From: Acidobacteriota bacterium
GTDB lineage: Bacteria > Acidobacteriota > Vicinamibacteria > Vicinamibacterales > UBA8438
Assembly (NCBI GenBank): GCA_011523845.1
Contig: WTFV01000076.1
Location: 999-64,998, forward strand
Reading direction: 5' to 3'
Length of the DNA stretch: 64,000 nt
Shown here: piece by piece, positions 1 to 64,000 of the stretch
Numbering within the stretch: the stretch's first letter is position 1
Layout: each line of letters begins with the position of its first letter
Program-made: the position numbers and the translations under genes
The notes under the pieces: generated by a model
Databases searched by the model: none
The model's input: only the letters and a program-made list of their open reading frames with translations
What the model was told of the DNA's origin: nothing

Positions 1-2446
1 TGATCGAGGCGAAGCCGCGCCCCGGCTCCACCTGCGCCACCTGGCTGAACGGGACCTCCCCGCCGTTCGGGGTACGGATGCGCATGTTCTCCAAATCGCC
101 GAGCGACCTGCGCTCGTCCTTCGGGTAGCGGACCATGACCCGAACGTCGTCCCGCCCGCGCTGAATGCGCTGGGCCTCCTCGCCGTAGAACGCCTGTCGC
201 ACCTGGCGGCCGAGGTCCTCGACGGTCAGCCCTAGCAGCTGAGCGGCCGGCTTGATACCGAGCTGCATCTCTTCCTTCCCGGCGCGGAACGAATCCGAGA
301 TCCCGTGGACGCCGGCGTACTCCGCCAGGCGCGCCTTGACCTCCTCGGCGGCGGCGCGCAGCCGGTTGAGGTCAGGCCCCGCGAGCTGCACGTCGACGTC
401 GTTACCGACGTCCACCGCCGACAGGTCGAATGCGACCTCGACGGCCTCGGGGATCGCTCCCACCGCCTCCCGCCACATGTTACCGAGCTGCTCGCTGGTG
501 TACCCGCGCACCTCGGCCGGCAGCAGCTCGACCGTCACTTCTCCTACGTTCGGTGCCGCAAGGGAATCCATGGGCGCCAACGGCCCGCCGCGCCGCGAGC
601 GCACCGGCTGGTCGCCGATCGCGGTCGACACGTGCCGGAAGTAGTCGACTCCCGTTTCCCGCCGCAGCCGGGCACGCAGCCCGGTGGCGCCCGCTTCGAG
701 CCTGGCGACGGCGCGCGACATCGCCTCGACGGAGGTGCCCTGCGGCATCGTCACCGACGCCGACATGAAGTCGGTGTCGATGGACGGAAGGAAACGGAAC
801 GTGGTCGAGCCGCCGAGCACCATACCACCGGTCAGGATCAGGGTCGCGAGCCCGATCGCCGCCGTCGCGTAGCGCCACTGCAAAGCGGTCTCCACGACCG
901 GCGTGTAGACGCGCGCGACGAACACCTTCAGGCCGTCGGAGAAGAGTCCCTGGAAGCGGCGCCACGGACCGGGCCTGCCGCGCCGGGGGATGTGCGACAG
1001 GTGCGCGGGCAGGATGCCGAGCGACTCGATCAGGGAGAAGAGCAGGCACGGGATGACGACGAGCGGAATGACCTGGAAGATCTTTCCGGTCATCCCCGGC
1101 ACGAACATCAGCGGCATGAACGCAGCCACCGTGGTCAGGACCGCGAAGGTGACCGGTTTGCCGATCTCTCTCGACCCTTCTATGGCCCCGCGCAGCCCCT
1201 CGCCGTGCTCTTCCTGGTGCCTGTGGATGTTCTCACCGACGATGATCGCGTCGTCGACCACGATCCCGAGCACCAGGATGAACCCGAACAACGAGATGGT
1301 GTTGACGGAGACGCCGAGTCCCGGCATCAGCGCGATTGCGCCCAGAAAGGAGATCGGGATCCCGACGCTGACCCAGAAGGCGAGCCGCAGATCGAGGAAC
1401 AGAGCCAGCACGATGAAGACGAGCACGAACCCGGTGGCGCCGTTGCGCAGCATGAGGGTCAGGCGGTCGGTCAGCCCCTCCGCCTGGTTCAGCCAGACGG
1501 CCATCGAGACGCCCTCCGGCAGCCGCGCCTGCGTGCGTTCGACGTAGCTCCTGACCGCCGCGTCGATGTCGAGCGCGCTCTGATCGCCGGTGCGGAAGAC
1601 CGACACGAGCACGGCCGGCCGACGATCGAAACGGGCCTGCTGATCGCTCTCGGCAAAGCCGTCGACCACCGTCGCCACGTCGCCCAGACGCAGCCGACTG
1701 CCGTCGGCGCGCGTCCAGAGCACGAGGTCCTCGTACTCGGCGCCGCGGTACGCCTGCGCGATCGTGCGCAGCAGGATCTCGCCGCCGTCCGTGCGGACCG
1801 AGCCGCCGGGCAGGTCCAGCGACGACCGCCGTATTGCGTCCGCGACCTGATCGAACGTCATCCTGTGCCGCCGCAACGCGACCTCGGAGACCTCGATGGA
1901 GATCTCGTAAGGCGGTGCGCTCACGATGTCGACCTGCGTGATCTCCGGCATCGCGGTCAGTTCGTCACGAACGCGCTCCGCCAGCGCCTTCAGGGCGAGG
2001 ATGTCGGTCTCCCCGGAGATGGAGATGTCGGTCACCTGGTTGCGGGCGGTCATCTCCCGGATGATGGGTTTCTCCGTCCCGAGCGGAAACGTCGTGATCG
2101 CGTCGACGTTGTTCTTGACTTCGTCCACCACCCGGCGGGCATCCGCGCCGAGCTCGAGCTCGACCATGACCGACCCGTTGCCCTCCGATGCGGTGGACCG
2201 GATCTCCTTGATGCCGTCGACGCCCTGGATCGCCTCCTCGATGCGAATGACGACGCCTTCCTCGACCTCTTCCGGCGCCGCGCCCAGGTAGGGCGTCTGA
2301 ATGCTTATTCGGTCGAGCTCGACCTCCGGGAAGATCTCCTCCTTGACCGTGGTGATGGCGATCAGGCCGCTCACCATGATGAAGACCATCATGAGGTTCG
2401 CGGCCACCGGATTCCGCGCGAGCCAGGCGATTCCCGCACCGTTCAT
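1..2446 (-). CDS. RND-family (AcrB/HAE1-like) inner-membrane efflux transporter, N-terminal ~815 codons; the C-terminus lies beyond the window start
   Basis: Not in the ORF track because it runs off the edge. The minus strand from ATG 2446-2444 reads MNGAGIAWLARNPVAANLMMVFIMVSGLIAITT... It continues through ...ISLFGFILVLGIVVDDAIIVGENIHRH... and ...AAFMPLMFVPGMTGKIF... This gives TM1, a large periplasmic loop, then a TM cluster, as in AcrB-type pumps. The + ORF 305..2497 is its antisense shadow. Confidence 0.9.
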   Translation of the reverse strand, partial: MNGAGIAWLARNPVAANLMMVFIMVSGLIAITTVKEEIFPEVELDRISIQTPYLGAAPEEVEEGVVIRIEEAIQGVDGIKEIRSTASEGNGSVMVELELGADARRVVDEVKNNVDAITTFPLGTEKPIIREMTARNQVTDISISGETDILALKALAERVRDELTAMPEITQVDIVSAPPYEISIEVSEVALRRHRMTFDQVADAIRRSSLDLPGGSVRTDGGEILLRTIAQAYRGAEYEDLVLWTRADGSRLRLGDVATVVDGFAESDQQARFDRRPAVLVSVFRTGDQSALDIDAAVRSYVERTQARLPEGVSMAVWLNQAEGLTDRLTLMLRNGATGFVLVFIVLALFLDLRLAFWVSVGIPISFLGAIALMPGLGVSVNTISLFGFILVLGIVVDDAIIVGENIHRHQEEHGEGLRGAIEGSREIGKPVTFAVLTTVAAFMPLMFVPGMTGKIFQVIPLVVIPCLLFSLIESLGILPAHLSHIPRRGRPGPWRRFQGLFSDGLKVFVARVYTPVVETALQWRYATAAIGLATLILTGGMVLGGSTTFRFLPSIDTDFMSASVTMPQGTSVEAMSRAVARLEAGATGLRARLRRETGVDYFRHVSTAIGDQPVRSRRGGPLAPMDSLAAPNVGEVTVELLPAEVRGYTSEQLGNMWREAVGAIPEAVEVAFDLSAVDVGNDVDVQLAGPDLNRLRAAAEEVKARLAEYAGVHGISDSFRAGKEEMQLGIKPAAQLLGLTVEDLGRQVRQAFYGEEAQRIQRGRDDVRVMVRYPKDERRSLGDLENMRIRTPNGGEVPFSQVAQVEPGRGFASI

Positions 2447-2462
2447 GATCGTGTACGTCCTG

Positions 2463-3176
2463 TCAGCCGACGAGTCGTCGCGAGTCGAGTTCGGTGACCT
2501 CGTTCCGATAGCGGCACCGGTCGTTGCCCAGACAGGCAACGGCGGCACGGTACCCGTTCTGAAGCCGGGGTTCGTGCAGATGGAAGCATGCAGACTCGGG
2601 TATCGGGCACGGCAGCCGGCGCACGGTCACCGCCGGTTCCAGCTCCAGCGTGACGGCCCGCGGGTCGATCTCCAGTCCGTATCCGGCGGCTTTCAGCACT
2701 GCTTCCTTGGCGACCCACGCGCGTGCGGCCAGACCGCGCCGGCTGCGTGACGGGGCCATGCTTATCTCGCGACGTTCGTCCGGCGCCAGGAAGTGCGCGG
2801 CCAGGCGCCCCCAGTCGGTCAGCTCCGACTCGCCGATGACGTCGACGCCGATCGCGCCCGCCCGGGTGACACCGACGCCGACCCAGGCCCCGGCGTGGGT
2901 GATGCTGAAGTCGAGACCCGCGACGCCGGCGTTCTCAAGAAACGGTCGGCCGCGCTTCGACAACGCGATCCTGGGATCCGATACTCCGTAGCGGACCTTC
3001 AGGACATGGCGCGCCAGGGCGCGCCCCAACAGCAGCCGCCACCGGTCACTCGCGTGCCTTAAACGCTCGAAGCGTTCGCGCTCGGCTCGCGCCAGCCACC
3101 GTGCCGCCAAGGCCGGACCGGGACCTTCCGGACCCGGCAGGCGCACGACGTACAGCGCGGAGTCGGGGCCGGACAA
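2463..3176 (-). CDS. 4'-phosphopantetheinyl transferase, Sfp/EntD type
   Basis: This is the C-terminal part of track ORF 2463..6605: ...ALYVVRLPGPEG..., FSITHAGAWVGVGVTRAGAIGVDV and WVAKEAVLKAAGYGL (W-x-x-KEA-x-x-K). I placed the start at TTG 3176-3174, just after the stop of the upstream gene (3179-3181). The start is uncertain. Confidence 0.75.
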   Translation of the reverse strand: MSGPDSALYVVRLPGPEGPGPALAARWLARAERERFERLRHASDRWRLLLGRALARHVLKVRYGVSDPRIALSKRGRPFLENAGVAGLDFSITHAGAWVGVGVTRAGAIGVDVIGESELTDWGRLAAHFLAPDERREISMAPSRSRRGLAARAWVAKEAVLKAAGYGLEIDPRAVTLELEPAVTVRRLPCPIPESACFHLHEPRLQNGYRAAVACLGNDRCRYRNEVTELDSRRLVG

Positions 3177-3178
3177 GT

Positions 3179-4231
3179 TCAGGCGGGTGCGTCCGGCGGG
3201 ACGCCGGCGCGGGCGTCGCATTCGGCCATGGCTCGCCGAAGACTCGCCGGACGCAAGTCCAGCCAGTGCTCGTCGACGTACTGCAGGCACTCCTCCCTGG
3301 GTCCCATCGGCCCCTCCCGCCTCCAGCCTTCGGGAACCGGTTGCGCCGAGGGCCAGAGGGAGTGCTGCCCCTCGCCGTTGACGAGCACCAGCAGGTGGTC
3401 GGGCGACAGGTTGCGCAGGGTCACGGGCCGGACGAACGCCGCGCCGTCGGCCACCGGCTGCCGGGTCACGTTGAACGACGGCGCGAGCGCGCGCATCAGG
3501 TCGGCCATGTCGGTGCGCGGCTGGGAGGCCAGCTCCCCGGCGGTCAGCACGTCGACCGGGACGGGGGAGTCGAGCACGGTGCGCTGTTTCACCCGGCGGC
3601 GGGAGCCCACGACGACGATTTCCTCCCTGAGCGCGTAGTCGAGCGCGAGCGGCACGCGCAGGTCCGCCTGTTCGGAGAAGGCGACGTCGACCGCGATCTC
3701 GGCGCCGGCGAAACCGGGCATCGTCACGGCGAGCCGCCAGCGGCCGGGGCACAGCGGGCCGAAGGCGAAGCGGCCGGCCGCGTCGGTGGTGGCTGTCACC
3801 GGCGGTGCGTCCGCCGCTGCGGCCTCGACGAGCGCGCCGGGCAGGGCGAGGCCCTGCTGGTCGACCACGGCTCCCGCGATCCGCGTGGGGATCAGCGGTT
3901 GCAGGGAGACGGCCAGGCGCGTCGTGGCGCCGGCTGCGACCTCGACCGCGACGCTCTGTTCGGCGTAGCCGTCGTGCGAGAACGTCAGGCGGTAGGCACC
4001 GGCGACCAGCGGGGGCAGCTCGTAGCGGCCGGCGCCGCCGGTGCGGACCGCCGAGACGTAGCCGGAGGGCGAGATCGCCTCGACTGCGGCGCCGGGCAGC
4101 GGGTCGCCGAACCCGTCGGTGACGCGTCCGAGGACGACGTCCGCGGGCTGTGCGGCGCTGGCGTGCGCGGTTGCGAGCGCGAGGAACACGGCCGTGGCGG
4201 CGGCTCTTGAGGCTGCAAAGCGTGGGAGCAT
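3179..4231 (-). pseudogene. Truncated TonB-dependent receptor paralog: signal peptide, two carboxypeptidase-regulatory-like domains and the start of the plug, with no beta-barrel
   Basis: The 350-aa ORF aligns by eye with the first ~330 aa of the full receptor at 7347..10466 (VVVGSRR..., LAPSFNV..QP..D.A..VRP..LRNL.PDH.L.LVNG). After ...LLVLVNGE it diverges into ~65 unrelated residues and stops. Confidence 0.65.
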
Positions 4232-4355
4232 CGGGGTTTGCCTCCGGATAGGGCGGAACGCGGACGCGGGAGTCTAGGGAGGCGCGGGCCGCGTGTAGGG
4301 GCCGTTTCCCGACGCCCGGTGCGTACGCTGTGCCGGGTTGTTGGTGGAGGGACCG

Positions 4356-5897
4356 ATGGACCGGATCGACGAGGCCTTGGCGGCGGCTGAGATGGCGGCA
4401 GCTGAGACGGCGTGCAGTGCCGCCGAGTACTACGGGGATCCGTCGGAGTACCCCGACTGTCCGATGCCGGGCTGGTTGAAGCGCCGGCTCGCCCTGCCGT
4501 CCGACGATCGCTTGATCCCGGAGGCTGTCTCGGCGATGCAGGCGGCTGCAGCGGGGTACCGGATCGTTCCCACGATGGAAGTCGTCGCTCGCGGGCTTGC
4601 CGACGGCGGTGATGCCGGGGACGTGTTGATGGCGCTTTCGTACCTGCTTGCTCCGCGTTCGCCGTACCAGGCGATGGCGGGCTGGGCCGCTGGCGCGTAC
4701 ACGCCTCGGCAGGCGGTCGCCAGGGCCGTGGAGCATGGGTTCAAGGTTCGTGGTCTCCGGGACCAGTTGCGCTGCGTCAGGGCGCGCGGGTGCGCTTTCG
4801 CGGAGGCGTCGGCGCTGTGGGATATTGATCCCGGGGACCTGATTGTGAAGCTGCCGGAGCCGGCCCGGACGTTGTACTTGCGCGAACGCGATTTGATCGA
4901 CGCCTGGACTGCCGCTGCCGGTCTTGCGGCTGGGCAAGTCGCCGTGGGTGGCGGCAGCGTGCTGGCGGCACGCTGGGGCCATCGGCGTTCTCTTGATGTG
5001 GATGTTGTAGTTCAGGGGACGACTGCTTACCGGCAGATGCTGCGGGCGCAGCAGGCGTTGGACGACCTTGCTCGACGCCGTGGGGCAGAGGTGTTGTGGG
5101 TGCCGCGCCTTCATGCGGTTCGCATAACGTGGCCTACTGCAGACTCGGCCATGTCCGACAAGCTCGAGTTCTTCGCCGAGGCGGAGACTCCGCCCGGCTA
5201 CTCCGAGCGAATACAGAAGCTTGAGGGTCGTCCGACGAGGACGCTCGGCACCCGGCAGATTCTCTGGGGCAAGCTCGATCGTTGCCTGCGCGTTCTTGCG
5301 CCCAAGGACATTTTCGATATTCGGGATGCAGGTCGTCGCGATGCGGATGAGCTTGTGGCAGCCGTCAACGCTTTCTCCGATTTCGCCATGCGCCAGCTTG
5401 CGCAGGCGTTTCGCTCGGACGCGGCGGCGATTGGGAGGAAGATCGACGAAGTCCTCCCGACCGTTGCGGTACTTGCTCCCGGTGATGGGCGCATCGTTGC
5501 GCAGGAGGCTGGCGACGCCATTGATCGTTGTCTCTACCGGGAGGTGACCGTCGGTGTCGACAACGGCCTGGTTCGGGTCGACCGCGTCACCGGTGTTGGG
5601 CCGCTCCCGCCTCTGCGGTGGCTGCCCGCCGAGACGGCGGTCGAGGCGGAGCGGACCGGCGTCGCTCGGTACCTTGACCGGAATGCCATATCGGTGGTGC
5701 TTGAGGACGCCGCTTCTGTTGCCGGCCGCTCCGCCGGTGCCGCGAAGGTCTGGACCGGGCGCGTCGGCGGGACGGTCGAGTGGAAGCGTCCGCCCGAAGC
5801 GTTGATGATGATGGCGGCCGAGTATGCCGGGCCTGCCGCCTCGCGCCGCGGCGCCGAGGCGGACGCGATCGCGCCGGATCGGGATCCTGGCGCCTGA
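4356..5897 (+). CDS. AbiEii/DUF1814-like nucleotidyltransferase fused to a ~190-aa N-terminal domain
   Basis: VGGGSVLAARWGHRRSLDVDVVV matches the G-G-x-A-L...R-x-S-x-D-[IV]-D nucleotidyltransferase motif. The protein is collinear with the 53367..54422 protein (LGGATALAADWRHRHSFDIDILI; ...DIFDIRDAGRRD vs ...DLFDICHAARIR). Start chosen at ATG 4356, preceded by GGAGG; the track ORF begins at TTG 4338. Confidence 0.65.
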   Translation: MDRIDEALAAAEMAAAETACSAAEYYGDPSEYPDCPMPGWLKRRLALPSDDRLIPEAVSAMQAAAAGYRIVPTMEVVARGLADGGDAGDVLMALSYLLAPRSPYQAMAGWAAGAYTPRQAVARAVEHGFKVRGLRDQLRCVRARGCAFAEASALWDIDPGDLIVKLPEPARTLYLRERDLIDAWTAAAGLAAGQVAVGGGSVLAARWGHRRSLDVDVVVQGTTAYRQMLRAQQALDDLARRRGAEVLWVPRLHAVRITWPTADSAMSDKLEFFAEAETPPGYSERIQKLEGRPTRTLGTRQILWGKLDRCLRVLAPKDIFDIRDAGRRDADELVAAVNAFSDFAMRQLAQAFRSDAAAIGRKIDEVLPTVAVLAPGDGRIVAQEAGDAIDRCLYREVTVGVDNGLVRVDRVTGVGPLPPLRWLPAETAVEAERTGVARYLDRNAISVVLEDAASVAGRSAGAAKVWTGRVGGTVEWKRPPEALMMMAAEYAGPAASRRGAEADAIAPDRDPGA

Positions 5898-5986
5898 CGC
5901 CGCCTTGCGGTCCGGCGCGGCGCGGCGCCGTTTCCGGCGCGCGGTCGTGCGGCGCCGGCGGGACCGCGCAGCCTTGGGCTGTTCGG

Positions 5987-6841
5987 TCAGCGGTGTGCGA
6001 TCACGACGCAGCCTGCGATCTTGTCGTGGAGCCCCTGCTTGCGTTCCGTGATTCCGATCATCAGCAACCCGATGCCCGCGGCGAGCACCGACAGCAGCTT
6101 GCTGAAGTGCCGCACGGAGGCCCGGCCGAAGCCGATGGTCTTTCCGTCGCTGCGTGCGACTCTGAGTTGCAGCGCCATCTTGCCGAACGTCGCGCCGCCG
6201 GATGCTTCCATCCCCGCGAAGTACAGCCAGACCAGGACCGCCTGTAGTCCCAGGACGGTCCCGTTCGACCATCCGGCTCCGATTCCGCTTACGTTCCTCG
6301 CGGTGTCCAGAAGCACGGTGCTGGTCAGTACGATCACCATGTCGATCACGGCCGCCGCCGTGCGCGGCCAGATGCCGGCGAGGGCGGTGGATGGAGCTGC
6401 GTCGCGCGGCTGCGCGGTCTCGGTTGCGGCGCCGGCCGCTGCGTGTTGTGGCGTTCCTTCCGAGCGCGGCGGCGCCTCGGGTTCGTTGTCCGCCTCCGCC
6501 GGCCGCACCTCGGCGAGCCCCTCCTCGAGGGTCTCGCGGATGTTCATCAGCCTGGTGAACCCGCAGGTCTCGAAGATGTCGAGGACGTGCGGGTTCATGT
6601 TGCACAGCACGAGCTTGCCGCCGACCTCGTTGAGCTTGCGCACGGTGATCAGCAGGACGCGCAGCGCCGAGCTGGCGGCGAAGGTCAGGTTGGTGCAGTC
6701 GATCAGCAGCCGGTGGTGCCCTCTGCGTATCCGTTCCTGGATGGCCTTGTCGAACTCGGCTATCTTTCCGGAGTCGAGGCGGCCTTCGGGCGCCAGGATG
6801 ATGACTCCGGATTGTCGTTGCTCTCGCATCTGCAGTTGCAT
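5987..6841 (-). CDS. STAS-domain anti-sigma-factor antagonist fused to a C-terminal RDD-type membrane domain
   Basis: MQLQMREQRQSGVIILAPEGRLDSGKIAEFDKAI...LLIDCTNLTFAASSALRVLL...GGKLVLCNMNPHVLDIFETCGF is SpoIIAA/RsbV-like. A Pro/Ala linker follows, then hydrophobic segments and ...LHDKIAGCVVI. The ATG overlaps the upstream stop by 1 nt (TAATG). Confidence 0.8.
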   Translation of the reverse strand: MQLQMREQRQSGVIILAPEGRLDSGKIAEFDKAIQERIRRGHHRLLIDCTNLTFAASSALRVLLITVRKLNEVGGKLVLCNMNPHVLDIFETCGFTRLMNIRETLEEGLAEVRPAEADNEPEAPPRSEGTPQHAAAGAATETAQPRDAAPSTALAGIWPRTAAAVIDMVIVLTSTVLLDTARNVSGIGAGWSNGTVLGLQAVLVWLYFAGMEASGGATFGKMALQLRVARSDGKTIGFGRASVRHFSKLLSVLAAGIGLLMIGITERKQGLHDKIAGCVVIAHR

Positions 6842-7317
6842 TACTCGCCTTCCGGGTTGCCGAAATTGTGTTCCAGCGTCAGGATGTTCCGCTCGTCGAT
6901 GCACCGGTAGTCGATCCGGTCCGCGTACTTGCGGACCAGGTGCAGCCCCATGCCGCCGAGCTTGCGCTCGTTGATGCCGGAGGTCAGGTCCGCCTCGGGC
7001 GCCTCGATCGGGTTGAAGGGCGGGCCGCTATCCTCGACGACGAGCACGAGCCTGTTCGCGAAGGTCCGCAGGACCACGTTCATGCGCGGCCGCGCCACCT
7101 TGCGGAAGGCGTAGGCCACGTAGTTGGCCATCAGCTCGTCGATCTCGAGGTTGACGCAGTAGATCTGCGCGTCGGGGATGTTGTGTTCCTTCCCGAACGC
7201 CTCGATCGTCTCCACGAGGCCGCAGATCGCCGACAGGCGCGGACACAGCTCCATGCGCATCTCGTCGATGCAGTAGTCCGCGCCGGGCGGGCGGGCGTGT
7301 GCGGTGTCGGTTTGCAT
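6841..7317 (-). CDS. RsbW/SpoIIAB-like anti-sigma factor serine kinase (HATPase_c)
   Basis: The last 158 codons of track ORF 6841..8940 read ...EIDELMANYVAYAF..., VLVVEDSGPPFNP and GGMGLHLVRKYADRIDY. These are the N, G1 and G2 boxes of a partner-switching kinase. It lies directly upstream of the STAS gene. Confidence 0.8.
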   Translation of the reverse strand: MQTDTAHARPPGADYCIDEMRMELCPRLSAICGLVETIEAFGKEHNIPDAQIYCVNLEIDELMANYVAYAFRKVARPRMNVVLRTFANRLVLVVEDSGPPFNPIEAPEADLTSGINERKLGGMGLHLVRKYADRIDYRCIDERNILTLEHNFGNPEGE

Positions 7318-7346
7318 GGCGGAGAGTGTTACCGATGCGGGTCCTT

Positions 7347-10300
7347 TCAGAGGCCCCAGCGGTACGTCAGGCGGCCGTAGAAGTACGAACCGTTGAACCC
7401 GAACGGCGAGAACTGGCCGTACTGGTTGCCGACCGTGTCGGCCGCGAACGGGTTGACGTCGGGATACTGGTTCAGGATGTTCTGGACCCCGATTGCCAGC
7501 GTCGCTCCGGAGGGGAGCGGCACCGTGAGCTCGACGTCGGCCAGGGCCTTGCCCGAGTATGCGGGATAGCTCCAGGGCGTCTGGTAGTGCCCGAGCGCAT
7601 GGGCGTTGCGTCCGTCTTCGCTGTCCCAGTACGACCCGTACCAGTGGACTCGCCCCAGCAGGGCCCAGGCGCCGGGACTGTACTGCGCCGAGATGTTCCA
7701 GCGCGTGTCGGGCAGTCCCTTTTCGAGTGTTTGCACGCGGAACTGGTCGATGACCGACGTGCGCAGGTCGCCGACCCTGGTGACGGTGTGGTTCCAGGCC
7801 GCGGTGAACGTGGCCGGCCCGGCCGTCCAGGACCAGAGAAGATCCAGGCCCTCGGTGCGGGTGGAGAAGTCGTTCAGGAAGAACCGGAACACGGGGAAGT
7901 TTCTCGCCTCGAGGATCCCTTCGGACAGGAGGACGTCGATCTCGCCGGGTCGTAGCCGGATCTCGGGGGAGAGGGCGAGCCGGTCGTCGACGTCGATCCG
8001 GAAGGCGTCCATCGTTGCCGACATCGATCCCGATTCCCAGACGAGGCCGCCCGAGTAGTTGATCGACCGCTCCGGCTGCAGAGGCTGGCCGCCCCGAGCC
8101 AGCGCCACTGCCGAGGTCGATGGAACGACGCCGTTGTTGACGAGTTCGCCGTCGATGAATGCGGTCGTCACGTTGAAGGCGTTCTGCTGGCCCGGGGTCG
8201 GCGCGCGGAAGCCGGTGCTGACCGCCGCGCGCGCCGACAGCCCTGCGCCCAGACTGCGGCGGGCCGAGAGCTTTCCGTTCAGTGTGTCGCCGAAGTCCTC
8301 GAAGCGTTCGTATCGCAGCGCGGCGCCCGCCGACCAGGCGTTGCTTGCCCCCGATCCCATCTCGCCGTCGGCGTAGACCGCGACGGACGACCGCGCCCAG
8401 CGGCCCGCCGTCGTGTCGGCGCGGTATCCGTTGAAGCCGTTCGAGCCGGAGCTGAAGCCCTGCTCGGCGTAGGGCCCGATTTCCCATGAGGGCCGGTCCC
8501 CGGGGCTGATCGTGAACGTCTCGGTCCGGCGCTCGGCGCCGGCGGCGAAGTGGAAGCGCTCGCCGATCGGAATCGCGACGTCGAAGTTGAAGTTGATCTC
8601 GTCCTGCTGGTACTCGCCGGGACTGAAGGACGTCGGCGTGTCGTAGCCGAGCGAGGCGTTGACCGTGTCGTGGATGAACTGCGAGATGCGCGAACGCCCG
8701 ATCGATACGGACCCGTCCCAGGTGGAGCCGCTTGGCGAGATGGACTGCAGTCCTGTCACCAGCCCGTGCTCGTGCAGGTCGCCGCCGAACTGCGGCGTGA
8801 ACCCGCCGGGGAACCGGCTGTACAGGGTGAAGCACTCCGGGTCGGCTTCTACGGCCGCCAGGGCCCCCGTGTCGGGAACGCTGTTGATGATCGGGACCGT
8901 GGGGCAGTTGCCGGCATGCGGGATGCCCGTGTTGGCCCACATCCGGTCACCGACGAGCAGGGTTGGGGTGCCGTCGTCCAGCCTTGGCCCCCGGAAGACG
9001 CCGCCGCGCGTGTGCGGGTGCCGGTAGTAGAACCCCCCGGTCGCGCGTCGGCGGGCGTAGTTCGCGTGGCCGTAGGGCCGTAGGCCCGACGGGAGCGTCG
9101 TTCCGAAGTTTGCGAACGTCTTCAGGTCGTCCTCGACGTTTGGAGAGCCCCACACCTGTGCCGTGTCCCGCGGCATGGGTCCGCCGGCGGCCGTGAGCCG
9201 GCTGGCGTCATGCCGTTGCACCGCCCGGTTCGTCGGTCCGGCGCCGCCGTACTCGAGGCTGAGGTTCGCGAATCCGGCGGCGCCGATCGGCAGGCCGACG
9301 TTGCCGGCCACCGAGTGCGCCGCCGCCCGGTTGCCGATGGCTGCGCAGGAGGCCATCGGACCGCAGGTCGCGCGGTCGCCGGCGTTGACGTCCCGGTAGG
9401 TTCCCGTCCGGATCTCCAGGCTTCCGCCCTCGCGCGCGTCCTTGAGTTGCACGTTGACGACGCCGGCGATGGCGTCGGAGCCGTACTGCGCCGCCGCGCC
9501 GTCGCGCAGCAGCTCGATCTGGCGCACGGCGATGGTCGGGATGACCGAGATGTTCGGGCCCTGGGAGCCGTCGGCGATGCCGTTGCCCAGCCACGTGATG
9601 ACCGCGCTGCGGTGGCGCCGCTTGCCGTTGACGAGCAGCAGGAAGTGGTCGGGGGCCAGGTTCCGGAGGTTCGTCGGCCTGACCACGGTCGCGGCGTCGG
9701 ATATCGGCTGCGTGTTGACGTTGAACGACGGCGCCAGGGTGCGCAGCACCTCGACGATGTCGGCGCTCGGCTGCTCGCTCAGCACCTCGGCGGACAGCAC
9801 GTCGATGGGCACTGCCGACTCGGTGACCGAACGCTGTCGGTCGGTCCGGCGGGACCCGACGACGACGACGGTCTCGGCGATGCCGTAGTCGAGTGCCAGC
9901 GCGATGGTGGCGTCGGCCGTCTGACCGAAGACGACTTCGGTCTCTCGCGTGCCGGGAACGAACCCGTCGATGCGGGCGGCCACCGTCCATGCGCCGGGAC
10001 GCGCGGGCGCGAACCGGAAGCGGCCCGCCCCGTCGGTGACCGTTTCCGCGCCCTCGCCGGCCGGCCCGGTGGCCTCGACGACTGCGCCGGGCAGGGCGAG
10101 ACCCTGCGGGTCTCGCACCGACCCGGTGAGCGCCGACTCGCGCTCGGGGGCGAGGCGGACCGTTATCCGTACCGTGGTGTCCGGAGAAGTCCGGACGCTG
10201 ACCGTTCGAGGCAGGTAGCCTCCGGCGTGTACCTGCAGCTCGTAGAGCCCGTCGGCGAGAGGGCCGATCAGAAAGCGGCCGGTCGGGTCCGTGGCGCCGG

Positions 10301-10466
10301 AGACCCGGTAGCCCGACGGTGACACCAGTGTAACGGAGGCTTCGGAGACGGGGGCATCGAAGTAGCCTTCGACGATGCCGGAAACGAACGTCTGCGGCTG
10401 GGCCGCCGGCAAGGCGGGGATTGCGAGGAGCACGAGGGCGAACGCGAGTGTGGCGGTTGTTCTCAT
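7347..10466 (-). CDS. TonB-dependent outer-membrane receptor with two N-terminal carboxypeptidase-regulatory-like domains
   Basis: Signal peptide MRTTATLAFALVLLAIPALPAAQP. Plug motifs (IELLRDGAAAQYGSDAIAGVVNV). A long beta-barrel ends ...YFYGRLTYRWGL, with an aromatic-rich C-terminus. The track ORF is extended upstream to 10805 by the absence of stops. Confidence 0.9.
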   Translation of the reverse strand: MRTTATLAFALVLLAIPALPAAQPQTFVSGIVEGYFDAPVSEASVTLVSPSGYRVSGATDPTGRFLIGPLADGLYELQVHAGGYLPRTVSVRTSPDTTVRITVRLAPERESALTGSVRDPQGLALPGAVVEATGPAGEGAETVTDGAGRFRFAPARPGAWTVAARIDGFVPGTRETEVVFGQTADATIALALDYGIAETVVVVGSRRTDRQRSVTESAVPIDVLSAEVLSEQPSADIVEVLRTLAPSFNVNTQPISDAATVVRPTNLRNLAPDHFLLLVNGKRRHRSAVITWLGNGIADGSQGPNISVIPTIAVRQIELLRDGAAAQYGSDAIAGVVNVQLKDAREGGSLEIRTGTYRDVNAGDRATCGPMASCAAIGNRAAAHSVAGNVGLPIGAAGFANLSLEYGGAGPTNRAVQRHDASRLTAAGGPMPRDTAQVWGSPNVEDDLKTFANFGTTLPSGLRPYGHANYARRRATGGFYYRHPHTRGGVFRGPRLDDGTPTLLVGDRMWANTGIPHAGNCPTVPIINSVPDTGALAAVEADPECFTLYSRFPGGFTPQFGGDLHEHGLVTGLQSISPSGSTWDGSVSIGRSRISQFIHDTVNASLGYDTPTSFSPGEYQQDEINFNFDVAIPIGERFHFAAGAERRTETFTISPGDRPSWEIGPYAEQGFSSGSNGFNGYRADTTAGRWARSSVAVYADGEMGSGASNAWSAGAALRYERFEDFGDTLNGKLSARRSLGAGLSARAAVSTGFRAPTPGQQNAFNVTTAFIDGELVNNGVVPSTSAVALARGGQPLQPERSINYSGGLVWESGSMSATMDAFRIDVDDRLALSPEIRLRPGEIDVLLSEGILEARNFPVFRFFLNDFSTRTEGLDLLWSWTAGPATFTAAWNHTVTRVGDLRTSVIDQFRVQTLEKGLPDTRWNISAQYSPGAWALLGRVHWYGSYWDSEDGRNAHALGHYQTPWSYPAYSGKALADVELTVPLPSGATLAIGVQNILNQYPDVNPFAADTVGNQYGQFSPFGFNGSYFYGRLTYRWGL

Positions 10467-10830
10467 GACGGAGAAGTGTTGAGGACCCGGGCCGTCGGGC
10501 GATGCGATGCACCGGCGGCGTCGAGCGGAGGTTGGGTGGGAATTCGGGTTGGCCGGTCGGGGCGTTCCCCTCGTTGCCCACCGCCTTGCGGTTCGGATTC
10601 CGGCGGACCCGGTGCATTCCTCGTGGACGAATCTGCATGGGCGCTGCGGTCGGTCTCCGGTCGGGTTGCCATCTGTCCGCTTCGCGGCGAGAATAGGGAC
10701 TCTCCCTGTGTGTCGGATTTGGGACGTGGGCTTGGATGGTGATTTCGTTGCGGCGTCTTCCGAACCGAGGCGGGAGTGCGCTTTTTGGGGCATGGAGCTT
10801 GACAATGCGCGCCGGGCGTGTTTCTCTTCC

Positions 10831-10906
10831 GCCGAGCGCCGAGCGCCGAGCGCCGAGCGCCGAGCGCCGAGCGCCGAGCGCCGAGCGCCGAGCGCCGAGC
10901 GCCGAC
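10831..10906. repeat. Perfect heptanucleotide tandem repeat (GCCGAGC) x10 plus a partial 11th unit
   Basis: Counted directly in the sequence. It lies in the gap between the TonB receptor start (10466, minus) and the + strand ORFs beginning near 11013. Confidence 0.97.
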
Positions 10907-11012
10907 TCTGCCCGGTTAACTGCTCTTTCTGACCCTTCCGTTTGTTCTATCCCGCCTCGCGGCCGGTCCCGCCTCCGCGTAGACGGTTCCGCCGTACTCC
11001 CGCTTCTGTCCG

Positions 11013-11399
11013 TTGGCGTTGTGTCTGCCGACGTTGGCGCACGCCCAGAGTTCGGCCGTGGAGATGGCCCAGAGATTCGGCACTTACGCGCTTGCGGAGC
11101 AGGAGGTGTAGAACTGGAGCGAGCCGCAGGACGTGTACGTGTTCATGGCCCGCGGCTCGAACGACGGCATCGACATCCCGTTGCGGTTGTACTACGTCGG
11201 GCACAGCGCCGCATCGGCCGACAGCCAGTACAACCGCATCCGGATCACCGAAACGACGATCTTCTTCCACGACGACGAACCGGCGACGACGGTTCCGTCC
11301 ACGCCCGCCGGCGTGATGCCGCCGTCACCACCGACAGCGAGGACGCTTACCCCTACCCTGGACCCCGAGCAGTACAATCTCGGAGACGTCACGCACTGA
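11013..11399 (+). pseudogene. Small secreted hypothetical protein interrupted by an in-frame TAG (11109-11111); the track reports only the downstream part, 11133..11399
   Basis: In the same frame, TTG 11013 gives a signal-peptide-like LALCLPTLAHAQSSAVEMAQRFGTYALAEQEV. TAG follows, then NWSEPQDVYVFMARGSNDGIDIPLRLYYVGH... with high GC3. The upstream start is speculative. Confidence 0.35.
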
Positions 11400-11432
11400 C
11401 ACCACCCACACAGGCTCGAGGAGGTTGCGACG

Positions 11433-12575
11433 ATGAAGAGGATCTCGGCCGTTCTTTTGTTGCTCGTCGCGGCGTGCGGCGAGGATTCCGACAACGTGAA
11501 CCCCCTGGCGCCGTCCGCCGTGGCCGATCCGGGCGTTGCGGCGGGACTGCATGACGGCGGCGCGGGCCCGGTTCCGCCCGGTGCCGGCGCGGATCTGGGG
11601 GCGGCGCCGCCCGGTGTGTGCACGCTCCGGTGGTCGCACAAGCCTGCACCGTCGGGCTGGACGGTGGAGAACCAGGGCGTGATTACACAGAACCAGGGCG
11701 TGATCAGCGCCGGCGGCACCGAGATGGAGCTCGTCGAAGGCGAGCACGTCGACGCGCTGCTGACCGCATCGGATGCGTGCGCCGAGTCGGTTAGCGTGCG
11801 CAATGTGGACCTGCTCGGGTCGCTGGAGCTGAAGGGTGGAACGCGGCGCAGCCGGCGCACGTATGCGGACAGTCCGGCCAACCTCTGGGGTTCGCCGGTC
11901 GACAACAGCATCACGACCGAGGAGCCGCGGCGCATCCGGTTCCGGGCCGGCCGCGTGTCGGCGGATCTGATCGTCAGCGACGACGATGCGCAACTGACCC
12001 AACCCGATCCGCTCCGGGTGACGCTGGAGGCGCCCCCGTCCGCATCCCCCTGGACCCCCAACCAGTCCTACGGTTTGGGGCACGTGCTGAACTGGAACAA
12101 CGCTCAGGGCGATTCCACGTTCCCGAACCTCGTCAACCACGTCGGATGGTGGATTCGGACTCGGCAGGCGACGTACGGCACCGACGGCGGACGGCCGGGG
12201 AGCGCACAGTATCCGTTGTTCCCGAACGAACCGAACGACTGGGACCCCGCCAGCACGGTACGCACCGTGGAGATCCAGTTGGACCGGCCGTGGGCTGCAG
12301 GCGATTACCGCATCCGCCTGCGAGCGGTCGGCAGCGCCCGGTTGACCCCATGGGAGACGTCGCCGAGGGCCGCGGTGGAGAACGACTTCCGCTCGGCGAT
12401 TCTCACGGTGCCGAGCGGGCGGGGCTTCCAGCACGAGTCGGTGACCGTCGCATGCCCATCTCGGGTGACCAGCAACGGCAGCACTCGCCCTCCCCGAAGG
12501 GGTACTGTACGGTTAGCGGTGCTCGCTCCTTATCAGGCCGTGGAGGTTCGCCCGAATCGGCTACGGGTCTGCTGA
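11433..12575 (+). CDS. Lipoprotein, function unknown
   Basis: GAGGAGG sits 8 nt upstream of the ATG. MKRISAVLLLLVAACGEDS carries a lipobox (LVAAC). High GC3 throughout. Confidence 0.75.
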   Translation: MKRISAVLLLLVAACGEDSDNVNPLAPSAVADPGVAAGLHDGGAGPVPPGAGADLGAAPPGVCTLRWSHKPAPSGWTVENQGVITQNQGVISAGGTEMELVEGEHVDALLTASDACAESVSVRNVDLLGSLELKGGTRRSRRTYADSPANLWGSPVDNSITTEEPRRIRFRAGRVSADLIVSDDDAQLTQPDPLRVTLEAPPSASPWTPNQSYGLGHVLNWNNAQGDSTFPNLVNHVGWWIRTRQATYGTDGGRPGSAQYPLFPNEPNDWDPASTVRTVEIQLDRPWAAGDYRIRLRAVGSARLTPWETSPRAAVENDFRSAILTVPSGRGFQHESVTVACPSRVTSNGSTRPPRRGTVRLAVLAPYQAVEVRPNRLRVC

Positions 12576-12949
12576 AGGGCTCGGGAATCTCCCCTGACGA
12601 AGTCAGACGGAGACGACACCACCCATCGTTGCGTCGCCGCGTGCTCACGCGGCGGCGCGGGGGCCACAGACCGGCATCGTCGGTCAGCGCAGCATCCGCA
12701 CGTGCTCACCGGTGTCAAGGCTTGCCGCTGTCGCGGCGACCCGCGCCGGCGGCGGGCTGTGGGTCGTGACACTGGCTCCGTGCGTGCTCCAGACCGGCAA
12801 TTTGTCCGACGATGCCGGACCCTGCCAACCCCAACCGCTCCACTGGATCACTTCTTCTTCGAACACGAAGCAGGCGGCGAGCCAGAACGTGGACATCCGC
12901 AGCGATAGCGAGGCGACAAGCGGACATCGAACACGGACGGCGGTGAATG

Positions 12950-13350
12950 CTTGACATCCTCCCCGTCCTAAAAGCTGTCGCGGAGCGTCGTCCGTGCCCG
13001 TTGTCGGCCCGGCGCCGATCGCGTCGACGCCGACCGCGGTCCCGCGACGGACGGGGATTCCCTCTGCAGGAAGCTGATGCCCCAGCTCGAGAATGTTTCG
13101 TGCGGCGTTGACGTCCCGGTCGTGCCGGGCTCCACATTCGCTGCAGTTCCACTCCCTTATTCGGAGTCCTGTCCTACCTCTCGGACTGCTGGCGGGGATC
13201 GCCCCGCAGCACGAACAGGCCCGGGTGGTGTTCCGCTCGCGGACCTTCGCGTATCGAATGCCGGCGTGCTCGCACTTGTACTTGAGCATCGACCGCAGCA
13301 TGGTCCACCCGCTGTCGTAGACGGACTTGGCGAGACGCGTCTTCCCGACA
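12950..13350 (-). mobile_element. tnpB: 3' remnant of an IS200/IS605-family tnpB element: RuvC-III/zinc-ribbon end plus right end
   Basis: It encodes VGKTRLAKSVYDSGWTMLRSMLKYKCEHAGIRYAKVRERNTTRACSCCG...REWNCSECGARHDRDVNAARNIL. This is collinear with residues ~250-350 of the intact copy at 14168..15256. It ends with the same terminal string GGGGAGGATGTCAAG (reverse complement at 12950-12964). Homology stops abruptly near 13350. Confidence 0.85.
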
Positions 13351-13422
13351 AGTGCATCTGAAACTCATATGCACTTGGTTTGCAACGGTGACAGGATCGA
13401 CGCCAGCGCAACCCCCCGGCGG

Positions 13423-13899
13423 TCAGCGTGTCAGTTCCCCGTCCAGCGTGAAGGTGCCACAGGAGTCTGACGCAAGGGTGACCTGCAATCTTGCCGTGGA
13501 GCCCGAGAACATCAACGAGAAGCTGGTCACTGTGCTCCTCCCGCACTCGGGATCGACGTCGGTGCCGGCGAACTCGCCAGATGCGGCCGTGAAGGAGCCG
13601 GTCTCGTCGATCGTACCGGTGATGGCGGGCTGTTCAGTGGTTTCGCCGAAGAACGTGATCGATCCGGTGATCGCGAGCTGCGCGCCGTCCTGGACCACGA
13701 CCAGCTGCATCTGTCCCGTCAAGGTCTCCTCCGGGGCGAGCGACGAGGCTAGCGCGATCTGTCCGTTGTAGGTTCCGGCGACCTGCGGGAACGCCGATGG
13801 CGCAGTCGGTCCGCCGTCGCCGCACCCGGCAACCAGGAGCGCAAGGAGAGCGGTGGTCAGCGGGAAGCGATGCATCCGGTTCGGAGGCCTCATGGTCAT
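13423..13899 (-). CDS. Lipoprotein, function unknown
   Basis: MTMRPPNRMHRFPLTTALLALLVAGCGDGG has a lipobox. GGAG sits 6 nt upstream of ATG 13899. The track ORF extends to 13962. Confidence 0.75.
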   Translation of the reverse strand: MTMRPPNRMHRFPLTTALLALLVAGCGDGGPTAPSAFPQVAGTYNGQIALASSLAPEETLTGQMQLVVVQDGAQLAITGSITFFGETTEQPAITGTIDETGSFTAASGEFAGTDVDPECGRSTVTSFSLMFSGSTARLQVTLASDSCGTFTLDGELTR

Positions 13900-14059
13900 G
13901 GTGTTCTCCGTTCGTGGGTCATTGGAGACGGCGACGGCAATTGGGTCTGTGTAGTTCGCCACCCGGCGGCGCCGGACCCCGTAGTCATGAAACCTCGGTT
14001 TTGCGGCGTGGTGACCCGGTGCCGGGGCCCGGCCGATTCGCAGGGGCAGAGGCTGTCGG

Positions 14060-15274
14060 CGATCATCAGCTTCTCCGTAATTCGGAAACCCCGTCGTTTA
14101 CGGCGGGGAGGAGCATTACTCCCGCCTTCAGGCGGGTCTTCGCTTTCCCTTTGCTTATAATTAGCGGGTGGCGTTGCGTTCTCGCCCACCGAAGGTTCCC
14201 GTCAAGACGCTGAAGGTCCGTGTCAGGGACCGTCACGTTCCCGTCCTTCGCCGCATGGCTCGCGAGGTCAATGCCGTCTGGAACGTCTGCAACCAGCACC
14301 AGCTCGAGGTCTTCCGGCGTGAGGGTCGCTTGCTGTCTGGCTTCGACTTCGCGCCGTTCGTCCGCGGTGCCAGCGCCGAGTTCGAACTGATCGGCTCGTC
14401 GACCATCGACGAGATCCGCGATCAGTACGCGGTCAAGCGCCGTGCCGCCGGCAAGGTGCGCTTGCGCTGGCGTCGCAGCGGGGGCCGCCGGCGGTCGCTC
14501 GGCTGGGTGCCTTTCAAGCGCCGGGCGACCAGATGGACGGGCGACGCCGTGCGCTTCGCCGGCATCGACTTCGGCGTCTGGGATTCCTACAGCCTTGGCG
14601 GGTACGACTTCCGTGCGGGGGCCTTCGTGGAGGACGCCCGCGGCCGCTGGTACTTCTGCCTCCAGGTGGAGGTGGAGGTGTGTTCCGGCCATGCCGGCGC
14701 TGCTGTTGGCGTTGACCTCGGCCTCAAGGCCGTTGCGGTCACCTCGGACGCCGACCGTCTCGAGCATGGCCGTTGGTACCGTCAGGCCCAGGAGGCGGTG
14801 GGCCGTGCCGCGCGCGCCCGAAAGCGTGGCCGCGTCCGGGCGTTGCACGCGAAGGTTCGCAATCAGCGTCGCGACGCCTTGCACAAGTGGACGAGGAGCA
14901 CCGTCGACCGGTGCTCCGAGATCGTGGTTGGCGATGTTTGCCCGTCTGCCGTGGGCAAGACGCGGCTCGCCAAGTCGGTGTACGACACCGGGTGGACCCT
15001 GTTGCGCACGATGCTTCGATACAAGAGCGAGCACGCCGGCATCCGTTGCGTGGTGGTCCCCGAACGCGATTCGACCCGGACCTGTTCGTGTTGCGGGAGT
15101 GTTCCCGCCAGCAGTCCGAGAGGTAGGGCAGGACTCCGAATAAGAGAGTGGACGTGCAGCGAGTGCGGCGCCCGGCATGACCGGGATGTCAATGCGGCAC
15201 GGAACATTCTCGTGGCGGGGCATCGCCATCCTGCAGAGGGAATCCCCGCCCTTTAGGGCGGGGAGGATGTCAAG
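14060..15274 (+). mobile_element. TnpB-only IS200/IS605-family element with no tnpA; the left boundary is approximate
   Basis: A left-end hairpin CCCCGTCG-TTTA-CGGCGGGG (14089..14108) and CCCGCC-TTCA-GGCGGG (14121..14136). A right-end hairpin TCCCCGCCC-TTTA-GGGCGGGGA (15243..15264). The right end is set where the two copies stop matching, after ...GATGTCAAG (15274). Confidence 0.7.
14168..15256 (+). CDS. tnpB: TnpB (OrfB) RNA-guided nuclease-like transposon protein
   Basis: 362 aa with a GTG start. It contains ...GVDLGLKAVAVTSD... (RuvC-I), ...RRDALHKWT... and TCSCCGSVP...EWTCSECGARHDRDVNAARNI (zinc ribbon plus RuvC-III). Confidence 0.9.
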   Translation: MALRSRPPKVPVKTLKVRVRDRHVPVLRRMAREVNAVWNVCNQHQLEVFRREGRLLSGFDFAPFVRGASAEFELIGSSTIDEIRDQYAVKRRAAGKVRLRWRRSGGRRRSLGWVPFKRRATRWTGDAVRFAGIDFGVWDSYSLGGYDFRAGAFVEDARGRWYFCLQVEVEVCSGHAGAAVGVDLGLKAVAVTSDADRLEHGRWYRQAQEAVGRAARARKRGRVRALHAKVRNQRRDALHKWTRSTVDRCSEIVVGDVCPSAVGKTRLAKSVYDTGWTLLRTMLRYKSEHAGIRCVVVPERDSTRTCSCCGSVPASSPRGRAGLRIREWTCSECGARHDRDVNAARNILVAGHRHPAEGIPAL

Positions 15275-15294
15275 AGTTTCTTCTTCGTAGCAGC
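15120..15294 (+). ncRNA. Predicted omega/reRNA scaffold overlapping the tnpB 3' end, plus flank-derived guide; bounds approximate
   Basis: Inferred from established TnpB biology. The only direct sequence support is the conserved right-end hairpin and the terminal GGGGAGGATGTCAAG shared by both copies. Confidence 0.35.
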
Positions 15295-15456
15295 GTTATC
15301 GGTTGGAACCGGCGCGATGGAGAGGATTGATCGTGTCACTCCGGTGCCCAGTGTGAGGCGCGGCCGCCACTCCCTGTCGTTCCAGCACCCGCCGCAGCAC
15401 CTTCTCGTCGGCCGCGCCGTTGGCGGAATCGGTCGATCCGTTCGGGTGCCCCGGTT

Positions 15457-17487
15457 CTACGGTATCTGGTCGTCCGGCGTGTCGGGGTCCCAGGGGTCGT
15501 CGAGGCCGATCTCGTTGAGGAAGCGTGACTCGGGGCTCACGTTTCCGCCGTGGCGTCTTCGGAATCCGGCGGTCGTGATCACGAGCCGGTCCATCGCGCG
15601 GGTCATGCCGACGTAGAACAGGCGCCGCTCCTCCTCGATGCCCTCGCGTGTCTCCAGGCTGCGGCTGTGCGGCAGCAGTCCCTCCTCGACGCCGGCGATC
15701 ACCACGGTGGGGAACTCCAGCCCCTTGGCCGCGTGCAGGGTCATCATCCAGACGCGCGCGTCGCCGGGTCCGTCGCCTTCGTCGGCCTCCGACAGCAGCG
15801 ATTGCCGGTTCACGAAGTCGGCCAGCGTCGGCTGTTCGGCGCCGTGCTCGTAGTCGTCGGCGGCGGCGACCAACTCCATCAGGTTGTCGACCCGGTCCTC
15901 CGCCTCGGCGACGTTGCCGTCGCGGGGAACTTTCAGGTACCCGGTGCGGCCTATCGCGTCCTCGACGGTTTTGCCGATGGCGGCGCCGGCCGCGTTGCCG
16001 CGCATCTTGTCGATCAGCTCGATGAATGCGTACATCCTCGCTGCCGCGCGGCCCGTCAGCCTGCGCTCGGCGCAGCCGGCGTTCAGTCGGGACCAGAGCG
16101 ACGCCCGCTCGCCCGCTTCGTCTTGCGGGGGTGCGAACAGCGTTCCCGCCGGTTCTTCGCGCACCGGCGGTCCGGCCGCCTTGTCGATGCTGCGCGGCCC
16201 GATGCCGCGGGGCGGGGAGTTGATGATCCGCCGGAGGCTGACGTCGTCGTGCGGGTTGACGATCACCTTCAGGTAGGCGAGCGCGTCCTTGATCTCCTTG
16301 CGCTCGTAGAACCGGATGTTGCCGACGATGTGGTAGGGGATCCTGGCGCGGCGCAGCGCGTCCTCGACGAGGCGCGACTGCGCGTTGGTCCGGTAGAGCA
16401 CGGCCGTCTGCCGCGGGGCGTTCGGCCGGGCGGCCACGATGCGGACGATGGCGTCGGCCTCGTCGTGGTCGGACTCGGTGCGCAGGTGCTCGACCTCGGC
16501 GCCCGGTGCGCGCCCGGTCCACAGCGTCTTGTCGGCGCGGTCCTTGTTGCGGGCGATGAGCGCCGCCGCGGCGGAGACGATGTTGCCGCTCGAGCGGTAG
16601 TTGCGCTCGAGGTTGACGATGGTGTGCTCGGGGAAGTCCGCCTCGAAGGTCCGGATGTTTCCGATGTCGGCTCCCCGCCAGCCGTAGATGGCCTGGTCGG
16701 GGTCGCCGACGGCGCAGACGTTGCGGTGGTCGCGGGCGAGCAGGTACGTCAGCCGGTACTGGGCGTGGTTGGTGTCCTGGTACTCGTCGACGAGGACGTG
16801 GCGGTAGCGGGCGGCGTACTTCTCGCGGACGGCGTCGTGGTGGCCCAGCAGGGATACGGCGCGCAGCAGCAGGTCGTCGAAGTCCAGTGCGCCGGCCCGG
16901 CGCAGGATCTTCTCGTACTGCTCGAAGCAGTCGACGAGCTGCGCGTTGCGGTAGCCCTCCTCGGTGGCTCGCAGCTGTTCCGGGGTGAGCATCCTGTTCT
17001 TCCACTGGCCGATCTGCCAGACGACGCTGCGCGGCGGTAGCGAGTCCTTGTCGTAGTCGAGCTCGTCGATCGCCAGGCGTGCGGACTTGAGCTGGTCGGC
17101 GGTGTCGTAGATGGTGAAGCTCGGCGCGACCTGCACGTGCCGGCCGTCGGCCCGCAGGATGCGGGCGCAGAACGAGTGGTAGGTGGACAGCAGGGCGGTC
17201 GGGCCGCGGTTTCCCAGCAGTTGGACGAGCCGGGCGCGCATCTCGTTGGCGGCCTTGTTGGTGAAGGTGATGCCGAGGATGTGCCGGGCCGGCACGGTCC
17301 CGGAGCGGACGAGCCAGGCGATGCGGTGGCAGATGACGCGGGTCTTTCCAGAGCCGGGTCCGGCGAGGATGAGCAGGGGTCCGCCCGGGTGGCATACGGC
17401 GGCGCGCTGTTGGTCGTTGAGGCCGTCGAGCAGCGTCTCGGGCGGGTTGTGGGTCGTTGTCGGCGGGGGCGGTGCGATCTGTGTCAT
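15457..17487 (-). CDS. UvrD/PcrA/Rep-family ATP-dependent DNA helicase
   Basis: AGPGSGKT (Walker A), ITFTNKAANEM, VLVDEYQDTN (DExx box), YRS, and LHAAKGLEFPTVVIAG...VGMTRA in the correct order. 676 aa. Confidence 0.95.
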   Translation of the reverse strand: MTQIAPPPPTTTHNPPETLLDGLNDQQRAAVCHPGGPLLILAGPGSGKTRVICHRIAWLVRSGTVPARHILGITFTNKAANEMRARLVQLLGNRGPTALLSTYHSFCARILRADGRHVQVAPSFTIYDTADQLKSARLAIDELDYDKDSLPPRSVVWQIGQWKNRMLTPEQLRATEEGYRNAQLVDCFEQYEKILRRAGALDFDDLLLRAVSLLGHHDAVREKYAARYRHVLVDEYQDTNHAQYRLTYLLARDHRNVCAVGDPDQAIYGWRGADIGNIRTFEADFPEHTIVNLERNYRSSGNIVSAAAALIARNKDRADKTLWTGRAPGAEVEHLRTESDHDEADAIVRIVAARPNAPRQTAVLYRTNAQSRLVEDALRRARIPYHIVGNIRFYERKEIKDALAYLKVIVNPHDDVSLRRIINSPPRGIGPRSIDKAAGPPVREEPAGTLFAPPQDEAGERASLWSRLNAGCAERRLTGRAAARMYAFIELIDKMRGNAAGAAIGKTVEDAIGRTGYLKVPRDGNVAEAEDRVDNLMELVAAADDYEHGAEQPTLADFVNRQSLLSEADEGDGPGDARVWMMTLHAAKGLEFPTVVIAGVEEGLLPHSRSLETREGIEEERRLFYVGMTRAMDRLVITTAGFRRRHGGNVSPESRFLNEIGLDDPWDPDTPDDQIP

Positions 17488-17599
17488 CTGGGCTGCTGGA
17501 AGCGTAGGGGCGGTCGTGTGTCAAGAATCGCCGGCGTGTCCGGCGCTTGTCGGCGAGTGCAGGAGATCCGCGGGTCAGCGGGTACAGGGCGTGTGCTCT

Positions 17600-18412
17600 G
17601 CATGGGGCGTGCGGAGATCGGGGCGAGCGCCTGGACGGTCACGACGGGAGATCCGTGCACGGCTCCGGGTGCGGAGCGCGGAGGGCGAAGTTCCCCTGGC
17701 GAGCTTCCAATGGGCGGCGGCCACCGACCCGCTGGACGAGCACACGCTGGCCGCGGTCGCCGCCGGGGTGTCGACACGCCGGTATGCGAGCACGTTGGAC
17801 CCGGTACCGTCTGAGGTGACCGAGCGGGCGACGTCGAGCAGCGCCGTGTCGCGGCGGTTCGTAGCGCTGTCGACAAAGCGCCTCCAGGCGTTTCTCGACC
17901 GGCCGTTGGGGGAACTGGACCTGCGGGTGGTCTGCATCGACGGCAAGGTCTTCCGGGACCACTGCATGGTGATCGCGCTGGGGATCGACACCCAGGGCCG
18001 GAAACACGTGCTGGGCTTGCGCGAAGGCGCCACCGAGACGGCGGCCGTCACCACCGGCCTGCTGGGCGACCTGGTGACGCGCGGGCTGCCGACGGACCGG
18101 ACGGTGCTGTTCGTCATCGTGCAACGCCTCGGTCTGACGGGGGCGCTGCAGCGTACGTTGCGGACGACGAACATCATCGAGAACCTCAACGGCAGCGTCG
18201 AGCGCTACTCGCGCAACGTGAAGCGCTGGCGCGGTGGTCAGATGATTCAACGCTGGGTGGCGAGCGCGCTGGTCGAGGCGGAGAAGCGCTTCCGGCGCGT
18301 CCGGGGCTACCGTGACCTGCAGCACTTGGTCCGCACTTGGTCCGCGCCCTCGACGCGATGCGTCCCCCTGACGGCATGGTTGCTGACGTGGCGTAATATG
18401 ATGACCTCGTAG
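17600..18412 (+). pseudogene. IS256-family (mutator-type) transposase remnant, 5'-truncated and with an internal deletion
   Basis: ...AEGEVPLASFQWAAATDPLDEHTLAAVAAGVSTRRYASTL...SSSAVSRRFV...RVVCIDGKVF...ALGIDTQGRKHVLGL.EG.TE... jumps at ...TVLFVI|VQRLGLTGALQRTLRTTNIIENLNGSVERYSRNVKRWRGGQM..RW. The central DDE segment expected between these blocks is absent. Confidence 0.8.
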
Positions 18413-18658
18413 GGGAGACCGGGAGTCCGTCACCCGAAGTTCAACAACGAACGGGACATTCCCGGCGTGAGGGTTCCCCCGGCAGATCCCCGCTGCATGT
18501 CGGAGTCCGTCCCGCCTCACTTGGCGGTTCGTTCTCTGACGGCGAGGCTGACGCGATCAGTTGCGCGCCGTTACTTTCCTTCGCTCACCCGCGGCGAGCG
18601 TCCATTGGGAGCACACTTTCGAGCACGTTCTCGTTGGTCCACCGTCCGAGGTGGCCTA

Positions 18659-19123
18659 CTATCCCGGGCCGCCGCGTTTCCGCTCCAGGTAGTCGGCGGC
18701 CGCGCGCATCTCGTCGGCGTCCCACGCCGTCCAGTCGTTGCCTTGCGGCAACCCGGGCGCCCCGGTGCTTCTTCCGGTGGCGACGATGCGGACGGCGAGC
18801 CGCTCGGCGCCGTACTCCCGACACAGGGCCAGGAACCGGGTCGTCAGCGCGACCGACGGCAGGTCGTGAACACCCGACGGCTGCCGCTCGCCGTCTCGGA
18901 TTGCGTGGTCCGGAGGTTCCGCCCGCAGTGTCGTCGTGGCTTTGTCCTCGCTTGTCTCGTAGCGCACGACCTGTCCGGTCCGGTACGACGTCATGCGCAC
19001 CAGCCCGCAGGCTTTGCACACGTCCGCCCGGCAGTCGTTCGTCGAGCGTTTGCGTGCGAGCCGCCACACATGCCCGCTGGCCCGTCGCGGGCAGGGAGGA
19101 ACCTGCAGGTTCTGGTGGGCCAT
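18659..19123 (-). CDS. Hypothetical protein
   Basis: 154-aa ORF with consistently high GC3 and a normal amino-acid mix. No motif recognised apart from a C-x5-C-x2-C cluster (CRADVCKAC) near the N-terminus. Confidence 0.5.
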   Translation of the reverse strand: MAHQNLQVPPCPRRASGHVWRLARKRSTNDCRADVCKACGLVRMTSYRTGQVVRYETSEDKATTTLRAEPPDHAIRDGERQPSGVHDLPSVALTTRFLALCREYGAERLAVRIVATGRSTGAPGLPQGNDWTAWDADEMRAAADYLERKRGGPG

Positions 19124-19202
19124 CTGCTGCTGGACGCGCGGACTCTTCAGCCGGATCGGCCACGCGGGCGCGACGCGGGCGTCATCAGCTCCTGCGCCGC
19201 AT

Positions 19203-22200
19203 TTACCAACCGAGCGTTCCCCGGCCCGTGAATCCGCTGCTGGCCCCGCCGTGCATCGGGCTCTCCCGCCGTTGCGCGTCGACGCCCAGCTCGAAGTTCA
19301 CGTTGCTGCGGTCGAGCACTCCGAGGCCGTAGCCGACGCGGTAGTCCCGGCCGTACCGCGAGGTCGTCAGGCCGACGCGCGGCGTCCCCACGAAGCGGGC
19401 GCCCACCGGCAACCCGTAGCCCACCTCCGCGTCGACCCGGTCGCCGGCCCCGTACATCCGGTGCGAGCTCATGCCGTAGGCCATCTGGTTGCTCCAGAGC
19501 GCCTCGGCTCCGCCCTGCGCCTGCCCGCCCCACGACGGGGCCACCCGCGCGGTCAGCCCCAGCGGGCTCGACGGCGTCGGGTCCCACCCGAACGACAGCG
19601 ACATCCCGCGCTCGGAGAACCCGTCGGCCTGGTGCACCACCAGCGTCCGCACCCGCAGGTCCAGCGACAGCCCCGTGACCGTGTCGGTGAAGGCGAGCCC
19701 GCCGCCGACGTCCATGCCCGCCCCCGTCTCGGCGTCCCCGCCGTCGCGCCGCAGGCCCACCTCGACGCTCGGCGTCAGCGACAGCCGGCCGCCACCCAGC
19801 GTGAAGCCCCGTGAGCCCTCCAGCGCCGTGCGCACCCGCGTCACCCCCACCTCGGAGGCGCTCAGCCGGCCGGCCGGACCGTCGAGCAGATCGCTCGCCG
19901 CGCCCACCCACAGCGCGTCGGCCTTGAACGCCAGCGCGAACCCGCCGGTGGCCCGCGCACCGATCAGCTCGCCCCGCGTGCCCACGGCCGACATGGCCAT
20001 CGACACGCCTGTCTCGAGCGCCGATCGGCCGTCCGGCGTCAGGCTCAGCGCGCCGGCGCCGTAGCCGGTCACCCCCCACACCGAGACGCGGTCGCTGACC
20101 TGGTAGCCCGCCCACGGATAGAACCCGGTCATCGACGTGCCCATCTGTCCGCCGCCCGTGCCACGGTAGCCGCCCGTCCCGAGCGTGCGGCCCACCGACA
20201 GGCCCACCGTCAGCGCGCCGCGTGAGTAGTCGGCCCCGAACATCGTCGTCCGCACGTCGCCGTCGAGCGACAACGCGTTGTCGAGACCGCTGAAGTGCGA
20301 CCGCGAACTGCTGCTCCAGACCGACAGCATGCCGCCGCGGCTCTCGCGGCTGAGCTCGAACTCGGAGTTGGAGAAGAGGTTGCCCCCCATCCCCATCGAG
20401 TCGAACAGGCCGCCGCCGTGCGCGGCGCGCGCCGGGCCGTAGCCGCCCATCGGCGCCTGCCGCCGGGCTGTGCCCATCGCACCCGGCATGCCGCCCATGC
20501 CCATCGCGCCTCCCACGGCGCCCAGGCCGTGCATGCCGGACGTGCTCATACCGAAGGCGGCGCCGCCGGCCGCGTGCGAGCTCATCCCCATCGGGGCCGC
20601 GCCCGCCGGACCCATGCCCGTCGGCTGCGCGAACTGCGACACCAGGCCGAGCGCGAAGTCCCCCTCCTGCCCCGGCCGCAGCTCCCGGCCCGCGAAGCGC
20701 GCCCGGAAGCCCCGCCGCCGCGGCGCCGCCATCCGCTCCTCGATGTGCGTCACCACCTGTTCGGCCGTCGCACGCCCGAAGCGCGCCAGCAGCGCCGCCG
20801 GGATCGGGTCCGTGTTCCGGATCGTCCCCGTTGCCTTGCGGTGCCGGTTCCTCAAGTACGCGCCGCTCTCGTTCGACAGGCGCAGCTGGAATTTCTCGCT
20901 GCCTTCGTCGACGTCGTCGTCGAGCACCGGCACGTGCACCGTCTTCTCCGTCTCGCCCGCGGCGAAGCTCAAGGTGCCGGACACGGCCGTGTAGTCCTCG
21001 CCCGCCTTCGCCGAACCGTCGGCGGTTGCGTAGTCCACCGACACTGCGCTGGCGGACGTGCGGTTCAGGGTCACCGCGAAGTCCACCCCGGCGTCCTTGC
21101 CCTCGCGCGCCCTGCCGCCCTCGAGGCGGATCCGCACCGGGCCGCCGACCGACGCCTGGGAGCTGTTCGTCAGGGCCCGCCCGTCCGGCGTGCACACCGC
21201 GCCCTTCGCGGCGCAGTCCCGGCCGCCGGCGAGCCTCACCGTCACCTCGCGCCACGAGGACGGCTTCACCCGCACCCGCCACAGCCCGGCCTCGACCTGC
21301 TTGACGCTCCGCACGCGGCCCTGCGTCACCTGGAACGACGACGCGCGCGGCGACTTGCTGAAGTTGCCCACCGTCTCGCTCAGCCGCACCTGGAGACTGA
21401 ACGCCGCCTTGCCGTCGTGGTCCGACGGCACCTGCTCGAACGACGCCGTCAGCGGGTCGGTCGGGTCCGGATCGCGGGTGCCGCCGCCGAGGACCTGCTG
21501 GGCGTCCGTCGTCGACTGGACCCAGTCGGACCACGGGCCGGTCCGGGCCCAGAGGTTGCGCGCACGCGCCCGGACCTGATACGTCGTCCCGCCGGCGAGG
21601 CCCGGCACCGTCACCGTGTCGGTGCTGCATGGCGACGGAACCTTGTGGGTGTGGTTCACGACGGAACCGTCCGACGTCTTCTGCGCCTCCACCTGGTAGT
21701 TGGTCACCGGCGAGCTGCCCGGCGTCACGCACCCGACGCTGAAGCTGAGCGTCGTCGCCGTCTGATTCGTCGCCGTCAGCGTCGGCTTGCCGGGGGACGG
21801 ATCATGCGTATGGGGCTCGACCAGGGACACGAGAACCTTCTGATTGGCGGACCAAGTCACGCCAGGATTGTTCCATTGAGCGAACGTCTGATTGGACCCG
21901 GCGTCATCGTTGGCAACAGGAAACCTGTCCGGGGGGTTGTCCACCAGCAGCGTTAGCTTTCCTAGTTCTTCCCTTTGGTCAGGTTGAGCGCTCTGAAAAG
22001 CCAGAGTGAGACCAGGGGTGAAACCCGACTCGTTGTAGATGTAGAGACCCGTGATCACATAGTTTCTTCCGTCCTTGAGGGTGAAGTCAGTGTCCGACAG
22101 GGCTGCGGTGCATGTGTCGAGGTTCGTTATGCTGGGCGCACAGCCCGCGTAGTGACCTTCCACGTCCACGGTCAGCGTGGCGTACCAGACGGTCCGGCCG

Positions 22201-22304
22201 GATTGGGCCCCGGCCGGAGCGGCGGCGAGCAGTAACAGCGCGCCTGCCAGCAGGGTGGCGGGGATCACAGAGGCAGGCGCTCGGCGCGCCAGGGGATTCA
22301 GCAT
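19203..22304 (-). CDS. Autotransporter-type outer-membrane protein with FN3 and Calx-beta passenger domains
   Basis: Signal peptide MLNPLARRAPASVIPATLLAGALLLLAAAPAGAQS. An FN3-like block (...TYQVRARARNLWARTGPWSDW). Calx-beta (VDYATADGSAKAGEDYTAVSGTLSFAAGETEKTVHVPVLDDDVDEGSEKF). Gly/Met-rich linker. A C-terminal beta-barrel ends ...GFTGRGTLGW. An alternative start is at 22319. Confidence 0.85.
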   Translation of the reverse strand: MLNPLARRAPASVIPATLLAGALLLLAAAPAGAQSGRTVWYATLTVDVEGHYAGCAPSITNLDTCTAALSDTDFTLKDGRNYVITGLYIYNESGFTPGLTLAFQSAQPDQREELGKLTLLVDNPPDRFPVANDDAGSNQTFAQWNNPGVTWSANQKVLVSLVEPHTHDPSPGKPTLTATNQTATTLSFSVGCVTPGSSPVTNYQVEAQKTSDGSVVNHTHKVPSPCSTDTVTVPGLAGGTTYQVRARARNLWARTGPWSDWVQSTTDAQQVLGGGTRDPDPTDPLTASFEQVPSDHDGKAAFSLQVRLSETVGNFSKSPRASSFQVTQGRVRSVKQVEAGLWRVRVKPSSWREVTVRLAGGRDCAAKGAVCTPDGRALTNSSQASVGGPVRIRLEGGRAREGKDAGVDFAVTLNRTSASAVSVDYATADGSAKAGEDYTAVSGTLSFAAGETEKTVHVPVLDDDVDEGSEKFQLRLSNESGAYLRNRHRKATGTIRNTDPIPAALLARFGRATAEQVVTHIEERMAAPRRRGFRARFAGRELRPGQEGDFALGLVSQFAQPTGMGPAGAAPMGMSSHAAGGAAFGMSTSGMHGLGAVGGAMGMGGMPGAMGTARRQAPMGGYGPARAAHGGGLFDSMGMGGNLFSNSEFELSRESRGGMLSVWSSSSRSHFSGLDNALSLDGDVRTTMFGADYSRGALTVGLSVGRTLGTGGYRGTGGGQMGTSMTGFYPWAGYQVSDRVSVWGVTGYGAGALSLTPDGRSALETGVSMAMSAVGTRGELIGARATGGFALAFKADALWVGAASDLLDGPAGRLSASEVGVTRVRTALEGSRGFTLGGGRLSLTPSVEVGLRRDGGDAETGAGMDVGGGLAFTDTVTGLSLDLRVRTLVVHQADGFSERGMSLSFGWDPTPSSPLGLTARVAPSWGGQAQGGAEALWSNQMAYGMSSHRMYGAGDRVDAEVGYGLPVGARFVGTPRVGLTTSRYGRDYRVGYGLGVLDRSNVNFELGVDAQRRESPMHGGASSGFTGRGTLGW

Positions 22305-22485
22305 GGGGTCAAGCTCCATTGCGCGGCAGTGCGGACGAACGGCGCTGGCCGCGCATTCGGCAGCACACAGAATGGCTGTCCGGACCGACGGACCGCAGCC
22401 GTTGATCCACTCCTCCGGGACTTGCGGCAGCCCTTGCGGGGGCGGCCGGTCGAGCGGGTCGAGCGGTCGATTTCGCTCCCGCCCA

Positions 22486-23160
22486 TCAGAACGACACTCC
22501 GTCCCGCACCTGCACCGAGTGCGCCGCATCGCCGCTGCGGCCGAGGCCCGCTGCGCTGTTGCCGCCGTCAAACGTCCCGCTGACGGCGGCCTGCCGCACG
22601 CCCTCAACCCCCACGTTGAACCGTTGGTCCACCGTCCACCGCCACCCGAAGCGTAGCGCCCGGTAGCCCACGGCCGACTGCGTCAGGCCCGCGTACGGCG
22701 TCCCCGTCCCGCGGCCGCCCGGTCCCGCCATTCCGTAGCCGACGTCCGCCGCGAACTGGCCGCCCATGTCCAACGGGCGCGCGCCGTGCGGGACCAGGCC
22801 GCCCATGTCCTGCATCGCCCACAGCCGGTGAGCGCCCTGGGATGCCATGCCGAACGACGGCGTCATCGTCAGCGACAGGCCCCGGCCCGACAGGCCGGGG
22901 TCGAAGCGCACCGAGCCGGTGAAGCCCCACTCCTCGTAGCGGCTGTCCTGGTGCGCCATCAGCAGGCTGCGCGCCGCGGCGAGCAGGAAAAGCGCGCCTG
23001 CCAGCAGCGCAAGGAGCGCGGGGGTGAGTAAAGGCGAGGCGGGTGCGGGGAGAGCGGGGCGCGGGTCAGGATTGCGCAGAGACCCGGCCGAAGGGGCCGG
23101 AGGGTGCGCGCCGGCGAAGCGCCGGACGCGAGTCACACCGCCCTCGGCTCGGCCTACCAC
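22486..23160 (-). CDS. Short protein resembling only the last strands of an autotransporter beta-barrel; start uncertain
   Basis: ...LSLTMTPSFGMASQGAHRLW...DVGYGMAGPG...GLTQSAVGYRALRFGWRWTVDQRFNVGVEGVRQ...VRDGVSF parallels the C-terminal ~150 aa of 19203..22304. A hydrophobic leader LLALLAGALFLLAAA precedes it. It may be a remnant. Confidence 0.45.
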   Translation of the reverse strand: MVGRAEGGVTRVRRFAGAHPPAPSAGSLRNPDPRPALPAPASPLLTPALLALLAGALFLLAAARSLLMAHQDSRYEEWGFTGSVRFDPGLSGRGLSLTMTPSFGMASQGAHRLWAMQDMGGLVPHGARPLDMGGQFAADVGYGMAGPGGRGTGTPYAGLTQSAVGYRALRFGWRWTVDQRFNVGVEGVRQAAVSGTFDGGNSAAGLGRSGDAAHSVQVRDGVSF

Positions 23161-23371
23161 GGTGTCACCATCATGTCAACGATCCGTTGCTCCGGACGGC
23201 CGTAAAGGCACACTCCTGCTAGCTTCATCAGCAGGGGTGCAGTGTCTCAAATTTCGTGTGATGTGTGGGTCATGAAAAGGCCGAATACGGTCATGATTTC
23301 GTGAAGATGCAATAATCTGCGGCGTTGAGCTGCGTCATGGGCCGCCGCCTGCTCGCGGGGCGCCTCGCGCC

Positions 23372-25756
23372 GTGTCCGGCAAGGAGGGAATGGTGCAGGA
23401 GAGCGCCGACGAGTTGCGGCAACGAAACCGGATGCTCGAGGACCGCATCTCGAGCCTGAGCGCGGCCGTCCTGCGCGTCAGCGCCACCCTCGACCTCGAG
23501 ACCGTCCTGCGGGAGATCGTCGACAGCGCCCGCGCGCTGACCGGCGCCCGCTACGGCCTGATCACGACCATCGACGACGCCGGGCAGCCTCAGGACTTCG
23601 TCACCGCCGGCCTGGAACCCGGACAGCACGCGGTGATGGCCGCGTGGTCCGACGGACCGCGGCTCTTCGCGCACTTCCGGGACCAGCAGGAGCCCTTGCG
23701 CGTGGCGGACCTGCCGGCCTATGTCGAGGGGCTCGGCTTCTCGACGGAGGTGATCGTCTCGAAGACGATGCAGTGCACGCCGATGCGGCACCGCGACGTT
23801 CACGTCGGCACCTTCTTCCTCGGCGAGAAGGAGGGCGGACCGGAGTTCACGAGCGCCGACGAGGAGGTCCTGGTCCTGTTCGCGTCGCAGGCGGCGACGG
23901 CCATCGCCAACGCCCGCACGCACCGGGACGAGCGGCGGGCCAGGGCCGATCTCGAGGCGCTGGTCGAGACCTGCCCGGTAGGCGTCGTCGTCTTCGACGG
24001 CCGAAGCGGCAGGCTCGTGTCGTTCAACCGGGAGGCGCGGCGGATCGTCGAGCCCCTGCGCACGCCGGGGGGCGCGCTCGAGGAGCTGCTAGACATGGTC
24101 ACCTGCCGCCGCGGCGACGGGCGCGAGGTCCTCCTGGCCGAGTTCCCGATGGCGCAGCAGATGAGCAGCGCCGAGACGGTGCGCGCCGAAGAGATCACGC
24201 TGTCGGTCCCCGACGGCCGGCGCGTCACGACGCTGGTCAACGCCACGCCGATCCGTTCGGCCGACGGCGCGGTCGAGTCGATGGTGGTCACCCTGCAGGA
24301 CCTGGCGCCGCTGGAGGAGCTGGAGCGCCAGCGGGCCGAGTTCCTGTCCATGGTGAGCCATGAGCTGCGCACGCCGCTGAGCTCCATCAAGGGCTCGGCG
24401 GTCGCCGTGCTGGGCGCCTCGCGGGCCCCGGATCAGGCCGAGACGCGGCAGTTCTTCCGGGTCATTGACGAGCAGGCCGACCAGATGCTCGGCCTGCTCG
24501 GCGACCTGGTGGACCAGGGGCGCATCGAGACCGGCACGCTGTCGGTCTCGCTCGAACCGGTCGAGGTGGCCGGGTTGGTGGATCAGGCCAGAAGCACCTT
24601 CCTCGGCGGCGGCGGCGGGCACGCCCTCAGCATCGACCTGCCGGAGGACCTGCCGCGGGTGATGGCCGACCCCGGGCGGATCGTGCAGGTCCTCAACAAC
24701 CTGTTCTCGAACGCCTCCCGGCACTCGCCCGAGTCGTCCCCCATCCGCGTCGCCGCCGCCCGGGACGGCCTGCACGTGGCGATATCGGTATCCGACCGGG
24801 GCCGGGGTGTCCCGCCGGACCGGCTGCCGCACCTGTTCCGCAAGCACGGCGGCGCGCCCGCCGGCGAGAGGGAGCGCCGGCTCGGGGGCTCCGGCCTGGG
24901 GCTGTCGATATGCAAGGGGCTGGTGGAGGCGCACGGCGGCCGCATCCGGGCGGAGAGCGGCGGGGCGGGGCGCGGCACCCGCTTCACGTTCACGCTGCCG
25001 GTGGCCGAGGACGCCGCCGGCGCGGCCGGCGCGGCGCCGCGCCGCTCCCGCCGGCCCCGCAAGGGGGAGGAGCGGACGCGCATCCTCGTGGTCGACGACG
25101 ACCCGCGCACGCTGCGCCACGTTCGGGACGTCCTCGCCGAGGCGGACTACGCCCCGGTCGTGACCGGGGACCCGGAGCAGCTGCCCGAGCTCCTCAGCAC
25201 GCACAAGCCTCGGCTCGTCCTGCTGGACCTGGTGCTGCCGGACACCGACGGCATCAAGTTGATGGAAAGCCTGCGCGAGCTCGAGGACCTGCCGGTCATC
25301 TTCATCTCGGCCTACGACAGGAACGAGACGGTCGTCAGGGCGCTCGATGCGGGAGCCGCGGACTACATCGCCAAGCCCTTTTCGCCGTCGGAGTTGACGG
25401 CGCGGGTGCGGGCGGTCCTGCGGCGCCGCGCCGAGCCGGAACCCTTCCTGCTGGGGGACCTGGCGATTCACTACGAGGACCGCCGCGTCACCGTCGCCGG
25501 CCGCCCCCTGACGCTGACGATGACCGAGTTCGAGGTGCTCCGCGTGCTCTCGACCAGCGCGGGGCGGGCCGTGACGTACGACTCGCTGCTGCGCCAGGCG
25601 TGGGGCAGGCGGCGCCGCGGCTCCGCCGCCCCGAAGCTGGTACGCGCGATCGTCAGGGGTCTGCGCCGCAAGCTGGGCGACGACGGGGCCAACCCGGCCT
25701 ACGTGTGCAATGTGCGCGGCGTCGGCTACCGCATGCCCAGGGCCGGGGAGCGGTAG
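23372..25756 (+). CDS. Single-polypeptide two-component system: GAF-PAS-HisKA-HATPase_c-REC-OmpR/PhoB winged helix
   Basis: H-box SHELRTPLSSIKG. N/G boxes (NLFSNASRHSP, VSDRGRGVP, GGSGLGLSICKGLV). Receiver RILVVDDDP...LVLLDLVLPDTDG...KPF. C-terminal LTMTEFEVLRVL...VRGVGYRM. An alternative ATG is at 23390. Confidence 0.9.
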   Translation: MSGKEGMVQESADELRQRNRMLEDRISSLSAAVLRVSATLDLETVLREIVDSARALTGARYGLITTIDDAGQPQDFVTAGLEPGQHAVMAAWSDGPRLFAHFRDQQEPLRVADLPAYVEGLGFSTEVIVSKTMQCTPMRHRDVHVGTFFLGEKEGGPEFTSADEEVLVLFASQAATAIANARTHRDERRARADLEALVETCPVGVVVFDGRSGRLVSFNREARRIVEPLRTPGGALEELLDMVTCRRGDGREVLLAEFPMAQQMSSAETVRAEEITLSVPDGRRVTTLVNATPIRSADGAVESMVVTLQDLAPLEELERQRAEFLSMVSHELRTPLSSIKGSAVAVLGASRAPDQAETRQFFRVIDEQADQMLGLLGDLVDQGRIETGTLSVSLEPVEVAGLVDQARSTFLGGGGGHALSIDLPEDLPRVMADPGRIVQVLNNLFSNASRHSPESSPIRVAAARDGLHVAISVSDRGRGVPPDRLPHLFRKHGGAPAGERERRLGGSGLGLSICKGLVEAHGGRIRAESGGAGRGTRFTFTLPVAEDAAGAAGAAPRRSRRPRKGEERTRILVVDDDPRTLRHVRDVLAEADYAPVVTGDPEQLPELLSTHKPRLVLLDLVLPDTDGIKLMESLRELEDLPVIFISAYDRNETVVRALDAGAADYIAKPFSPSELTARVRAVLRRRAEPEPFLLGDLAIHYEDRRVTVAGRPLTLTMTEFEVLRVLSTSAGRAVTYDSLLRQAWGRRRRGSAAPKLVRAIVRGLRRKLGDDGANPAYVCNVRGVGYRMPRAGER

Positions 25757-26079
25757 TCCCGCCCCCGCCGCAGCAGAATCTCAACGGTAGGAAACGGCCA
25801 CAGCGAGGACAGACCCGCATTGCGATCCGTCGAGTGCGCGACGAGAAGGGCCGCGCGGAACGGGTTGTCAGAAACGCAATAGAGACCCAACTGGAAAGGG
25901 CCGCGAGTACCGAAGACAGGTAGAGTCGGTCGAGAATGAATCCGACCGGCGGTCGGACAGAGGCGGCCAGTCGGGCCGGAAGGTGGAGACAACGCCGACC
26001 GCCAACAACACGAGACCGATAGCAGGGCAACGAGAACGCGTTGGACCCGCAGGTCCGCGCGCGTCAGAGGACCGTGACG

Positions 26080-26490
26080 ATGGCAGAGATTCGAGCCAGC
26101 GTGATGCTGGAGAACAGCGGCGGCCGCGAGTACGCATACCGCGGAGACCGGGCCGAGGCGGACATCCGGCGAGCGACGGTCGAAGGGGTCGTCGACACCG
26201 GGGCGGTGAGTCTCGTCATCCCCGAGGAGATCGCCACAGAGCTCGGGCTCCGGCACGAAGGCACGCGAACGGTCGTCTACGCGGACGAGCGCCGCGAACG
26301 ACGGCCCGTGACGAACGTCAGGATCGAGATCGGAAACCTCGCCACGTGGACCGAGGTCATCGTGGGACCGGCCGGGAGCGAGGTCCTGATCGGTCAGCTG
26401 GTGCTCGAAGCACTCGACCTGATCGCCGACTGCAGAAGCCGAACGCTGGCGCCGCAGCATCCGGAAGGGCCAGTCCTCGCCATCCGCTGA
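26080..26490 (+). CDS. Retropepsin-like (clan AA) aspartyl protease, stand-alone
   Basis: MAEIRASVMLEN...GVVDTGAVSLVIPEEIATELGL carries the D-T-G-A catalytic motif, and later ...VLIGQLVLEALDL. The track ORF starts at 26041. Confidence 0.65.
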   Translation: MAEIRASVMLENSGGREYAYRGDRAEADIRRATVEGVVDTGAVSLVIPEEIATELGLRHEGTRTVVYADERRERRPVTNVRIEIGNLATWTEVIVGPAGSEVLIGQLVLEALDLIADCRSRTLAPQHPEGPVLAIR

Positions 26491-26921
26491 GACTCCCCCG
26501 AATACGAACACGAGGGCGCGCCCGCATCGCTGAAACGCGTCGAGACAGCACGCGGCAGCCGGATCTGCGGCCGAGAGGTCCGGCGGGACTGGAATGACGA
26601 TCGGCGACGACCGTCTGCCCGGGTTGCCTACGGTGCCGCGTTTTTGTACCAGCGGGGCGAACGCAACGGTCCCGGAGACGGATCCCGCCGAAAGCGAGTG
26701 CGTTCGCCACGGACGAGTCGGCCGCGGTGATGTCGCCGCGCGAACTCGCTCCTACCGCGGCCCCGTAGGCACAGCCGCCGACGGCGCCCAAGATGGCTAC
26801 GCTGACCACTGGGTGTCTAGCGAAGAACCCGGCTGCGGCTTGCTCGTGGTCGGCCGCTGGCCCTGGCTCGACGAATGGATCCCGTATTCATTGGGAGAAC
26901 CGCGCTCGCGATCTGTAAACG

Positions 26922-27125
26922 GTGGGCGGCGAGGCGGTTGAGCTGACCGCCACCGATTACGAGTTGCTGCGCGTGCTCTCGCTCGATGCGGGACGGGTCG
27001 TACCTTTCGACACGCTGCGCCGGGTGTGGCCCAGACGCGAGAAGGCCGATGCGAACCTGGTGCGTACCTTCGTCAGGGGCCTTCGCTGCAAGCTCGGCGA
27101 CAGCGCGAGCCCGGCCGAGCGCTGA
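26922..27125 (+). pseudogene. Orphan fragment of an OmpR-type winged-helix (Trans_reg_C) domain
   Basis: VELTATDYELLRVLSLDAGRVVPFDTLRRVW...LVRTFVRGLRCKLGD is collinear with the output domain of 23372..25756. It lacks a receiver domain and the final beta-hairpin. Confidence 0.6.
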
Positions 27126-27278
27126 GTACGCGGTGCTGCAGGCGTCTGCCTCGATGGGCCATTTACCTTGCGCATGATCATTGCGGCCTGCACTCGTGCG
27201 AGCCGCCAGGTGAGTGTGGCGGCGGCCTGGACGATCTCGCCGCCGACGGCCCCGAAATCGCTGCGCGCTCGGTTGCAG

Positions 27279-27776
27279 TCAGCGACGCGAACAATTCAGC
27301 GCCTCCAGCGCCTGGGCTGCGCCCGTCAGTCCGAAGTGCTCCGTGACGGGCGCGCCGGTGCGCGGCGTGACCTGGACCCAGAAGTGGGTGTGACGGCGCA
27401 GGTTGTCGAAGAAGGCGAGGCCCGCCGGGTCGTACCGGGCGCGGCCGCCGCGTTCCTCGGTCCACGTGGCGACGTAGAGCACCTCGTGGTCGTCGTCCGG
27501 CTCCCAGTAGTGCTGCTCGGCTCCCGGACCGTCGTTCCACACCAGGCGTACGGCGCCGTTCGCGAAGACGGCGTCCCCGGTGAAACCGATGGCGAGGATG
27601 TGGAACCCTCGCTGGCAGTCGACCAGCACGGAAAGGCGCCCGTAGCTGCCCTCGGCCCGAGCGAGCACCATCGGCTGGCCCGTGGCGTCGTCGACGGTGC
27701 GAATGGTCCGCCACTGGGCGTCGGCGGTCCCGGCGGTCAACAGCAACAGCGACGCTGCGGCGATGCTTCGGATCAT
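27279..27776 (-). CDS. Secreted hypothetical protein
   Basis: AGGAGG sits 5 nt upstream of ATG 27776. MIRSIAAASLLLLTAGTADAQ is a signal peptide. Good GC3. Confidence 0.7.
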   Translation of the reverse strand: MIRSIAAASLLLLTAGTADAQWRTIRTVDDATGQPMVLARAEGSYGRLSVLVDCQRGFHILAIGFTGDAVFANGAVRLVWNDGPGAEQHYWEPDDDHEVLYVATWTEERGGRARYDPAGLAFFDNLRRHTHFWVQVTPRTGAPVTEHFGLTGAAQALEALNCSRR

Positions 27777-27938
27777 CTCGTCCTCCTGGTGTCGTAGCCG
27801 GAGTGCAGGAACCGGCGACCGACGCACGAGGCCGTGCGGTTCTGACATGCGCTCCTCGGCTGGGGGATGTTCCGCATCGAGTGAGGGCGGCATGGCCTTG
27901 CGCGCACGGGCTTCCGCGCACGGGGTGCGCTGCCGCAG

Positions 27939-28502
27939 TCAGCGGCCATGCACTCCGAACAGCTGGATCCGGCCCGCCTCGTACAGCCGGCGGCAGTCGG
28001 TGGCGTCCCGGCCGCGTTCGTCGTCGATGAGTATCCAGGCCACTCCGTTGCCGGTGAAGCGGATGTCGTCGCACTCGCCGTCGCGGGCGTACTCGCTGCT
28101 GTCGTCTCCGAAGTGGATTTGCCCGGAGATGAGGTCGACCCCGAACAGCCGGATGTGGCCTGCCTCGTACAGCCGGCGGCAGTCGGTGGCGTCGTGCCCC
28201 CGGTCGCCCTCCAGCAGCGTGCCGGTCATGTCGCGGCCCTCGAAGCGCGGGTCGTCGCATTCGCCGTCCCGGGCCCATCTGCTCGCGTCGTCACCGAAGT
28301 CGACCATCCACTGCGCGTTTCCGCGGCGGGAAAGCTGCTCTGCCTCGGTTACACGCCTCGCGCCGCTGCTGATGGCGAGCAGCTGCTCCGACCGGGACTC
28401 CGGTGCCGTTTCCGCGGTGCTGGCTGGTGCGCACGTTGCCGTCGTCAGCGCCAGAACCTCCACGAATCCGAGGCCGCGGCTCCTGCTCTTCATCTCGTTC
28501 AT
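27939..28502 (-). CDS. Secreted or lipoprotein-like protein with two tandem Cys-containing repeats
   Basis: GGAGG precedes ATG 28502. The leader is MNEMKSRSRGLGFVEVLALTTATCAP. The unit FGDD.S..ARDGECDD.RF.G.......D.RG.DATDCRRLYEAG.I.LFGV occurs twice. Confidence 0.7.
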   Translation of the reverse strand: MNEMKSRSRGLGFVEVLALTTATCAPASTAETAPESRSEQLLAISSGARRVTEAEQLSRRGNAQWMVDFGDDASRWARDGECDDPRFEGRDMTGTLLEGDRGHDATDCRRLYEAGHIRLFGVDLISGQIHFGDDSSEYARDGECDDIRFTGNGVAWILIDDERGRDATDCRRLYEAGRIQLFGVHGR

Positions 28503-28837
28503 CGGCTCCTCCAGGTGTGCGCGCTCGCCGCGGGTTTCGCGTGGGAAGGCTACCGGGTCGAGGTCGCCGGGGACGCTGTCGCGCGCGCCTGTCTTCCCGG
28601 CTGGCGCACCTGGCAGGGTTGTCCGGCAGTGCCGGGCAAGTGCGGCTTCGGCCGCTGCCGTTGTTCGGTGCGCCCTTCCGGCTTCGTCCTCTCCGGGTGT
28701 TGGCCGTGATCTGGTGGAGGACGCCTGCCGCGCGTGATCTGGCCCTGGACCTCTACACTCCCTGTCGGATGCAGACCCCGTGGTCGTCTTCACTTCAACG
28801 CTTCTCGTGACTGGAGCTTCCGGGGAGGCTGAGCGTC

Positions 28838-29254
28838 ATGCAGCGGTTTGCGGTCTTTCGCCACGACGGCGGCGAGGTCGACGTGGTGAAGCAGGGGTGG
28901 AGCTGGCCCGGCTTCCTCTTCAACGTGCTGTGGGCGCTGTGGCACAGGATGTGGCTGTTGGCATTTGGCGTGTGGGTTGGCGGCATGCTGGCCCCGCCCT
29001 TGCTCTCTCACGTCTTCGGGGCGCTGCGCAACGCGGGCGTCGATCCGTTTCCGCTGGTGTTCGTCGTCGGCCCGGCGCTGGGTCTCGGTGTCCCTGTCGC
29101 GTTCGGCCGTTGCGGGAACGCCTGGAGGCAGGCGCACCTGATGGCGCGTGGCTACGCTCGATGCGGGACGGTCGCGGCTCCGTCGGCCGAGAGGGCGAAG
29201 GCCGTCTTCATGGACTCCGAGGACGCCTTGGGCGGCGCGACCGGCGACGGGTGA
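28838..29254 (+). CDS. DUF2628-like small membrane protein
   Basis: ...VKQGWSWPGFLFNVLWALWHRMWLLAFGVWV... is the signature I associate with DUF2628, followed by a second hydrophobic span. Confidence 0.7.
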   Translation: MQRFAVFRHDGGEVDVVKQGWSWPGFLFNVLWALWHRMWLLAFGVWVGGMLAPPLLSHVFGALRNAGVDPFPLVFVVGPALGLGVPVAFGRCGNAWRQAHLMARGYARCGTVAAPSAERAKAVFMDSEDALGGATGDG

Positions 29255-29391
29255 TTTCCTTGGTCGTGCTACTCCCGCGCTACGGTTTCTCGATCCCGTC
29301 CCCCGGGTGGCGGTGTCTCTTGCCGTTGTTGCCTCCCTCGCCGTGTCTGTCCGTCTGTTGTGCCGGTTCAGGAGTACGAACATGACCCAAG

Positions 29392-29966
29392 GAGCGGTTC
29401 GGACGTTCCGCCCGAAGAGCAAGGTGCTTCAGGTCGGAGCGGTCACCGGGTGCGTTGTCGCGCTCCTTTCCGGCGGCGTGCCGCTCGCCTTGCTCTGCGG
29501 TCTGGTCGCGGTCCTCTACCTGACGGGTGGCAAGTCCGTGGACGTCGACTGCGACGCGGGCCGCGTCCGGACCCGGTGGAGCCTTGCCGGTCTTCAGTTG
29601 TCCGCGTCCGATACGCCCATGCGGATTCGCCGTGTCGAGTTGCGGCCGGAGTGGATGGCCCGTGCCTCGGGCGACGGGCACGTCGACCGCAAGGGGTCGA
29701 TGGTCTACGACCTGGTGCTCGTCGGCGCCCCGCCGGGCGACGGCGACAAGGAAGAGGAGGTGGTCGTCGCTCTGAAGGAGGACCAGTTCTTTTTCGGTCG
29801 TTCCGAGCGGTACGCCCGCGACGTCGCCGGCGCCCTCGGCTTGCCGCTGGTGGTCCGCTGGGACCGGCTGTTCGCTGACATTCCGCCGACCGAGCGCCGG
29901 CGTGGCGAGTGGCTGGACCCGATTGTCTATCCCCCCGAGCTCGGAGACTGGCGGCGGTGGGTTTGA
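29392..29966 (+). CDS. Membrane-anchored hypothetical protein
   Basis: ATG 29392 follows CAGGAG. The TM span is VGAVTGCVVALLSGGVPLALLCGLVAVLYL. The track ORF begins upstream at 29148 within the previous gene. Confidence 0.6.
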
Positions 29967-30646
29967 CGGCGTCCTCCTGGACCCGCTTGTGCGCGTGGAT
30001 GCTCGGCCTCGGTGTCGCGTCGCTCGGGCAGGTACCGTCCGTGTCCCTCGGCCCCGCCGTCGAGGTGCTCTCGCCGTTCGCGTTCCTCGAAGGTCTGCCG
30101 GGAGTCACCTTCTCGAACGACCGGTGGGCCGTGTCGCTTCACTGGCCCGCCGCCGAGCATGCGGTGGAGCTTCCCGGCCTTCCCCTGCACCGCTCCGGGC
30201 CTGTGCCGGCGGGCACCGAGCTGCGGGTCGGCTGCCGTGCGGACAACGGCCGGCCGGGTTACGGCGTTGCTGCCGCGACCGCGGTTCTGGAGGTGCGCCG
30301 GCATCCGGCCGCCCGCGCGACGTACGGTCTTCTGCACCCCATGTTCTGGATCCTCGGTCTGACGGGGAACAGCGTCGGGCGGACTCCCGTGCGGGTCTCG
30401 CTCACCGGTCTGTCCGCGCCGTTCGATGCCGTCCTGGAGAACCCTCGCGTGTACGACCTCGGGGGTCGGCTGCCGATGCGCGTTGCCGGGCTCCCGGCCG
30501 GGCACGTGCTTTCCATGATCGCCCGTCCGTCTGCGCTCGGCCTGCGTGCGGAGGGTTCCGGGACACTGATCTCGGCGCGCTTCGCGCGGGCTGGCGGTCT
30601 CGCACCTGCCGCCGAGGCGATGCTGGCGCATTGCCCGCCCGGGTGA
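29957..30646 (+). CDS. Hypothetical exported protein
   Basis: GTG 29957 overlaps the previous stop (GTGGGTTTGA). The leader is WTRLCAWMLGLGVASLG. GC3 is high. The track start is 29909. Confidence 0.55.
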   Translation: MGLTASSWTRLCAWMLGLGVASLGQVPSVSLGPAVEVLSPFAFLEGLPGVTFSNDRWAVSLHWPAAEHAVELPGLPLHRSGPVPAGTELRVGCRADNGRPGYGVAAATAVLEVRRHPAARATYGLLHPMFWILGLTGNSVGRTPVRVSLTGLSAPFDAVLENPRVYDLGGRLPMRVAGLPAGHVLSMIARPSALGLRAEGSGTLISARFARAGGLAPAAEAMLAHCPPG

Positions 30647-30712
30647 ACGCCGCCGCGGCCGCCTTCTGCCGTTCCCGTCGAGGTGCTTGTGCTCGCTGTC
30701 CGCGGCCGACCC

Positions 30713-31960
30713 TCATGTGTCGAAGGTCCGTTCCACCACCGCGGAGCCGACCGAGTCGCCGAATGCGTTGACGGCGGTGCGAAAGCGGTCCAGCAGCCAG
30801 TCGACCGAGAGGATCAGCCCGATGTACTCGATCGGCAGCCCGACCGCCCCGAGCACGATCACGAGCGTTACCAGCCCGGCCTCCGGTATCCCGGCCGCTC
30901 CGATCGCCGCCAGCGTCGCCGTGACCGCCACGACCACCTGCTGCGTCATGCCCAGCTCGAAGCCGATGGCCTGGGCGATGAAGATGGCTGCGACCGCTTC
31001 GTAGAGCGCCGTCCCGTCCATGTTGATGGTCGCTCCCAGCGGCAGCACGAACTCGCTCGAGCGCTTCGAGATCCCCGCCTTCGTCACCGCGCACTCCATC
31101 GTGACCGGCAGGGTCGCCGTCGAGCTCGCGGTGGAGAACGCCGTCAGCAGCGCCTGCGACATCTGGTACGTGAAGCGGAACGGGTTCCGGCGCGTGAATA
31201 CCCAGAGGATGAGCGGCAGCGTGAGCAGGGCGTGCACCGCCAGTCCGGCGAGCACGGTGAGGAAGTAGGCCCCGGTCTGCTGCAGCACCAGCATCAGGTT
31301 GCCCTCTGCCTGGGCTTCCCCGAACCGGGCCGTGACGAGGCAGAAGATGCCGGCCGGCGCGAGCCGCATCAGCAGCAGGATGAACGACAGCAGCGCGTCG
31401 TTGACCTGGACGATCATCTGGCAGAGGGCCGACACGCGCTGGCCCATCGTGGTCAGCATGCCCGCGAAGATGATCGCGAAGACGATCAGCGCCAGCAGGT
31501 TCGTCTCGGCCGCGGCGGCGATCAGGTTGTCCGTGAACAGCATCAGCAGCAGGTTGCGGAAGATGCCGCCGAGCGTCGTGTCTCCTTGTTGCGTCGCTAT
31601 GCCTTCGCCTTCGGCCGCCATCGCCTCCAGGGTCGCCGGGTCGACCGTGCCGACGCCCGGCCGGATCAGGTTCACCATGATCAGGCCGACGACGACGGCC
31701 AGGGCCGTGGTGGTCAGGTAGTAGGCGACGGCGGCGCCGCCGGGGCGTCCCAGCTTGCGGACGTCGCCCAGGCCGATGATGCCGCTCATGACGCTGGCCA
31801 TCACCAGCGGCACGACCATCATGGTGAGCAGGCGCAGGAAGATGTCGCCGCCGACCTCGAGCCGCATTGCGGTCTCGGGGCTGAGGAACGCGAGCCCGAC
31901 CGCGCCGACGATGGCGCCGAGGATGTACAGCGTGAGGTGGCTGGTGTGGTTGTTTGTCAT
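30713..31960 (-). CDS. Dicarboxylate/amino acid:cation symporter (DAACS/GltP family)
   Basis: 415 aa from MTNNHTSHLTLYILGAIVG... It contains ...TAFSTASSTATLPVTMEC..., LPLGATINMDGTALYEAVAAIFIAQ and AAIGAAGIPEAGLVTL, the hairpin and transport motifs of the family. Confidence 0.93.
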   Translation of the reverse strand: MTNNHTSHLTLYILGAIVGAVGLAFLSPETAMRLEVGGDIFLRLLTMMVVPLVMASVMSGIIGLGDVRKLGRPGGAAVAYYLTTTALAVVVGLIMVNLIRPGVGTVDPATLEAMAAEGEGIATQQGDTTLGGIFRNLLLMLFTDNLIAAAAETNLLALIVFAIIFAGMLTTMGQRVSALCQMIVQVNDALLSFILLLMRLAPAGIFCLVTARFGEAQAEGNLMLVLQQTGAYFLTVLAGLAVHALLTLPLILWVFTRRNPFRFTYQMSQALLTAFSTASSTATLPVTMECAVTKAGISKRSSEFVLPLGATINMDGTALYEAVAAIFIAQAIGFELGMTQQVVVAVTATLAAIGAAGIPEAGLVTLVIVLGAVGLPIEYIGLILSVDWLLDRFRTAVNAFGDSVGSAVVERTFDT

Positions 31961-33175
31961 GGTGAGGCCGGAATATACGGGATTGGACCGTGGTTTCGCC
32001 GCGCGTTCCGACTCGCTCCGTGATGCTGCGGCGCGGTTCGGTCCTGGCCCGTGCCGTGCCTTTCCGCCCGCCTTCTCGACGATGGTTTCGCGCGGTGTTC
32101 TTGCCGCTGCGGGCGTTGCCGCCGGGCGCGGGGCCGTGTCGGTCGATCCCGCCGTCAATCGGGGTCTCGTGCTTCTCGGTGGCGGCTGTCGCCGCCTGCG
32201 TTGTCTGCGTCGGAGTTTCTGTCGTCCGTCGGCAGGAACGTCGCCGTCTCGCGGGTTTCGATTCTGCGAGGTTGCCAGCGGTGGATCCGCGTTGCCCCGC
32301 TGGTTTGCCCGCCCGGGACGCACGCCCATACGGTCGTGGGTTCTGCGTTGCGGTAGCGCTTCGCGTGCCGCTTGCAGATGATCTCCCCGGCGAGCGCGAG
32401 CGCCAGGATCTGCAGGTTCGCCAGCCTGCCGTCCTGCAGGCCGGTGCGGAGCACAGGGCCGCTGCGTCCCCGTGGAAGTCGTTCGGGACGATCAGTTGCC
32501 TGGCGGCCTTGCATGTCTGCGTCAGCAGTTCGTTCGCGTCGGTGTTGCTGGTGGTGGTCATCCCCAGCGTTGCGCAACGTCTTCCGTCGAGGAAGCCGTT
32601 CTGTTGCAGCTTCAGGCGGACCGGCCGTCTTGCGGCGGGGTTCTCCGGTGCTCGGGGCTTCACGTCCAGGATGCAATGATATCGGCTGTCATCATTCCGA
32701 GCGCGATGTCCAGCACGATTGTCGATATCACGCAGTCACGCTTGGTGAACTTCTCGACCCAGCGGGTGGTGGCGGCCAGCGGCAGCAGCGCCAGCGGCGA
32801 CGGGTCGTTGGGATGCGCCGCATCGAGCGCCAGACTGAGGATGGCGATGGTGCAGACGGTGCATAGCTGGCAGGCGAATTGGAACATGGGGTCAGCGTCG
32901 GGCGGGTTCGTTTCAGGCATGGGTTCGTGTCGGTCCCAGGTGTTTCCCGGTGATGCGCCTGGTGCTGTCCCGGTGTTTGGAGGCCCGGTCTCTACCTGCC
33001 GTGGTCGTGCGAGCCTCTTCCTCCACTCGACCGGCTCGGCATCGACGCGGTGTCGAGCGGGGAGCGGCTATCGGCTCCTGACCGGCCTGCTTCAAGCTGA
33101 ACCATCCCCGGCGCAAGGGCGGCTCGCTCCTCACTCTCGTCGGCGGCGCGCCTGGCGCAGCCTGGGTGCTTGCTC

Positions 33176-33421
33176 CTACCACTCGGGCGGGTCGTGCTCC
33201 TCGTGGCAGCCGTCGCACAGCGGCGTGACGATCCTCGCGTTCGGGTTCCTGCGCTGCTCCTTGAGCTTCGGCGTCCACCGCGCTCTCGGCACGAAGCGCC
33301 CGCAGTCGGCGCAGCGCATGTGGTCCGTGCGCTCGGCGACTTCGAGCCTGGCCAGGACCTCGTCCCTGTCGGGTTTGCCGCGGGTCCCTTCCGGGACCGC
33401 CGGCGCAGCGTGGCTGCTCAT
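33176..33421 (-). CDS. Small zinc-ribbon-like protein translationally coupled to nrdJ
   Basis: ATGA overlap with the nrdJ stop. The 81-aa product has CADCGRF...CDGCHEEH (two CxxC pairs). Confidence 0.6.
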   Translation of the reverse strand: MSSHAAPAVPEGTRGKPDRDEVLARLEVAERTDHMRCADCGRFVPRARWTPKLKEQRRNPNARIVTPLCDGCHEEHDPPEW

Positions 33422-36144
33422 CCGCAGCCGCTCGTCGCCCCGCAGTTGGGGCAGCTGTAGCAGGCGCCGTTGCGGATCATGATCGTTCCGCAGATGACGC
33501 ACGGCGGCGCGTCGGCGTCGCTGTACGTCGGCCGGGGCGTTGACGGCGCCGCGTCCGGTGTCTCGTTCGCCGGGGCGTGGGCGGCGCCGTTGCCCGCGGC
33601 CGTGCCGGCGGCTGCGGGTTCGGTGGGCCGGTTGACGCCGGCCTGGATCTGCGCCTCGGGCGAGAGGAAGCGGGTCGCCATCCAGCGGAAGACGTAGTCG
33701 ACGATCGACTTGGCGATGCGCACCTTGGGGTTCTTCGTCAGGCCGGCCGGCTCGAACCGCGTGTGGCTGAACTTGTCGACCAGCGTCTGCAGCGGCACGC
33801 CGTACTGCAGGTTGTAGGAGACCGCCTGGGCGAAGGAGTCGGCGAAGCCGGAGATCGTCGAGCCCTCCTTGGACATGACCAGGAACATCTCGCCGGGGCT
33901 GCCGTCCTCGTACAGCCCGATGGTGATGTAGCCCTTGTAGCCGGCGATGTCGAACTTGTGGATGACCGCCTCGCGCTCGTCGGGCAGCTTGCGGCGCACC
34001 GGCCGCGGCTGCGCTCCGGGGCCGCCGAGCCCCGTGTTGAGCGGCTGGGTCCGCTTGCTGCCGTTGCGGTAGACGGAGACGGACTTGGCGCCGCGCCGCC
34101 AGGCGTCCAGGTAGGCTTCCTCGATGTCGTCGACGGTCGCCTCGTTGGGGAGGTTGACGGTCTTCGAGATCGCTCCGGAGATGAACGGCTGGACGGCGCT
34201 GACCATCTTCACGTGGCCCGCGTAGTGGATCGCGCGCGTGCCGTCGGGCGGCTTGTCGGCGCAGTCGAACACCGGCAGGTGGCCGGGGTCGAGCCCGGGT
34301 GCGCCCTCGATGGTCCCGTGCTCGTCGACGTGGCGGACGATGTTCTCGATCTGCTGGGCGTCGTAGCCGAGGCGTTCGAGCGCGGTGGATACCGTCCGGT
34401 TGACGATGCGGATCGTGCCGCCGCCGACCAGGTGCTTGTACTTGACGAGCGCGATGTCGGGCTCGACCCCGGTGGTGTCGCAGTCCATCATGAAGGCGAT
34501 GGTCCCGGTGGGCGCGAGCACGGTCGCCTGCGCGTTGCGGAAGCCGTGGGCCTCTCCGATCGCTATCGCCTCGTCCCATATCCCGCGTATCCGGCGGTGC
34601 TGCTCCTCGGTCAGGTCCGCGCCCCCGAGCGCGTCGCGGTGCTTGCGCATGACGCGCAGGAAGGGCTCGGCGTTGCGCTCGTAGCCGGAGAACGGGCCGC
34701 CGCAGTCGCGGGCGATGCGGGCAGACTGCAGGTAGGCCTCGCCGGTCATCACGGCCGTGATGGCGGCCGCGCAGCGGCGGGCGGCGTCCGAGTCGTAGGG
34801 GATGGCGTGCGACATCAGCAGCGCGCCCAGGTTGGCGTAGCCGAGCCCGAGCGGCCGGTAGGCGTGCGAGTTCTTCTCGATCGCTTCGGTCGGGTAGCTC
34901 GCGTTGTCGACCAGGATCTCCTGGGCGGTGATCATCGTGCGCACGCCGGCGCGGAAAGCGTCGACGTCGAACTCCTCCGGGTTGTCGGGCTTGACGAAGG
35001 CGAGCAGGTTCAGGGACGCCAGGTTGCAGGCCGAGTCGTCGAGGAACATGTACTCCGAACAGGGATTGGACGCGTTGATCCGGGCCGTGTTCGGGCAGGT
35101 GTGCCAGTCGTTGATGGTGGTGTCGAACTGCATTCCCGGGTCGCCGCACTCGTGCGCCCGCTCGGCGATTGCGCGCATCAGGTCGCGGGCGCGGTAGGTG
35201 TCGATGACGCGGCGCTCGCCGGTGACGGCGCGGGTGACCCATTCTGCGTCGTCGACCACCGCGCGCATGAACTGGTCGGGGACGCGGACGCTGTTGTTCG
35301 CGTTCTGGAAGAAGACCGAGGCGTAGGCGGGGCCGGTCAGCGACCCGTCGTAGCCGGCGTCGATCAGCGCCCAGGCCTTGCGCTCCTCCTCGGCCTTGCA
35401 GTTGATGAACTCGAGGACGTCGGGGTGGTCGACGTTGAGGATGCTCATCTTCGCTGCGCGACGCCTCCCTCCTCCCGACTTGATGACGCCGGCGAAGGCG
35501 TCGTAGCCCTTCATGAAGGAGACCGGCCCCGACGGGATGCCGCCGCCGGTGATCGTCTCGTGGCGCGAGCGGATGGGGGAGAGGTTGGTGCCGGTGCCCG
35601 AGCCGTACTTGAACAGCATGCCCTCGGTCTTTGCGAGGGACATGATGGACTCCATCGAGTCCTCGACGCTGAGTATGAAGCACGCACTGCATTGGGGGTC
35701 CTCGTCCCATCCGCAGTTGAACCAGACCGGGCTGTTGAACGCGGCCTTCTGGTGCAGGAGCAGGTAGGTGAGCTCGTCGCCGAACGCCTCGCGGTCCTCG
35801 GGGGTGGCGAAGTAGCCGCCGTTCTCGCCCCATCGGGTGATCGTGTCGGCGACGCGGGAGATGAGCTGGCGGACGCTGTGCTCGCGCTCGTCGGTGCCCG
35901 GGTTGCCGCGGAAGTACTTGTCGGTGATGATGTTGGTGGCCTGCTGGGACCAGGCCTTCGGGACCTCGATGCCCTCCTGTCGGAACACGGACTTGCCGCT
36001 TGTGTTCTCGATCGCGGCGGTGCGGGTTTCCCACTCGACCTTGTCGTAGACGGAGGCTGGCGGCGTGTCCTTCGTGAACGTCCGGGGGAACGTGAGTCCC
36101 GGAGGCTTCGCCGGGCCGTTGGTGCCTGTTCTGGTCTTTGCCAT
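33418..36144 (-). CDS. nrdJ: Class II (adenosylcobalamin-dependent) ribonucleotide reductase
   Basis: 908 aa. It contains ...AFNSPVWFNCG..., CSACFI, SGTGTNLS, NPCSEY and a C-terminal zinc finger CVICGTIMIRNGACYSCPNCG. The order and length are typical of monomeric NrdJ. Confidence 0.93.
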   Translation of the reverse strand: MAKTRTGTNGPAKPPGLTFPRTFTKDTPPASVYDKVEWETRTAAIENTSGKSVFRQEGIEVPKAWSQQATNIITDKYFRGNPGTDEREHSVRQLISRVADTITRWGENGGYFATPEDREAFGDELTYLLLHQKAAFNSPVWFNCGWDEDPQCSACFILSVEDSMESIMSLAKTEGMLFKYGSGTGTNLSPIRSRHETITGGGIPSGPVSFMKGYDAFAGVIKSGGGRRRAAKMSILNVDHPDVLEFINCKAEEERKAWALIDAGYDGSLTGPAYASVFFQNANNSVRVPDQFMRAVVDDAEWVTRAVTGERRVIDTYRARDLMRAIAERAHECGDPGMQFDTTINDWHTCPNTARINASNPCSEYMFLDDSACNLASLNLLAFVKPDNPEEFDVDAFRAGVRTMITAQEILVDNASYPTEAIEKNSHAYRPLGLGYANLGALLMSHAIPYDSDAARRCAAAITAVMTGEAYLQSARIARDCGGPFSGYERNAEPFLRVMRKHRDALGGADLTEEQHRRIRGIWDEAIAIGEAHGFRNAQATVLAPTGTIAFMMDCDTTGVEPDIALVKYKHLVGGGTIRIVNRTVSTALERLGYDAQQIENIVRHVDEHGTIEGAPGLDPGHLPVFDCADKPPDGTRAIHYAGHVKMVSAVQPFISGAISKTVNLPNEATVDDIEEAYLDAWRRGAKSVSVYRNGSKRTQPLNTGLGGPGAQPRPVRRKLPDEREAVIHKFDIAGYKGYITIGLYEDGSPGEMFLVMSKEGSTISGFADSFAQAVSYNLQYGVPLQTLVDKFSHTRFEPAGLTKNPKVRIAKSIVDYVFRWMATRFLSPEAQIQAGVNRPTEPAAAGTAAGNGAAHAPANETPDAAPSTPRPTYSDADAPPCVICGTIMIRNGACYSCPNCGATSGCG

Positions 36145-36490
36145 CGGTGTTGCTTCGTCGGTTGAGTCGTGGCGTTCGTGTCCTGCTGGTCCGCTGCGGC
36201 GCTGCTCGTGTGTGTTCGGCGTCGGGTCCCAGCGTACGGATCGCGTTCCGGCGTCGAGGGTGTCCGGCCTGGAGCGGCGGTATGCGCCGCAAGCGGGTTA
36301 TCCGCGTGCGTGTGGCGCAGGGGTTGCTCCGCGGCCGCTGCTCTGCACGCGTGTCGGGGCAGAGACGGGCGGTCCCGTGCGGCTGTTGTGGCGCGGGCTG
36401 CGGGAGGCTACGAACGTCCTCGTCTCGAAGTACGGTGGATCCCGTTCGTCCGGTGCCGGGTAACCGCTCTGGAATCGTCCGGTACGCGGT

Positions 36491-36519
36491 GGGTGATCCG
36501 GGCGCGTGTGCGACTGGAG
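36491..36519. repeat. Degenerate orphan copy of the 28-29 bp repeat family found at 37270..37476
   Basis: GGGTGATCCGGGCGCGTGTGCGACTGGAG compared with GGGTGATCCACGCGCGTGTGGAGGGGAC. It lies between the stop at 36526 and the nrdJ leader. Confidence 0.7.
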
Positions 36520-36525
36520 TTGTGC

Positions 36526-36897
36526 TTACGGGTTTGGTTTCCGGTCCCGGTCGCCGCCGGGCCGCCGGCTGTGGTGCGTGAGGAACTCGAGCTGCGTGTC
36601 GAAGACACTCTTGCGCGCTGCTTCGGGCGCTGCGAGCAGCTGTTTCTGGTGACGGCGCGTCCATCCGGTGTAGCAGGTTTCTCCGCTGTTGTTCAGGACG
36701 ATCGCGGCTCCGGCGCAGGACTGCAGCGTGTCGTCCTCGATCCGCTGGTCGTCGTGCGAGATCGTCGGATGGCAGGGGAACGGCCGCTCGCGGATCGCCT
36801 CGAGCAACTCGGTGGGCGTCCACGGTCCGGTCCAGCCGGGGCAGCTTGCCCGGCGGAACGGGCACTGGGAGCAGGGTTCGGTCAGGTCGAATCGCAT
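36526..36897 (-). CDS. Cys-rich hypothetical protein
   Basis: MRFDLTEPCSQCPFRRASCPGWTGPWT...FPCHPT...LQSCAGAAIVLNN. This is the tail of track ORF 36526..37371. GC3 is high. Confidence 0.7.
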   Translation of the reverse strand: MRFDLTEPCSQCPFRRASCPGWTGPWTPTELLEAIRERPFPCHPTISHDDQRIEDDTLQSCAGAAIVLNNSGETCYTGWTRRHQKQLLAAPEAARKSVFDTQLEFLTHHSRRPGGDRDRKPNP

Positions 36898-36944
36898 TGC
36901 GGTGGGGATGTCTTGTTGCGTGACCGTAGCGGTCCGTGGGCCGT

Positions 36945-37190
36945 TCAGCCCTTCTCGGAGATGATCAGGTTGGTGTCGTCGGTGACCGCGCCGCGGCGCA
37001 CGTTGTCGGCGGCGCTCTCGAGGTTGTGCAGCAGGTCGTGCACGACGGGCTCGTCGTCGTTCTGGACGGAGTCCTTCGCGTGGTCGATGAACTCGTGCAG
37101 CTGTGATGCCGCCACGGGGCCCAGCTCGAGTTCGGCGAAGATCTCGCCGTGCTCGTTGGTGATGGTCACCTGCATCCTGTTCCATTCCAT
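36945..37190 (-). CDS. Small acidic hypothetical protein
   Basis: MEWNRMQVTITNEHGEIFAELELGPVAASQLHEFIDHAKDSVQNDDEP... GGAAGGAG lies 9 nt upstream of ATG 37190. An alternative ATG is at 37199. Confidence 0.65.
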   Translation of the reverse strand: MEWNRMQVTITNEHGEIFAELELGPVAASQLHEFIDHAKDSVQNDDEPVVHDLLHNLESAADNVRRGAVTDDTNLIISEKG

Positions 37191-37269
37191 GTTTTGCATC
37201 TCCTTCCAGTCTGTGGATCGTTTGCGGTTCTGCCGGGATTCGGCGCGGGTGTGCCGGTTTTCTCGTTGT

Positions 37270-37476
37270 GGGTGATCCACGCGCGTGTGGAGGGGACCTC
37301 CGCATCGGCTCGGCGTCGCGTGCCGGTTCAGGGTGATCCACGCAGCGTGTGGAGGGGGCCGTCGAGTGCACCAGATCCGGTGCGCTGGGTGATCCATGCG
37401 CGCGTGGAGGGGATCGGGGCGCCCTTTCCGGTGGAACGGGCTCGATGGGGGTGATCTACCTGTGCGTGGAGGGGAT
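37270..37476. repeat. Four 28-29 bp direct repeats at 61/56/62 bp spacing: a CRISPR-like mini-array or an iteron/operator cluster
   Basis: R1 37270..37297 GGGTGATCCACGCGCGTGTGGAGGGGAC. R2 37331..37359 GGGTGATCCACGCAGCGTGTGGAGGGGGC. R3 37387..37414 GGGTGATCCATGCGCGCGTGGAGGGGAT. R4 37449..37476 GGGTGATCTACCTGTGCGTGGAGGGGAT. No cas gene is in the window. Confidence 0.85.
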
Positions 37477-37502
37477 TGAGGACGCCGCGGACGATGAAGT
37501 GG

Positions 37503-39197
37503 TCAGCCCGTGCCGTCTTTGCCTTCGTCCGGCTCGATCGTGACCTCGATGGGCTTGTCGCCGCGGATGTGGATGATTGCGTCGCGGCCTTGCGGCAGGT
37601 ACGGCGCGACCCAGCGTGCGACTGCGGTGCGCAGGTTCGAGAGCATCGCCTCCTCGGCCGAGGCCAGCACCTCCAGCGCCTTGGCGAACGCCGCCTGTCG
37701 GTAGTCGTCGACCTGTGTCTCATAGCTGTCGGCTTCGGGATGGTCCGATGGGGTGAAGAACGCGTCGTACATCAGGTCCGCCAGTTCTCCGGGCGTGATC
37801 GTGCTGCCGGCGGTGACGAGCACGCTCAGGTCCTCGGCCCAGCCGATGTCGTCGTCGGGGAACGCGACGTCGCCGCGGATCCGCACGCTACGGGTTGCGC
37901 CGTCGCGTCCGACGGTCTCCAGCGTGAATGTGATCCCGTCCGGACGGCCGGTGTTCGGCGGGTTCCTGCGGATGCGCTGCTCCTCGATACGGATCTCCTC
38001 CCCGTCGAGGGCGGCCGTGGTGGCCAGCTTCGTCGCCTTCGGGAGGCCGTCGTACCAGGGATAGCCGTTGTAGCGGGGCTCCTCCGCGCACAGGCGGTGC
38101 GAGCTATTCGCGCGCAGCGCGGCGCGCCAGAGCGCCTGCTGGTCGCAGGGAGGCATGTCGGCCTCGATGACGATGGGTTCGTCGGGCAAAGCCCTGCGGT
38201 CCGGCCGCTCTCCCTTGGTGGAGTACTCGTTGCTGTACTTCGGTCTCCAGGGCGAGAGCTCCGCGCGCGCGATCGGCAGTCGCACATCCTGCGCCAGCGC
38301 ATCCGCGTGCACTTCGGCGGGGACGTCGATTGCCGGGTCCGCCTTCAGCATCCCCCGGTAGATCGCCGTCCGGCAGGCGGTGCGGAGCTGCTCGACGAAG
38401 GGCGTCTCGACGATCTCCCTGCGTGCTGGCAGCACGAGCTCGAGCTCGGCGCAGTCGATCACGTCGGCCCTGACGTGCCAGGTGGACGCCATCGAGCTAA
38501 TGACCGGCAGGCCCGCGTCCTCGACGAGGATGCCGTGGAAGTTGATCTCGGGACGCCTTCCCGGCGTGTACCGCGTCGCGTGAACGCCCAGGCGGATCCC
38601 GCGCCACTCCTCGGTGTGGACCGCGCCGTGCAGGAACTCGATGCGGTCGACGTCCTTTCCGTTGCAGGTGACCGGCAGAGGGAAGTACCGGGCGGCGCAG
38701 TTGACGTTGCCGGTGCTGGCGTTGTCGTCCTCGAAGACGACCTCGGTGCCGAAGGCGAAACTGTCGCGGTCGATCACCTCGACGGCGGCGGTCTGCCGGC
38801 CCAGGAAGTGCTCCGGCGTCAGGTGGACCTGCCACGCGGGCAGTGCCGTTCCGCCGACGGGCTGAGGCCGGGAGCGGATGGTGACCTTCGGGCGGCGGGC
38901 CAGCGAGTAGATTCCCATCCCCGCAGGGTCCTCGCGCCGGGTGGTCTCGAAGTCCCACCCGGTGCGGCCGAAGGCGAGCAGCGCCGCCGGCTCCGTGATC
39001 CCTTCGCCGTTGTCTCGGACGAGGACCTCGCCGCCGGCGATGGTGACGTCGACCCTCGTTGCGCCGGCGCGGCGGGCGTTCTGGAACAGCTCGTTGAGCG
39101 TCTCGACGGTCGTGGCGTTGAAGAAGCGGGTGACGCGGCTGATGGCGTCCTCGTGGACGCGGGTGCGGATCGTTGCGGGAAGCAGCTTCTCGGGCAT
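37503..39197 (-). CDS. GHKL-superfamily (HATPase_c_3 / Hsp90-MORC-like) ATPase with a ~430-aa uncharacterised C-terminal region
   Basis: AGGAGA sits upstream of ATG 39197. TLNELFQNARRAGATRVDVTI is the N box. VLVRDNGEGI is the G1 box. EDPAGMGIYSLA is G2-like. The rest has no motif I recognise. Confidence 0.78.
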   Translation of the reverse strand: MPEKLLPATIRTRVHEDAISRVTRFFNATTVETLNELFQNARRAGATRVDVTIAGGEVLVRDNGEGITEPAALLAFGRTGWDFETTRREDPAGMGIYSLARRPKVTIRSRPQPVGGTALPAWQVHLTPEHFLGRQTAAVEVIDRDSFAFGTEVVFEDDNASTGNVNCAARYFPLPVTCNGKDVDRIEFLHGAVHTEEWRGIRLGVHATRYTPGRRPEINFHGILVEDAGLPVISSMASTWHVRADVIDCAELELVLPARREIVETPFVEQLRTACRTAIYRGMLKADPAIDVPAEVHADALAQDVRLPIARAELSPWRPKYSNEYSTKGERPDRRALPDEPIVIEADMPPCDQQALWRAALRANSSHRLCAEEPRYNGYPWYDGLPKATKLATTAALDGEEIRIEEQRIRRNPPNTGRPDGITFTLETVGRDGATRSVRIRGDVAFPDDDIGWAEDLSVLVTAGSTITPGELADLMYDAFFTPSDHPEADSYETQVDDYRQAAFAKALEVLASAEEAMLSNLRTAVARWVAPYLPQGRDAIIHIRGDKPIEVTIEPDEGKDGTG

Positions 39198-39337
39198 CGT
39201 CTCTCCTGGCGTATCGGGTGTTTTCGGGCCGGTCGGGGGGTGCGGCTCCGGGCGCCACCGGTTACCGGCGGCTCGGTGTTGCGGCGGGGCGTGGTGGCGT
39301 TCGGGCCTGCGGACGGGTCGGTGTGTTCCGGTCTGGT

Positions 39338-39880
39338 TCACTCGGCGTGCTTGTGGATCCGGTGCGGGGCCAGGTCGAAGAACTGGCGGCACAGGCGCTG
39401 CAGCCGTGTGACGTTGGTGCGTTGCCTGCGGTCGTGGCCCAGCGCGGTTACCAGCTCGTCGTGACACGTCGGGTCCAGCACCCGGTAGACCGGCGGCTCG
39501 GTCGCCTCGATCTCGAGGCGGCGGGTCTGCAGATCGCGCAGCGACTCGACGTTGGGGCTCGGTCCGATCGACAGCAGGTCGCGTTCGAGGGTCGCGAAGT
39601 CCGATGCGAGCGCTTCGTGTCTCCGTGTTCCCCCGGCAGGACCGACCACGGCTTCCTGCGCGGCGGCCAGTGTGGCGATGGCTGCCGCGGCCGGCAGCAG
39701 CCATGTCCACTCTGCGTCGGGCGCGGCCGTGGCCGCGGCGATGGTCGCCAGTCCGCCGCAGGTCGTCAGCAGCGTTCCGGTGTCGTGGCATCGGTCGAGG
39801 AAGCGTTGCCGGTGCCGGTGGTACCGCACCGAGCGGCGGGCGGCGAACAGCAGTTCGCCGTAGGCGGTCTCCGTGTCCAT
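39338..39880 (-). CDS. Two-TM protein, tentatively SLATT-like
   Basis: An N-terminal basic helix (ELLFAARRSVRYHRHRQRFLDR). Two adjacent hydrophobic spans (TGTLLTTCGGLATIAAATAA; WTWLLPAAAAIATLAAA). Then a ~90-aa helical tail. This layout matches my recollection of SLATT families, with no HMM confirmation. An alternative start at 39907 overlaps the upstream gene. Confidence 0.5.
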   Translation of the reverse strand: MDTETAYGELLFAARRSVRYHRHRQRFLDRCHDTGTLLTTCGGLATIAAATAAPDAEWTWLLPAAAAIATLAAAQEAVVGPAGGTRRHEALASDFATLERDLLSIGPSPNVESLRDLQTRRLEIEATEPPVYRVLDPTCHDELVTALGHDRRQRTNVTRLQRLCRQFFDLAPHRIHKHAE

Positions 39881-39884
39881 GGCT

Positions 39885-40844
39885 TCAGTCTTCTTCGGCG
39901 TTGCCATCGCCGGCTGTTTCGCGCTCTTGCGTCCTGCGGCTTCGGGGATCCTGTGCCTCGGGCGGTAGGGGCGGGGCCGGCGGTCCGGCGTGGCGGCCCG
40001 GGTGGCGGCGTTCGGCCTCCACGGTGGGGCTCGGGAGGCGTGTGCGGGTCTCCTCGACCAGGCCGATCGGGTCCGGGTGGGTGTCCAGGCAGTTGAGCAG
40101 CCGCTGTCCGGCCGCCGGCAGCGTCCCGCTCAGCGCCATCGCGCCGATGTGGCGGCGCGTGTTGCGCAGGATGTCGGTCGCGGGCGCGCCGTCGTCTCCC
40201 GGCCAGCAGGCGAGCAGGCCCGCCTGGGCCCAGCGCTGGATGTCGTGGGGCTTGTACGTCCAGTTGAGCATCGCTACGTCGGCGTCGTACAGCACCAGGC
40301 CGGTCGTGTGCTCTCCGCGGTGTCCGGCTTCCACCGCCCAGCGGTTGACCTCGATGTGGTCGATGACCGTCATTTCGGTGCGCAGGCAGAGCCACGCTTC
40401 CAGCGCGATGGTCTCGCAGACCATCCTGGCGTCGGCGCTGCGTCGGACCTCGTCCGGGCGGCAGCCGGGGAATCCCCGCGGGTCGATCTCGTCGAGCAGC
40501 TGGACGGCCTGGTCGCTGTAGATCCGCGGCGGCCGGATGAGGACGTACGGGCTGGAGCCGTCGTTCCACATCTTCCACCACCAGGATTCCTCGGCGAGCT
40601 GGCTGGCCGCGTGCATCGCTCCGCGCGCGCGGTGGTGCTCGAGCAGGTTCGCGGCCAGGTTTGCTTCCGAGGCGATCGCGCCCGCGCTGGTCGGCGCCAG
40701 CTGCTCGGCTATGGTGGGGAGTATTCCCACCTTCAGGTCCTTCAGCTCCAGCCATGCGGCCAGCAGGCCCCGCGCCGTCGGGTGCCTGAGTTCGTGCGTG
40801 TGGAACAGCGTCATGGTCGTGGTCGGGGTGTGGCGCTCCGTCAC
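39885..40844 (-). CDS. Hypothetical protein (319 aa), first gene of the SLATT-like/GHKL cassette
   Basis: Clean ORF with high GC3. ...SADARMVCETIALEAWLCLRTEMTVIDHIEV... faintly recalls the PIN-domain core, but the N-terminal acidic residue is not evident. Confidence 0.7.
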   Translation of the reverse strand: MTERHTPTTTMTLFHTHELRHPTARGLLAAWLELKDLKVGILPTIAEQLAPTSAGAIASEANLAANLLEHHRARGAMHAASQLAEESWWWKMWNDGSSPYVLIRPPRIYSDQAVQLLDEIDPRGFPGCRPDEVRRSADARMVCETIALEAWLCLRTEMTVIDHIEVNRWAVEAGHRGEHTTGLVLYDADVAMLNWTYKPHDIQRWAQAGLLACWPGDDGAPATDILRNTRRHIGAMALSGTLPAAGQRLLNCLDTHPDPIGLVEETRTRLPSPTVEAERRHPGRHAGPPAPPLPPEAQDPRSRRTQERETAGDGNAEED

Positions 40845-40899
40845 CTTCCAGGTCTGGAGTCGGCGGGCGCTCCGGTGGTCGGCGGCGGCGTGGTTGTCG

Positions 40900-41178
40900 T
40901 TACGACGGGTTCTCTTCCAGCGGCTCGGTCGCCGGTTCGAGCCATGCGTGGAGGATCTGTTCGTGGGTGTGCTTGCCGGAGATCATTCCTGTCTCGCGGG
41001 GGGCGATCTGCCGGCGCTGCTCGTCGGTAAGCCTGATCTGGACGGTGCGCCGGCCGTAGGGCCGCCACTCGTTCTCGTGGACGATCGCGATGTAGGTCGG
41101 CGTGTTGTCGATCAGGACGACGGTCAGCGTGTCGGGGACCAGGGGCGGTTTCGCGGTCGGGCCGGTCTTCTTGTCCAT
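40900..41178 (-). CDS. Hypothetical protein (92 aa)
   Basis: MDKKTGPTAKPPLVPDTLTVVLIDNTPTYIAIVHENEWRPYG... Very high GC3. The ATG overlaps the upstream stop (TGATG). Confidence 0.75.
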   Translation of the reverse strand: MDKKTGPTAKPPLVPDTLTVVLIDNTPTYIAIVHENEWRPYGRRTVQIRLTDEQRRQIAPRETGMISGKHTHEQILHAWLEPATEPLEENPS

Positions 41179-41482
41179 CAGTCTGCGAGCTCCAGGAGGG
41201 CGGCCCGTTTCCGGGCTGCCGATTCGCGTGCGCGTTCCTTGATCAGCTCGGCGACGGCGCGCCGGATCGCGTCGGCGTCCGGCAACCTCTCGAGCGCTGT
41301 CGTCGCGGGACCGCTGTCGGCCGAGTCGGGGTCGCGGCGAGCTCCTCGAGTCTTTGGGCGGCTTCCTTCATCTGGTCGGCGGTTATGGCCACGTGCGCGG
41401 CGTTCCGCCGTGCGCTTCGCTTGCTCTCGTGAACCTCGAGGAGTGCCGTCGCCAGGATCTGCCGTTCTTCATCAAGTGTCAT
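41178..41482 (-). pseudogene. Small helical protein whose reading frame shifts near 41335
   Basis: GAGG RBS plus ATG 41482 gives MTLDEERQILATALLEVHESKRSARRNAAHVAITADQMKEAAQRLEELAA. After that only another frame looks coding (DPDSADSGPATTALERLPDADAIRRAVAELIKERARESAARKRAALLELAD). That frame ends in a TGATG overlap with the next gene. The track frame ends at 41243 in low-complexity sequence. Confidence 0.5.
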
Positions 41483-41832
41483 GTTTCACCTCGGACGGTG
41501 TTCGGGCCGCGGCGGGGGGATGTGTGTGGCCGTCGCCGTCCTTGTCGGGGATTCGCCCCGCGGGCCGGCGGGTGTGCAGTTCGCTGTTCTGGCTGCGTCG
41601 GGTTCCGTCCCGGTAGCCGGGTCGGTGGGCTGCCTGACGGAGGTCTGCCGCTCATCGCGTCCCTGATCCCTGCGCGGCGCTGCTGCCGGGTCCCGTGCCC
41701 CGCGCCATTGGTTCGGCGTCTCCTTGGCGTGCTCTTCCGCTGCTGGTTTGCGGCCATGCGTGGAAGGTTGCGTCATTGCGGTCCTTCCTGCGTCCGGGGG
41801 CGGTTCTTGCTCTGTGCTCCTCGCAGGCTGTT

Positions 41833-42024
41833 CTACCGGTCCGTGACCGCCTGGTCGATCTCTGTACGGAGCACGGGAAGCGAGTCAGCTTCGATTGTGG
41901 CGCCTGCGGGGCTGACGAACCGCCAGCGGGGGCCGGTGCCCAGGTTGCGGTAGACCTCGCCGACCTTGGCGCCGTCGACGTAGGCGTCGTAGCTCGATCC
42001 GATGCGTCTCAGCTTCACCGGCAT
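41833..42024 (-). CDS. Hypothetical protein (63 aa)
   Basis: MPVKLRRIGSSYDAYVDGAKVGEVYRNLGTGPRWRFVSPAG... Good GC3. It overlaps the upstream gene by 10 nt. Confidence 0.65.
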   Translation of the reverse strand: MPVKLRRIGSSYDAYVDGAKVGEVYRNLGTGPRWRFVSPAGATIEADSLPVLRTEIDQAVTDR

Positions 42025-42458
42025 GGGGCGTGCGCCTTGTCGGGTGGCTTCATTGCCGGCGCCGGCCGCGGATCGGGTGCCTGCCTCGGCGGAGCCGGGA
42101 TCGTGCCGTGCTCGCGGCGCTCGCCGGGGCAGTCCTTGCAGTCGACGGTGCGCATCAGGTACCAGGGCGGCTGGGTCCGCCGCCGCCAGCCGTGCGGCTT
42201 GACCCGCACCTTGCCGGCGCCGTGGCAGCGGGCGCAGTGCTCGAAGCGCTCTACGTTCTCGATCCGGTAGCCCTGGCTTTCGAGATCGCCGCAGGCCCGG
42301 GTCAGCGAGCGGTCGCGCTCGGTCGCGGTGTCCTCGTTGGCGATGCCGAGCGAGGGCAGGCGGTCGACGGGCCGGGTGTCGGGCTCGTCGCCGACCAGAT
42401 CGGGGGCGACGGGGCGGTAGGTGATGGTTGCGCCGTAGTGCATCGGTTGCTTCGCCAT
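42015..42458 (-). CDS. Hypothetical protein with a CxxCxGxG-type zinc motif
   Basis: ...FEHCARCHGAGKVRVKPHGW...VDCKDCPGE... 147 aa. Confidence 0.65.
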   Translation of the reverse strand: MAKQPMHYGATITYRPVAPDLVGDEPDTRPVDRLPSLGIANEDTATERDRSLTRACGDLESQGYRIENVERFEHCARCHGAGKVRVKPHGWRRRTQPPWYLMRTVDCKDCPGERREHGTIPAPPRQAPDPRPAPAMKPPDKAHAPCR

Positions 42459-42540
42459 GTCGGGCGCTCGTCTCCTTCGGTTGCCGTGGAGCCGGCCCGC
42501 GGCGTCTCGTGCGGCGCCGGGACCGGCTGTTTGCCGGCGG

Positions 42541-43827
42541 TCACTCCTCGAACTGGTCGGCCGGCTTCCAGCGGGGCGGGTTCTCGCCCAGCAACGGGAG
42601 CACCCGCTGCTCGACGTTCGTGCCGCTCGAGCAGAGGCGGACGGCGTGCTCGCGCATTTTCCGCATCATCACGCCGGCCGGGTCGCCGCTGCCCCGGTTC
42701 TTCTCGTCGAGCCACACGAACCCCCAGGGGCGGAGCTGCGCTTCTCTCGCGGTGGCCGCGATCCAGGCGGCCGCCTGCGCCTTGCGCGTGGCGTGGGTGT
42801 CGCGCACGGCGCTCATCCGGGCGGCTATGCCGCGGCCGCTGGCGGCCAGCCGCTCCAGGACCGTCCGGCCGTACTCGTGCACGCGCGCGGCGCGTTCCTC
42901 GTCGAGGATCGCGGTCAGGTCGCCGATTCCGCCGCTCAGTACCGCCTTGAGCACGTGGGTCTCGCGCGCGTAGGCGTCGCGGCCGCGGTGCAGCGTGACG
43001 TACTGCTCGCCCTTGAGCTTGATGCGGTGGCCGGAGGGGAACGAGACCACGTAGCCTTCGTGGTCGGCGTCGAGCCGCCGGGCGGCGGCGACGAAGCGCT
43101 CGCGCTCGTCCCTCGTGCGGGTGCTCGCGACGAAGGTCTCGACCAGGCGCAGGCGCCCGGAGCGCGCGCCCGTGTCCGCGCAGGCGGCCAGGAAGGTCTC
43201 CGCGAGCTGGTCGTGGGACCAGTAGTGGCCGTCGTCGATGCGGCGGACGGCGAGCAGTGTGAGACTCGCATGCTCGTGCCGGACGACGATGCGGTTGTCG
43301 GGCGAGCAGAACTCGAAGAGCGGCGTGCACGGTGCGCCGTCCTGGTCGCAGATCGTCTGCTGCAGGATGGCGGTCATCTGCTTCCGTTCGCCGTCGTCGA
43401 GGTCGCGTTCGAGGAAGTCGACCGCGAGCTGCGCGATGTCGGTCGGCCCGCTCCGTGTGCACCAGGCGATCTCGCCGCTGGCGCGCCGCGCCGGGTAGAC
43501 GAGCGAGCCGTCGATCTTGGCGGTGATCTCGCAGCCGCCGTCCCAGGGGCAGGCGGAGACCGCGGCGCCGGGCTCCTGCCAGTTGAAGAACTTGTGGAAC
43601 GGGCGGGCGGCGACCTCGCCTCCCTCGTTGACGATGAGGCCGCGCATCTCGGAGAAGGGGAACCGGAACTGCTCCGGGTCGCCGGTCACGTAGGCGTAGT
43701 TGAGCGCGCGCAGCCCGCCTCTATGGCGGCAGGAGAAGGTGTCGGCCTCTGCGGCCAGGCGGCAGAGCGTCTCGCCGTCGGGCAGCGGCCGGGGGGCGTA
43801 AGGGATGGCGTCGGCATTCGGGTCCAC
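42541..43827 (-). CDS. ATP-dependent RNA ligase, T4 Rnl1 (RnlA)-like
   Basis: MRGLIVNEGGEVAARPFHKFFNWQE parallels T4 CRGIMFE...ASRPMEKFFNLNE. AKIDGSLV is the motif I lysine. FEFCSPDNRIVV is motif III-like. HEGYVVSF is motif IV. HRIKLKGEQYVTLH is motif V. Confidence 0.8.
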   Translation of the reverse strand: MDPNADAIPYAPRPLPDGETLCRLAAEADTFSCRHRGGLRALNYAYVTGDPEQFRFPFSEMRGLIVNEGGEVAARPFHKFFNWQEPGAAVSACPWDGGCEITAKIDGSLVYPARRASGEIAWCTRSGPTDIAQLAVDFLERDLDDGERKQMTAILQQTICDQDGAPCTPLFEFCSPDNRIVVRHEHASLTLLAVRRIDDGHYWSHDQLAETFLAACADTGARSGRLRLVETFVASTRTRDERERFVAAARRLDADHEGYVVSFPSGHRIKLKGEQYVTLHRGRDAYARETHVLKAVLSGGIGDLTAILDEERAARVHEYGRTVLERLAASGRGIAARMSAVRDTHATRKAQAAAWIAATAREAQLRPWGFVWLDEKNRGSGDPAGVMMRKMREHAVRLCSSGTNVEQRVLPLLGENPPRWKPADQFEE

Positions 43828-44291
43828 GTGGCGGGCTCCGGAGTGGTGGCGCAGGGAAGGCGCGCGGCCTTCGGGTCCGCGTCGCGGACGCGCCGGGGTG
43901 GGGCGGAGGGTTGTGCCGCGCTGATCGCGCGGGTTGCGGTGCGGGCCGGGTGCCGTACGGGCGTTTATCGGGCCTGCCCCGGATACGGATGTGCGTGGCG
44001 CGGACCCTGTACGCTGTCTCTGCTCCCGCTGGTCGGGCGGCCCGCTATCCCTCCGGGTCGTGCGGGAGTCGCGGCCGGGGCGCTTTCCTGTTCCCGTTCC
44101 GGCCGCTCTTTCCTTCGTCGCCGGTCTCGGCGGTGTGGTCCCGGACGTGCTCGAGGGCGGCGGTTTCGCACGGGCCGGACCGAAGGCCGAGGATCGCGGC
44201 CTGCAGGGTGCGGGGCCGAGGTTGACGGCAGGGCGGCGTGCGCCGTTCGGGATACCGGGTGTGTCAGCGCGTTGTCAGCGGGCGCCGTTCG

Positions 44292-44581
44292 TCACCGCGG
44301 TTGTTGCGTGCGGACGAGCTTCGGCTTCAGGCCGACGATGGCGGCGATGCGGATGAGGTCGCGCAGCGGTATCTGCGCGCCGCCTTCGAGCTCGCGCTGC
44401 AGTGCGCCGGGGTTGACGCCGGCGCGGGCCGCGATCTCCTCGCGGGTCATGCCGGCCTCGTTCATGCCCTCGACCAGCGCCTCGGTGATGTCGAGGATGA
44501 CGCTCTCCTCGCTGACCAGCTGCTGGTATCCGGGGCCGCGGTCGCGGCGCTCGGCGGGTTGGCCGTGCGGCGGTCTCACGG
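44292..44581 (-). CDS. XRE-like helix-turn-helix protein (antitoxin-like)
   Basis: GTG 44581-44579 overlaps the upstream stop (GTGA). ...MTREEIAARAGVNPGALQRELEGGAQIPLRDLIRIAAIVGLKP is an HTH. Confidence 0.65.
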
Positions 44582-44968
44582 CAGGTCTCCTGCGCCGATC
44601 AGGCAGCGGACGAGCGGGCTGACCTTCAGCTTGCTGACCGCCGGCTCGGGGCTGAAGACGTTGTCGCGCAGGTGGTGCTCGACCAGGGGCAGCAGCTCTT
44701 GCTCGACCAGCACGATGCCGTCGCCGGTCTCCTCGCGGTCGTCGTTGACGTGGCGGAGCAGCTCGGCGTTGAGGCGCTCGCGCTCGCTCGCGTTGCACTG
44801 CCGGCGCCTGCGGACGCGGATCGGGCGCTGCCCGGGACCGAGCCGCACCGCGGTCTCCTGCTCGTTGTACAGGTCCGCGAGGTCCAGCCGGTGCTTGGAC
44901 GCCTCGACGAGCGTGCGCTGGCCGGTGGGGTGTTCGATGATGACGGAGCTCGTGGTCAGGTTGCGCAT
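44576..44968 (-). CDS. Hypothetical protein (130 aa), possible toxin partner of the downstream HTH gene
   Basis: Clean ORF coupled to the HTH gene by a 4-nt overlap. I recognise no family. Confidence 0.6.
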   Translation of the reverse strand: MRNLTTSSVIIEHPTGQRTLVEASKHRLDLADLYNEQETAVRLGPGQRPIRVRRRRQCNASERERLNAELLRHVNDDREETGDGIVLVEQELLPLVEHHLRDNVFSPEPAVSKLKVSPLVRCLIGAGDLP

Positions 44969-45009
44969 TGCGGTACATGTCTAGGGCGGCGTGGCCGCCC
45001 GGGGCGTTG

Positions 45010-45531
45010 TCAGCGGGCCGGGGCGCGTTTCGCTGCGTGCAGCTGGAGTGGCGTTCGCAGGCCGCTCTGCGGCAGGTAGAGCGGGTGGGGCGGGTGCCCC
45101 TCCCTGGTCGCGGCTCCGAGCCGGTAGACGTCGCCGGCGGCGGTCAGCAGCTCCAGCACGCGCCTCGCGCGGGCCTCGCCTGCCTTGCGGGACGGCTTTC
45201 CCCATGCGGCGATGATCAGGTCGGCGCCGCGCGCGGCTTCGGCTATGACGTGGTCGTTGGCGGCGCCGACCGGGTCGTCGAAGTCCTTCAGCCCCTTCGG
45301 GTCGGTGGTCCTGGCCGCGTAGAGGTTGACCATAGTCAGGCGGGTGGCGTCTTCCCTGCGGGCGAAGCCGATCACTCGGCGGCTGGTGGGGTCGTCGCGC
45401 TCGGCGTCGGCCGTCGACGGGTTGAGCCCGCAGACGAGGACGTGCTTTTTCTTCGGGGCGAGCAGGTCGCCCAGGTCGCGCTTCAGCGTCCAGCGGTAGG
45501 TTGCTCTGGTCGAGCCATCCTGGCCTGGCAT
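45010..45531 (-). CDS. DUF1643-like protein
   Basis: ...TYRWTLKRDL...VLVCGLNPSTADAERDDPTSRRVIGFAR...MVNLYAARTTDP...DPVGAANDHVI...ADLIIAAWG...HPPHPLYL follows the DUF1643 pattern as I recall it. An alternative start is at 45582. Confidence 0.75.
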   Translation of the reverse strand: MPGQDGSTRATYRWTLKRDLGDLLAPKKKHVLVCGLNPSTADAERDDPTSRRVIGFARREDATRLTMVNLYAARTTDPKGLKDFDDPVGAANDHVIAEAARGADLIIAAWGKPSRKAGEARARRVLELLTAAGDVYRLGAATREGHPPHPLYLPQSGLRTPLQLHAAKRAPAR

Positions 45532-45617
45532 CTTCGTCGTGTGGCGTCGTTGTGGGCGGCGGACCGTCGCGTTCTTCAGCATCGTCCGGCTCCTTCGCTG
45601 CTGTTGCGTCGCAGCGG

Positions 45618-46040
45618 CTAGGACGGCCGCGTCCGCCCGCTCTCCCAGGCGGCCAGGGTCTTCGGCCCGGCCGCGTAGGGGAAGCTCTGTCCGCGGTAGT
45701 GCTCCATGTCGCCGTACCCGAGGCAGGCGGCCTCGCCAGCGGTGCCGGCGGGCATGAACACTGCCGCGCGCGGGTACTCCAGGTCGCGCCCGATGGCCGC
45801 CGTCGCAACCCCGGCTGCCCACGGCATGCGCGCTGCCTCGGCGATCTCGAGCACGACGGCGTTGCTCTTCGTGATCGCGACGTCGCTGCCTGCCTCGTTC
45901 AGCTTGTCGCACACGGTTTCCACCGCGGCGCGCAGTTCGTCGGGTGCCGGCGGCGGTTCGTCGTCCCGCAGTTCGATCTGCAGAACGTGGCAGCTGGCGT
46001 GATCGGTACCGAGTGTTCCTTCGCGCATCGTCGCTTGCAT
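45618..46040 (-). CDS. Hypothetical protein (140 aa)
   Basis: MQATMREGTLGTDHASCHVLQIELRDDEPPP... This is the tail of track ORF 45618..46199. Good GC3. Confidence 0.6.
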   Translation of the reverse strand: MQATMREGTLGTDHASCHVLQIELRDDEPPPAPDELRAAVETVCDKLNEAGSDVAITKSNAVVLEIAEAARMPWAAGVATAAIGRDLEYPRAAVFMPAGTAGEAACLGYGDMEHYRGQSFPYAAGPKTLAAWESGRTRPS

Positions 46041-46382
46041 GCGGTTCGCTCCCTTCGTTGTCCGCGTTTGCGTTGTTCTCTCGCGGCTGTGGCGGGGCGC
46101 GCGGCCCCGCCCGTTGTGTTCCGACGCTCTCCGCTTTGCTCCCGCCGTTGCGGCGTTCGGCGGCGTTCCGCCGCCGTTCCCTGCGCGTGCAGGGAACACG
46201 AGGCGCGGGTCGGGGGGCCGGCGTGGCCCATCGGTTCATCTCCGTGGTTGGGGAACCTCGCGAACGCGGCCGCCGTCGTGATCGCGCGTCGTCAGTCTCC
46301 TTCCCGTTCGCTGGGGGCGGTGTTGCCGGGCCGTGTTCCTCGACCGCGCGTTTTCCGCGATCGGGCCGTCCGGGTCCTCTGT

Positions 46383-46828
46383 GCTGCGCGTGGCGCATGT
46401 CCGTCAGCGTCCTGACGAGTTCCAGTGTTGTGTTCCGCTCGTCAGGTGTTCACTACGTGCGTTTGCAGTGCGGGCACTGCTCCTCGGCGTTGCTGCGGCC
46501 CGGCCGGAGGTCGATCTCGAGCATTCCTCCGCAGCCGTGCCTGGGGCACTCGAGCTTGATCCCTCGAATCTCGTCGGTCGCGCTTCAGCGTCCAGCGGTA
46601 GGTTGCTCTGGTCGAGCCATCCTGGCCTGGCATCTTCGTCGTTGTGGCGTCGTGCGTGGAATGCTCTCGGGCTGCGTTCCGGTCTTGCTGCTCGGCTTCT
46701 GCGATCCTGGCGAGTCCCTTCGACAGGATCACGAGCGGCAGCCGCACGTACGGGCAGTCGGCGCGCGCCCGCTTGCGGTCGATTTCCTCCTGAAGCGTCT
46801 TGACGGCGGCGCGTTCGTCTCCTGTCAT
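46383..46828 (-). pseudogene. Mosaic decayed duplicate: a copy of the 53-aa gene, a 78-nt copy of the DUF1643 5' end, and a copy of the zinc-ribbon gene with in-frame stops
   Basis: 46383..46575 aligns with 48121..48313, with TGG TGG changed to TAG TGA. 46576..46653 aligns with 45474..45550. 46655..46828 encodes MTGDERAAVKTLQEEIDRKRARADCPYVRLPLVILSKGLARIAEA, matching MTPNERRAVEALEADIDRERARADCPCVRALLVILSKGLANIAEA. Confidence 0.65.
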
Positions 46829-46913
46829 TCTGCGGTTCCTCGTCGCATTCGCTGTTCGGTGTCTTCCAGCGCTTCCACGGTTGCGCGTGAGGCTACCGAG
46901 AGAACCAGCAGCC

Positions 46914-47930
46914 TCATTGCTGCGTCTCGCCTGTGAGCGGTAGCGCCCGCTCGTGCGTGCGGTGCAGCCGCAGCCTTGCGGGCTGGTAGCGTGCCGCTTC
47001 CCATATCTCCCACGGTACCGTGCGGTCGTAGCCGCCGATGACCCAGCGTGCGAAGCCGATCAGTTCCGGGGTGCGCCGGAAGGGCATCGGGTAGGGAAGG
47101 GCTCCGAGCGATCGGATCTGGCGTCTGCGCCAGTCGCGCTCCTGGTGCGTCTCCTGCTTCCAGTACCCGATCAGCATGTAAACGAACAGGTGGTGTGGCC
47201 GCACGCCGGCTTCGATCAGTGCGCCGACGCCGCGGAAGAACCGCTCGGCGTCCTTCGCGTTGTCGAATGCGGTGTAGAGCCGCCGGTGCCGCATCCCGTC
47301 GTCGCGGTAGTCGACGCCGGCTATCGCGGCGGCCGATTCGCGGTCGACCAGCCGCGCGTTGATTCCCTGGTTGAAGGAGACACGGTAGCGCCCTGTGCGC
47401 AGCTCTTCGATTCGTTCGCGCCAGCGAGGCTGACCGAGGAAGTCGTTGTCGAGCAGGAGCACGTGCCGCGGCCATTTTCCGCCGCGCCAGATGTCGGCGA
47501 TGGTCGCCGTCTCGGAGACCGCGCCCTCGGCCTTGGGCACGATGCAGAACGGGCACCGCAGCCGGCATCCCCGCTGGCTGTAGCCGATTGACGACGACCA
47601 GCGCGGGTAGTCGCTGTAGTCGATTGGTCCGTTGGGCTCGATTCCCGCGTCGGCGAGCGTTGTGGTCGTCGACCATCCGGTTCCGCCCAGTACTGCCTGC
47701 GGGTAGGCCTTCCGGACGAGCTCGGCCAGCGGCCGCGTGCGCGTGAAGATTGCGCTTGCATAGACACGCTCGGGCGCCTCCTCGCCGAGCTGGCGTTGGA
47801 TGGCTTGCGCGTTGCCCGCGCGGCGCAGTGTGACCCGGTCGCCCGCCGTCCGGCGCGCGGCGGCTATGCGCATCAGTGCGAGGTTGGGAATCTTCCCGTC
47901 GAGCTGGAGCAACAGCGTCGTTCCGGGCAT
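46914..47930 (-). CDS. Radical SAM enzyme with an N-terminal Rossmann-like (B12-binding-like) segment
   Basis: 338 aa from MPGTTLLLQLDGKIPNLALMRIAAA... It contains GCRLRCPFCIVP, a CxxxCxxC cluster motif. Confidence 0.8.
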   Translation of the reverse strand: MPGTTLLLQLDGKIPNLALMRIAAARRTAGDRVTLRRAGNAQAIQRQLGEEAPERVYASAIFTRTRPLAELVRKAYPQAVLGGTGWSTTTTLADAGIEPNGPIDYSDYPRWSSSIGYSQRGCRLRCPFCIVPKAEGAVSETATIADIWRGGKWPRHVLLLDNDFLGQPRWRERIEELRTGRYRVSFNQGINARLVDRESAAAIAGVDYRDDGMRHRRLYTAFDNAKDAERFFRGVGALIEAGVRPHHLFVYMLIGYWKQETHQERDWRRRQIRSLGALPYPMPFRRTPELIGFARWVIGGYDRTVPWEIWEAARYQPARLRLHRTHERALPLTGETQQ

Positions 47931-48055
47931 CGGTGTCTTGCTCTTCTGCTTCTCCGTGTTAGCTGTACGGTGTGTTCTGCCGGTGGCCGGCCGCCGGCGG
48001 CGGTTTCTTCGAGAGGATGACCAGACTGCGCCCGCATGCAGGGGGTGTGGCAGCG

Positions 48056-48352
48056 CTATTCCACGCTCCCTTCCGGCTCGGGGGGGATCAGTCTGACGAT
48101 CGGGGCGTCCGGGTCGGTGTGCTGCGCGTGCCGCATGTCCGTCAGCGTCCTGACGAGTTCCAGCGTCGTGGTCCACTCGTCAGGTGTCCACCACGTGCGT
48201 TTGCAGCGCGGGTACTGCTCCTCGGCGTTGCTTCGGCCCGGCCGGGGGTCGATCTCGAGCATTCCTCCGCAGCCGTGCCTGGGGCACTCGAGCTCGATGC
48301 CTCGAATCTCGTCGACGGTTGCGATCTGGCGCGTCTCGATGATCATCGTCAT
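48056..48352 (-). CDS. Small Cys-containing hypothetical protein (98 aa)
   Basis: MTMIIETRQIATVDEIRGIELECPRHGCGGMLEIDPRPG...YPRCKRTWWTPDEW... This is the intact paralog of the decayed copy at 46383..46575. Confidence 0.65.
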   Translation of the reverse strand: MTMIIETRQIATVDEIRGIELECPRHGCGGMLEIDPRPGRSNAEEQYPRCKRTWWTPDEWTTTLELVRTLTDMRHAQHTDPDAPIVRLIPPEPEGSVE

Positions 48353-48360
48353 GTCCGGTT

Positions 48361-48522
48361 TTAGGCGGCCCGCCGGGCTTGTCCGCCCGCCTCTGCGATG
48401 TTCGCGAGTCCCTTCGAGAGGATGACGAGCAGCGCCCGCACGCACGGGCAGTCGGCGCGGGCGCGCTCGCGGTCGATGTCGGCCTCCAGCGCCTCGACGG
48501 CCCGTCGTTCGTTCGGAGTCAT
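48361..48522 (-). CDS. Small hypothetical protein (53 aa)
   Basis: MTPNERRAVEALEADIDRERARADCPCVRALLVILSKGLANIAEAGGQARRAA. It is below the track length cut-off. Support comes from its conserved paralog at 46655..46828. Confidence 0.55.
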   Translation of the reverse strand: MTPNERRAVEALEADIDRERARADCPCVRALLVILSKGLANIAEAGGQARRAA

Positions 48523-48543
48523 GTCTGGTGTCGCTTTCCTGCG

Positions 48544-50163
48544 CTACGCCGCCGGCGTCGGTGCGTGCTGTGCGGCGGCTCGTTCCTGCCGGTTCTCGGC
48601 GTCGATGCGGCCGAGACCGGCGTCCTCGTGGTTGGCGAAGCGGATCGCCTCGGCGATGGCCTCGTGGCCGGCCTGGTCGCGGATGAGCCGGTGCATCCGC
48701 TGGCAGATGCGGCGGTACGAGGGGTGTCCGGCGGGCTGGGTGCGCAGCTCGATGACGTGCATCGCCTCGCGCGCGTTCATGCGCATGGTGAAGCGGATGC
48801 GGCAGGCCATCGGGACTGCGTACTGCGCGGTGTCGGCGCCGTAGCGCTGCCGGAGGTGCTCGTACAGGCGGCGGGACTCGTCGATGACGCGGTTCCATGC
48901 GGGGCGCAGCCCGGGGATGTCGTCGAGCGCGTCGGGCTCCTCGGTTCCGTGCCGGGTCGTCAGCCGCTGCCAGTCGATGGTCAGCATGCGGTGTCGCTGC
49001 AGGTCCCGGAAGGCGCCGTAGTCGGCGGTGACGTCGAAGGTGTAGTCGGCGTGCTCGAAGGCGCGGCCGGGCCGGTGGCGCCGGTTGCCGCGCTCGCCGA
49101 CGATGTTGCGGATCGTGTGCAACCGTTCGTCCTGCGGCATCTGCCGCACGAGCAGGCGCACGCCGCTCAGCGTGTGCTCGGTCTGTAGATACAGCGCTGC
49201 GGCGAGCACGGCGGTCTCGCCGTCGCCTGTCCAGTCGATAAGGCGGACGTCGTTGCCGGCGTTGCCGGAACGGTTCCAGTCTTCGTCGGGGAGCGTGCAG
49301 GCCGCGTCGGCGGCGGCCGCGTGCTGGCCGCGCAGGTAGTCGCGCCACGCGCCGCCGCGGTCGGCGCGGTGCACCCGCTGGATGAACGCCGGGATCACCT
49401 GCTCGAGCTCGGCGAACATGGCTGCGGCCATTGCCCGCGCCTCGGCCAGCGGGTGCGCGCCGAGGCGGAGCAGCAGCGCCTCGAAGGCCTGTCCGGAGCC
49501 GTGGATGCCGAGGTTGCTGCGCGTGGCGGCGGGCAGCAGGCCGCGCAGCGTGTCGAGCCCGCGGGAGCGGACCGCCCGCTTCCAGGCGCTCTCGTCGTCG
49601 CCGGCGCGACGCGGGTGCGCGCGGCGGAAGTGCGCGTCGGCGCCGCCGAGGAAGCGGGCGTAGGTCTCGAAGGCGTTGTCGAGCGTTTCGCGGTAGCGGC
49701 GGCGGTCCGCGAGGTCGGCGATCTCGGCCGGGGTGACGTACTTCCAGCGGCCCCCGGGGCGCTCGGTGCAGGGCACGTAGCGGGTGGACTGCTCCAGGTA
49801 GGACATGAGCCGCCCGCGCTCGAGGACCTTGGTGAGCACGTTCGACACGCCCTCGCAGGCGACGTGCGCGCTGCCGAGCTGGGCGACCGAGTCGTCTCCG
49901 TACTGCCCGAGCACGCGGTCGTAGAGCGCGGCGGCGCGGCCGGTGGCCTCGTTTGCGCCGTCCGTGCCGGAGGTCGGCGGCACGTCGGCGTCGAACTCGT
50001 CGAGGTACAGCCGGCGCAGCGGCTTCGCGGAGCGGGAGTAGCGGGCGAACAGGGCGCCCTTGACCGTTTCGGGGAGGTTGCGCAGCGCGAAGCAGGGCCG
50101 GTCCGGGTTGGTGAAGCGCGGTTCCAGCCGGGCGCGTTCGGCGTCGGTGAACTCCGGTGTCAT
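48544..50163 (-). CDS. thyX: FAD-dependent thymidylate synthase, long two-domain ThyX form
   Basis: 539 aa. The N-terminal half has ...GALFARYSRS... The C-terminal half has ...YGAFRDLQRHRMLT... (RHR motif) and ...MNAREAMHVIELRT... Confidence 0.85.
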   Translation of the reverse strand: MTPEFTDAERARLEPRFTNPDRPCFALRNLPETVKGALFARYSRSAKPLRRLYLDEFDADVPPTSGTDGANEATGRAAALYDRVLGQYGDDSVAQLGSAHVACEGVSNVLTKVLERGRLMSYLEQSTRYVPCTERPGGRWKYVTPAEIADLADRRRYRETLDNAFETYARFLGGADAHFRRAHPRRAGDDESAWKRAVRSRGLDTLRGLLPAATRSNLGIHGSGQAFEALLLRLGAHPLAEARAMAAAMFAELEQVIPAFIQRVHRADRGGAWRDYLRGQHAAAADAACTLPDEDWNRSGNAGNDVRLIDWTGDGETAVLAAALYLQTEHTLSGVRLLVRQMPQDERLHTIRNIVGERGNRRHRPGRAFEHADYTFDVTADYGAFRDLQRHRMLTIDWQRLTTRHGTEEPDALDDIPGLRPAWNRVIDESRRLYEHLRQRYGADTAQYAVPMACRIRFTMRMNAREAMHVIELRTQPAGHPSYRRICQRMHRLIRDQAGHEAIAEAIRFANHEDAGLGRIDAENRQERAAAQHAPTPAA

Positions 50164-50423
50164 GACGGGCGTTGTCCTTCCGTTCGGCGGGATCCTGCGG
50201 TGGGGCCCCGCCCCTTCCCGCGCGGCGGCGCGGTTTCGGCATGGGCGGGATGCTCGCAGGCGTCGATCTCCGTCCGCCGCCAGCGGTCCCAGGGGGCCGC
50301 ATGCACGCCGGCGCCGCGGTCTTCGATGTGGACCATGTGCGGGTCCCGGCGCTCGCAGGCGGCGCAGACCCGGACCTGGCGTCTCGTTCTGCCGCTCAGC
50401 GGCACTATCCAGCCTGTCAACAT
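50160..50423 (-). CDS. Small hypothetical protein coupled to thyX
   Basis: AAGGAG sits just upstream of ATG 50423. Its stop overlaps the thyX start (ATGA). It contains CAAC...C...H residues. Confidence 0.5.
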   Translation of the reverse strand: MLTGWIVPLSGRTRRQVRVCAACERRDPHMVHIEDRGAGVHAAPWDRWRRTEIDACEHPAHAETAPPRGKGRGPTAGSRRTEGQRPS

Positions 50424-50461
50424 GTCTCCTTCCGTTCAGCGGGAGGGCGCGGTCTAGCCGT

Positions 50462-51502
50462 CTAGCCGCGCGCCTGTTCCCGGCGGGTCGCCGTTCCCGA
50501 GGCGGAGCGCGGGGAGACCGGCGGGTCGGCGTGCGGCCGCGCCCGCTCGTGCGTCTGCTCGCGCTGCCGGTCGCGGCGAGCGGGGGCGAGCAGTCGTTCT
50601 TCGGTGGCCGCGGCCAGCTCGACCGCGTGGTGGAACGCCCCGGGATCGTTGCGTATCTTCGCGGCGGCCGCGGCCAGCGCTTCGTCGCAGCGCAGCGTGT
50701 GCAGGCCGGCGGCGGCGGCCTGGGTGGTGTGCGCGGCCGTCCAACCGGCCGCGAGGATCGCCAGGTCGCGGTCGCCGGGCGTCTTTCCGGAGTCGTTCGC
50801 GATCCGGCGCGTCAGGCCGATCGTCGCGCCGTGCAGCCTGTGCATCGCCTGGTCCAGAGGCAGGCGTCCCGGGTCGGGGATGACGACGCTCTGCCTGTCG
50901 CCGGAGCAGCGCAGGGTCCGCCGGTCGTGGATTGCGACGTCGACGCCGGCGTGCGCGGTGAGCGTGTTCAGGGCTTCGATTCGGGCTTCCAGGTCCGGGA
51001 TCCGGGGGTCGGCGTTGGAGGCGAGGACGTCAATGCACCGTGCCAGGAATACGTCGTTGCCGTAGTCGTCGATGCCGCGCGGATCGGGGCAGCTCTCGTC
51101 GTCATGGACGCGGCGCACGAGGATCAGCGTGTCGTGGGCGGGGCTGCCCGGCACTGCGACGGTCGTGTCCGTCCCGGGCCCGAGGGCCGCGGGGACGTAC
51201 TCGCCGCCGGGGGTGGAGGTTCTCGTCTGTGTCGCCTCGATGGCGACGCGCTGGTGCATGGCGAGCGGGCTGCCGTCGGCGGCGCGCGGCGCCAGGTCCT
51301 TCGAGAACGTCACCATGTGCAGGTCGGAGCGTTCCTGTTCGATGAGCTCCGCCCACAGGACCTCGGTCGGGATGCCTTGCCGGGGCGCGGCGGCGCCGTC
51401 GAGCGTCACGGGTTCGAGGGCCAGCCGCTCGAAGGGGCTTGCGGTCCGTCCCGCGGAGGCGGGCCACGACCACAGCGGCTGCGGGCTTGCGTTGTCGGGC
51501 AT
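50462..51502 (-). CDS. Hypothetical protein (346 aa)
   Basis: Clean ORF with high GC3. No motif recognised. Confidence 0.65.
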   Translation of the reverse strand: MPDNASPQPLWSWPASAGRTASPFERLALEPVTLDGAAAPRQGIPTEVLWAELIEQERSDLHMVTFSKDLAPRAADGSPLAMHQRVAIEATQTRTSTPGGEYVPAALGPGTDTTVAVPGSPAHDTLILVRRVHDDESCPDPRGIDDYGNDVFLARCIDVLASNADPRIPDLEARIEALNTLTAHAGVDVAIHDRRTLRCSGDRQSVVIPDPGRLPLDQAMHRLHGATIGLTRRIANDSGKTPGDRDLAILAAGWTAAHTTQAAAAGLHTLRCDEALAAAAAKIRNDPGAFHHAVELAAATEERLLAPARRDRQREQTHERARPHADPPVSPRSASGTATRREQARG

Positions 51503-51551
51503 GGCTGAGTCTTGCGGATCGGACCCGGTGTTTCGGGACCCGGTGTGTGCA

Positions 51552-52328
51552 TCACGTTCGGTTCGGCGCCGCCGTTCGGCAGGTGTCGAGCGGCCTCGGG
51601 GCCTCGCCGGCGAGGCGGCGGGCGGCTTCGGTGATGACCACCGATGCTCGTACCGGGTGGTAGCCGGTGTGCTCGACGGCGACGTTGATGCGGCGGTCGT
51701 CCGTGCGGTCGCGCCGGCGGTGCATGTGGCCGTGGACGTTGACGGCCCCTGGCGGCACGTTGCGCATCGGGCAGTGGGTGACCACGAGCGGCGGCGTCGA
51801 TGTGATTACCAGCGCTCCGAAGCTCGCGTCCCAGCCGTCGGTCAGCGGGGCGTGCGGCGCGGCGACGTCGTGGTTGCCGAGGATGTTGACCTTGCGGCCG
51901 GGGAGTCCCTGGAGCAGTCGTTGCCGGGGTCGCTCGCCGACGGACTCGGGGGCGAAGTCTCCGGCATGGATCATCAGGTCGGTCGGGGCGACGGCGCGGC
52001 GCCACCGGCGCCTGAGCGCGCGGTCGTGCGTCGCCCGGCACCAGAAGGGCCGCCGGTGGCAGCGCACCGAGGCCGCGTCGCGCAGGTGCAGGTCGGACCA
52101 CAGCCAGGTCCGTTCGGCGTCGAGCCGGGCGGCGTCGAGGACCGGGACGCCCCAGATGCCGATCAGTCCCAGGACGGTGTCGGCCGCGTCGGGATGCATC
52201 CAGGAGCCGTCGTCGCCGTCGGCCCGCAGCAGGTCGCGGCAGGCGGTGCGGGTGGCGTCGACGATCTTCCCGATCCCGGGGCCTGTGCGGGAGTCTTCGA
52301 GCAGTGGCAGGTCCGCTCCGTTCTCCAT
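51552..52328 (-). CDS. Calcineurin-like metallophosphoesterase
   Basis: WLWSDLHL, MIHAGDF, ILGNHD and VNVHGHMH in the canonical order. An ~85-aa N-terminal extension makes the start uncertain. Confidence 0.82.
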   Translation of the reverse strand: MENGADLPLLEDSRTGPGIGKIVDATRTACRDLLRADGDDGSWMHPDAADTVLGLIGIWGVPVLDAARLDAERTWLWSDLHLRDAASVRCHRRPFWCRATHDRALRRRWRRAVAPTDLMIHAGDFAPESVGERPRQRLLQGLPGRKVNILGNHDVAAPHAPLTDGWDASFGALVITSTPPLVVTHCPMRNVPPGAVNVHGHMHRRRDRTDDRRINVAVEHTGYHPVRASVVITEAARRLAGEAPRPLDTCRTAAPNRT

Positions 52329-52350
52329 GCCGGGATGCGCCTGACGTGCG

Positions 52351-52809
52351 TTACGGCGTCCGGGAGCGGTACCAGTAGGTGGCAGGTCCGAGCCGGACGG
52401 GGCGGTAGCTTGCCCGCAGGTCCTCGGCGGCCTCTTCGAGGTTGATGTGGCGGTAGGGCCACTGCCTGCAGCGGTCTTCGCCGACGATGCCGCGCGCGAC
52501 GGCGGCGCAGTGCCCCTGGAACCTGGACTCGTGAACCAGCTCGGTGGCCGGGTCGAGCAGTCCGAGCCCGGCGCGCTGGCGCGTGTCGGCGGCGAGGTAG
52601 TCGCTGTCCGCCTTGACCTGGGCGATGGTCATGGTCTTTCTGTCGGGCGGCGCCTTCCGCCAGGCGGCGATCGCGGCGGCGACGTCGCTGACGGTGGCGA
52701 GGAAGCCGCGGACGGCGAACATCCAGAGGGCGAGCAGCGCGATCCCGGCCGCGGCCCAGAGCACCGGGTGGTCGGAGGCGTCGAGCAGCGGGCGGACCAG
52801 GATCGGCAT
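52351..52809 (-). CDS. Membrane-anchored hypothetical protein
   Basis: N-terminal TM span VLWAAAGIALLALWMFAVRGFL, then a soluble domain. Confidence 0.6.
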   Translation of the reverse strand: MPILVRPLLDASDHPVLWAAAGIALLALWMFAVRGFLATVSDVAAAIAAWRKAPPDRKTMTIAQVKADSDYLAADTRQRAGLGLLDPATELVHESRFQGHCAAVARGIVGEDRCRQWPYRHINLEEAAEDLRASYRPVRLGPATYWYRSRTP

Positions 52810-52915
52810 GTGCCTGCACGTTCCGGCGCCGCGGGTCGTGCCGGGCCGGAACGTTGTGCGGGAGTGTAGGGGCCGCGGGCCGCCGCCGTGTCGTCCGCCG
52901 GGGAGCCCGGCGCGC

Positions 52916-53164
52916 TTACCTGAACAGGTCGTTCGCCCACCTGCGGACCCGTTCGGGACCGAAACAGGCGATTGCCGTCGGCACCATCATGGCGACGACG
53001 ACTGCTCCGACCAGATCGGGCCCCCACGGTTCGGCGCCGGTGACCCAGGAGCTCACGGTGCCGATGACGATGAACATGAGGGTGAAGTGGATCGCGTGCC
53101 GCGCGAGGCAGCGCAGACTCGGCTCGAACATCGGCTGCTCGCTGCTTCGGGTGCTGTCGGTCAT
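52916..53164 (-). CDS. Small two-TM membrane protein
   Basis: ...HFTLMFIVIGTVSSWV...LVGAVVVAMMVPTAIACF... Confidence 0.6.
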   Translation of the reverse strand: MTDSTRSSEQPMFEPSLRCLARHAIHFTLMFIVIGTVSSWVTGAEPWGPDLVGAVVVAMMVPTAIACFGPERVRRWANDLFR

Positions 53165-53366
53165 GGTTCAATCCTCGTTGCCGATGGTCTCGTACTGGTG
53201 CGCAGTGACGACGGTTTCGAACAGGATAGTGCAGTCATCCTCGTCGGCGGGAGCGCTGGAGGAGGGGGGCGTGCGGCAGGCTGTGACGGGTTCCCGCAGG
53301 GGGGCGTGCGGTCGCGAGTGACGTTGTCTTGCTTGGGGAATGCTGGCTTGACTGCACCGTGGTTTT

Positions 53367-54422
53367 TCACCGTCCTCGAGAGGGATTCTTGTTGCGGTCT
53401 TGCCCGTTTGCGGCGCTTGCTGCAGGTGGCGGTGGTGTTGGCGGGTCGGGTGGTTCGAAGAGTCCACGTGTCGGGTCGTCGGGTCGGGCTATATGCGCAA
53501 TGGTTTGTTGGTTGCTCTGTGTCATTGCTTGGCGCGCATCCCGGATCACGTCGCGTGCGCTGATGTTGTGGCATCCGAGGTAGCGGGCGATTCCGAGGCC
53601 GTGGAGGTCTCGTTCGATCTCATTACTTGTCGAGTGATACTCGTTGGTCCGCAACCCGTTGGTTCTTGTTCGTATCGTGATTCGGTCGTGGGATGCCTGG
53701 ATGAGCACTTCTGCGTAGCGGTGCGTCTCCGTCGTGCGTGCGGCCCGTTCGACCAGCTGTTTCGGGTCGATCCAGTTCTCTGCCGATATTCCGGACAGTT
53801 TCGTCTGGGCCTCCTCCTCCTCGATTTTCGCACGGCTATTGTGCCAGAACTCTCTGATCCGGTTGAGTTCAGGTTCCGTGAGCGCATTCAGTGCTTGGTG
53901 CATGCCGGCGTCGCTTCTGATGCGTGCTGCGTGGCAGATGTCGAAGAGGTCCCGTGCTGCAACGTGGTGGTCGATGGCTCGTCGAAACTTTCCGCTGAAG
54001 ATCTGTGCGTTGCTCAGCCTGAGAGTGGTTTGTCGCGCCACTTCAATCGGCTCTTCGTGCCCGGGGAGTTGGCGTCCGCTGCTGAAGATGTCGACCTTGC
54101 CGTTCTTGCCATAGGCGATGCTGAGTTTCTGGTCGGGGGCGTCTACTTGCTGTCGCTTCGTTGCTTGTATGAGCTTGCTCAGGCGCTGGTGTCCTTTGCC
54201 GTGTAGTGCCGCCATGCTGAGGCCCGGTGCGATGAGGATGTCGATGTCGAAGCTGTGCCGGTGACGCCAGTCGGCGGCCAGCGCCGTTGCTCCGCCCAGA
54301 TACCATCTGTCGTGTTCCAGTGTCTTGCACTCTTCGAGCAGGGCGTTGACCAACGTAGTGGCGTGCTGCCAGATCCTGCTGGCGGGTTCGAGAAGCTCTA
54401 CGTGTCTGGTCTTCTTCGTCAT
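53367..54422 (-). CDS. AbiEii/DUF1814-like nucleotidyltransferase (toxin-like)
   Basis: MTKKTRHVELLEP...WYLGGATALAADWRHRHSFDIDILI... ATGA overlap with the upstream gene. GC is visibly lower than in the surroundings. Confidence 0.72.
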   Translation of the reverse strand: MTKKTRHVELLEPASRIWQHATTLVNALLEECKTLEHDRWYLGGATALAADWRHRHSFDIDILIAPGLSMAALHGKGHQRLSKLIQATKRQQVDAPDQKLSIAYGKNGKVDIFSSGRQLPGHEEPIEVARQTTLRLSNAQIFSGKFRRAIDHHVAARDLFDICHAARIRSDAGMHQALNALTEPELNRIREFWHNSRAKIEEEEAQTKLSGISAENWIDPKQLVERAARTTETHRYAEVLIQASHDRITIRTRTNGLRTNEYHSTSNEIERDLHGLGIARYLGCHNISARDVIRDARQAMTQSNQQTIAHIARPDDPTRGLFEPPDPPTPPPPAASAANGQDRNKNPSRGR

Positions 54423-54931
54423 TGAGCGCCTGGCGGCTGCGCGAAGTTGTTGAGGTACTGGCTTCGGGGGCCGGTCTCCCAGCCGTGTGCGTACATCGCG
54501 GCGACGAGCTCGCGCATCGTGTATACGCCGTCGGCCCATGCTTCCAGCAGCTCGTGCGGTGGAGATTCGCAGAGCCATGTCGTGAATACGGCTCGCTGGC
54601 GGGGGGTGGGGTCTATCGCTCGCACGGCTTCGTAGAGCTCTTCTGCCGTCGGTGGCCGGAGCCACCCGCAGCAGACCTGGGCGAACCTGCCTGCGACGAT
54701 CGGTGAGTTCCGAGGCCCAGCTTCTCTGGCCTTCTCGTACCAGGGTCCGCGGAGGCGTTTCTTCCTCTCTTCGGGCATCGGTTCGTCAGTAAAGCGTTCC
54801 GGTGGCAGGACGGTGATGTCTGCGCGTTTTATTCCGCTGCGCTCGAACTCGTAGTCGTACCCAGGGTCCCACGGGTCGGTGCACGGAACGGGTCCCTCGT
54901 CGAAGCGCGACGTCGGGGTTGGGTTCGTCAT
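54419..54931 (-). CDS. Hypothetical protein (170 aa), upstream partner of the AbiEii-like gene
   Basis: It is translationally coupled. Its C-terminal half (CCGWLRPPTAEELYEAV...AWADGVYTMRELVAAMYAHGWE) resembles the N-terminal extension of the fused protein at 4356..5897 (MPGWLKRRLALPSDD...GWAAGAYTPRQAVARAVEHGFK). Confidence 0.68.
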   Translation of the reverse strand: MTNPTPTSRFDEGPVPCTDPWDPGYDYEFERSGIKRADITVLPPERFTDEPMPEERKKRLRGPWYEKAREAGPRNSPIVAGRFAQVCCGWLRPPTAEELYEAVRAIDPTPRQRAVFTTWLCESPPHELLEAWADGVYTMRELVAAMYAHGWETGPRSQYLNNFAQPPGAQ

Positions 54932-55183
54932 GGTTCGGGGTAGGGAATCGGCTTCGATTCGATTCTACTATGATCCTCTTCGTTCATCGGGGCGCTGGGG
55001 AAGCGGGTCTTTCGATTGCGTTGGCGGTTCCGCTTCGTTCATGTGACGAGCGACGGCGCGCGCGTTCCCAGCGGCCAGGCGGCGGGTCGTGGGGGGCCGG
55101 CTTCATGCCGGCCGTGATCCGTGCCTTCCAACCCGCGCGCGCCGTCTCCCGTGGCGCCAGCGTGCGCCAACATTGCGCCGTGT

Positions 55184-56731
55184 TCACCGCCGGCCGGTCG
55201 CGGCCTGCTCTTCGTTCTTCGTTCTTGTGGCGCCGGGGTCCCGGCCCGTCTCGGCCAGCAGGCGGTTGCGCAGCACTATGCGCAGCACCGCGAGCACGTC
55301 CCTCTGCTCGGTTCCGCGCTCGTAGGCGTTCTCGGCCACGCGGTCGCGCATGTGGATCTCGAGGCACTGCTCGATGTAGCTGCCGCACAGGGCGTCGACC
55401 TTGTACGGCGGCAGGATTGCTGCCCGGTCTTTCAGGCTGGGCGCGACGTCGGCAGCCCACTCGTCGGCCCGGACGTCGGCTGCGAGCTTGCGTCCGTGGT
55501 CGTTGAGCTGGAGGGGGCTGCGGGCCACCGTCAGTACCGGCCGGGGCTGCGGCCACCGGGTGGCGCGCGCGGTGTTTCCCGCGGGCAGGTCCGCGCTCGT
55601 CCAGTGGTGGACGCGCAGGTCGTCCAGCCATCCGGCTTCGTCGTCGCGCTCGGCGACGAGGAAGCGGCCGAGGTCGCCCGGGTCCTTCGCCTGGTGGTAG
55701 CGCAGGTAGATCCGTTCGCGGTCGACGGCCAGGATCTCGATCTTCCCGGTCGCGTGCGACATGACGAAGCGCGTCCGCCGCGCGAGCCCCGACCCGCGCG
55801 AGAGCGCCTGCTGGAAGATTTTCCAGCCCTCCACGATGGGGATTTCGTAGGGCGCGTTCCCTTCTGTGGGCCGTCCCTGGAACAGGTAGTAGGGCGGGCA
55901 GCCGGCGTACGACAGCCGGCTCCAGAGCTCGGCCAGGACCTCGGGCCGGTCGTTGACGCCGCGTATCAGCGGGCACTGGTTGACGGTCGTTACTCCTGCG
56001 GCGTGGTACGCCTCGAGTTCGGCCAGCGCCTCGGCGGTCAGCTCGCGCGGGTGGTCGAAGTGCGCCATCAGGTAGATGCGCTGGCGGTCTTGCGGGTGGT
56101 CCCGGAGCACTTCCTGCAGTTCGGGGTCGCGGCGCAGCCGCCACGGGTCGAAGGCGGGCATCTTCGAGCCGATGCGCACGATGCGCACGTGCTCGATGCC
56201 GGCGAGCCCTTCGAGGGTCTCCGCGATCCGCCGCGTGCTCATCAGGAGCGGGTCGCCCCCGGTCAGCAGGACGTTGCTGATCTCGGGGTGCTTGCGGATG
56301 TAGTCCAGCCCGGCTGAGACGTCGTTGTTCGCCTCGTCGTTGTCGTTCATGAACAGGCGCTTGCGGAAGCAGTAGCGGCAGTAGGCGCCGCAGACCTCGT
56401 TGCACAGCAGCAGGGCCGTGTCGGCGTACTTGTGCTGGACGCCCCGCGCGACCGTGTTCGCAGCCTCGTCGCTGGCGTCGAGTTCACCGTAGTCTTCGAG
56501 CTCCTCGCCGCGCGGGATGACCAGCTGGCGGATCGGGTCGTCGGGGTCCGACCAGTCGATCAGATCGAGGTAGTAGTCGTTGAGGCGGAAGGCGTACCTG
56601 TCGGCGACCGGCGCCAGCGCCCGCCGCTCGGCAGGGCTGAGGCCGTCGATCTTGTCGATGTTCGTGATGTAGCGCAGGCGGCGCGGCGCGTCCTCGGTTC
56701 CGCCGGCCGCCGTGTCGGTGGTCGTCGTCAT
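55184..56731 (-). CDS. KamA-family (lysine 2,3-aminomutase-like) radical SAM enzyme with a ~120-aa C-terminal extension
   Basis: ...LLLCNEVCGAYCRYCFRKR... (CxxxCxxC), LLTGGDPL, RIGSKMP, and ...GCPPYYLFQGRPTEG... 515 aa from ATG 56731. Confidence 0.88.
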   Translation of the reverse strand: MTTTTDTAAGGTEDAPRRLRYITNIDKIDGLSPAERRALAPVADRYAFRLNDYYLDLIDWSDPDDPIRQLVIPRGEELEDYGELDASDEAANTVARGVQHKYADTALLLCNEVCGAYCRYCFRKRLFMNDNDEANNDVSAGLDYIRKHPEISNVLLTGGDPLLMSTRRIAETLEGLAGIEHVRIVRIGSKMPAFDPWRLRRDPELQEVLRDHPQDRQRIYLMAHFDHPRELTAEALAELEAYHAAGVTTVNQCPLIRGVNDRPEVLAELWSRLSYAGCPPYYLFQGRPTEGNAPYEIPIVEGWKIFQQALSRGSGLARRTRFVMSHATGKIEILAVDRERIYLRYHQAKDPGDLGRFLVAERDDEAGWLDDLRVHHWTSADLPAGNTARATRWPQPRPVLTVARSPLQLNDHGRKLAADVRADEWAADVAPSLKDRAAILPPYKVDALCGSYIEQCLEIHMRDRVAENAYERGTEQRDVLAVLRIVLRNRLLAETGRDPGATRTKNEEQAATGRR

Positions 56732-56766
56732 GGGCGTTCCCTTCAGGTGGTTCGTCGGCGCGGAGT

Positions 56767-57246
56767 CTACAAGCCGAGCTCGCGCAGCTCGTTCGCGCAC
56801 GACGCCAGCGAGACGAGGTGGGTGGCGAGCTGGTTCCAGTCGTGGAACTCGACCTCGGCCGGCACGGGGAGCGCTTCGAGCCTCTCGTGGAGCAGGCGGT
56901 CCGGGCAGGTCCCGTGCAGCGCCTGGAAAGCGTCGAGCCAGTGTCCCTCGCGGGCGAAGTCGAGCGCCCAGAGCGCGCGGCGCCACCGCTCGTCGGTGAT
57001 CGTGGTCGACTGCGGGTCCGTGCTGTCGCTGGTCGCGATGTCGATGCTGGTCCCGGCCGGACAGCCCAGCGTGCCGGCGATGACGGCGCCGGCGATGCAG
57101 ACCATGCACTTGCCGTCGAGCGGACGGGGCCGGTGCCACGTCATCCACATCGGCGTGTAGAGGGCGTGGTCGAGCCTGCGGGCGTCGGCGATGGCGAGCT
57201 CCAGCAGGTCGGAGAGCTTGGCGGGCGGCGGTGTCGTCAGGTTCAT
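56767..57246 (-). CDS. Hypothetical protein (159 aa)
   Basis: MNLTTPPPAKLSDLLELAIADARRLDHALYTPMWMTWH... Clean ORF. Confidence 0.65.
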   Translation of the reverse strand: MNLTTPPPAKLSDLLELAIADARRLDHALYTPMWMTWHRPRPLDGKCMVCIAGAVIAGTLGCPAGTSIDIATSDSTDPQSTTITDERWRRALWALDFAREGHWLDAFQALHGTCPDRLLHERLEALPVPAEVEFHDWNQLATHLVSLASCANELRELGL

Positions 57247-57274
57247 GGCGTTCTTCGGGAGGATGGCCCTGGTC

Positions 57275-57562
57275 TCAATGGAGCGTCTGCCCCGCGGTGT
57301 CGACGTAGACGTCGATGGTCCACTGCCTCGTGGTGATCCGGGGCCGTAGCTGGTAGTGGCGGAAGACGTGCACGTGGATCGTCGCGCCGATCGGCGGCAG
57401 GGTGTTCAGGTGTTCGACCCAGGCGCAGGCGGCCAGCCGGGCGGCGGTGTCCTCGTCGGAGGTCTCGACGACGAGCGTGGGGGGCTGTGCGATGGCGGTT
57501 CTCGATCCGTCCGGGTTGGTGATGGTCTCGATGAGTGTCGTGTAGCGGGTCGTCGGGGTCAT
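57275..57562 (-). CDS. Hypothetical protein (95 aa)
   Basis: MTPTTRYTTLIETITNPDGSRTAIAQPPTLVVETSDEDTAARLAACAWVEHL... ATGA overlap with the upstream gene. Confidence 0.65.
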   Translation of the reverse strand: MTPTTRYTTLIETITNPDGSRTAIAQPPTLVVETSDEDTAARLAACAWVEHLNTLPPIGATIHVHVFRHYQLRPRITTRQWTIDVYVDTAGQTLH

Positions 57563-58203
57563 TGGTCCTTTCGGGCCGTCTGTCTCGGGTTCCGGTACTC
57601 GTCCGGCAGCCGCACGGTGGGTGGTCCCGGCGGCCAGCGGGCGGTGAACACCAGGTGCGCGACTCCGAGAGCCCGGCCGAGCAGCGGCGGCTGTAGCAAG
57701 GGCTCTGTGCCGGAGTGCGGGACGACGGCCAGCAGCGTGGACCACTGGTCGGCGCGCCGTATCTCGATCTGCTCGCCGGTGTCGGCGAGGGTGCCGACCT
57801 GCCGGTTCGAGCTGCTCAGCAGCACGTTCCAGCCGCCGTCTTCGCGCGGTATGAACAGGTGCGGGCGCTTTATGTACGCGCGGTCGTCGTGCGTCGTTCC
57901 CGGCTCGACGGGCTGCGCGGCGGCGTGCGGACCGGGCAGCTTCAGGCGCAGCGCGCAGGGGTTGTCCGCCGTCGGCGCGCCGGGCGGTGTCAGCCCGCGC
58001 AGCTGGATGCGTCCGGCGATCAGGTCGTGCTCCTCGCGCCAGTCGGCGGGCGGGCGGGTCCATTCCGGCAGCGGGTCGTCGCGGGCGTCGGGCTCGTGGG
58101 TCTCGGGGCGCAGGAACGCGGGCGTTGCGTGCGCGGGATTGCCGTAGTCCGCCTCCGGCGGATCCTCGTCTTCGTGGCGCGGGCGCGCCGTTCTGATGGC
58201 CAT
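57559..58203 (-). CDS. Hypothetical protein (214 aa)
   Basis: MAIRTARPRHEDEDPPEADYGNPAH... This is the tail of track ORF 57559..58662. Confidence 0.65.
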   Translation of the reverse strand: MAIRTARPRHEDEDPPEADYGNPAHATPAFLRPETHEPDARDDPLPEWTRPPADWREEHDLIAGRIQLRGLTPPGAPTADNPCALRLKLPGPHAAAQPVEPGTTHDDRAYIKRPHLFIPREDGGWNVLLSSSNRQVGTLADTGEQIEIRRADQWSTLLAVVPHSGTEPLLQPPLLGRALGVAHLVFTARWPPGPPTVRLPDEYRNPRQTARKDQ

Positions 58204-58295
58204 GGGGCCCTCCGGGGGAGAGCGTGGGGCAGGCGGACCGGCGCCGGCGCGCCAGGGCTGCGCTCCGGGGTTGGTGTCTGTGCCCGCCGTACGGC

Positions 58296-58748
58296 TCAGC
58301 GGCCCGCGAGCGTCTGCAGGACGCTGACGACGTTGCGGCGCGCCGCGTCGAGCGCGAGCAGGTGGCGGACCGGGTGGTCTCTCGACGCCTCCGGCTCGCA
58401 GCGGGCGAGCACGTGGTCGAGCGCGGTGCTCATCGTCTCGGTCAGGATGCGGATGGCCTCGATCGGGGTGAGGGCCTGCACCCGCCACTGCGGCCTGCCG
58501 TTGTCGGCCTCGTCGCAGCCGTTGGTCCAGTAGACCGCGGCGGCGGCGTCTTCGGGCAGGTGGAACTCGTCGATCCGCTCGACGGGCAGCCACAGCAGGT
58601 GGCCGGTGATGGGGTCGCCGAGCTCGGCCAGCAGGTGGCCCTCGTCGCTCAGCAGCTCGCACAGCTGCTCGTACTCCGGGGTGTCCGGGTCGACGGTGCG
58701 TCCGGCGCCGGTGTGGGGATGGTCGTTCAGGTCCAGCTGGTGGATCAT
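58296..58748 (-). CDS. Hypothetical protein (150 aa)
   Basis: MIHQLDLNDHPHTGAGRTVDPDTPEYEQLCELLSDEGHLLAELGDP... ATGA overlap with the giant upstream gene. Confidence 0.65.
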   Translation of the reverse strand: MIHQLDLNDHPHTGAGRTVDPDTPEYEQLCELLSDEGHLLAELGDPITGHLLWLPVERIDEFHLPEDAAAAVYWTNGCDEADNGRPQWRVQALTPIEAIRILTETMSTALDHVLARCEPEASRDHPVRHLLALDAARRNVVSVLQTLAGR

Positions 58749-61700
58749 CGTGTCGCCGCCGCGTCGTACGTATTGTCGAGGAGCCGGTTCAGGTCGGCGC
58801 TCTGCTTCCACGCGCCCGCGGCCGGGGACGGCGGGCGCGGCGGGTTGTCGGGGACGGCGCCGACGTCGGAGTCTGCACTGCGCCGGCCGATGGCCCGCAG
58901 GTCCGGGCGCTCGTCCTCGGGGGTGACCGTCCGCCCGTGGCGGTCGACCTGCTCGCACGGGACCCGGCGCTCCCTGGCCATCTCGAGCACGTCGTCGCCG
59001 CCGCGGTCCCCGGCCTTCGCGAAGGAGATCACCAGGTGCGGCTTGCGCTCGTCGAGCATGTCGGCGTCGCGGCACCGGATCGCCTCGCGGCGGTAGGCCT
59101 GCGGCCCCTTCTCGTGCCACTCCTTCGCGGTCTCGAGCTCGTCGAGCGCCTCGCGGCGGGCGGGGTCCCCGGCGTCTTCGGCCGCGTGCTCCGGACCGTG
59201 GTCCGGCGCCGCGGCCGGCGGCGGGTACCGCCGGTCGATCGCGGCGCGCTCGGCGTCGTAGTTCTTCGCCTTCGCCGCGTCCGCCTCGTATTGCGCCTTC
59301 GCGCCGTCCCAGTCGGTCCTGCAGACGTCGCAGGGCACGCCGGCCTCGCGCGCCCAGTTGGCCGCTGTCGCCTGCGCCCCCCGGCTGTCGCCGGTGACGA
59401 TGCGCATCGGGGCGCCGGCGATGCGCCGGCGCAGCTCGTCGAGCTTGCCGTAGACATCGGCGGGCCGGTCGTGCTTCCAGGAGCCGGTGACCAGAACGCG
59501 CACCTCGCGTGTCGGCTCGGCTGCCGGCGGTGGCGGCGGCGCGGGCAGCGGTGGCTGGACCGGTGCGCGGAAGGTCCCGTCGGGCTCGGTGATCTCGTGC
59601 CGGACGCTGCGGTTGTGCTCGTCGAGCTTCTGCCGCATGTCGGCGGGCATCGGCCGGTCCGGGGCGTTGCGCCGCTCGGCGCGGGCGTGCTCGGCGCTGG
59701 CGCGCAGCGCGGCGATGTTCTCGTCCATTCCTGCGAGCTGCTCGTCGCTGGCGCCGGCCTCGGCGATCTTCCCGCGGTAGGCCTCGAGCCGGTCGGCGGC
59801 GACGTCGTCGGGATGCTGCGGCTGGTCGGGACCGGGCCGCTCGACGGGCTCGCGCTCTTCCGGCGCCGGTGCGTGGTCCCAGTCGTCGTCGCCGGGGTCG
59901 AAGACGTGCGTGTCGACGGGGGCGCCGGTCTCGCGGCCGGGTGTTTGCCCCTGTTGCTGCGCCTGCGACTGGGCCCGGGTCTCGGCGCGCTCGCGCTCGC
60001 GTTCGATGCCGGCGGCCCAGCTCGCGGCCTGCGAGAGCACGTCGCCGTGGCAGGCTTGCGGGGCGCAGTGGCAGGCCAGCTGCTTGCCGTCGAGCTTGGC
60101 GAGCCTGTCGAGGTCGATCTTGCCGGAGTCGATGGCGTCGGCCAGGTAGCTGCGGTACTGTTCGAGGACCTCGTGCCGCTCGGCCGGGTCGTTGCGGTCG
60201 CGGAGCGGGAACGGGTTGCCCCAGTCGGTCTTGCGGTCGATGCGCACCGCGGCGCCGGAGCGCACCGCGTGGAAGGCGCTCCGCTCGCGCAGGTTCAGGG
60301 TCGGGGGCGCCTCGGCGGGCGCATGTCCCGCCTGCGCCCACGCGGCGTCGGCGGCCTTCCGGCCGAGGCGCCGGCTCGCCGCCGCGGCCGTCCGGCCCTC
60401 GACGGGCACCACCCACGCCGGGTTCGGGTCGGCCTGCTCGCGGCTCCGGCGGGCGTGTTGCAGGTCGGCCAGCTCTCCGGTGGGGGTGTGGTTGACGCCC
60501 CGCGCGTCGACCGACTCGACGGGGACGCCGGCCCGTCTCGCGGTGGCGGCCAGCCGCTCGACGGACTGCTCGCCGCGCGGGAAGGTGACGGCTGCGTGCG
60601 GCTTCTGCTCGGCGATCATCCGCAGGCGGGTCAGGTGCGCCTCGTCGGGGTCGGCGGTGCGGTACTGGTCGCAGTGCACGCCGCGGCGCCTCGCCCACGA
60701 GGCGGCGACCGTGGACAGGTCCTCGCCGCCGGGCTGCATCGCGACGGCGATGCGCAGCGCCGCCGGGTGGGCCCTGGCGAGCACCTCGTCGAGCTTGGCG
60801 TGGACCAGGCGCTGCTCGGCGCCGGCCTTGACGCCGCCGATGACGATGCGCGCCTCGCCGTGGGTGTGCGGGTCGTTGTTGGGCAGCTTGGCGATGCGGC
60901 CGATGCCCGGCGCCTCGACGGGGCCGGCGGGCCGTCCGCGTGCGGCCGACCGGCGGGCGATGGCGGCGACGTCGTGGAGCTGGCCGGTATCGGTGAGCGT
61001 GGTGCGCGAGACCGGGTCGATCTCCTCGACGGCGACCTTCGCCTTCGCGGCGATGTCCATCATCATGCGGGTGCCGCGCGACTCGCCCTGCGGGAAGGCG
61101 ACGACCAGCTGCGGCTGTCCCTCGGTCAGCATCCGCTCGTTGCGGCGGTAGCCGGCGGAGCGGCCGTAGCGGTCCCACTCGGCGGGGTACTCGTCGCAGG
61201 GGACGCCGTGGCGCTTCGCCCAGTCGGCGGCGAGCCTGTCGGCGCCGCGCGCCGCTCCGGAGACCACCCGCATCGGGATGCCGCCGAGGCGCTGGCGGAC
61301 CTCGTCCAGCTTGGCGTCGACGAGCCCGCGGTCGGTGAAGTCCCGGCTTCCGCATACCAGCACGCGCGCCTCGACGTCCGGCGTCGGCGCGGCGGGGTTC
61401 TGTTCGGGCATCGGGGTCTCTCTCGATGAGGCGTCCGGTCTCGGCGTCGTGCCGGCCGGCTCCGGCCGCGCGTGCGGCGGCAGGCCGAGCGTGGCGGCCC
61501 ACTTGTCGACGTCGTGGACCGTCCCGAGCTGTCCGGCGCGGTCGAGTCCCACGAGCATCGCGGCGGCGCGGGCCTGGCAGGCGACCGATTGTTCCGGGCG
61601 GTGGAACTGGTCGCTGAAGGCGGTGTAGCCGTGTAGACTGCCCGTGGGGTGGGCGGCTGCGGCGGCCTTGATCCAAAGGCGGTCGTAGAAGGCGCTGCCC

Positions 61701-62053
61701 GAGGCGGCGGGCCAGAACGTGCCGCCGTGCTGGAACCCGGTCAGCGGCCCCGCGGCGCGGCGCCCGCGGTCGCGGCGCTTGGCGTCGAACCCGTTGGGCA
61801 GCGGCGAGCCGTCGGGCCCGCGGTCCCCGTAGCACTTGGCGGCCTGGTAGACGCTTTCGACCGGCAGGTTGCGGTCGTCGTCGGTGTCCGCGGCGCGCAG
61901 GCGCATGGCGCTCAGGCCGCGGCCGAGCGGTTCGTCGCTGCGGCTGCTGATCTCAAGGACCTGCAGGCCAGCGGGAGCGCCGGCCGCATCGTGATGCTCG
62001 GCCACGAACGGCGGGCGGTCGAGCGGGGTGAACCAGGTCGTGGGTCTCGCCAT
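58745..62053 (-). CDS. 1102-aa multidomain protein: unassigned N-terminal domain, DUF2493/SLOG, degenerate DUF2493-like, DUF4326, linker, then a third DUF2493/SLOG-like domain
   Basis: Domain 1 is RVLVCGSRDFTDRGLV...MRVVSGAARGADRLAADWAKRHGVPCDEYPAEWDRYGRSAGYRRNERML...LVVAFPQGESRGTRMM. The DUF4326 region is IDRKTDWGNPFPL...EQYRSYL...LDGKQLACHCAPQACHGDVL. The last domain is VRVLVTGSWKHD...MRIVTGDSRGAQATAANWAREAGVPCD... Confidence 0.82.
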   Translation of the reverse strand: MARPTTWFTPLDRPPFVAEHHDAAGAPAGLQVLEISSRSDEPLGRGLSAMRLRAADTDDDRNLPVESVYQAAKCYGDRGPDGSPLPNGFDAKRRDRGRRAAGPLTGFQHGGTFWPAASGSAFYDRLWIKAAAAAHPTGSLHGYTAFSDQFHRPEQSVACQARAAAMLVGLDRAGQLGTVHDVDKWAATLGLPPHARPEPAGTTPRPDASSRETPMPEQNPAAPTPDVEARVLVCGSRDFTDRGLVDAKLDEVRQRLGGIPMRVVSGAARGADRLAADWAKRHGVPCDEYPAEWDRYGRSAGYRRNERMLTEGQPQLVVAFPQGESRGTRMMMDIAAKAKVAVEEIDPVSRTTLTDTGQLHDVAAIARRSAARGRPAGPVEAPGIGRIAKLPNNDPHTHGEARIVIGGVKAGAEQRLVHAKLDEVLARAHPAALRIAVAMQPGGEDLSTVAASWARRRGVHCDQYRTADPDEAHLTRLRMIAEQKPHAAVTFPRGEQSVERLAATARRAGVPVESVDARGVNHTPTGELADLQHARRSREQADPNPAWVVPVEGRTAAAASRRLGRKAADAAWAQAGHAPAEAPPTLNLRERSAFHAVRSGAAVRIDRKTDWGNPFPLRDRNDPAERHEVLEQYRSYLADAIDSGKIDLDRLAKLDGKQLACHCAPQACHGDVLSQAASWAAGIERERERAETRAQSQAQQQGQTPGRETGAPVDTHVFDPGDDDWDHAPAPEEREPVERPGPDQPQHPDDVAADRLEAYRGKIAEAGASDEQLAGMDENIAALRASAEHARAERRNAPDRPMPADMRQKLDEHNRSVRHEITEPDGTFRAPVQPPLPAPPPPPAAEPTREVRVLVTGSWKHDRPADVYGKLDELRRRIAGAPMRIVTGDSRGAQATAANWAREAGVPCDVCRTDWDGAKAQYEADAAKAKNYDAERAAIDRRYPPPAAAPDHGPEHAAEDAGDPARREALDELETAKEWHEKGPQAYRREAIRCRDADMLDERKPHLVISFAKAGDRGGDDVLEMARERRVPCEQVDRHGRTVTPEDERPDLRAIGRRSADSDVGAVPDNPPRPPSPAAGAWKQSADLNRLLDNTYDAAATR

Positions 62054-62217
62054 CGTCGTGCTCCGAGTGTAAGGGCCGGGTCGGCCCGGCCGGAGTTGGA
62101 GCGCGTGGTTGCCGGGTTGTCCGTGCGCGCGCGGAGGGATGAGGAACAGTCGGGATGCGGGTCGACCGCGTGCGCGGAGAGGTGGTTCCGAGCGGGACGT
62201 CGATCGTCAGGCTGTAG

Positions 62218-62241
62218 GGGTGATCTCCGTGCACGGAGTGG
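62218..62241. promoter_or_regulatory. GGGTGATC box followed by a perfect 14-bp palindrome (CTCCGTGCACGGAG, 62225..62238) in the divergent promoter gap
   Basis: The palindrome was verified by hand. It shares the GGGTGATC head and the ...GGAG tail with the 37270..37476 repeats. It lies ~165 nt upstream of the 62053 start and ~90 nt upstream of 62329. The operator role is inferred. Confidence 0.35.
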
Positions 62242-62328
62242 CGCGGCGTGGGGCGTCCGTTCGACCCCGGAGAGGGGGCGGTCTGCGCCCGCGTGCGGTG
62301 GTGCCGCTTGCAAGCCGTGGGGGCTGTC

Positions 62329-62652
62329 ATGATCGTTGTGAGCGATGAGGAAATGGACCGCAGGGTCCGCGAGCTCGTGAACGAGTTGCGTCGAGCGTTG
62401 CAGGAAGCGGCGCTCGTCGCCCGGGACGTCCGGACTTTCCGGCGCGTCCTTGCGGGCATTGGCGCTCAGGCGCAGGAGCTGGCGCTTGCTGGCGAGAGCG
62501 GCCTGAGCAATGGGGAGTCTGTCGTCGAGCCCTGGCCGACGCATGACGAGTTCTGCGGGGTCCTGCGGCTCGATCGGCAGCTCCGTGAGCGGATCGACCA
62601 CCTTCGGGGTGACCTGCGACGGTTGGGGATCGGTCCGGATCTGTTCGAGTAG
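62329..62652 (+). CDS. Small helical hypothetical protein, divergent from the island operon
   Basis: MIVVSDEEMDRRVRELVNELRRALQEAALVARDVRTF... An overlapping minus-strand frame (62466..62783) also has high GC3, so the call is tentative. Confidence 0.45.
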   Translation: MIVVSDEEMDRRVRELVNELRRALQEAALVARDVRTFRRVLAGIGAQAQELALAGESGLSNGESVVEPWPTHDEFCGVLRLDRQLRERIDHLRGDLRRLGIGPDLFE

Positions 62653-63014
62653 CTGCGGTCGTTTCCGAGGACGAGGTCGCATTCCCCGGAGGCGTTCAGG
62701 ACCGTCCGGACTTCCAGGTCTTCGGGGATTCCGTATCCGCTGATCCGGATCCGGGGCGGACTCGCCGTGCGCGTGAACCTCACGCACGCCTCGTGCGGCC
62801 TGCACCGCGTGACGGCGAACCCGGTGTCGCCGGTCGTGTTCGAGCTTGAACTTCGCCGTCGTCTCCAGCCGGTTGCGGGCGTCGGTGTCTTGCTCTGCCG
62901 CTTCGCGGAGCTCGAGGAACGGGGCGGCGACGCCGCACCTCAACCGGGCCTCGACCCAGTCGAAGCCGTCTGCTTGCCGCGGCGCTGCTGGTGCAAGCTC
63001 TTCCTGTGCTCATC

Positions 63015-63494
63015 ATGCGTGTTTCCGTTCTGCCGGCGCTGTGCGCCTCTCTCGGTGTCCTTCATCCGCCGCCGGCCCTGGCCCAGCCTCCGGCTGCGGA
63101 GCTGCCGTACGGCGAACTGGTCGCGGAAGCGGCCGCCCGGTACCGGGTGGATCCGCTGCTCGTGCATGCGATGATCGCGGTCGAGTCGGAGCATCGGCCC
63201 GATGCGGTTTCGGCGGACGGGGCGCAGGGCCTGATGCAGCTGATGCCGCGCACCGCGCGGATGCTGGGGGTCTCGGACCCGTTCGACCCGCGGGCCAACG
63301 TCGAGGGCGGGGTTGCATACCTGCGGCGGCTGGCGGACGAGTTCGGGACGGTGCTGGCGCTGGCCGCCTACAATGCCGGGCCGGGCGTGGTGCGCGAGCA
63401 CGGCGGGGTGCCCCCGTTCCCGGAGACGCACGGGTACGTGCGCTCGGTGCTGCTGGGGCTCATTCGGCTCCGGGCCGGGTTTCCGGCGCGGTGA
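63015..63494 (+). CDS. SLT-domain lytic transglycosylase with a signal peptide
   Basis: MRVSVLPALCASLGVLHPPPALAQ. Then ...LVHAMIAVESEHRPDAVSADGAQGLMQLMPRTA... and ...ALAAYNAGPG... Confidence 0.85.
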   Translation: MRVSVLPALCASLGVLHPPPALAQPPAAELPYGELVAEAAARYRVDPLLVHAMIAVESEHRPDAVSADGAQGLMQLMPRTARMLGVSDPFDPRANVEGGVAYLRRLADEFGTVLALAAYNAGPGVVREHGGVPPFPETHGYVRSVLLGLIRLRAGFPAR

Positions 63495-63575
63495 TCGCGG
63501 CCAGCCGTTCCAGTTGGCTCCGGCGCCCGGGGCGGGCCGCTCTTGCGGGCGTTTCCCCGCCCAGCGTCTCCGCTG

Positions 63576-64000
63576 TCAGGAGCCGTCCTGGCCGCCGTGC
63601 TCCGCGTTGTAGAGCGCCTTGACGTGCTCGAGCAGTCCGCGGCGGTCTCCCTGGAACTGCTTGCGCAGCGCGGTCTGTTCTCCGGCGCTGAGCTTCAACG
63701 CGCGCATGCCGTCGTTGATGAGCTTCTCCACCTTGTTGTCGGCGGGCGGCCGGGCCTGCTGGCTGCCGGTTGCCTCGCTGGAAGGCGCCTCGTCGGCGGG
63801 CGGATCCTGAGCCGGTCCGGACGCGCCGCCGCTGGCTGCTCCATCGCCGCGGGACTTCGCGGCGTTGCGGCGGTTCAGCTCCTCGGTGGTGCGCCGCAGC
63901 AGCTCGTTCGCGTCCGTGCACTGCTTGCGCAGCTTGTCGGCGACGTCCTTGGGGAGCTTCGCCAGCAGCGCGTCAGTGCGGTTGGCCAGCTGTTCGGCCC
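63576..64000 (-). CDS. Coiled-coil hypothetical protein, C-terminal 140 codons; the start lies beyond the window end
   Basis: Not in the track because it runs off the edge. The minus-strand frame reads AEQLANRTDALLAKLPKDVADKLRKQCTDANELLRRTTEELNRRNAAK...VEKLINDGMRALKLSAGEQTALRKQFQGDRRGLLEHVKALYNAEHGGQDGS, with a stop at 63576-63578. GC3 is very high. Confidence 0.7.
   Translation of the reverse strand, partial: AEQLANRTDALLAKLPKDVADKLRKQCTDANELLRRTTEELNRRNAAKSRGDGAASGGASGPAQDPPADEAPSSEATGSQQARPPADNKVEKLINDGMRALKLSAGEQTALRKQFQGDRRGLLEHVKALYNAEHGGQDGS

Follow-up and report, generated by a model that had tools for sequence, protein, structure and literature searches.

CRISPR arrays without cas genes are already known from mobile genetic elements. 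Such orphan arrays of plasmids and other mobile elements are shorter than arrays linked to cas genes and are presumed to be served by host Cas proteins in trans; their spacers are aimed at other mobile elements, transfer genes included, and their proposed role is to provide crRNAs directing the host Cas proteins against competing elements (Pinilla-Redondo et al. 2021, PMC9071438). A second group comprises the Racrs and solitary repeat units (Camara-Wilpert et al. 2023, PMC10651486), which are CRISPR-like solitary repeats and mini-arrays carried by mobile elements without cas genes; type I-E examples are among them, and the solitary repeats usually lie just downstream of a promoter of their own and near acr genes. 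In addition, CRISPR repeat-like regulatory mini-arrays have been described (bioRxiv 10.1101/2023.03.03.530964, 10.1101/2024.10.29.618823), which are short and have degenerate repeats and atypical spacer lengths; the cellular ones lie within cas loci, and both kinds of mini-array carry spacers partly complementary to promoters.

The locus described here lies in a 64-kb stretch of DNA, analysed as a whole and called the window below. It is best explained as a small and partly eroded array of the type I-E family, devoid of cas genes and carried by an integrative mobile element, which is used in trans together with a type I-E system of the host, and to this reading we give a probability of about 0.6. 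Like the orphan arrays of plasmids, the array is cas-less and mobile, and a spacer of one relative matches a relaxase gene. Unlike them, the island family to which it belongs has several arrays plus solitary repeats in each element, placed in sense orientation within an operon and at conserved hot spots, and cas genes adjacent to this repeat variant were found in none of the collections searched. The likeness to Racrs consists in CRISPR-like solitary repeats and mini-arrays on mobile DNA without cas genes; however, the island units stand inside an operon where no promoter-like site was found, and some arrays of the family resemble true guide arrays. Degenerate repeats, shortness and atypical spacer lengths are shared with the regulatory mini-arrays, but a promoter-complementary target was found for none of the window spacers. 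The window feature is therefore of a fairly ordinary kind, a real CRISPR remnant and neither a replication origin nor an operator cluster, and it is the multi-site arrays within an operon, together with solitary repeats, that make an unusual variant.

The workings of orphan arrays on mobile elements are mostly guessed, and the island family provides a compact test case, having one repeat type, three fixed sites, copy numbers from single units to about 25 repeats, total spacer turnover between 99%-identical elements and at least one spacer aimed at a relaxase gene. It could show whether mobile elements of soil Acidobacteriota borrow the host type I-E machinery against each other, and whether solitary repeats seed new arrays or the repeats act as RNA decoys.

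The array sits in a 300-bp intergenic gap (37200-37502) between two minus-strand genes and consists of four direct repeats of 28-29 nt (Table 1), with start-to-start periods of 61, 56 and 62 nt and segments of 33, 27 and 34 nt between them; starts, periods and segments agree with what the earlier note had read from the letters. The pattern GGTGATC-N6-14-GTGGAGGG has four matches in the 64 kb (37271, 37332, 37388 and 37450) against 0.01 expected from shuffles, and in a search with a covariance model (CM) built from 54 distinct repeats of the family, all four are minus-strand matches of 32-43 bits (E 6e-10 to 7e-7). On this gene-sense strand the unit reads GUCCCCUCCACACGCGCGUGGAUCACCC, and the copies differ mutually at 1-6 positions, the range that had been reported. 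Tandem Repeats Finder, run on the window, gave no tandem unit here because the repeats alone recur and the filler between them does not. Folding of the whole gap as RNA is no more stable than that of shuffles (z = -0.01), so no larger structured RNA lies there; Rfam gave no family, no riboswitch and no CRISPR-DR, either at the gathering threshold on the whole window or at E<=10 on 36100-37600, and a tRNA scan gave no tRNA gene.

Table 1. Repeats, spacers and flanking genes of the window array, other repeat copies in the window, and copy numbers at the three hot spots of the island family (related islands are given by L numbers)
Feature	Position	Strand	Evidence	Remarks
Upstream flanking gene, 564-aa GHKL-type ATPase	37503..39197	-	homologues ~564 aa	
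Repeat 1 (gene-sense order), AUCCCCUCCACGCACAGGUAGAUCACCC	37449..37476	-	CM 32.2 bits, E 7e-7	stem broken, no hairpin predicted; begins 26 nt past GHKL stop codon
Spacer 1, 34 nt	37415..37448	-	from sequence	
Repeat 2	37387..37414	-	CM 41 bits	4-bp stem, weakened; -2.7 kcal/mol
Spacer 2, 27 nt	37360..37386	-	from sequence	too short for a canonical I-E guide
Repeat 3, 29 nt	37331..37359	-	CM 35.3 bits	one extra loop base; 5-bp stem intact; -5.8 kcal/mol
Spacer 3, 33 nt	37298..37330	-		only spacer between two intact repeats
Repeat 4, GUCCCCUCCACACGCGCGUGGAUCACCC, best copy	37270..37297	-	CM 42.7 bits, E 6e-10	5-bp hairpin; -6.4 kcal/mol; 84-aa gene starts 70 nt downstream
Downstream flanking gene, 84-aa protein of unknown function	36945..37199	-	homologues in L045, L046, L048, L179	
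Weak match	36491..36518	-	CM 13.5 bits, E 0.2	may be a decayed unit
Solitary repeat	36295..36322	-	CM 25.4 bits, E 7e-5	~150 nt upstream of nrdJ start
Degenerate cluster, 3-4 repeat units	62114..62305	-	CM search	upstream of first island operon gene
Cluster unit	62114-62141	-	CM 29.9 bits, E 3e-6	
Cluster unit, weaker	62160-62186	-	CM 15.4 bits	
Cluster unit, moderate	62218-62245	-	CM 18.4 bits, E 0.008	
Cluster unit, weaker	62276-62305	-	CM 13.0 bits	
Weak match upstream of uvrD	17646..17683	-	CM 14.5 bits, E 0.1	
Hot spot after GHKL				copies: window 4, L041 9, L048 6, L050 5, L053 2
Hot spot before nrdJ				copies: window 1, L181 1, L048 1-2, L045/L046 1, L042 4
Hot spot before uvrD				copies: L042 2, L045 7, L046 ~25, L171/L083 8, L179 >=1, window weak relic

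Preservation is uneven within the array. The unit described in the earlier note, a 5-bp stem followed by an ATCACCC tail, is found with its hairpin in two of the four repeats (37270-37297 and 37331-37359), but the stem is weakened in 37387-37414 and lost in 37449-37476. Spacer 3 alone is bracketed by intact repeats and is thus the sole unit able to give a canonical 61-nt crRNA; the array is partly eroded, and at most this one unit (spacer 37298-37330) keeps canonical geometry. As had been noticed, two of the inter-repeat segments have GTGCCGGTT in common; the sharing is real but marginal, since 31 of 2000 shuffles reach it, uncorrected for six comparisons. Spacer 3 also has AACCGGCAC...CGCCGA in common with the trailer, which is likewise marginal. 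The lack of a visible leader is confirmed: no sigma-70-like site was found in 36100-37700, and the array has neither a recognisable leader before its first repeat nor an AT-rich one.

These features would suit a dead relic, that is, four repeats left as the neutral remains of a once-active array which is now idle: the copies have diverged from one another by 1-6 positions, one hairpin of the four is lost and another weakened, the spacers measure 34, 27 and 33 nt and have no targets in the searches made, and orphan arrays of plasmids are often viewed as decaying systems (PMC9071438). However, one unit of the window is still canonical, repeats are retained at two or more sites across about nine islands of the subfamily, and the exchange of all spacers between islands that are otherwise 99% identical implies that the site has recently been active or has recombined; the relic explanation appears rather improbable.

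A type I-E unit measures 61 bp and is composed of a 28-bp duplicated repeat and a 33-bp insert. The window periods (61, 56 and 62 nt) agree with this geometry only partly, whereas the family as a whole has its mode at 61 nt (26 of 63 end-to-end periods, with 58-62 nt in 41 of the 63). The main arrays of two related islands, L046 and L041, are made of 28-nt repeats and unique spacers, nearly all of 33 nt, and the longest consecutive run in relatives reaches 16 repeats with unique spacers. One spacer of these L041 and L046 main arrays has a GC content of about 36%, counted from the sequence, within a 70% GC genome. Many arrays of the family have irregular spacers of 8-40 nt.

When the concatenated arrays were compared with plasmids and phages by blastn, only Streptomyces CRISPR arrays and insignificant matches were obtained, the best being an array on a Streptomyces globosus plasmid (NZ_CP030864.1) which adjoins casA, casB, cas7e, cas5e, cas6e, cas1e and cas2e. 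Its repeat CTGCTCCCCGCGCACGCGGGGATGACCCC is identical to the island consensus CTCCCCTCCGCGCGCGCGCGGATCACCC at 22 of 28 positions in the gene-sense orientation and at 18 in the reverse complement, so the margins for calling the orientation are modest, namely 22 versus 18 identities and a single PAM-like flank. Both repeats fold alike: a short flank on the 5' side precedes a stem of 6-7 bp, which is closed by a loop of 4 nt and followed by an A-U-N-A-C-C-C tail, and the 61-bp unit and the orientation relative to the tail are the same. On the other hand, the island stem lacks one or two of the pairs and is less stable (-6 to -10 versus -14 kcal/mol), the S. globosus array adjoins cas genes whereas the window array has neither cas genes nor an AT-rich leader, and with the island CM the Streptomyces repeats reach no more than about 20 bits. 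At the fourth pair of the stem, 22 of the 54 distinct island repeats have G-C and 15 have A-U, a covariation reached by none of 500 shuffles, which may represent few evolutionary events only. The best-conserved columns of the family repeat are those of the 3' stem strand and the tail (3' half GGAUCACCC, at least 90% of columns). Judged by sequence comparison, the window repeats are a CRISPR array of the type I-E repeat family, an identity settled by the related elements; the mini-array of I-E flavour suspected in the earlier note is thereby upheld, the 28+33-nt arrays of relatives, the 22/28 identity to the S. globosus repeat and the relaxase-matching spacer all pointing in this direction.

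Intergenic placement, a hairpin core and a varying copy number are also properties of interspersed structured repeats of non-CRISPR nature (REP/BIME- or MIRU-like), in which case the period of about 60 nt would be an accident. This explanation is hardly credible, as the convincing CM matches in the window (E<0.01) all lie in the island and on a single strand, with a few weak matches (E 0.03-0.5) elsewhere, the inter-repeat segments are unique and lie outside any repeated unit, with no tandem unit given by Tandem Repeats Finder, the best-preserved arrays consist of exactly 28+33 nt, and a spacer matches a relaxase gene. Very unlikely, too, are protein-binding sites, iterons or operators bound by a DNA-binding protein of the island at the heads of transcription units, both of which the earlier note had offered as alternatives and neither of which finds support. 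Such sites would account for the palindrome TCCAC/GTGGA in each repeat and for the copies that precede nrdJ, uvrD and the first gene of the operon, and HTH and CI-like proteins are encoded by island relatives. However, a spacing of about 61 bp (56-62 bp in the window) with unrelated filler is CRISPR-like, whereas short iterons are helically phased; near-identical islands differ in copy number, which ranges from 1 to about 25; the conserved AUCACCC tail is asymmetric and all copies have one orientation, as suits an RNA/CRISPR element; and the repeat resembles a cas-linked I-E repeat, with no rep gene adjacent to the array. The motif CCGTACGCT, which occurs upstream of nrdJ, is not enriched within the window.

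The window has a GC content of about 70%, and its minus strand holds all genes from about 62.3 kb down to at least 33.4 kb. This run, as annotated, encodes a 1102-aa NADAR + YAcAr/SLOG + DUF4326 fusion, two radical-SAM proteins, an AbiEii-like nucleotidyltransferase, a metallophosphoesterase, a ThyX fusion, a T4 Rnl1-like RNA ligase, several small unknown proteins and the GHKL ATPase, which is followed by the array, the 84-aa and a 123-aa protein and the class II ribonucleotide reductase NrdJ. The remaining window genes encode AcrB, TonB-dependent receptors with CarboxypepD_reg domains, a hybrid sensor kinase, a Calx-beta protein, TnpB, a Mutator transposase and a UvrD-type helicase. The upstream ORF, at first sight of 762 aa, has to be divided into the 564-aa GHKL ATPase gene and a separate upstream gene, because the homologues are all of about 564 aa; for the 84-aa protein on the other side, an exact-product look-up gave no record.

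The earlier note had seen no cas gene, and this holds more widely. Scans of the larger ORFs of the 64-kb window and those of the island with Pfam, NCBIfam and PADLOC detected no Cas family, type I-E and I-C Cas proteins used as tblastn queries matched nothing in the window or in 14 island loci, and the gene tables of the 14 related loci (stretches of about 20 kb) contain no cas gene. With no adjacent cas operon, the window array is an orphan. In addition, no acr or aca genes were recognised by PADLOC and Pfam, both of which cover acr/aca poorly.

Related loci were gathered around GHKL and UvrD homologues. Their conserved gene set consists of radical SAM, ThyX, DUF1643, HTH, a 300-aa protein, GHKL, small genes, NrdJ and UvrD, to which some islands add a relaxase with NikA and AlpA, a CI/S24 repressor or a resolvase, and this set marks the island as an integrative mobile element. 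The named relatives of the island proteins are from Acidobacteriota or Vicinamibacterales. The host is probably a soil member of the Vicinamibacterales (Acidobacteriota) with a high GC content. The repeat is present in all of about nine related islands whose GHKL protein is at least 62-66% identical to that of the window (L179 being the most distant), and was not found in the distant islands L175, L177 and L178 (GHKL 42-59% identical). Its copy number per related island is from 1 to about 25, all 80 of 80 CM matches in the islands are gene-sense, and they are concentrated at three intergenic hot spots, after GHKL, before nrdJ and before uvrD (Table 1). In each of the subfamily islands (about nine) at least two sites still have repeats, although the neighbouring gene has diverged by up to about 35% at the protein level; this persistence at the same three hot spots, seen in every subfamily island examined, speaks for some function retained at the level of the family. 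A tie between the array and the GHKL gene was considered and rejected, since distant GHKL islands have no repeats and arrays also occur at other sites.

Searches of sequence collections for the island repeat recovered arrays in related islands, but a cas-linked array in none of the collections searched. A scan of GTDB species-representative genomes, made only with the A/T-stem variant of the repeat, as against the G/C-stem variant (CCCTCCGC-N4-7-GCGGATCACCC), gave 39 loci, 38 of which are single chance or coding matches; the sole genuine locus is L041, in a Vicinamibacterales MAG, where nine repeats of the same kind with a 61-nt period abut the 3' end of a GHKL gene homologue. A metagenome scan gave at least 120 matches and, among the matches listed, the only arrays are island arrays; neither among these nor in the GTDB species-representative scan is there a cas-linked array with the island repeat. 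Periodic repeats at L031, L155 and L167, which are also among the scan matches, are unrelated tandem repeats. Scans of IMG/VR with both stem variants of the repeat and with a relative of the GHKL protein gave chance single matches only, so the island is absent from that viral collection, and blastn of 36000-39000 against phage genomes gave no match.

The window itself contains further copies at the corresponding places. A solitary repeat precedes nrdJ, and repeats occur at the same site in L181, L048, L045/L046 and L042. Near it, the degenerate fifth copy claimed at 36491 does exist as a match, but a weak one. The site claimed at 62218 is a moderate match and belongs to the degenerate cluster ahead of the island operon; the better copies at 62114-62141 and 36295-36322 had been missed. 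Arrays lie upstream of uvrD in L042, L045, L046, L171 and L179, and the weak match at 17646..17683 may be what is left of such an array in the window.

The contents of the arrays change quickly. All spacers of the family are unique, apart from one common to L041 and L048; in these two islands (GHKL 92% identical) only the GHKL-proximal, old spacer is shared, with 29 of 33 positions identical over the full length (31/33 in the BLAST local alignment). The window is 99.1% identical to L050 over 3402 bp up to 37499, beyond which the similarity is in the repeats only, and such full replacement of spacers at 99% identity points to recent activity or recombination at the site. Similarly, L045/L047 and L046 have an identical GHKL protein, yet 7 versus about 25 repeats.

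With respect to targets, a spacer of L042 (14902-14934) matches at 29 of 33 positions inside the relaxase gene of the same locus, and the 5' flank together with the first spacer base is GAG; shuffled-spacer controls gave no match at the same threshold. E. coli Cascade accepts GAG as one of its PAMs. The earlier note had proposed comparing the intervening segments with phage and plasmid databases; the three spacers of the window have no protospacer match there or in related loci. The other spacers tested against phage and plasmid collections gave no match, nor did two spacers of relatives when every sixth base was wild-carded and IMG/VR was searched.

If the array is used in trans with a host type I-E system, as the preferred reading has it, its working may be pictured as follows. 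Type I-E Cas1-Cas2 acting in trans would extend the arrays. The array would be transcribed by read-through with the operon, from the GHKL gene, as suggested by its position 26 nt past the stop codon with no promoter-like and, near the array, no minus-strand terminator-like site. A Cas6e-type enzyme would then cut at the 3' base of the stem, giving a predicted crRNA of about 61 nt with the 5' end AUCACCCN and the hairpin at its end, and such crRNAs would arm the host I-E Cascade against rival mobile elements. The trans-acting Cas partner of the island arrays is assumed.

It is also conceivable that the repeats and not the spacers are the functional part, in that they mimic host I-E repeats and soak up Cas6e or Cascade in the manner of Racrs, or exert crRNA-like regulation. 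In diverged islands the spacers turn over but solitary and degenerate units stay at the three hot spots, conservation is highest in the 3' half of the repeat even beside spacers shortened to 8-30 nt, the operon is rich in genes of counter-defence flavour (NADAR, SLOG/YAcAr, DUF4326, T4 Rnl1-like ligase and AbiEii-like NTase), and Racrs, type I-E ones included, are documented on mobile elements (PMC10651486). This RNA decoy or regulator is nevertheless improbable. The larger arrays with uniform 33-nt unique spacers and the relaxase-matching spacer point to genuine guides, and no promoter lies directly upstream, as is often the case for Racr solitary repeats. The orthologous first repeats of L041 and L048 have diverged, judged by eye, at least as much as the spacer (several positions versus 4-5 of 33), which argues against strong selection on every repeat. 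Moreover, repeat detection favours intact copies, and a cas-linked array matching the solitary units at 36295-36322 and 62114-62141 was not found in the collections searched.

More doubtful still is the idea that the island family owns a private repeat, derived from type I-E, as a built-in RNA module which is placed between operon genes as single units and arrays. It has two versions: either host Cas6e/Cascade would be deliberately recruited to cut the polycistronic mRNA and be titrated at the same time, which would combine anti-CRISPR action with expression control, or an unrecognised island protein would process and use the RNAs, which would amount to a cas-less or novel effector system. Under either version the solitary units would also seed new arrays through ectopic spacer integration.

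Two neighbours of the array were considered as hidden Cas proteins and rejected. The AF2 model of the GHKL protein (pLDDT 86) matches topoisomerase II ATPase, Hsp90 and MutL, with which its predicted fold is consistent. The 309-aa protein encoded upstream of GHKL has a mostly helical predicted fold (pLDDT 88) which has no PDB match and appears to be without RAMP features. Both proteins are present also in islands without repeats.

Repeat units of the CRISPR-like type are also found away from the main array. The degenerate second cluster (see the table) contains as its best unit 62114-62141, with an E value of 3e-6 under the covariance model of 54 distinct family repeats, and this unit is absent from the earlier note. 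In addition, at least five diverged islands carry a solitary repeat 150-300 nt before nrdJ, and this site is kept across islands even though the sizes of their arrays differ.

Features in the window and in related islands
Feature	Position	Strand	Remarks
Degenerate repeat cluster, 3-4 units	window 62114-62305	minus	Precedes the island operon's first gene
Solitary repeat upstream of nrdJ	window 36295-36322; L181:20377-20404; L048:13888-13915; L045:13199-13226		
Conserved blocks	window 36231-36239 (nrdJ), 17501-17509 (uvrD)	minus	
GHKL ATPase gene	window 37503-39197	minus	Unnamed family, >750 homologues
309-aa protein gene	window 39885-40844	minus	Conserved alongside the GHKL gene
TnpB (IS605 OrfB) gene	window 14168-15256	plus	
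Island-type uvrD	window 15457-17487	minus	
Mutator-family transposase	window 17183-18412	plus	
1102-aa fusion	window 58745-62053	minus	First operon gene; DarT-associated NADAR, three YAcAr (SLOG) and DUF4326
T4 Rnl1-like RNA ligase	window 42541-43827		Same operon as the NADAR fusion
ThyX fusion	window 48544-50163		Same operon as the NADAR fusion

Six islands share a conserved block, GGTCCGTACGCTCG.ACC, that precedes the start of nrdJ by about 85 nt (alignment A4), and a similar block, CCCTACGCT, immediately precedes the start of the island uvrD. These blocks, which are not enriched across the whole window, may serve the island as a promoter or operator.

In the related island locus L042, an array spacer (14902-14934) matches a relaxase gene (L042:4803-4835) at 29 of 33 positions with a GAG flank, and this gene sits in a module inserted into the same locus. 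The module also holds a solitary repeat (L042:7934-7961) in sense orientation relative to its genes. The nrdJ product of this locus (L042:15259-18438) has 1059 aa and a faint intein signal.

As for the genes beside the array, the GHKL ATPase gene in distant conjugative-type islands adjoins genes for large ParB_N proteins, SSB, Toprim and DUF4326/YAcAr. The 309-aa protein has only 38 homologues, of which the named ones all belong to the Acidobacteriota, and its invariant acidic residues are E134, D152 and D179; AF2 models the protein with confidence (pLDDT 88), yet a PDB match to the model was not found. A more distant island, L177, whose GHKL protein is 55% identical, carries the type I-C effector genes cas5c-cas8c-cas7c (L177:15766-19093) adjoining a ParB-like gene, and neither an array nor cas3 was seen inside the 10-kb flank.

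The island operon also codes for two radical-SAM proteins and an AbiEii-like NTase, which, together with the NADAR fusion, the RNA ligase and the ThyX fusion, look like a counter-defence and nucleotide-metabolism set. In the window, the island-type uvrD is flanked by the TnpB gene and the Mutator-family transposase, and about 16 kb of cargo, including an SDF symporter, a hybrid sensor kinase and a Calx-beta protein, lies between uvrD and nrdJ. In another related locus, an MmeI-like type IIG methylase/restriction gene (L181:13523-16582) is inserted, with two IS elements, directly after the array.

Follow-up and report, generated by a model that had tools for sequence, protein, structure and literature searches.

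We read the segment at 37503-40844 of the window (the whole 64,000-nucleotide stretch of DNA analyzed here) as belonging to an array of accessory/establishment genes in an integrated mobile element, with three adjacent genes, designated A, B, and C, as separable modules and C as the core; we give this reading a probability of roughly 0.55. The original prediction was that the three genes form one conflict system. Linkage was judged by comparing ~150 related loci, and it did not support that claim: C alone and B alone are both widespread, and B is lost or broken while A and C stay. On this comparison, each of the three is a separable passenger of a mobile-element backbone rather than one part of a defense system. 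The array is long and co-directional, and its host is probably a sponge-symbiont-type Vicinamibacterales (Acidobacteriota) genome.

As predicted, three consecutive co-directional open reading frames lie on the minus strand, with coding-type GC3 values of 0.83-0.90 (0.90 for A) and many full-length homologues for each:

39885..40814, minus strand, gene A, 309 aa (319 aa with a GTG start at 40844)
39338..39880, minus strand, gene B, 180 aa, two transmembrane segments
39198..39337, minus strand, B-C spacer holding the C ribosome-binding site AGGAGA (39202-39207) and an imperfect palindrome
37503..39197, minus strand, gene C, 564-aa GHL-class ATPase

The open reading frame first proposed for gene A (39885..40844, 319 aa) is real, but its start is most likely the ATG at 40814 and not the GTG at 40844, because MTLFHT or MMLFHT opens all database homologues. 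Gene B has the same length as its 99%-identical homologue, and gene C starts at 39197, 4 nt downstream of its ribosome-binding site. The first two genes had been described as abutting or overlapping; they are close (4 nt between the A stop and the B start, a spacing that suggests co-translation) but do not overlap. For the gap between B and C, we obtained the same 140 nt as originally reported.

The genes and repeats on either side, all on the minus strand, are as follows:

33418..36144, minus strand, class II ribonucleotide reductase (RNR), conserved downstream of C in the element family
36643-36897, minus strand, small backbone gene downstream of C, about 85-91 aa
36945-37397, minus strand, small backbone gene downstream of C, 150 aa
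37270..37481, minus strand, array of four copies of a 25-27-nt repeat (CCCTCCACRCGCGYRTGGATCACCC) at ~60 bp spacing, directly 3' of C
40900..41178, minus strand, 92-aa gene upstream of A, GC3 0.90, with 70-79% identical homologues upstream of A in 6 related loci
42541-43827, minus strand, T4 Rnl1-like RNA ligase, upstream context gene
44295-44516, minus strand, HTH protein, upstream context gene
45010-45700, minus strand, match to genes called DUF1643 in related loci L006 and L100, upstream context gene
46914-48176, minus strand, radical SAM, upstream context gene
48544-50163, minus strand, ThyX, upstream context gene

The impression of a mobile-looking island was correct: a backbone running ThyX, the homologue of 45010-45700 (DUF1643-called in L006/L100), HTH, further genes, the 92-aa gene, A, [B], C, the small genes, class II RNR, and UvrD keeps this gene order in at least 10 Vicinamibacterales loci, and one of these collinear elements carries a CI/LexA-type repressor. 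The two small genes (36643..37397) have homologues, 51-91% identical, on the downstream side of C in 6-7 related loci, and the upstream genes at 42541..50163 are a mix of backbone and variable genes. The 92-aa gene had no family match in Pfam, NCBIfam, or PHROG, and no capsid, terminase, relaxase, or type IV secretion genes were identified among the window open reading frames scanned.

Mobile elements carry gene C as part of their conserved backbone. Its family occupies at least 544 genome loci in Vicinamibacterales, Dehalococcoidia, and Alpha- and Gammaproteobacteria, often with several copies per assembly (up to 5), and occurs on 95 plasmids, 26 typed as conjugative and 17 as mobilizable. 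Neither A nor B accompanies it in ~70 loci in genomes of other phyla, on three plasmids inspected, or on 12 viral contigs. A ParB-like gene lies immediately upstream of C in ~63 loci from other phyla; these ParB_N proteins are 690-860 aa long, encoded on the same strand as C and 74-670 bp upstream, and their N-termini resemble Noc/Spo0J, with the IAGARRL box kept (GxRR intact). Gene order is strawberry-notch (Sno)-ParB-C-ArdC on pNL1 and PAPS reductase-ParB-antirestriction-DUF932-C on Agrobacterium p2, and the genes around C elsewhere are likewise of the anti-restriction and leading-region type (ArdC, annotated antirestriction protein, RadC, DUF6573, SSB, and PAPS reductase). One copy, on a Leptolyngbya plasmid, sits amid NACHT/NB-ARC and restriction-modification genes in a defense-island-like setting.

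Leading-region ParB-like proteins are involved in plasmid establishment (HerB/YfjB, PMC13370423), and anti-defense genes are grouped in the leading regions of plasmids (PMC11541004). The ParB-like partners of C resemble HerB/YfjB of plasmid F in being large, in their CTP-box and HTH, in lacking an adjacent ParA, and in their place among early/anti-restriction genes of conjugative elements; however, a GHL ATPase partner is not mentioned for HerB (PMC13370423), and in the window no ParB-like gene adjoins C. The uncharacterized pairing of ParB with a GHL ATPase is the most interesting lead from this analysis.

Gene A belongs to a lineage-restricted (Vicinamibacterales) family without a recognizable fold. 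All 38 homologues are on Acidobacteriota/Vicinamibacterales-type contigs, and the earlier statement that A has no clear family held throughout: searches of Pfam, NCBIfam, PHROG, and PADLOC returned no match, and Foldseek of a confident AF2 model (pLDDT 87.4, pTM 0.82) against PDB and BFVD returned nothing at an E value of <1. A faint PIN-like stretch had also been pointed out. Likeness to PIN (VapC-like) nucleases exists only at the motif level, namely the M(I/L)LVDTSEL opening of distant paralogues, the family-invariant acidic residues E134, D152, and D179, a predicted core of alternating beta/alpha elements, and the toxin-antitoxin-like layout of the distant paralogues; in the window protein, His replaces the first Asp. 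As none of 34 family members matched a PIN HMM, a PDB sequence search gave no match, and PIN structures were missing from the Foldseek results, the PIN reading of A is not supported.

It is possible, though unlikely, that A and C form a two-gene module in Vicinamibacterales, in which A would replace ParB as the DNA- or target-binding adaptor of C, possibly reading palindromic repeats, with B optional. In nearly all loci from Vicinamibacterales, C comes directly after A (42-60 bp when B is missing), ParB holds exactly that slot elsewhere, and L011, the one Vicinamibacteraceae locus without A, has a ParB-like gene adjoining C. However, shared descent of close elements could alone explain the adjacency, extra A paralogues occur inside the same elements, distant ones sit in toxin-antitoxin-like pairs with C not nearby, and A has no recognizable DNA-binding fold by Foldseek against PDB and BFVD. 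The repeats point both ways. The cluster reported next to C is present, each copy of CCCTCCACRCGCGYRTGGATCACCC includes a near-palindrome, and C is followed by an array in the window, in L015, and in L006. In L015, L008, L009, and L012, all related Vicinamibacterales elements, this motif recurs 4-7 times per array at variable distances from C, and in the last three the arrays are 6-9 kb away from it. In the preferred reading as a mobile-element array, A fills the ParB slot in this Acidobacterial lineage and was probably picked up independently as a selfish or accessory gene.

Gene B is a full-length member of phrog_11791 (E = 4.6e-29), the family of phage BcepMu gp19 (38% identity over the C-terminal half by tblastn), which it equals in size, and it has weak but recurrent similarity to SLATT_1. 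Its family profile search returned 2,549 representative clusters. SLATT_1 was the commonest weak Pfam match in the family (18/96 members, best E value of 2.1e-5), and SLATT_4, SLATT_fungal, and S_4TM also turned up among members. The SLATT-like layout first proposed for B was recovered, in that it shares with SLATT_1-6 (SMODS- and SLOG-associating proteins with two transmembrane segments) a basic N-terminal helix, a two-transmembrane hairpin, and a helical tail, but the window protein scored 13.9 bits against a SLATT_1 cut-off of 26.3, below threshold in Pfam and NCBIfam alike. Its two adjacent hydrophobic segments (~34-54 and 58-82) are only moderately hydrophobic, with Kyte-Doolittle 19-residue means reaching 1.3 and 1.6 (family average, 1.6-2.0). 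Unlike SLATT proteins, B has its own conserved cytoplasmic C-terminal domain of ~100 aa (motif RRLxIEAxEPPxxRVLDxxCHNE), is a solitary gene, and in the contexts examined is never fused or adjacent to SMODS, SLOG, TIR, or other nucleotide-signaling genes. Phage BcepMu, a Klebsiella plasmid, three metagenome contexts (L089-L091), and 32/32 IMG/VR viral contigs all carry it with neither A nor C; on the viral contigs, 16/32 copies are ≤1.5 kb from a contig end. In BcepMu, gp19 is flanked by the immunity region and the holin-endolysin cassette, whereas in the window B lies between A and C. We read B as an optional, self-contained "moron," which would most likely act as a membrane-perturbing exclusion or abortive-infection factor, or as a lysis-related factor.

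The original model, in which C senses or switches, with B as a pore-forming suicide effector and A as a PIN-like nuclease or adaptor, is in our view improbable. GHKL ATPases are found in defense systems. Associations of paraMORC and restriction-modification have been described (PMC8011034). The three genes share a strand, A and B are 4 nt apart, and no terminator-like sites were predicted on the minus strand between the genes, the B-C spacer included; B also carries its SLATT_1-like signals. The A-B-C order recurs, with roughly parallel divergence, in only four related elements, all of one order (Vicinamibacterales). Since it is kept there in two diverged clades (C 59-77%, B 58-75%, and A 41-85% identical), B was probably present here ancestrally, and some functional link would fit with that. 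Against one system, B is absent from 8/12 distinct Vicinamibacterales elements, and 7 of those 8 C loci keep A. In two of the four remaining elements (L098/L099 and L097), B is a pseudogene through independent inactivating events (a 16-nt deletion or a 2-nt insertion), with A and C intact. C is kept at 36-75% identity in ~80 loci without B, where ParB is its partner instead, and B is overwhelmingly solitary in phages and other elements. Furthermore, no PADLOC model matched protein A, B, or C, no SMODS, TIR, or similar nucleotide-signaling enzymes adjoin the genes, and A lacks PIN support.

The prediction that C is a GHKL ATPase was well founded. The Bergerat boxes are invariant across 83 homologues (E36, N40, D62, G64, G66, G93, and G95), and the motifs E36/N40, D62xGxG66, G93/G95, and G150-T151 show little or no variation over the same 83 sequences. 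The family profile matched the MutL N-terminal domain (E = 1e-5) and, weakly, MORC2 (E = 2e-3); C itself scored 16 bits against HATPase_c_3 (cut-off, 25), to which some family members also have weak matches. Foldseek of the AF2 model (pLDDT 87.5) retrieved TRAP1/Hsp90, MutL LN40, and the phage T6 topoisomerase II ATPase domain at E values of 4e-11 to 1e-9. Judged by sequence and model, C is a genuine GHKL/GHL-class (MutL/Hsp90/GyrB-like) ATPase with intact ATP-binding motifs, comprising a Bergerat ATP-binding domain, a transducer-like domain, and ~270 aa of uncharacterized C-terminal domains, which have no known relative and carry the family-specific motifs GYxWYD and ADSYETQ. Because of this fold and the intact catalytic residues, C most likely dimerizes via its N-terminal ATP-binding domain to work as an ATP-operated clamp, like MutL, Hsp90, and GyrB; its position in most other mobile elements, behind a ParB-like gene and amid anti-restriction and leading-region-type genes, leads us to propose that it acts on DNA or nucleoprotein complexes during element establishment or maintenance, and not as a defense sensor.

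Like other GHL ATPases (MutL LN40, Hsp90/TRAP1, GyrB, and phage topoisomerase II), C has motifs I-IV and a transducer-like second domain and, like those that dimerize on ATP, a conserved N-terminal segment before motif I. It differs from them in being encoded on mobile elements beside ParB-like genes and in its C-terminal region; it lacks the C-terminal endonuclease or dimerization domain of MutL, and no topoisomerase cleavage partner or Toprim motif was recognized. That C is instead an Hsp90/HtpG-like chaperone, folding or stabilizing element proteins, is very unlikely: its best whole-length Foldseek matches are TRAP1/Hsp90 (670-690 aligned columns) and its model is built of three parts (N-terminal, middle, and C-terminal) and is helical at the C-terminus, but the TM-scores are a modest 0.40-0.45, the sequence-profile matches are to MutL and MORC with no HSP90 Pfam match, and C has a DNA-binding ParB-like protein as its conserved partner. 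Prokaryotic MORC/paraMORC ATPases are tied to restriction-modification and defense (PMC8011034; Iyer, Abhiman and Aravind 2008, cited in PMC5512222). With these C shares a GHKL ATPase, a genetic-conflict setting, the MORC2 match, and, as the Foldseek matches to MutL LN40 and phage T6 topoisomerase II suggest, a transducer-like second domain; in contrast, its typical partner is ParB-like, and no nuclease, methylase, or response-regulator-like protein is fused to it or encoded beside it.

The palindrome reported in the B-C spacer is present but is not special. There are 69 equally good palindromes in the window (1.1 per kb; 30-51 in simulated sequences), 7 of them within 37.4-41 kb, which is chance level, and this one is not kept in the closest syntenic locus, L006, whereas the AGGAGA ribosome-binding site and start of C are.

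The three consecutive minus-strand genes of the original prediction, here called A, B and C, are real. All three ORFs were present, their third-position GC (0.90 for A, 0.85 for B and 0.83 for the long ORF containing C) has the bias of real genes in this genome, the G+C of the window being ~70%, and each has many full-length homologues, the counts being at least 430 (C), 67 (B) and 38 (A). The genes were called as follows.

39885-40814, minus strand: A, 309 aa, with this ATG start preferred over 39885-40844
39338-39880, minus strand: B, 180 aa, which is also the length of its database relative with 99% identity
37503-39197, minus strand: C, starting at 39197 behind an AGGAGA ribosome-binding site

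The shorter call for A is more likely because A homologues begin at an internal ATG (MTLFHT...), and the ribosome-binding site of C is conserved in the closest syntenic locus. The stop of A lies 4 nt from the start of B, and 140 nt separate B from C. Sigma-70 promoters and intrinsic terminators were not predicted above shuffled expectation, with none of them on the coding strand. As that strand has no terminator-like site, co-transcription of the three genes is plausible. The palindrome reported in the gap between B and C does exist but is unremarkable: 69 palindromes of equal quality were counted in the window, 7 of them within 37.4-41 kb, compared with 30-51 in simulated sequences. It does not rise above chance, and L006, a related locus that also carries A, B and C, does not conserve it; an operator role was therefore ruled out. 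No DNA similarity to 36.5-41.5 kb was found among sequenced phages, and the window contains no tRNA genes that could mark an integration site.

To follow the genes elsewhere, 80 genome loci around C homologues, together with metagenome, plasmid and viral loci, were fetched and all were HMM-searched for A, B and C. C was confirmed at no fewer than 544 loci, with up to five copies in a single assembly, in Vicinamibacterales, Dehalococcoidia, Alphaproteobacteria, Gammaproteobacteria/Rariloculaceae and unclassified sponge-type MAGs. Its RefSeq annotation is generic, and the labels in use are "ATP-binding protein" and, incorrectly, "sensor histidine kinase." A and B were absent from the fetched C loci outside Vicinamibacterales. 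About 63 loci instead encode, 74-670 bp upstream of C and on its strand, a ParB_N protein of 690-860 aa that has a Noc/Spo0J-like N terminus, an HTH and the box IAGARRL; a 166-aa gene, DUF6573 and RadC often follow. C also occurs on 95 PLSDB plasmids; the order is strawberry-notch, ParB, C, ArdC on the conjugative plasmid pNL1 and PAPS reductase, ParB, antirestriction, DUF932, C on an Agrobacterium plasmid, and a Leptolyngbya plasmid carries a copy among NACHT/NB-ARC and restriction-modification genes. Large ParB-like proteins of the leading-region type are close partners of the C family in several phyla, both on conjugative plasmids and in integrated elements.

The complete set A, B and C was found only in four related Vicinamibacterales elements and not in unrelated genomes; C occurs alone or with ParB in ~85 loci, B alone in ~39 and A alone in 4. 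B stands between A and C only in the window and in the related loci L006, L097 and L098/L099, and it is missing from eight other distinct Vicinamibacterales C loci, in seven of which A stays upstream of C. Even where present, B is not always intact.

L098/L099, 6237-6790: B gene with a 16-nt deletion that removes the conserved EPPVYRVLD region, seen in two samples
L097, 5228-5800: B gene with a 2-nt insertion and resulting frameshift, a lesion that could be an assembly error given the coverage of only 4x

A and C are intact in these loci despite the broken B, which indicates that B has decayed repeatedly. Solitary B genes were found in Burkholderia phage BcepMu, just upstream of the holin-endolysin cassette, in other mobile-element contexts, on a Klebsiella plasmid and on 32 IMG/VR contigs; HMM searches found A or C in none of the 32 viral loci, half of which have B within 1.5 kb of a contig end.

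Our preferred reading, to which we assign a probability of roughly 0.55, is that A, B and C are separable modules in the accessory and establishment array of a mobile element. C would be the conserved core, a GHL ATPase most likely acting as an ATP-driven clamp on DNA or nucleoprotein and normally found alongside a ParB-like partner among anti-restriction genes. A would fill the ParB slot in the Vicinamibacterales lineage, or may be an unrelated selfish gene. B would be a dispensable moron, plausibly one that carries its own sensing domain and acts at the membrane in exclusion, abortive infection or a lysis-related role. The analysis shows the fold and motifs of C, where the three genes occur and what surrounds them, and how B is lost and decays; the clamp mechanism, the role in establishment and the membrane activity of B are inferred. 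A tighter arrangement, in which A and C form a two-gene module and B is optional, we consider unlikely, although it has some appeal: A and ParB are positionally equivalent, and the one locus without A (L011) has a ParB gene adjoining C. The same pattern could equally reflect shared descent. The original proposal of a single three-gene defence system fares worse and is now very unlikely; two diverged clades keep the A-B-C order and hardly any DNA separates A from B, but C is conserved without B, B is repeatedly lost and is solitary elsewhere, and the PADLOC-DB v2 defence models matched none of the three proteins at E ≤ 1. The cassette therefore fails as a defence-system candidate, which spares cloning work on the wrong unit, and the analysis exposes three uncharacterised, widespread protein families of mobile elements.

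That C is a GHKL ATPase, as first proposed, was borne out by motifs, family profile and predicted structure. The Bergerat residues E36, N40, D62, G64, G66, G93 and G95 are invariant in alignments of 22 and 83 homologues, and G150-T151 is invariant or nearly so in both; C thus follows the scheme of motif I (ExxxN), motif II (DxGxG), motif III (the Gly-rich ATP lid) and motif IV (GT), and these motifs align to those of MutL. R259 in the second domain (LELVLPARKE) is likewise invariant in the two alignments. Matches of the single sequence to HATPase_c (22.5 bits, cut-off 26.4), HATPase_c_3 (16 bits, cut-off 25) and MutL models were sub-threshold and confined to residues 32-97; the family profile matched MutL N-terminal domains (E = 1.2e-5) and MORC2 (2e-3). 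The AlphaFold2 model (pLDDT 87.5, pTM 0.80) has low confidence only at 77-93, the expected ATP lid region, and Foldseek matched it to TRAP1/Hsp90, the phage T6 topoisomerase II ATPase and MutL LN40 with E values of 4e-11 to 1e-9 (target-normalised TM-score 0.51 for MutL LN40 and 0.46 for the phage T6 ATPase). On this evidence C is an ATPase of the GHL class, with an ATP-binding domain followed by a transducer-like domain. The last ~270 residues carry the family-specific motifs GYxWYD and ADSYETQ and had no sequence matches to known proteins. The fold class, together with catalytic residues that are intact and a conserved N-terminal segment ahead of motif I, leads us to infer that C works as an ATP-operated dimeric clamp.

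C is not MutL proper: it lacks the C-terminal dimerisation/endonuclease domain of MutL, the MutL model TIGR00585 scored only 19 bits (cut-off 180) and only over residues 34-78, and the family profile had no match beyond residue ~132. Nor is it a MORC or paraMORC protein: its HATPase_c_3 score is below threshold, and the restriction-modification, nuclease or response-regulator-like partners of those proteins are absent, the neighbours of C being ParB-like, ArdC, RadC and DUF6573 proteins or A and B. An Hsp90-like chaperone role is very unlikely, the single point in its favour being a modest whole-length structural similarity of the model. In some related elements the main C is accompanied, 5-8 kb downstream, by another C-like ORF that is far more divergent (HMM E ~1e-38); none was detected in the window.

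L008, 15267-16502: divergent C-like ORF
L009, 18372-19616: divergent C-like ORF
L013, 17425-18669: divergent C-like ORF

After conjugation, the leading-region protein HerB/YfjB, a ParB-like CTP clamp, reprograms the recipient (PMC13370423). It is the published parallel for the class of the ParB-like neighbour of C; the HerB/YfjB paper describes no ATPase partner (PMC13370423), and nothing specific on a pair of ParB and GHKL ATPase turned up in the literature searched. The domain superfamilies are known; no function is described for any of the three families. Given HerB, an ATP-driven partner of such proteins could bear on how plasmids establish themselves. More speculatively, and with considerable doubt, the C family might be the ATP-driven half of a so far undescribed, widespread two-component DNA-handling machine of mobile elements. 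A CTP-type ParB-like clamp would be the upstream partner of C in most plasmids and ICEs, the orphan-fold A would take that place in Vicinamibacterales, and B would be an optional membrane effector or anchor in the window lineage; such a machine would serve establishment, anti-defence or segregation.

A itself matched nothing in Pfam, NCBIfam, PHROG or PADLOC, nor in PDB by sequence profile, and none of the 34 family members scanned against Pfam had a match, PIN included. Its AlphaFold2 model is confident (pLDDT 87.4, pTM 0.82), and Foldseek against PDB and BFVD returned nothing at E < 1 (best E 1.3); A is a confidently folded protein without a structural relative in the libraries searched. The faint PIN-core-like stretch noted earlier thus found no backing in any of these HMM, profile or structural searches. 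Distant A paralogues do begin with M(I/L)LVDTSEL, like the first PIN motif, and PIN domains have four conserved acidic active-site residues, but the window A has a His in place of the first of these, so the PIN idea is a motif-level resemblance only. A is restricted to Vicinamibacterales, usually lies directly upstream of C and has extra paralogues in the same elements. The distant paralogues (298 aa) overlap by 4 nt with a 77-aa, highly charged ORF that precedes them, a layout that is toxin-antitoxin-like, and no GHL ATPase was found near them.

L101-L104, 5771-6897: distant A paralogues, beside smpB and among HicA toxins and transposases

In the window, A is preceded by a 92-aa gene; this has no similarity to the 77-aa putative antitoxin and was ruled out as its homologue.

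The SLATT-like character claimed for B stands in its layout and in recurrent weak matches, but the window protein is below curated thresholds, scoring 13.9 bits with Pfam SLATT_1 (threshold 26.3) and 16.1 bits with NCBIfam SLATT_1 (threshold 41). SLATT_1 is nevertheless the commonest Pfam match in the family, found at E ≤ 1 in 9 of 40 and then 18 of 96 members (best E among the 96, 2.1e-5), and SLATT_4, SLATT_fungal and S_4TM turn up occasionally. SLATT domains have two adjacent transmembrane helices with flanking helical segments, and B conforms to this: hydropathy peaks at 34-54 and 58-82 mark two adjacent, moderately hydrophobic segments (family-average 19-residue means of up to 1.6 and 2.0), between a conserved basic N-terminal helix (LLFxxRRSVRYHxxR) and a conserved C-terminal domain (RRLxIEAxEPPxxRVLDxxCHNE). 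We read B from its sequence as a distant SLATT_1-like two-transmembrane protein. Unlike in SLATT systems, partners of the SMODS, SLOG, TIR or nucleotide-signalling kinds are not adjacent to B in the window, BcepMu, the comparison loci L089-L091 or the Klebsiella plasmid, and the B alignment matched no PDB sequence, solved SLATT-like structures among them.

B is a full-length member of PHROG 11791 (E = 4.6e-29, profile positions 5-171 of 173, matching residues 11-182 of the 189-aa ORF), the family of BcepMu gp19, on whose function nothing specific was found in the literature searched. A profile search of 1.84 billion representatives gave 2,549 clusters at E ≤ 1e-3, and the best 150 of these are almost all stand-alone proteins of ~150-250 aa; the family is very large and consists of SLATT-like two-transmembrane proteins that phages and prophages carry as solitary cargo. 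Weak matches to Pfam Rv2743c were also seen in 13 of 96 members (best E 0.0047). Rv2743c is the membrane partner in the mycobacterial PspA operon, and the resemblance may be purely compositional.

At least 10 Vicinamibacterales loci share the gene order of the window from ~33 kb to at least 62 kb. This backbone runs from ThyX through a gene at 45010-45700 (a homologue of genes called DUF1643 in the related loci L006 and L100), a 130-aa gene, an HTH gene and variable genes to a 147-aa Zn-ribbon protein, the 92-aa gene, A, B where present and C, and on through small genes to a class II RNR, a 93-aa gene and UvrD. A CI/LexA-type repressor is present in one related element, and the window also encodes a T4 Rnl1-like RNA ligase and two radical-SAM genes. 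No structural, terminase, relaxase or type IV secretion genes were found among the scanned window ORFs. A relaxase/NikA segment in the related locus L003 was ruled out as a sign of a conjugative element; it is a separate insertion, because it replaces the 5' part of A (left at 186-194 aa) relative to L004 and L005.

The element family has a further signature in arrays of 4-7 direct repeats with a period of ~60 bp. The unit of ~25 nt, CCCTCC(A/G)CGCGCGCG(T/C)GGATCACCC, holds a near-palindrome in each copy, and in every case the repeats are on the strand that codes for the gene array.

Window, 37270-37481: array next to C, also denoted the CCCTCCACGCGCGCGTGGATCACCC repeat array
L015, 11707-12086: repeat array
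L008, 17313-17663: repeat array
L009, 20390-20762: repeat array
L012, 18373-18585: repeat array

A lone extra copy lies at 62114-62138 in the window. By their arrangement the arrays look iteron-, centromere- or operator-like, and a site specific to C is weakened because those of L008, L009 and L012 stand 6-9 kb away from C. Three other genes of the window are listed with their coordinates.

58745-62053, minus strand: 1102-aa polyvalent protein with DarT1-associated NADAR, three YAcAr (YspA-type SLOG) repeats and DUF4326
23372-25756, plus strand: hybrid histidine kinase, GAF-PAS-HisKA-HATPase-REC-Trans_reg_C
53367-54665, minus strand: long ORF with an AbiEii/nucleotidyltransferase-toxin-like motif, LGGATALAADWRHRHSFDIDIL, recognised by eye only

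Polyvalent proteins of the first type are typical of the counter-defence arsenals of phages and conjugative elements (PMC5512222), and this one is a counter-defence candidate for the element; no other protein of the window has a SLOG-type domain, and its gene lies 19 kb from that of the SLATT-like B. The hybrid kinase shares 60% identity over 782 aa with a kinase of L087 (14382-16727), which is encoded ~440 bp after RadC, where the C-bearing array ends; that array, ParB-C-DUF6573-RadC, is typical of non-Acidobacterial loci. The window kinase may be horizontally transferred cargo. The third ORF belongs to a low-GC insert (0.61-0.62) at 53000-55000 within the 70%-GC element.

In related loci RNR, the 93-aa gene and UvrD are contiguous (18442-20960 in L004). 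The window 93-aa gene and UvrD are ~15 kb apart (32663-32917 and 15457-17487), with genes for a Calx-beta/fn3 protein, the hybrid kinase, an aspartyl protease and a symporter between them, reflecting either insertion or rearrangement. Dispersed direct repeats at 45474-48512 flank the radical-SAM gene at 46914-48176, in pairs of 197 nt at 93% identity (46380/48118), 149 nt at 77% identity (46670/48364) and an exact 67 nt (45474/46576). Finally, an ORF adjoining a TonB-dependent receptor gene has an unusual domain combination.

3179-4231, minus strand: CarboxypepD_reg and Plug ORF with an MbtH-like domain match (E = 2e-17)

Follow-up and report, generated by a model that had tools for sequence, protein, structure and literature searches.

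What does a small two-gene cassette of low GC content encode in an otherwise GC-rich stretch of Acidobacteriota DNA, and do its two products work together? The stretch analysed here (64,000 nucleotides of contig WTFV01000076.1, the window) carries a gene for a nucleotidyltransferase (NTase) and, directly upstream of it, a smaller gene whose product we call the partner. The locus is laid out as follows.

54419..54931, minus strand: partner gene (open reading frame and translation), 170 aa, all-helical product, presumed antitoxin or regulator
53367..54422, minus strand: NTase gene, 351 aa, nucleotidyltransferase of the DUF1814 / AbiEii-MenT type, presumed toxin
54419..54422, minus strand: ATGA stop/start overlap, read from the sequence
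53000..55000, no strand: low-GC patch around the cassette, GC 0.575-0.64 (flanks about 0.72)

The initial annotation of this DNA had both reading frames right, together with the overlap of the partner stop and the NTase start at 54419-54422, which implies that translation of the two genes is coupled. It had also noted the drop in GC content: the cassette stands at 0.613 against a mean of 0.698 (sd 0.027) over the window, among the three lowest of 625 sliding 1565-bp windows, and its GC3 is 0.66 against 0.8-0.93 for the neighbouring genes. In relatives, too, the two genes adjoin or share a few bases. With the partner upstream of the NTase gene and overlapping it, the cassette has the bicistronic operon layout of AbiE and MenAT and the gene order of abiEi-abiEii and menA-menT. 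Upstream of the partner gene, neither a sigma-70-like site nor a convincing or conserved inverted repeat was found; homologous upstream regions, when compared, showed no conservation and no conserved operator or sigma-70 promoter. The surroundings form an island rich in conflict-type genes, which for an anti-phage role is suggestive only.

The nucleotidyltransferase and its partner

The NTase is AbiEii-like, as initially proposed: it matches Pfam PF08843 (AbiEii, DUF1814) at 32.2 bits (E 1.4e-7), above the gathering score of 22.5 bits, and all of its close homologues carry a precomputed PF08843 match. Its weak matches to AbiEii models are the sole PADLOC matches of the cassette. DUF1814 NTases share four motifs, hG[G/S], DhD, K...R and +DxxD (motifs I-IV; PMC3985639), with a Ser/Thr phospho-acceptor that precedes the first catalytic Asp by two residues (T65/D67 in AbiEii, S78/D80 in MenT3); we took the motif and phospho-acceptor definitions from PMC3985639, PMC7450476 and bioRxiv 10.64898/2026.01.19.700257. 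By sequence, the split NTase has all four motifs and the phospho-acceptor, its conserved positions being G43-G44, R55-x-S57-x-D59-x-D61, D111, K145/R147/R148 and R157-D158-x-x-D161. R55, S57, D59 and D61 occur without exception in 30/30 NTase sequences, and over the same 30 sequences conservation is complete or at least 90% at G43, G44, D59, D61, D111, K145, R147, R148 and R157-D158-x-x-D161; the C-terminal tail, which is rich in Pro, varies. The codons of the R55-H-S57-F-D59-I-D61 motif lie at 54258-54240. The initial annotation had made its reading depend on the NTase keeping its catalytic residues, and these are intact. A sequence search of the PDB with the NTase profile returned nothing meaningful, and the link of the NTase with JHP933 and MenT4 came from fold comparison alone.

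What, then, is the partner? Its conserved core spans about residues 40-165 (consensus LPPERF...CCGW..PT..ELY.A.RA..PT.RQRAVF..W..E...ELL.AWA.G.YT.RELV.AM..HG...LNNFA), and its standalone family is broad: the profile has 436 hits, and the matches listed fall into at least 112 clusters at 50% identity, with a median length of 167 aa. The protein matches no entry of Pfam, NCBIfam, PADLOC, PHROGs or the PDB, and neither AbiEi (COG5340) nor any other Pfam family was found over the domain in the window protein and 61 family members; the partner profile, searched against PDB sequences, gave nothing meaningful. The structural model is all-helical (pLDDT 82, pTM 0.76), and Foldseek of this model against the PDB found no fold match (best E 3.5, TM below 0.2). 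A confident all-helical model without a fold match indicates that the partner is not AbiEi, which bears out the earlier remark that it does not resemble the AbiEi winged-helix protein. As modelled, it is a new, hitherto undescribed family with a predicted all-helical domain of about 125 residues. The partner has an acidic pI of 5.2 and the NTase a basic one of 9.3, a split repeated in the fused protein described below. Across the family, the pI of the partner core runs from 4.7 to 10.6, and charge as a sign of DNA binding or nucleic-acid mimicry was dropped because acidity is not consistent.

The pairing itself is conserved. An NTase of the same subfamily lies directly downstream of the partner gene at 19 of the 20 loci whose sequence continues downstream (pairing at L001-L010, L014-L017 and L019-L024; none in L025; L018 and L023 end too soon downstream), including loci in sponge metagenomes whose partners are 30-35% identical. 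Tandem double pairs also exist. Both genes are under purifying selection, with substitutions clustered at third codon positions. Between the same genomes the partners are 84% identical where the NTases are 69%, and 70% where the NTases are 51%; the partner is thus the more conserved of the two, the reverse of the usual toxin-antitoxin (TA) pattern, which counts against a TA reading. The cassette is found in at least three unrelated neighbourhoods and, given also its low GC content, behaves as a small self-contained mobile unit. A genome-collection scan with a narrower partner family alignment returned three Vicinamibacterales MAGs only. No relatives were found among IMG/VR viral contigs (two family alignments), PLSDB plasmids (tblastn with three partner proteins) or INPHARED phages (tblastn with P0001), so that a role in defence or plasmid addiction is at most putative. 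With no PHROG match either, a phage or plasmid origin of the cassette was rejected.

The fused gene at 4356..5897

A third gene of the window bears on whether the two proteins act together.

4356..5897, plus strand: fused paralogue, 513 aa, partner-like N-domain, linker and DUF1814 NTase domain
4356-4787, plus strand: partner-like N-domain, residues ~1-144
4788-4838, plus strand: linker, low-confidence, residues 145-161
4839-5765, plus strand: DUF1814 NTase domain, residues ~162-470, with GGGS...R-R-S-L-D-V-D

The initial annotation took this gene for a fusion of both cassette proteins, a proposal that would fall if the partner bore no significant similarity to its N-terminus. That similarity was found. 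The partner aligns with fused residues 28-131/152 (BLASTP E 4e-5, pairwise identity 26%), and two independent hhalign tests of partner against fused N-domain gave 95.8% and 95.4% (E ~1e-8, 94-121 columns), with crossed and reversed controls at 0.1-1.7%. MAFFT independently gives the same register. Searched against all six-frame open reading frames of the window, the fused N-domain profile picks out the partner reading frame only (E 2e-7). The NTase aligns with fused residues 164-459 (BLASTP E 3e-12; hhalign 99.9%, E 1e-31, 291 columns), and the fusion junction is exactly collinear with the split genes. Judged by these alignments, 4356..5897 is a true collinear fusion of partner and NTase, and the Rosetta-stone link claimed for it is statistically solid. 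The motif pairings first quoted in its favour are correct except for the first, whose register was wrong: the counterpart of 'PMPGWLKRRL' is 'PMPEERKKRL' (partner residues 51-60) and not 'CCGWLRPP', a partner segment that aligns with 'AAGYRIVP'.

The window's fused protein falls below Pfam reporting for PF08843, a match that several members of the fusion family carry. In its AF2 model (pLDDT 73) the bi-lobed DUF1814 NTase fold is present, the best Foldseek matches being 4ok0 and 4o8s (JHP933) and 6y56 (MenT4), all at probability 1.00 with E values from 5e-4 to 2e-3; the split NTase is tied to this fold by its 99.9% alignment to the modelled domain. The fusion family has motif equivalents in GGGS, D214, D216, E271, K and D318/D321. 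The phospho-acceptor Ser is usual and is replaced in P0029, P0040 and P0041, the first of which lacks catalytic residues. The fusion is retained in more than 20 sequences. To call the fused gene simply chromosomal, as had been done, does not fit its relatives, which are multi-copy and occur in conjugative-element contexts, next to relaxase, TrbL/TrbI and IS elements.

Several candidates were set aside on the way. The long 'NTase' database entries P0070, P0080 and P0083 (361-498 aa) are, by alignment, out-of-frame read-throughs of the partner gene rather than further fusions, as is the window's own 432-aa reading frame at 53367..54665; P0147 and P0217 are chimeras produced by deletion or frameshift. 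P0044 (342 aa), which looked like a 'split' form within the fusion family, owes its length to a truncated gene call: tblastn found its N-domain in frame upstream.

A toxin-antitoxin reading and its rivals

On balance, the cassette is probably a mobile, AbiE/MenAT-like two-gene module of TA type with a new family of directly binding antitoxins. For such a module we infer toxicity, an antitoxin role, phosphorylation, a tRNA target and any role in phage defence or addiction; intact catalytic residues, mobility and the pairing of the genes lend the TA reading indirect support. By analogy with MenT and AbiEii, the NTase, with its intact catalytic residues, would add nucleotides to tRNA 3' ends and so bring growth to a halt. 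The partner domain would stand in for the AbiEi, MenA or COG4861 antitoxins and would neutralise or regulate the NTase through direct binding, which is most likely because both modules occur in one collinear polypeptide at 4356..5897. Since the invariant R-x-S-x-D-x-D is kept, neutralisation may run via partner-induced auto-phosphorylation of S57, in a type VII-like manner. The fused paralogue may be a single-chain autoinhibited version on conjugative elements. A covalently fused antitoxin cannot use differential stability, so classical TA logic does not carry over to this form, and the lack of the phospho-acceptor Ser or the catalytic residues in several fused members is a point against the TA and phosphorylation reading. 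Further points against it include the inconsistent acidity of the partner, the upstream regions with no conserved operator or promoter, and the weak PADLOC AbiEii matches.

The pair had been labelled type IV. In type IV TA systems the antitoxin does not interact with the toxin. The label does not fit: the conserved fusion argues for direct contact, and AbiE and MenAT themselves are now described as type VII, in which the antitoxin binds the toxin and induces its auto-phosphorylation (PMC11375011; bioRxiv 10.64898/2026.01.19.700257).

How close is the cassette to these systems? With AbiE (Lactococcus, Streptococcus agalactiae) it shares the toxin family (DUF1814/PF08843, motifs I-IV, S/T two residues before DxD), the bicistronic operon with a small overlapping partner gene upstream, and the association with mobile elements. 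It differs in that AbiEi is a COG5340 winged-helix protein with a CTD, whereas the cassette partner is an unrelated, predicted all-helical domain of no curated family; its NTase belongs to a divergent subfamily, and a natural fused form exists. MenAT (Mycobacterium tuberculosis, MenT1-4) likewise combines DUF1814 NTases with upstream partners that can be mutually unrelated, MenA1 being a 7.4-kDa helical protein; MenT4 ranks with the best structural matches of the fused model, and the mechanism proposed for the cassette, direct binding with induced auto-phosphorylation of an active-site S/T, would be the same. By sequence and Foldseek, the cassette partner is nonetheless unrelated to the PDB structures of MenA, and its hosts are Vicinamibacterales and other sponge-associated bacteria. 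JHP933 (Helicobacter pylori; PDB 4ok0, 4o8s), a DUF1814-type NTase from a genomic plasticity zone, gives the fused NTase domain its best fold match (Foldseek E 5e-4, TM 0.5 on target); unlike the NTases here, it is a stand-alone protein of ~230 aa, without their common C-terminal sub-domain and with no known partner of the cassette partner family.

Could the pair instead be a two-subunit enzyme? The helical partner would then be a subunit that the NTase cannot do without for activation, targeting or sensing (e.g. for substrate recruitment or trigger recognition) and the fusion would simply hard-wire the heterodimer. This would accommodate a stable, conserved, multi-copy fusion, a partner that is more conserved than the NTase and unlike every known antitoxin, and the fact that not every DUF1814 protein is a toxin with a linked antitoxin (PMC3985639). 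We nevertheless consider it rather unlikely, as gene order, overlap, size and mobility mirror the AbiE and MenAT modules, the characterised DUF1814 proteins with an upstream partner that are cited here (AbiEii, MenT1, MenT3, MenT4) are toxins, and the cassette is a small self-contained low-GC mobile unit.

Alternatively, the helical partner may belong to a new, widespread class of NTase regulators that serve as sensors rather than labile antidotes, a tentative reading to which we give limited credence. A trigger, e.g. a phage or conjugation-related protein, would bind to the partner, which until then would keep the DUF1814 NTase switched off in trans or in cis, and a sensing role would explain why it is better conserved than the enzyme. 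The single-chain TA proteins CapRelSJ46 and EzeT contain toxin and neutralising domains in one polypeptide, which implies autoinhibition in cis that a trigger has to release. The fused paralogue likewise joins presumed toxin and neutralising domains in one chain, and the fused genes on conjugative elements could be CapRel-like, single-chain trigger-released effectors. Toxin fold and domain order differ, however, and here split and fused forms coexist on one genome segment.

It is quite improbable that the partner is chiefly a DNA-binding autoregulator of the operon, with a degenerate three-helix HTH at ~110-148 and a regulatory rather than physical link to the NTase. The predicted helices (110-122, 125-133, 139-148) do have a sigma-70-region-4/LuxR-like spacing, with the motifs PT.RQRAVF..W, ELLEAWA and T.RELV.A.HR, and the known DUF1814 partners (COG5340, COG4861) are predicted regulators. 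Yet none of the 61 members matches a Pfam HTH family, Foldseek turned up no HTH protein, the partner in the window is acidic, conserved inverted repeats are missing upstream, and a fusion to an enzyme in more than 20 sequences is hard to square with a pure repressor. That the resemblance between partner and fused N-terminus is fortuitous, a product of 70% GC bias on an unrelated N-terminal extension, is very improbable indeed: the low pairwise identity and a broad partner HMM that alone misses 1e-3 on some fused members are outweighed by both profile-profile tests and their clean controls, the MAFFT register, the single hit in the window and the collinear junction.

The TA reading of the cassette touches on a matter of current focus, as the DUF1814 NTase toxins (AbiEii, MenT) have antitoxins that are unrelated and yet all seem to act by inducing auto-phosphorylation. 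A third, unrelated DUF1814 partner family would provide an independent test of how general this mechanism is. The fusion, as read from the alignments, argues strongly that partner and NTase work together physically. Split and fused forms in one genome may serve as a natural experiment on whether proximity and binding suffice for neutralisation, and the fused form offers a handle on how a covalently tethered 'antitoxin' can release its toxin. Current defence and TA finders would miss such modules in the genomes of sponge symbionts and Acidobacteriota.

The cassette and its helical partner

The cassette consists of two genes, both lying on the minus strand where the initial annotation had placed them, with the stop codon of the partner and the start codon of the nucleotidyltransferase (NTase) overlapping in the sequence ATGA:

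54419..54931, minus strand, partner, 170 aa
53367..54422, minus strand, NTase, 351 aa

A 432-aa ORF (53367..54665, minus strand) was rejected as a gene, since it arises when the NTase frame is extended backwards over the partner. Mis-called "long NTases" of the same read-back kind occur in public protein sets (P0070, P0080, P0083) and mimic fusions. The cassette is also compositionally distinct, as had been claimed: its GC content (0.613) is among the three lowest of 625 sliding windows of cassette size across the 64 kb (mean 0.698, sd 0.027), and its GC3 is 0.66 vs. 0.8-0.93 in the adjoining genes.

The proposed AbiEii-like identity of the NTase was borne out by an HMM check, in which it scored 32.2 bits with Pfam AbiEii (PF08843, DUF1814; gathering score 22.5). 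The catalytic motifs are kept: across 30 homologues there is little or no variation at G43-G44, R55-x-S57-x-D59-x-D61, D111, K145/R147/R148 and R157-D158-x-x-D161, the residues of motifs I-IV (Dy et al., PMC3985639). S57 occupies the position of MenT3 S78 (before D80), MenT4 S67 and AbiEii T65 (before D67/D69) (PMC7450476; 2026 preprint), the residue that accepts the phosphate when an antitoxin induces auto-phosphorylation (PMC11375011). The NTase scores only weakly with the PADLOC AbiEii models, so defence-finding pipelines would probably miss it.

The window partner has 20 close relatives, every one unannotated. Family alignments define a core of ~125 residues with the consensus LLPPExFxD...TG..S..V..R..SCAGW..PT..EFY.AVRA..PT.RQRAIL..W..EA...E.L.AWAE.AYT.RELV.ALHR.G....LN. 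Scans of 61 members assigned this core to none of the families in Pfam, NCBIfam, PADLOC or PHROGs, and a profile search of the PDB with the partner returned nothing. No structural counterpart of the confident, all-helical AlphaFold model (pLDDT 82, pTM 0.76) turned up in the PDB (the top hit had E 3.5 and TM below 0.2) or in BFVD, and at Foldseek sensitivity the model is unlike the MenA structures deposited in the PDB. Therefore, by sequence and fold, the partner is not an AbiEi-type winged-helix protein, in agreement with the initial annotation.

A fused paralogue of the split pair

The two proteins had been proposed to occur elsewhere as a single fused chain:

4356..5897, plus strand, fused gene, 513 aa

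The ATG at 4356 is the correct start, since homologues in the family alignment begin MDRIDEAL. In pairwise BLASTP, the partner matches fused-protein residues 29-138 (26% identity, E 4e-5) and the NTase residues 164-459 (25%, E 3e-12), both collinear. Family alignments of partner, fused protein and NTase (A1, A2 and A3, respectively) were then compared profile to profile: the partner family matches the fusion N-domain with 95.8% probability (E 8e-9, 94 columns) and the NTase family the C-domain with 99.9% (E 1e-31, 291 columns), while the crossed controls gave 0.4% and 0.1%. A more diverse partner alignment (A5, 61 sequences) again matches the N-domain (95.4%, E 2e-8, 121 columns; reversed-sequence control 0.1%, C-domain control 1.7%). 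MAFFT recovered the same register independently, and the sole match of the N-domain profile among all six-frame ORFs of the window is the partner ORF (E 2e-7). At the junction, the end of the partner is followed by a ~15-residue low-confidence linker (residues 145-161) and then by NTase residue ~7, the product that would be expected if the ATGA overlap were read through. Given the collinear matches, the clean controls, the agreeing checks and the junction layout, the Rosetta-stone observation holds. One motif pairing offered for it, PMPGWLKRRL with CCGWLRPP, was out of register: PMPGWLKRRL aligns with PMPEERKKRL instead.

The AlphaFold model of the fused paralogue has a pLDDT of 73 overall; in the NTase domain (residues ~160-440) values are largely 80-97 and fall to 68-75 in places. 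In the PDB, the model is closest to JHP933 and MenT4, both DUF1814 structures. In NCBIfam, the split proteins have no match and the fused protein only a sub-threshold chance match. The partner profile search gave 436 matches among 1.84 billion representative proteins. Among the matches listed, 144 new representatives were tallied: the partner domain stands alone in 112 (median 167 aa) and the NTase part of the profile in 27, and three match neither profile, at least two of these being fragments of the fusion-family N-terminal part. The two carrying both parts are deletion or frameshift chimeras, not true fusions. A conserved fused architecture is found, among the matches listed, only in the family of 4356..5897, whose full-length members are all at least 57% identical. 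Three fused members of A2 lack the phospho-acceptor serine: P0040 has Pro and P0041 Ala in its place, and P0029 is also without the first Asp (motif C-R-G-V-H). Such copies may be in decay or under different regulation.

Conserved pairing and genomic setting

Homologous loci were collected from close relatives, from three GTDB genomes (all Vicinamibacterales, Acidobacteriota) and from nine metagenome contigs representing a 30-35%-identical partner subfamily; contigs MKWU, LXNI and LXNJ derive from Mediterranean sponge metagenomes (PMC5099237, PMC5649159). When their six-frame ORFs were searched with the partner and NTase profiles, the partner was immediately followed by a same-strand NTase of this subfamily in 19 of the 20 loci that extend far enough downstream (listed as L001-L010, L014-L017 and L019-L024; L018 and L023 end too soon downstream to judge). 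The same search found no NTase downstream of the partner in L025. Five loci carry tandem double pairs:

L001, L002 and L004, 8005-9477
L016, 6708-8453
L019, 939-4798

In these arrays the two pairs differ strongly, and the small protein of the second is a divergent homologue of the partner, matching its profile with 98.7% probability. Purifying selection acts on both partner and NTase; differences between the window partner and that of L014 are distributed 17/16/59 by codon position. Comparison of 53367-54931 with L014, L015, L016 and L001 shows the partner to be more conserved than the NTase in the same genome pairs (84% vs. 69% and 70% vs. 51% amino-acid identity). The presumed antitoxin thus outdoes the presumed toxin in conservation, contrary to what toxin-antitoxin pairs usually show.

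The first 36 kb of the window look chromosomal (AcrB, TonB-dependent receptor, UvrD, hybrid histidine kinase, class II ribonucleotide reductase). The cassette is embedded in a minus-strand island that starts at ~37 kb (37000-64000):

42541-44274, minus strand, Rnl1-type RNA ligase
45010-46449, minus strand, DUF1643 protein
46914-48179, minus strand, radical-SAM protein 1
48544-50163, minus strand, ThyX fusion, 539 aa
51552-52328, minus strand, metallophosphoesterase
55184-56731, minus strand, radical-SAM protein 2
58745-62053, minus strand, giant 1102-aa protein with NADAR-DarT1, three YAcAr/SLOG domains and DUF4326

These genes, of conflict type or nucleotide metabolism, may form an island for defence or for DNA/NAD modification. 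A 152-aa protein encoded two genes downstream of the NTase (52351-52809, minus strand) matches phrog_25535 (E 2.7e-6), a phage protein family without known function and the sole phage-family match in the immediate neighbourhood.

Relatives of the cassette ~70% identical to it occupy other neighbourhoods (Phage_VG64 and an integrase; AAA_25), which argues that it moves as a unit complete in itself. Relatives of the fused gene (L011-L013, L026, L027) adjoin a relaxase and DDE transposase, lie within a TrbL/TrbI/CagX block with IS66, or adjoin an intein-bearing class II ribonucleotide reductase. They reach two to three copies per genome: one 7.28-Mb contig carries three paralogues of at least 90% identity, and another of 7.59 Mb carries two. 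Searches of viral contigs, phage genomes and sequenced plasmids found no relatives. Divergent from the window's fused gene lies a 350-aa fragment of a TonB-dependent receptor (3179-4231, minus strand; signal peptide, CarboxypepD_reg domains and plug, without the barrel), with a full-length paralogue of ~1200 aa 3 kb away (7347-10946, minus strand), which suggests local rearrangement around the fused gene.

A candidate toxin-antitoxin module

The best-supported reading is that the pair would be a toxin-antitoxin-type module of the AbiE/MenAT kind with a new helical family in the antitoxin position. The partner would act as antitoxin in direct physical contact with the NTase, as the fusion argues, and neutralisation may proceed by partner-induced auto-phosphorylation (type VII-like), made possible by the invariant R-x-S-x-D-x-D; the product of the fused gene would be autoinhibited within one chain. 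AbiEi and MenA are currently viewed as binding the toxin and inducing auto-phosphorylation (type VII), and direct contact here fits that view; the type IV (non-interacting) label first proposed does not. The partner part is acidic (pI 5.2) in both the window pair and the fusion, whereas the NTase part is basic, with pI 9.3 in the pair and 8.6 in the fusion; this polarity does not extend to the family in general. Alternatively, the two proteins could form an obligatory two-subunit enzyme or sensor, which would likewise accommodate fusion and direct contact. Less plausibly, the partner could be a pure transcriptional regulator, a role against which the fusion, arguing for direct contact, weighs. 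Chance similarity between partner and N-domain, conceivable at 26% identity, is very improbable given the clean profile controls.

DUF1814 toxins with unrelated upstream partners are known already (COG5340, COG4861, MenA1), and the pair is therefore a variant and not a new kind of system. What is new is the partner family, which is conserved and fairly large, has not been described before and lacks a fold match, together with the split and fused forms side by side and the spread in sponge-associated and Acidobacteriota genomes. While no surprise to the specialist, the pair gives the toxin-antitoxin and defence field a useful lead that lends itself to experiment.
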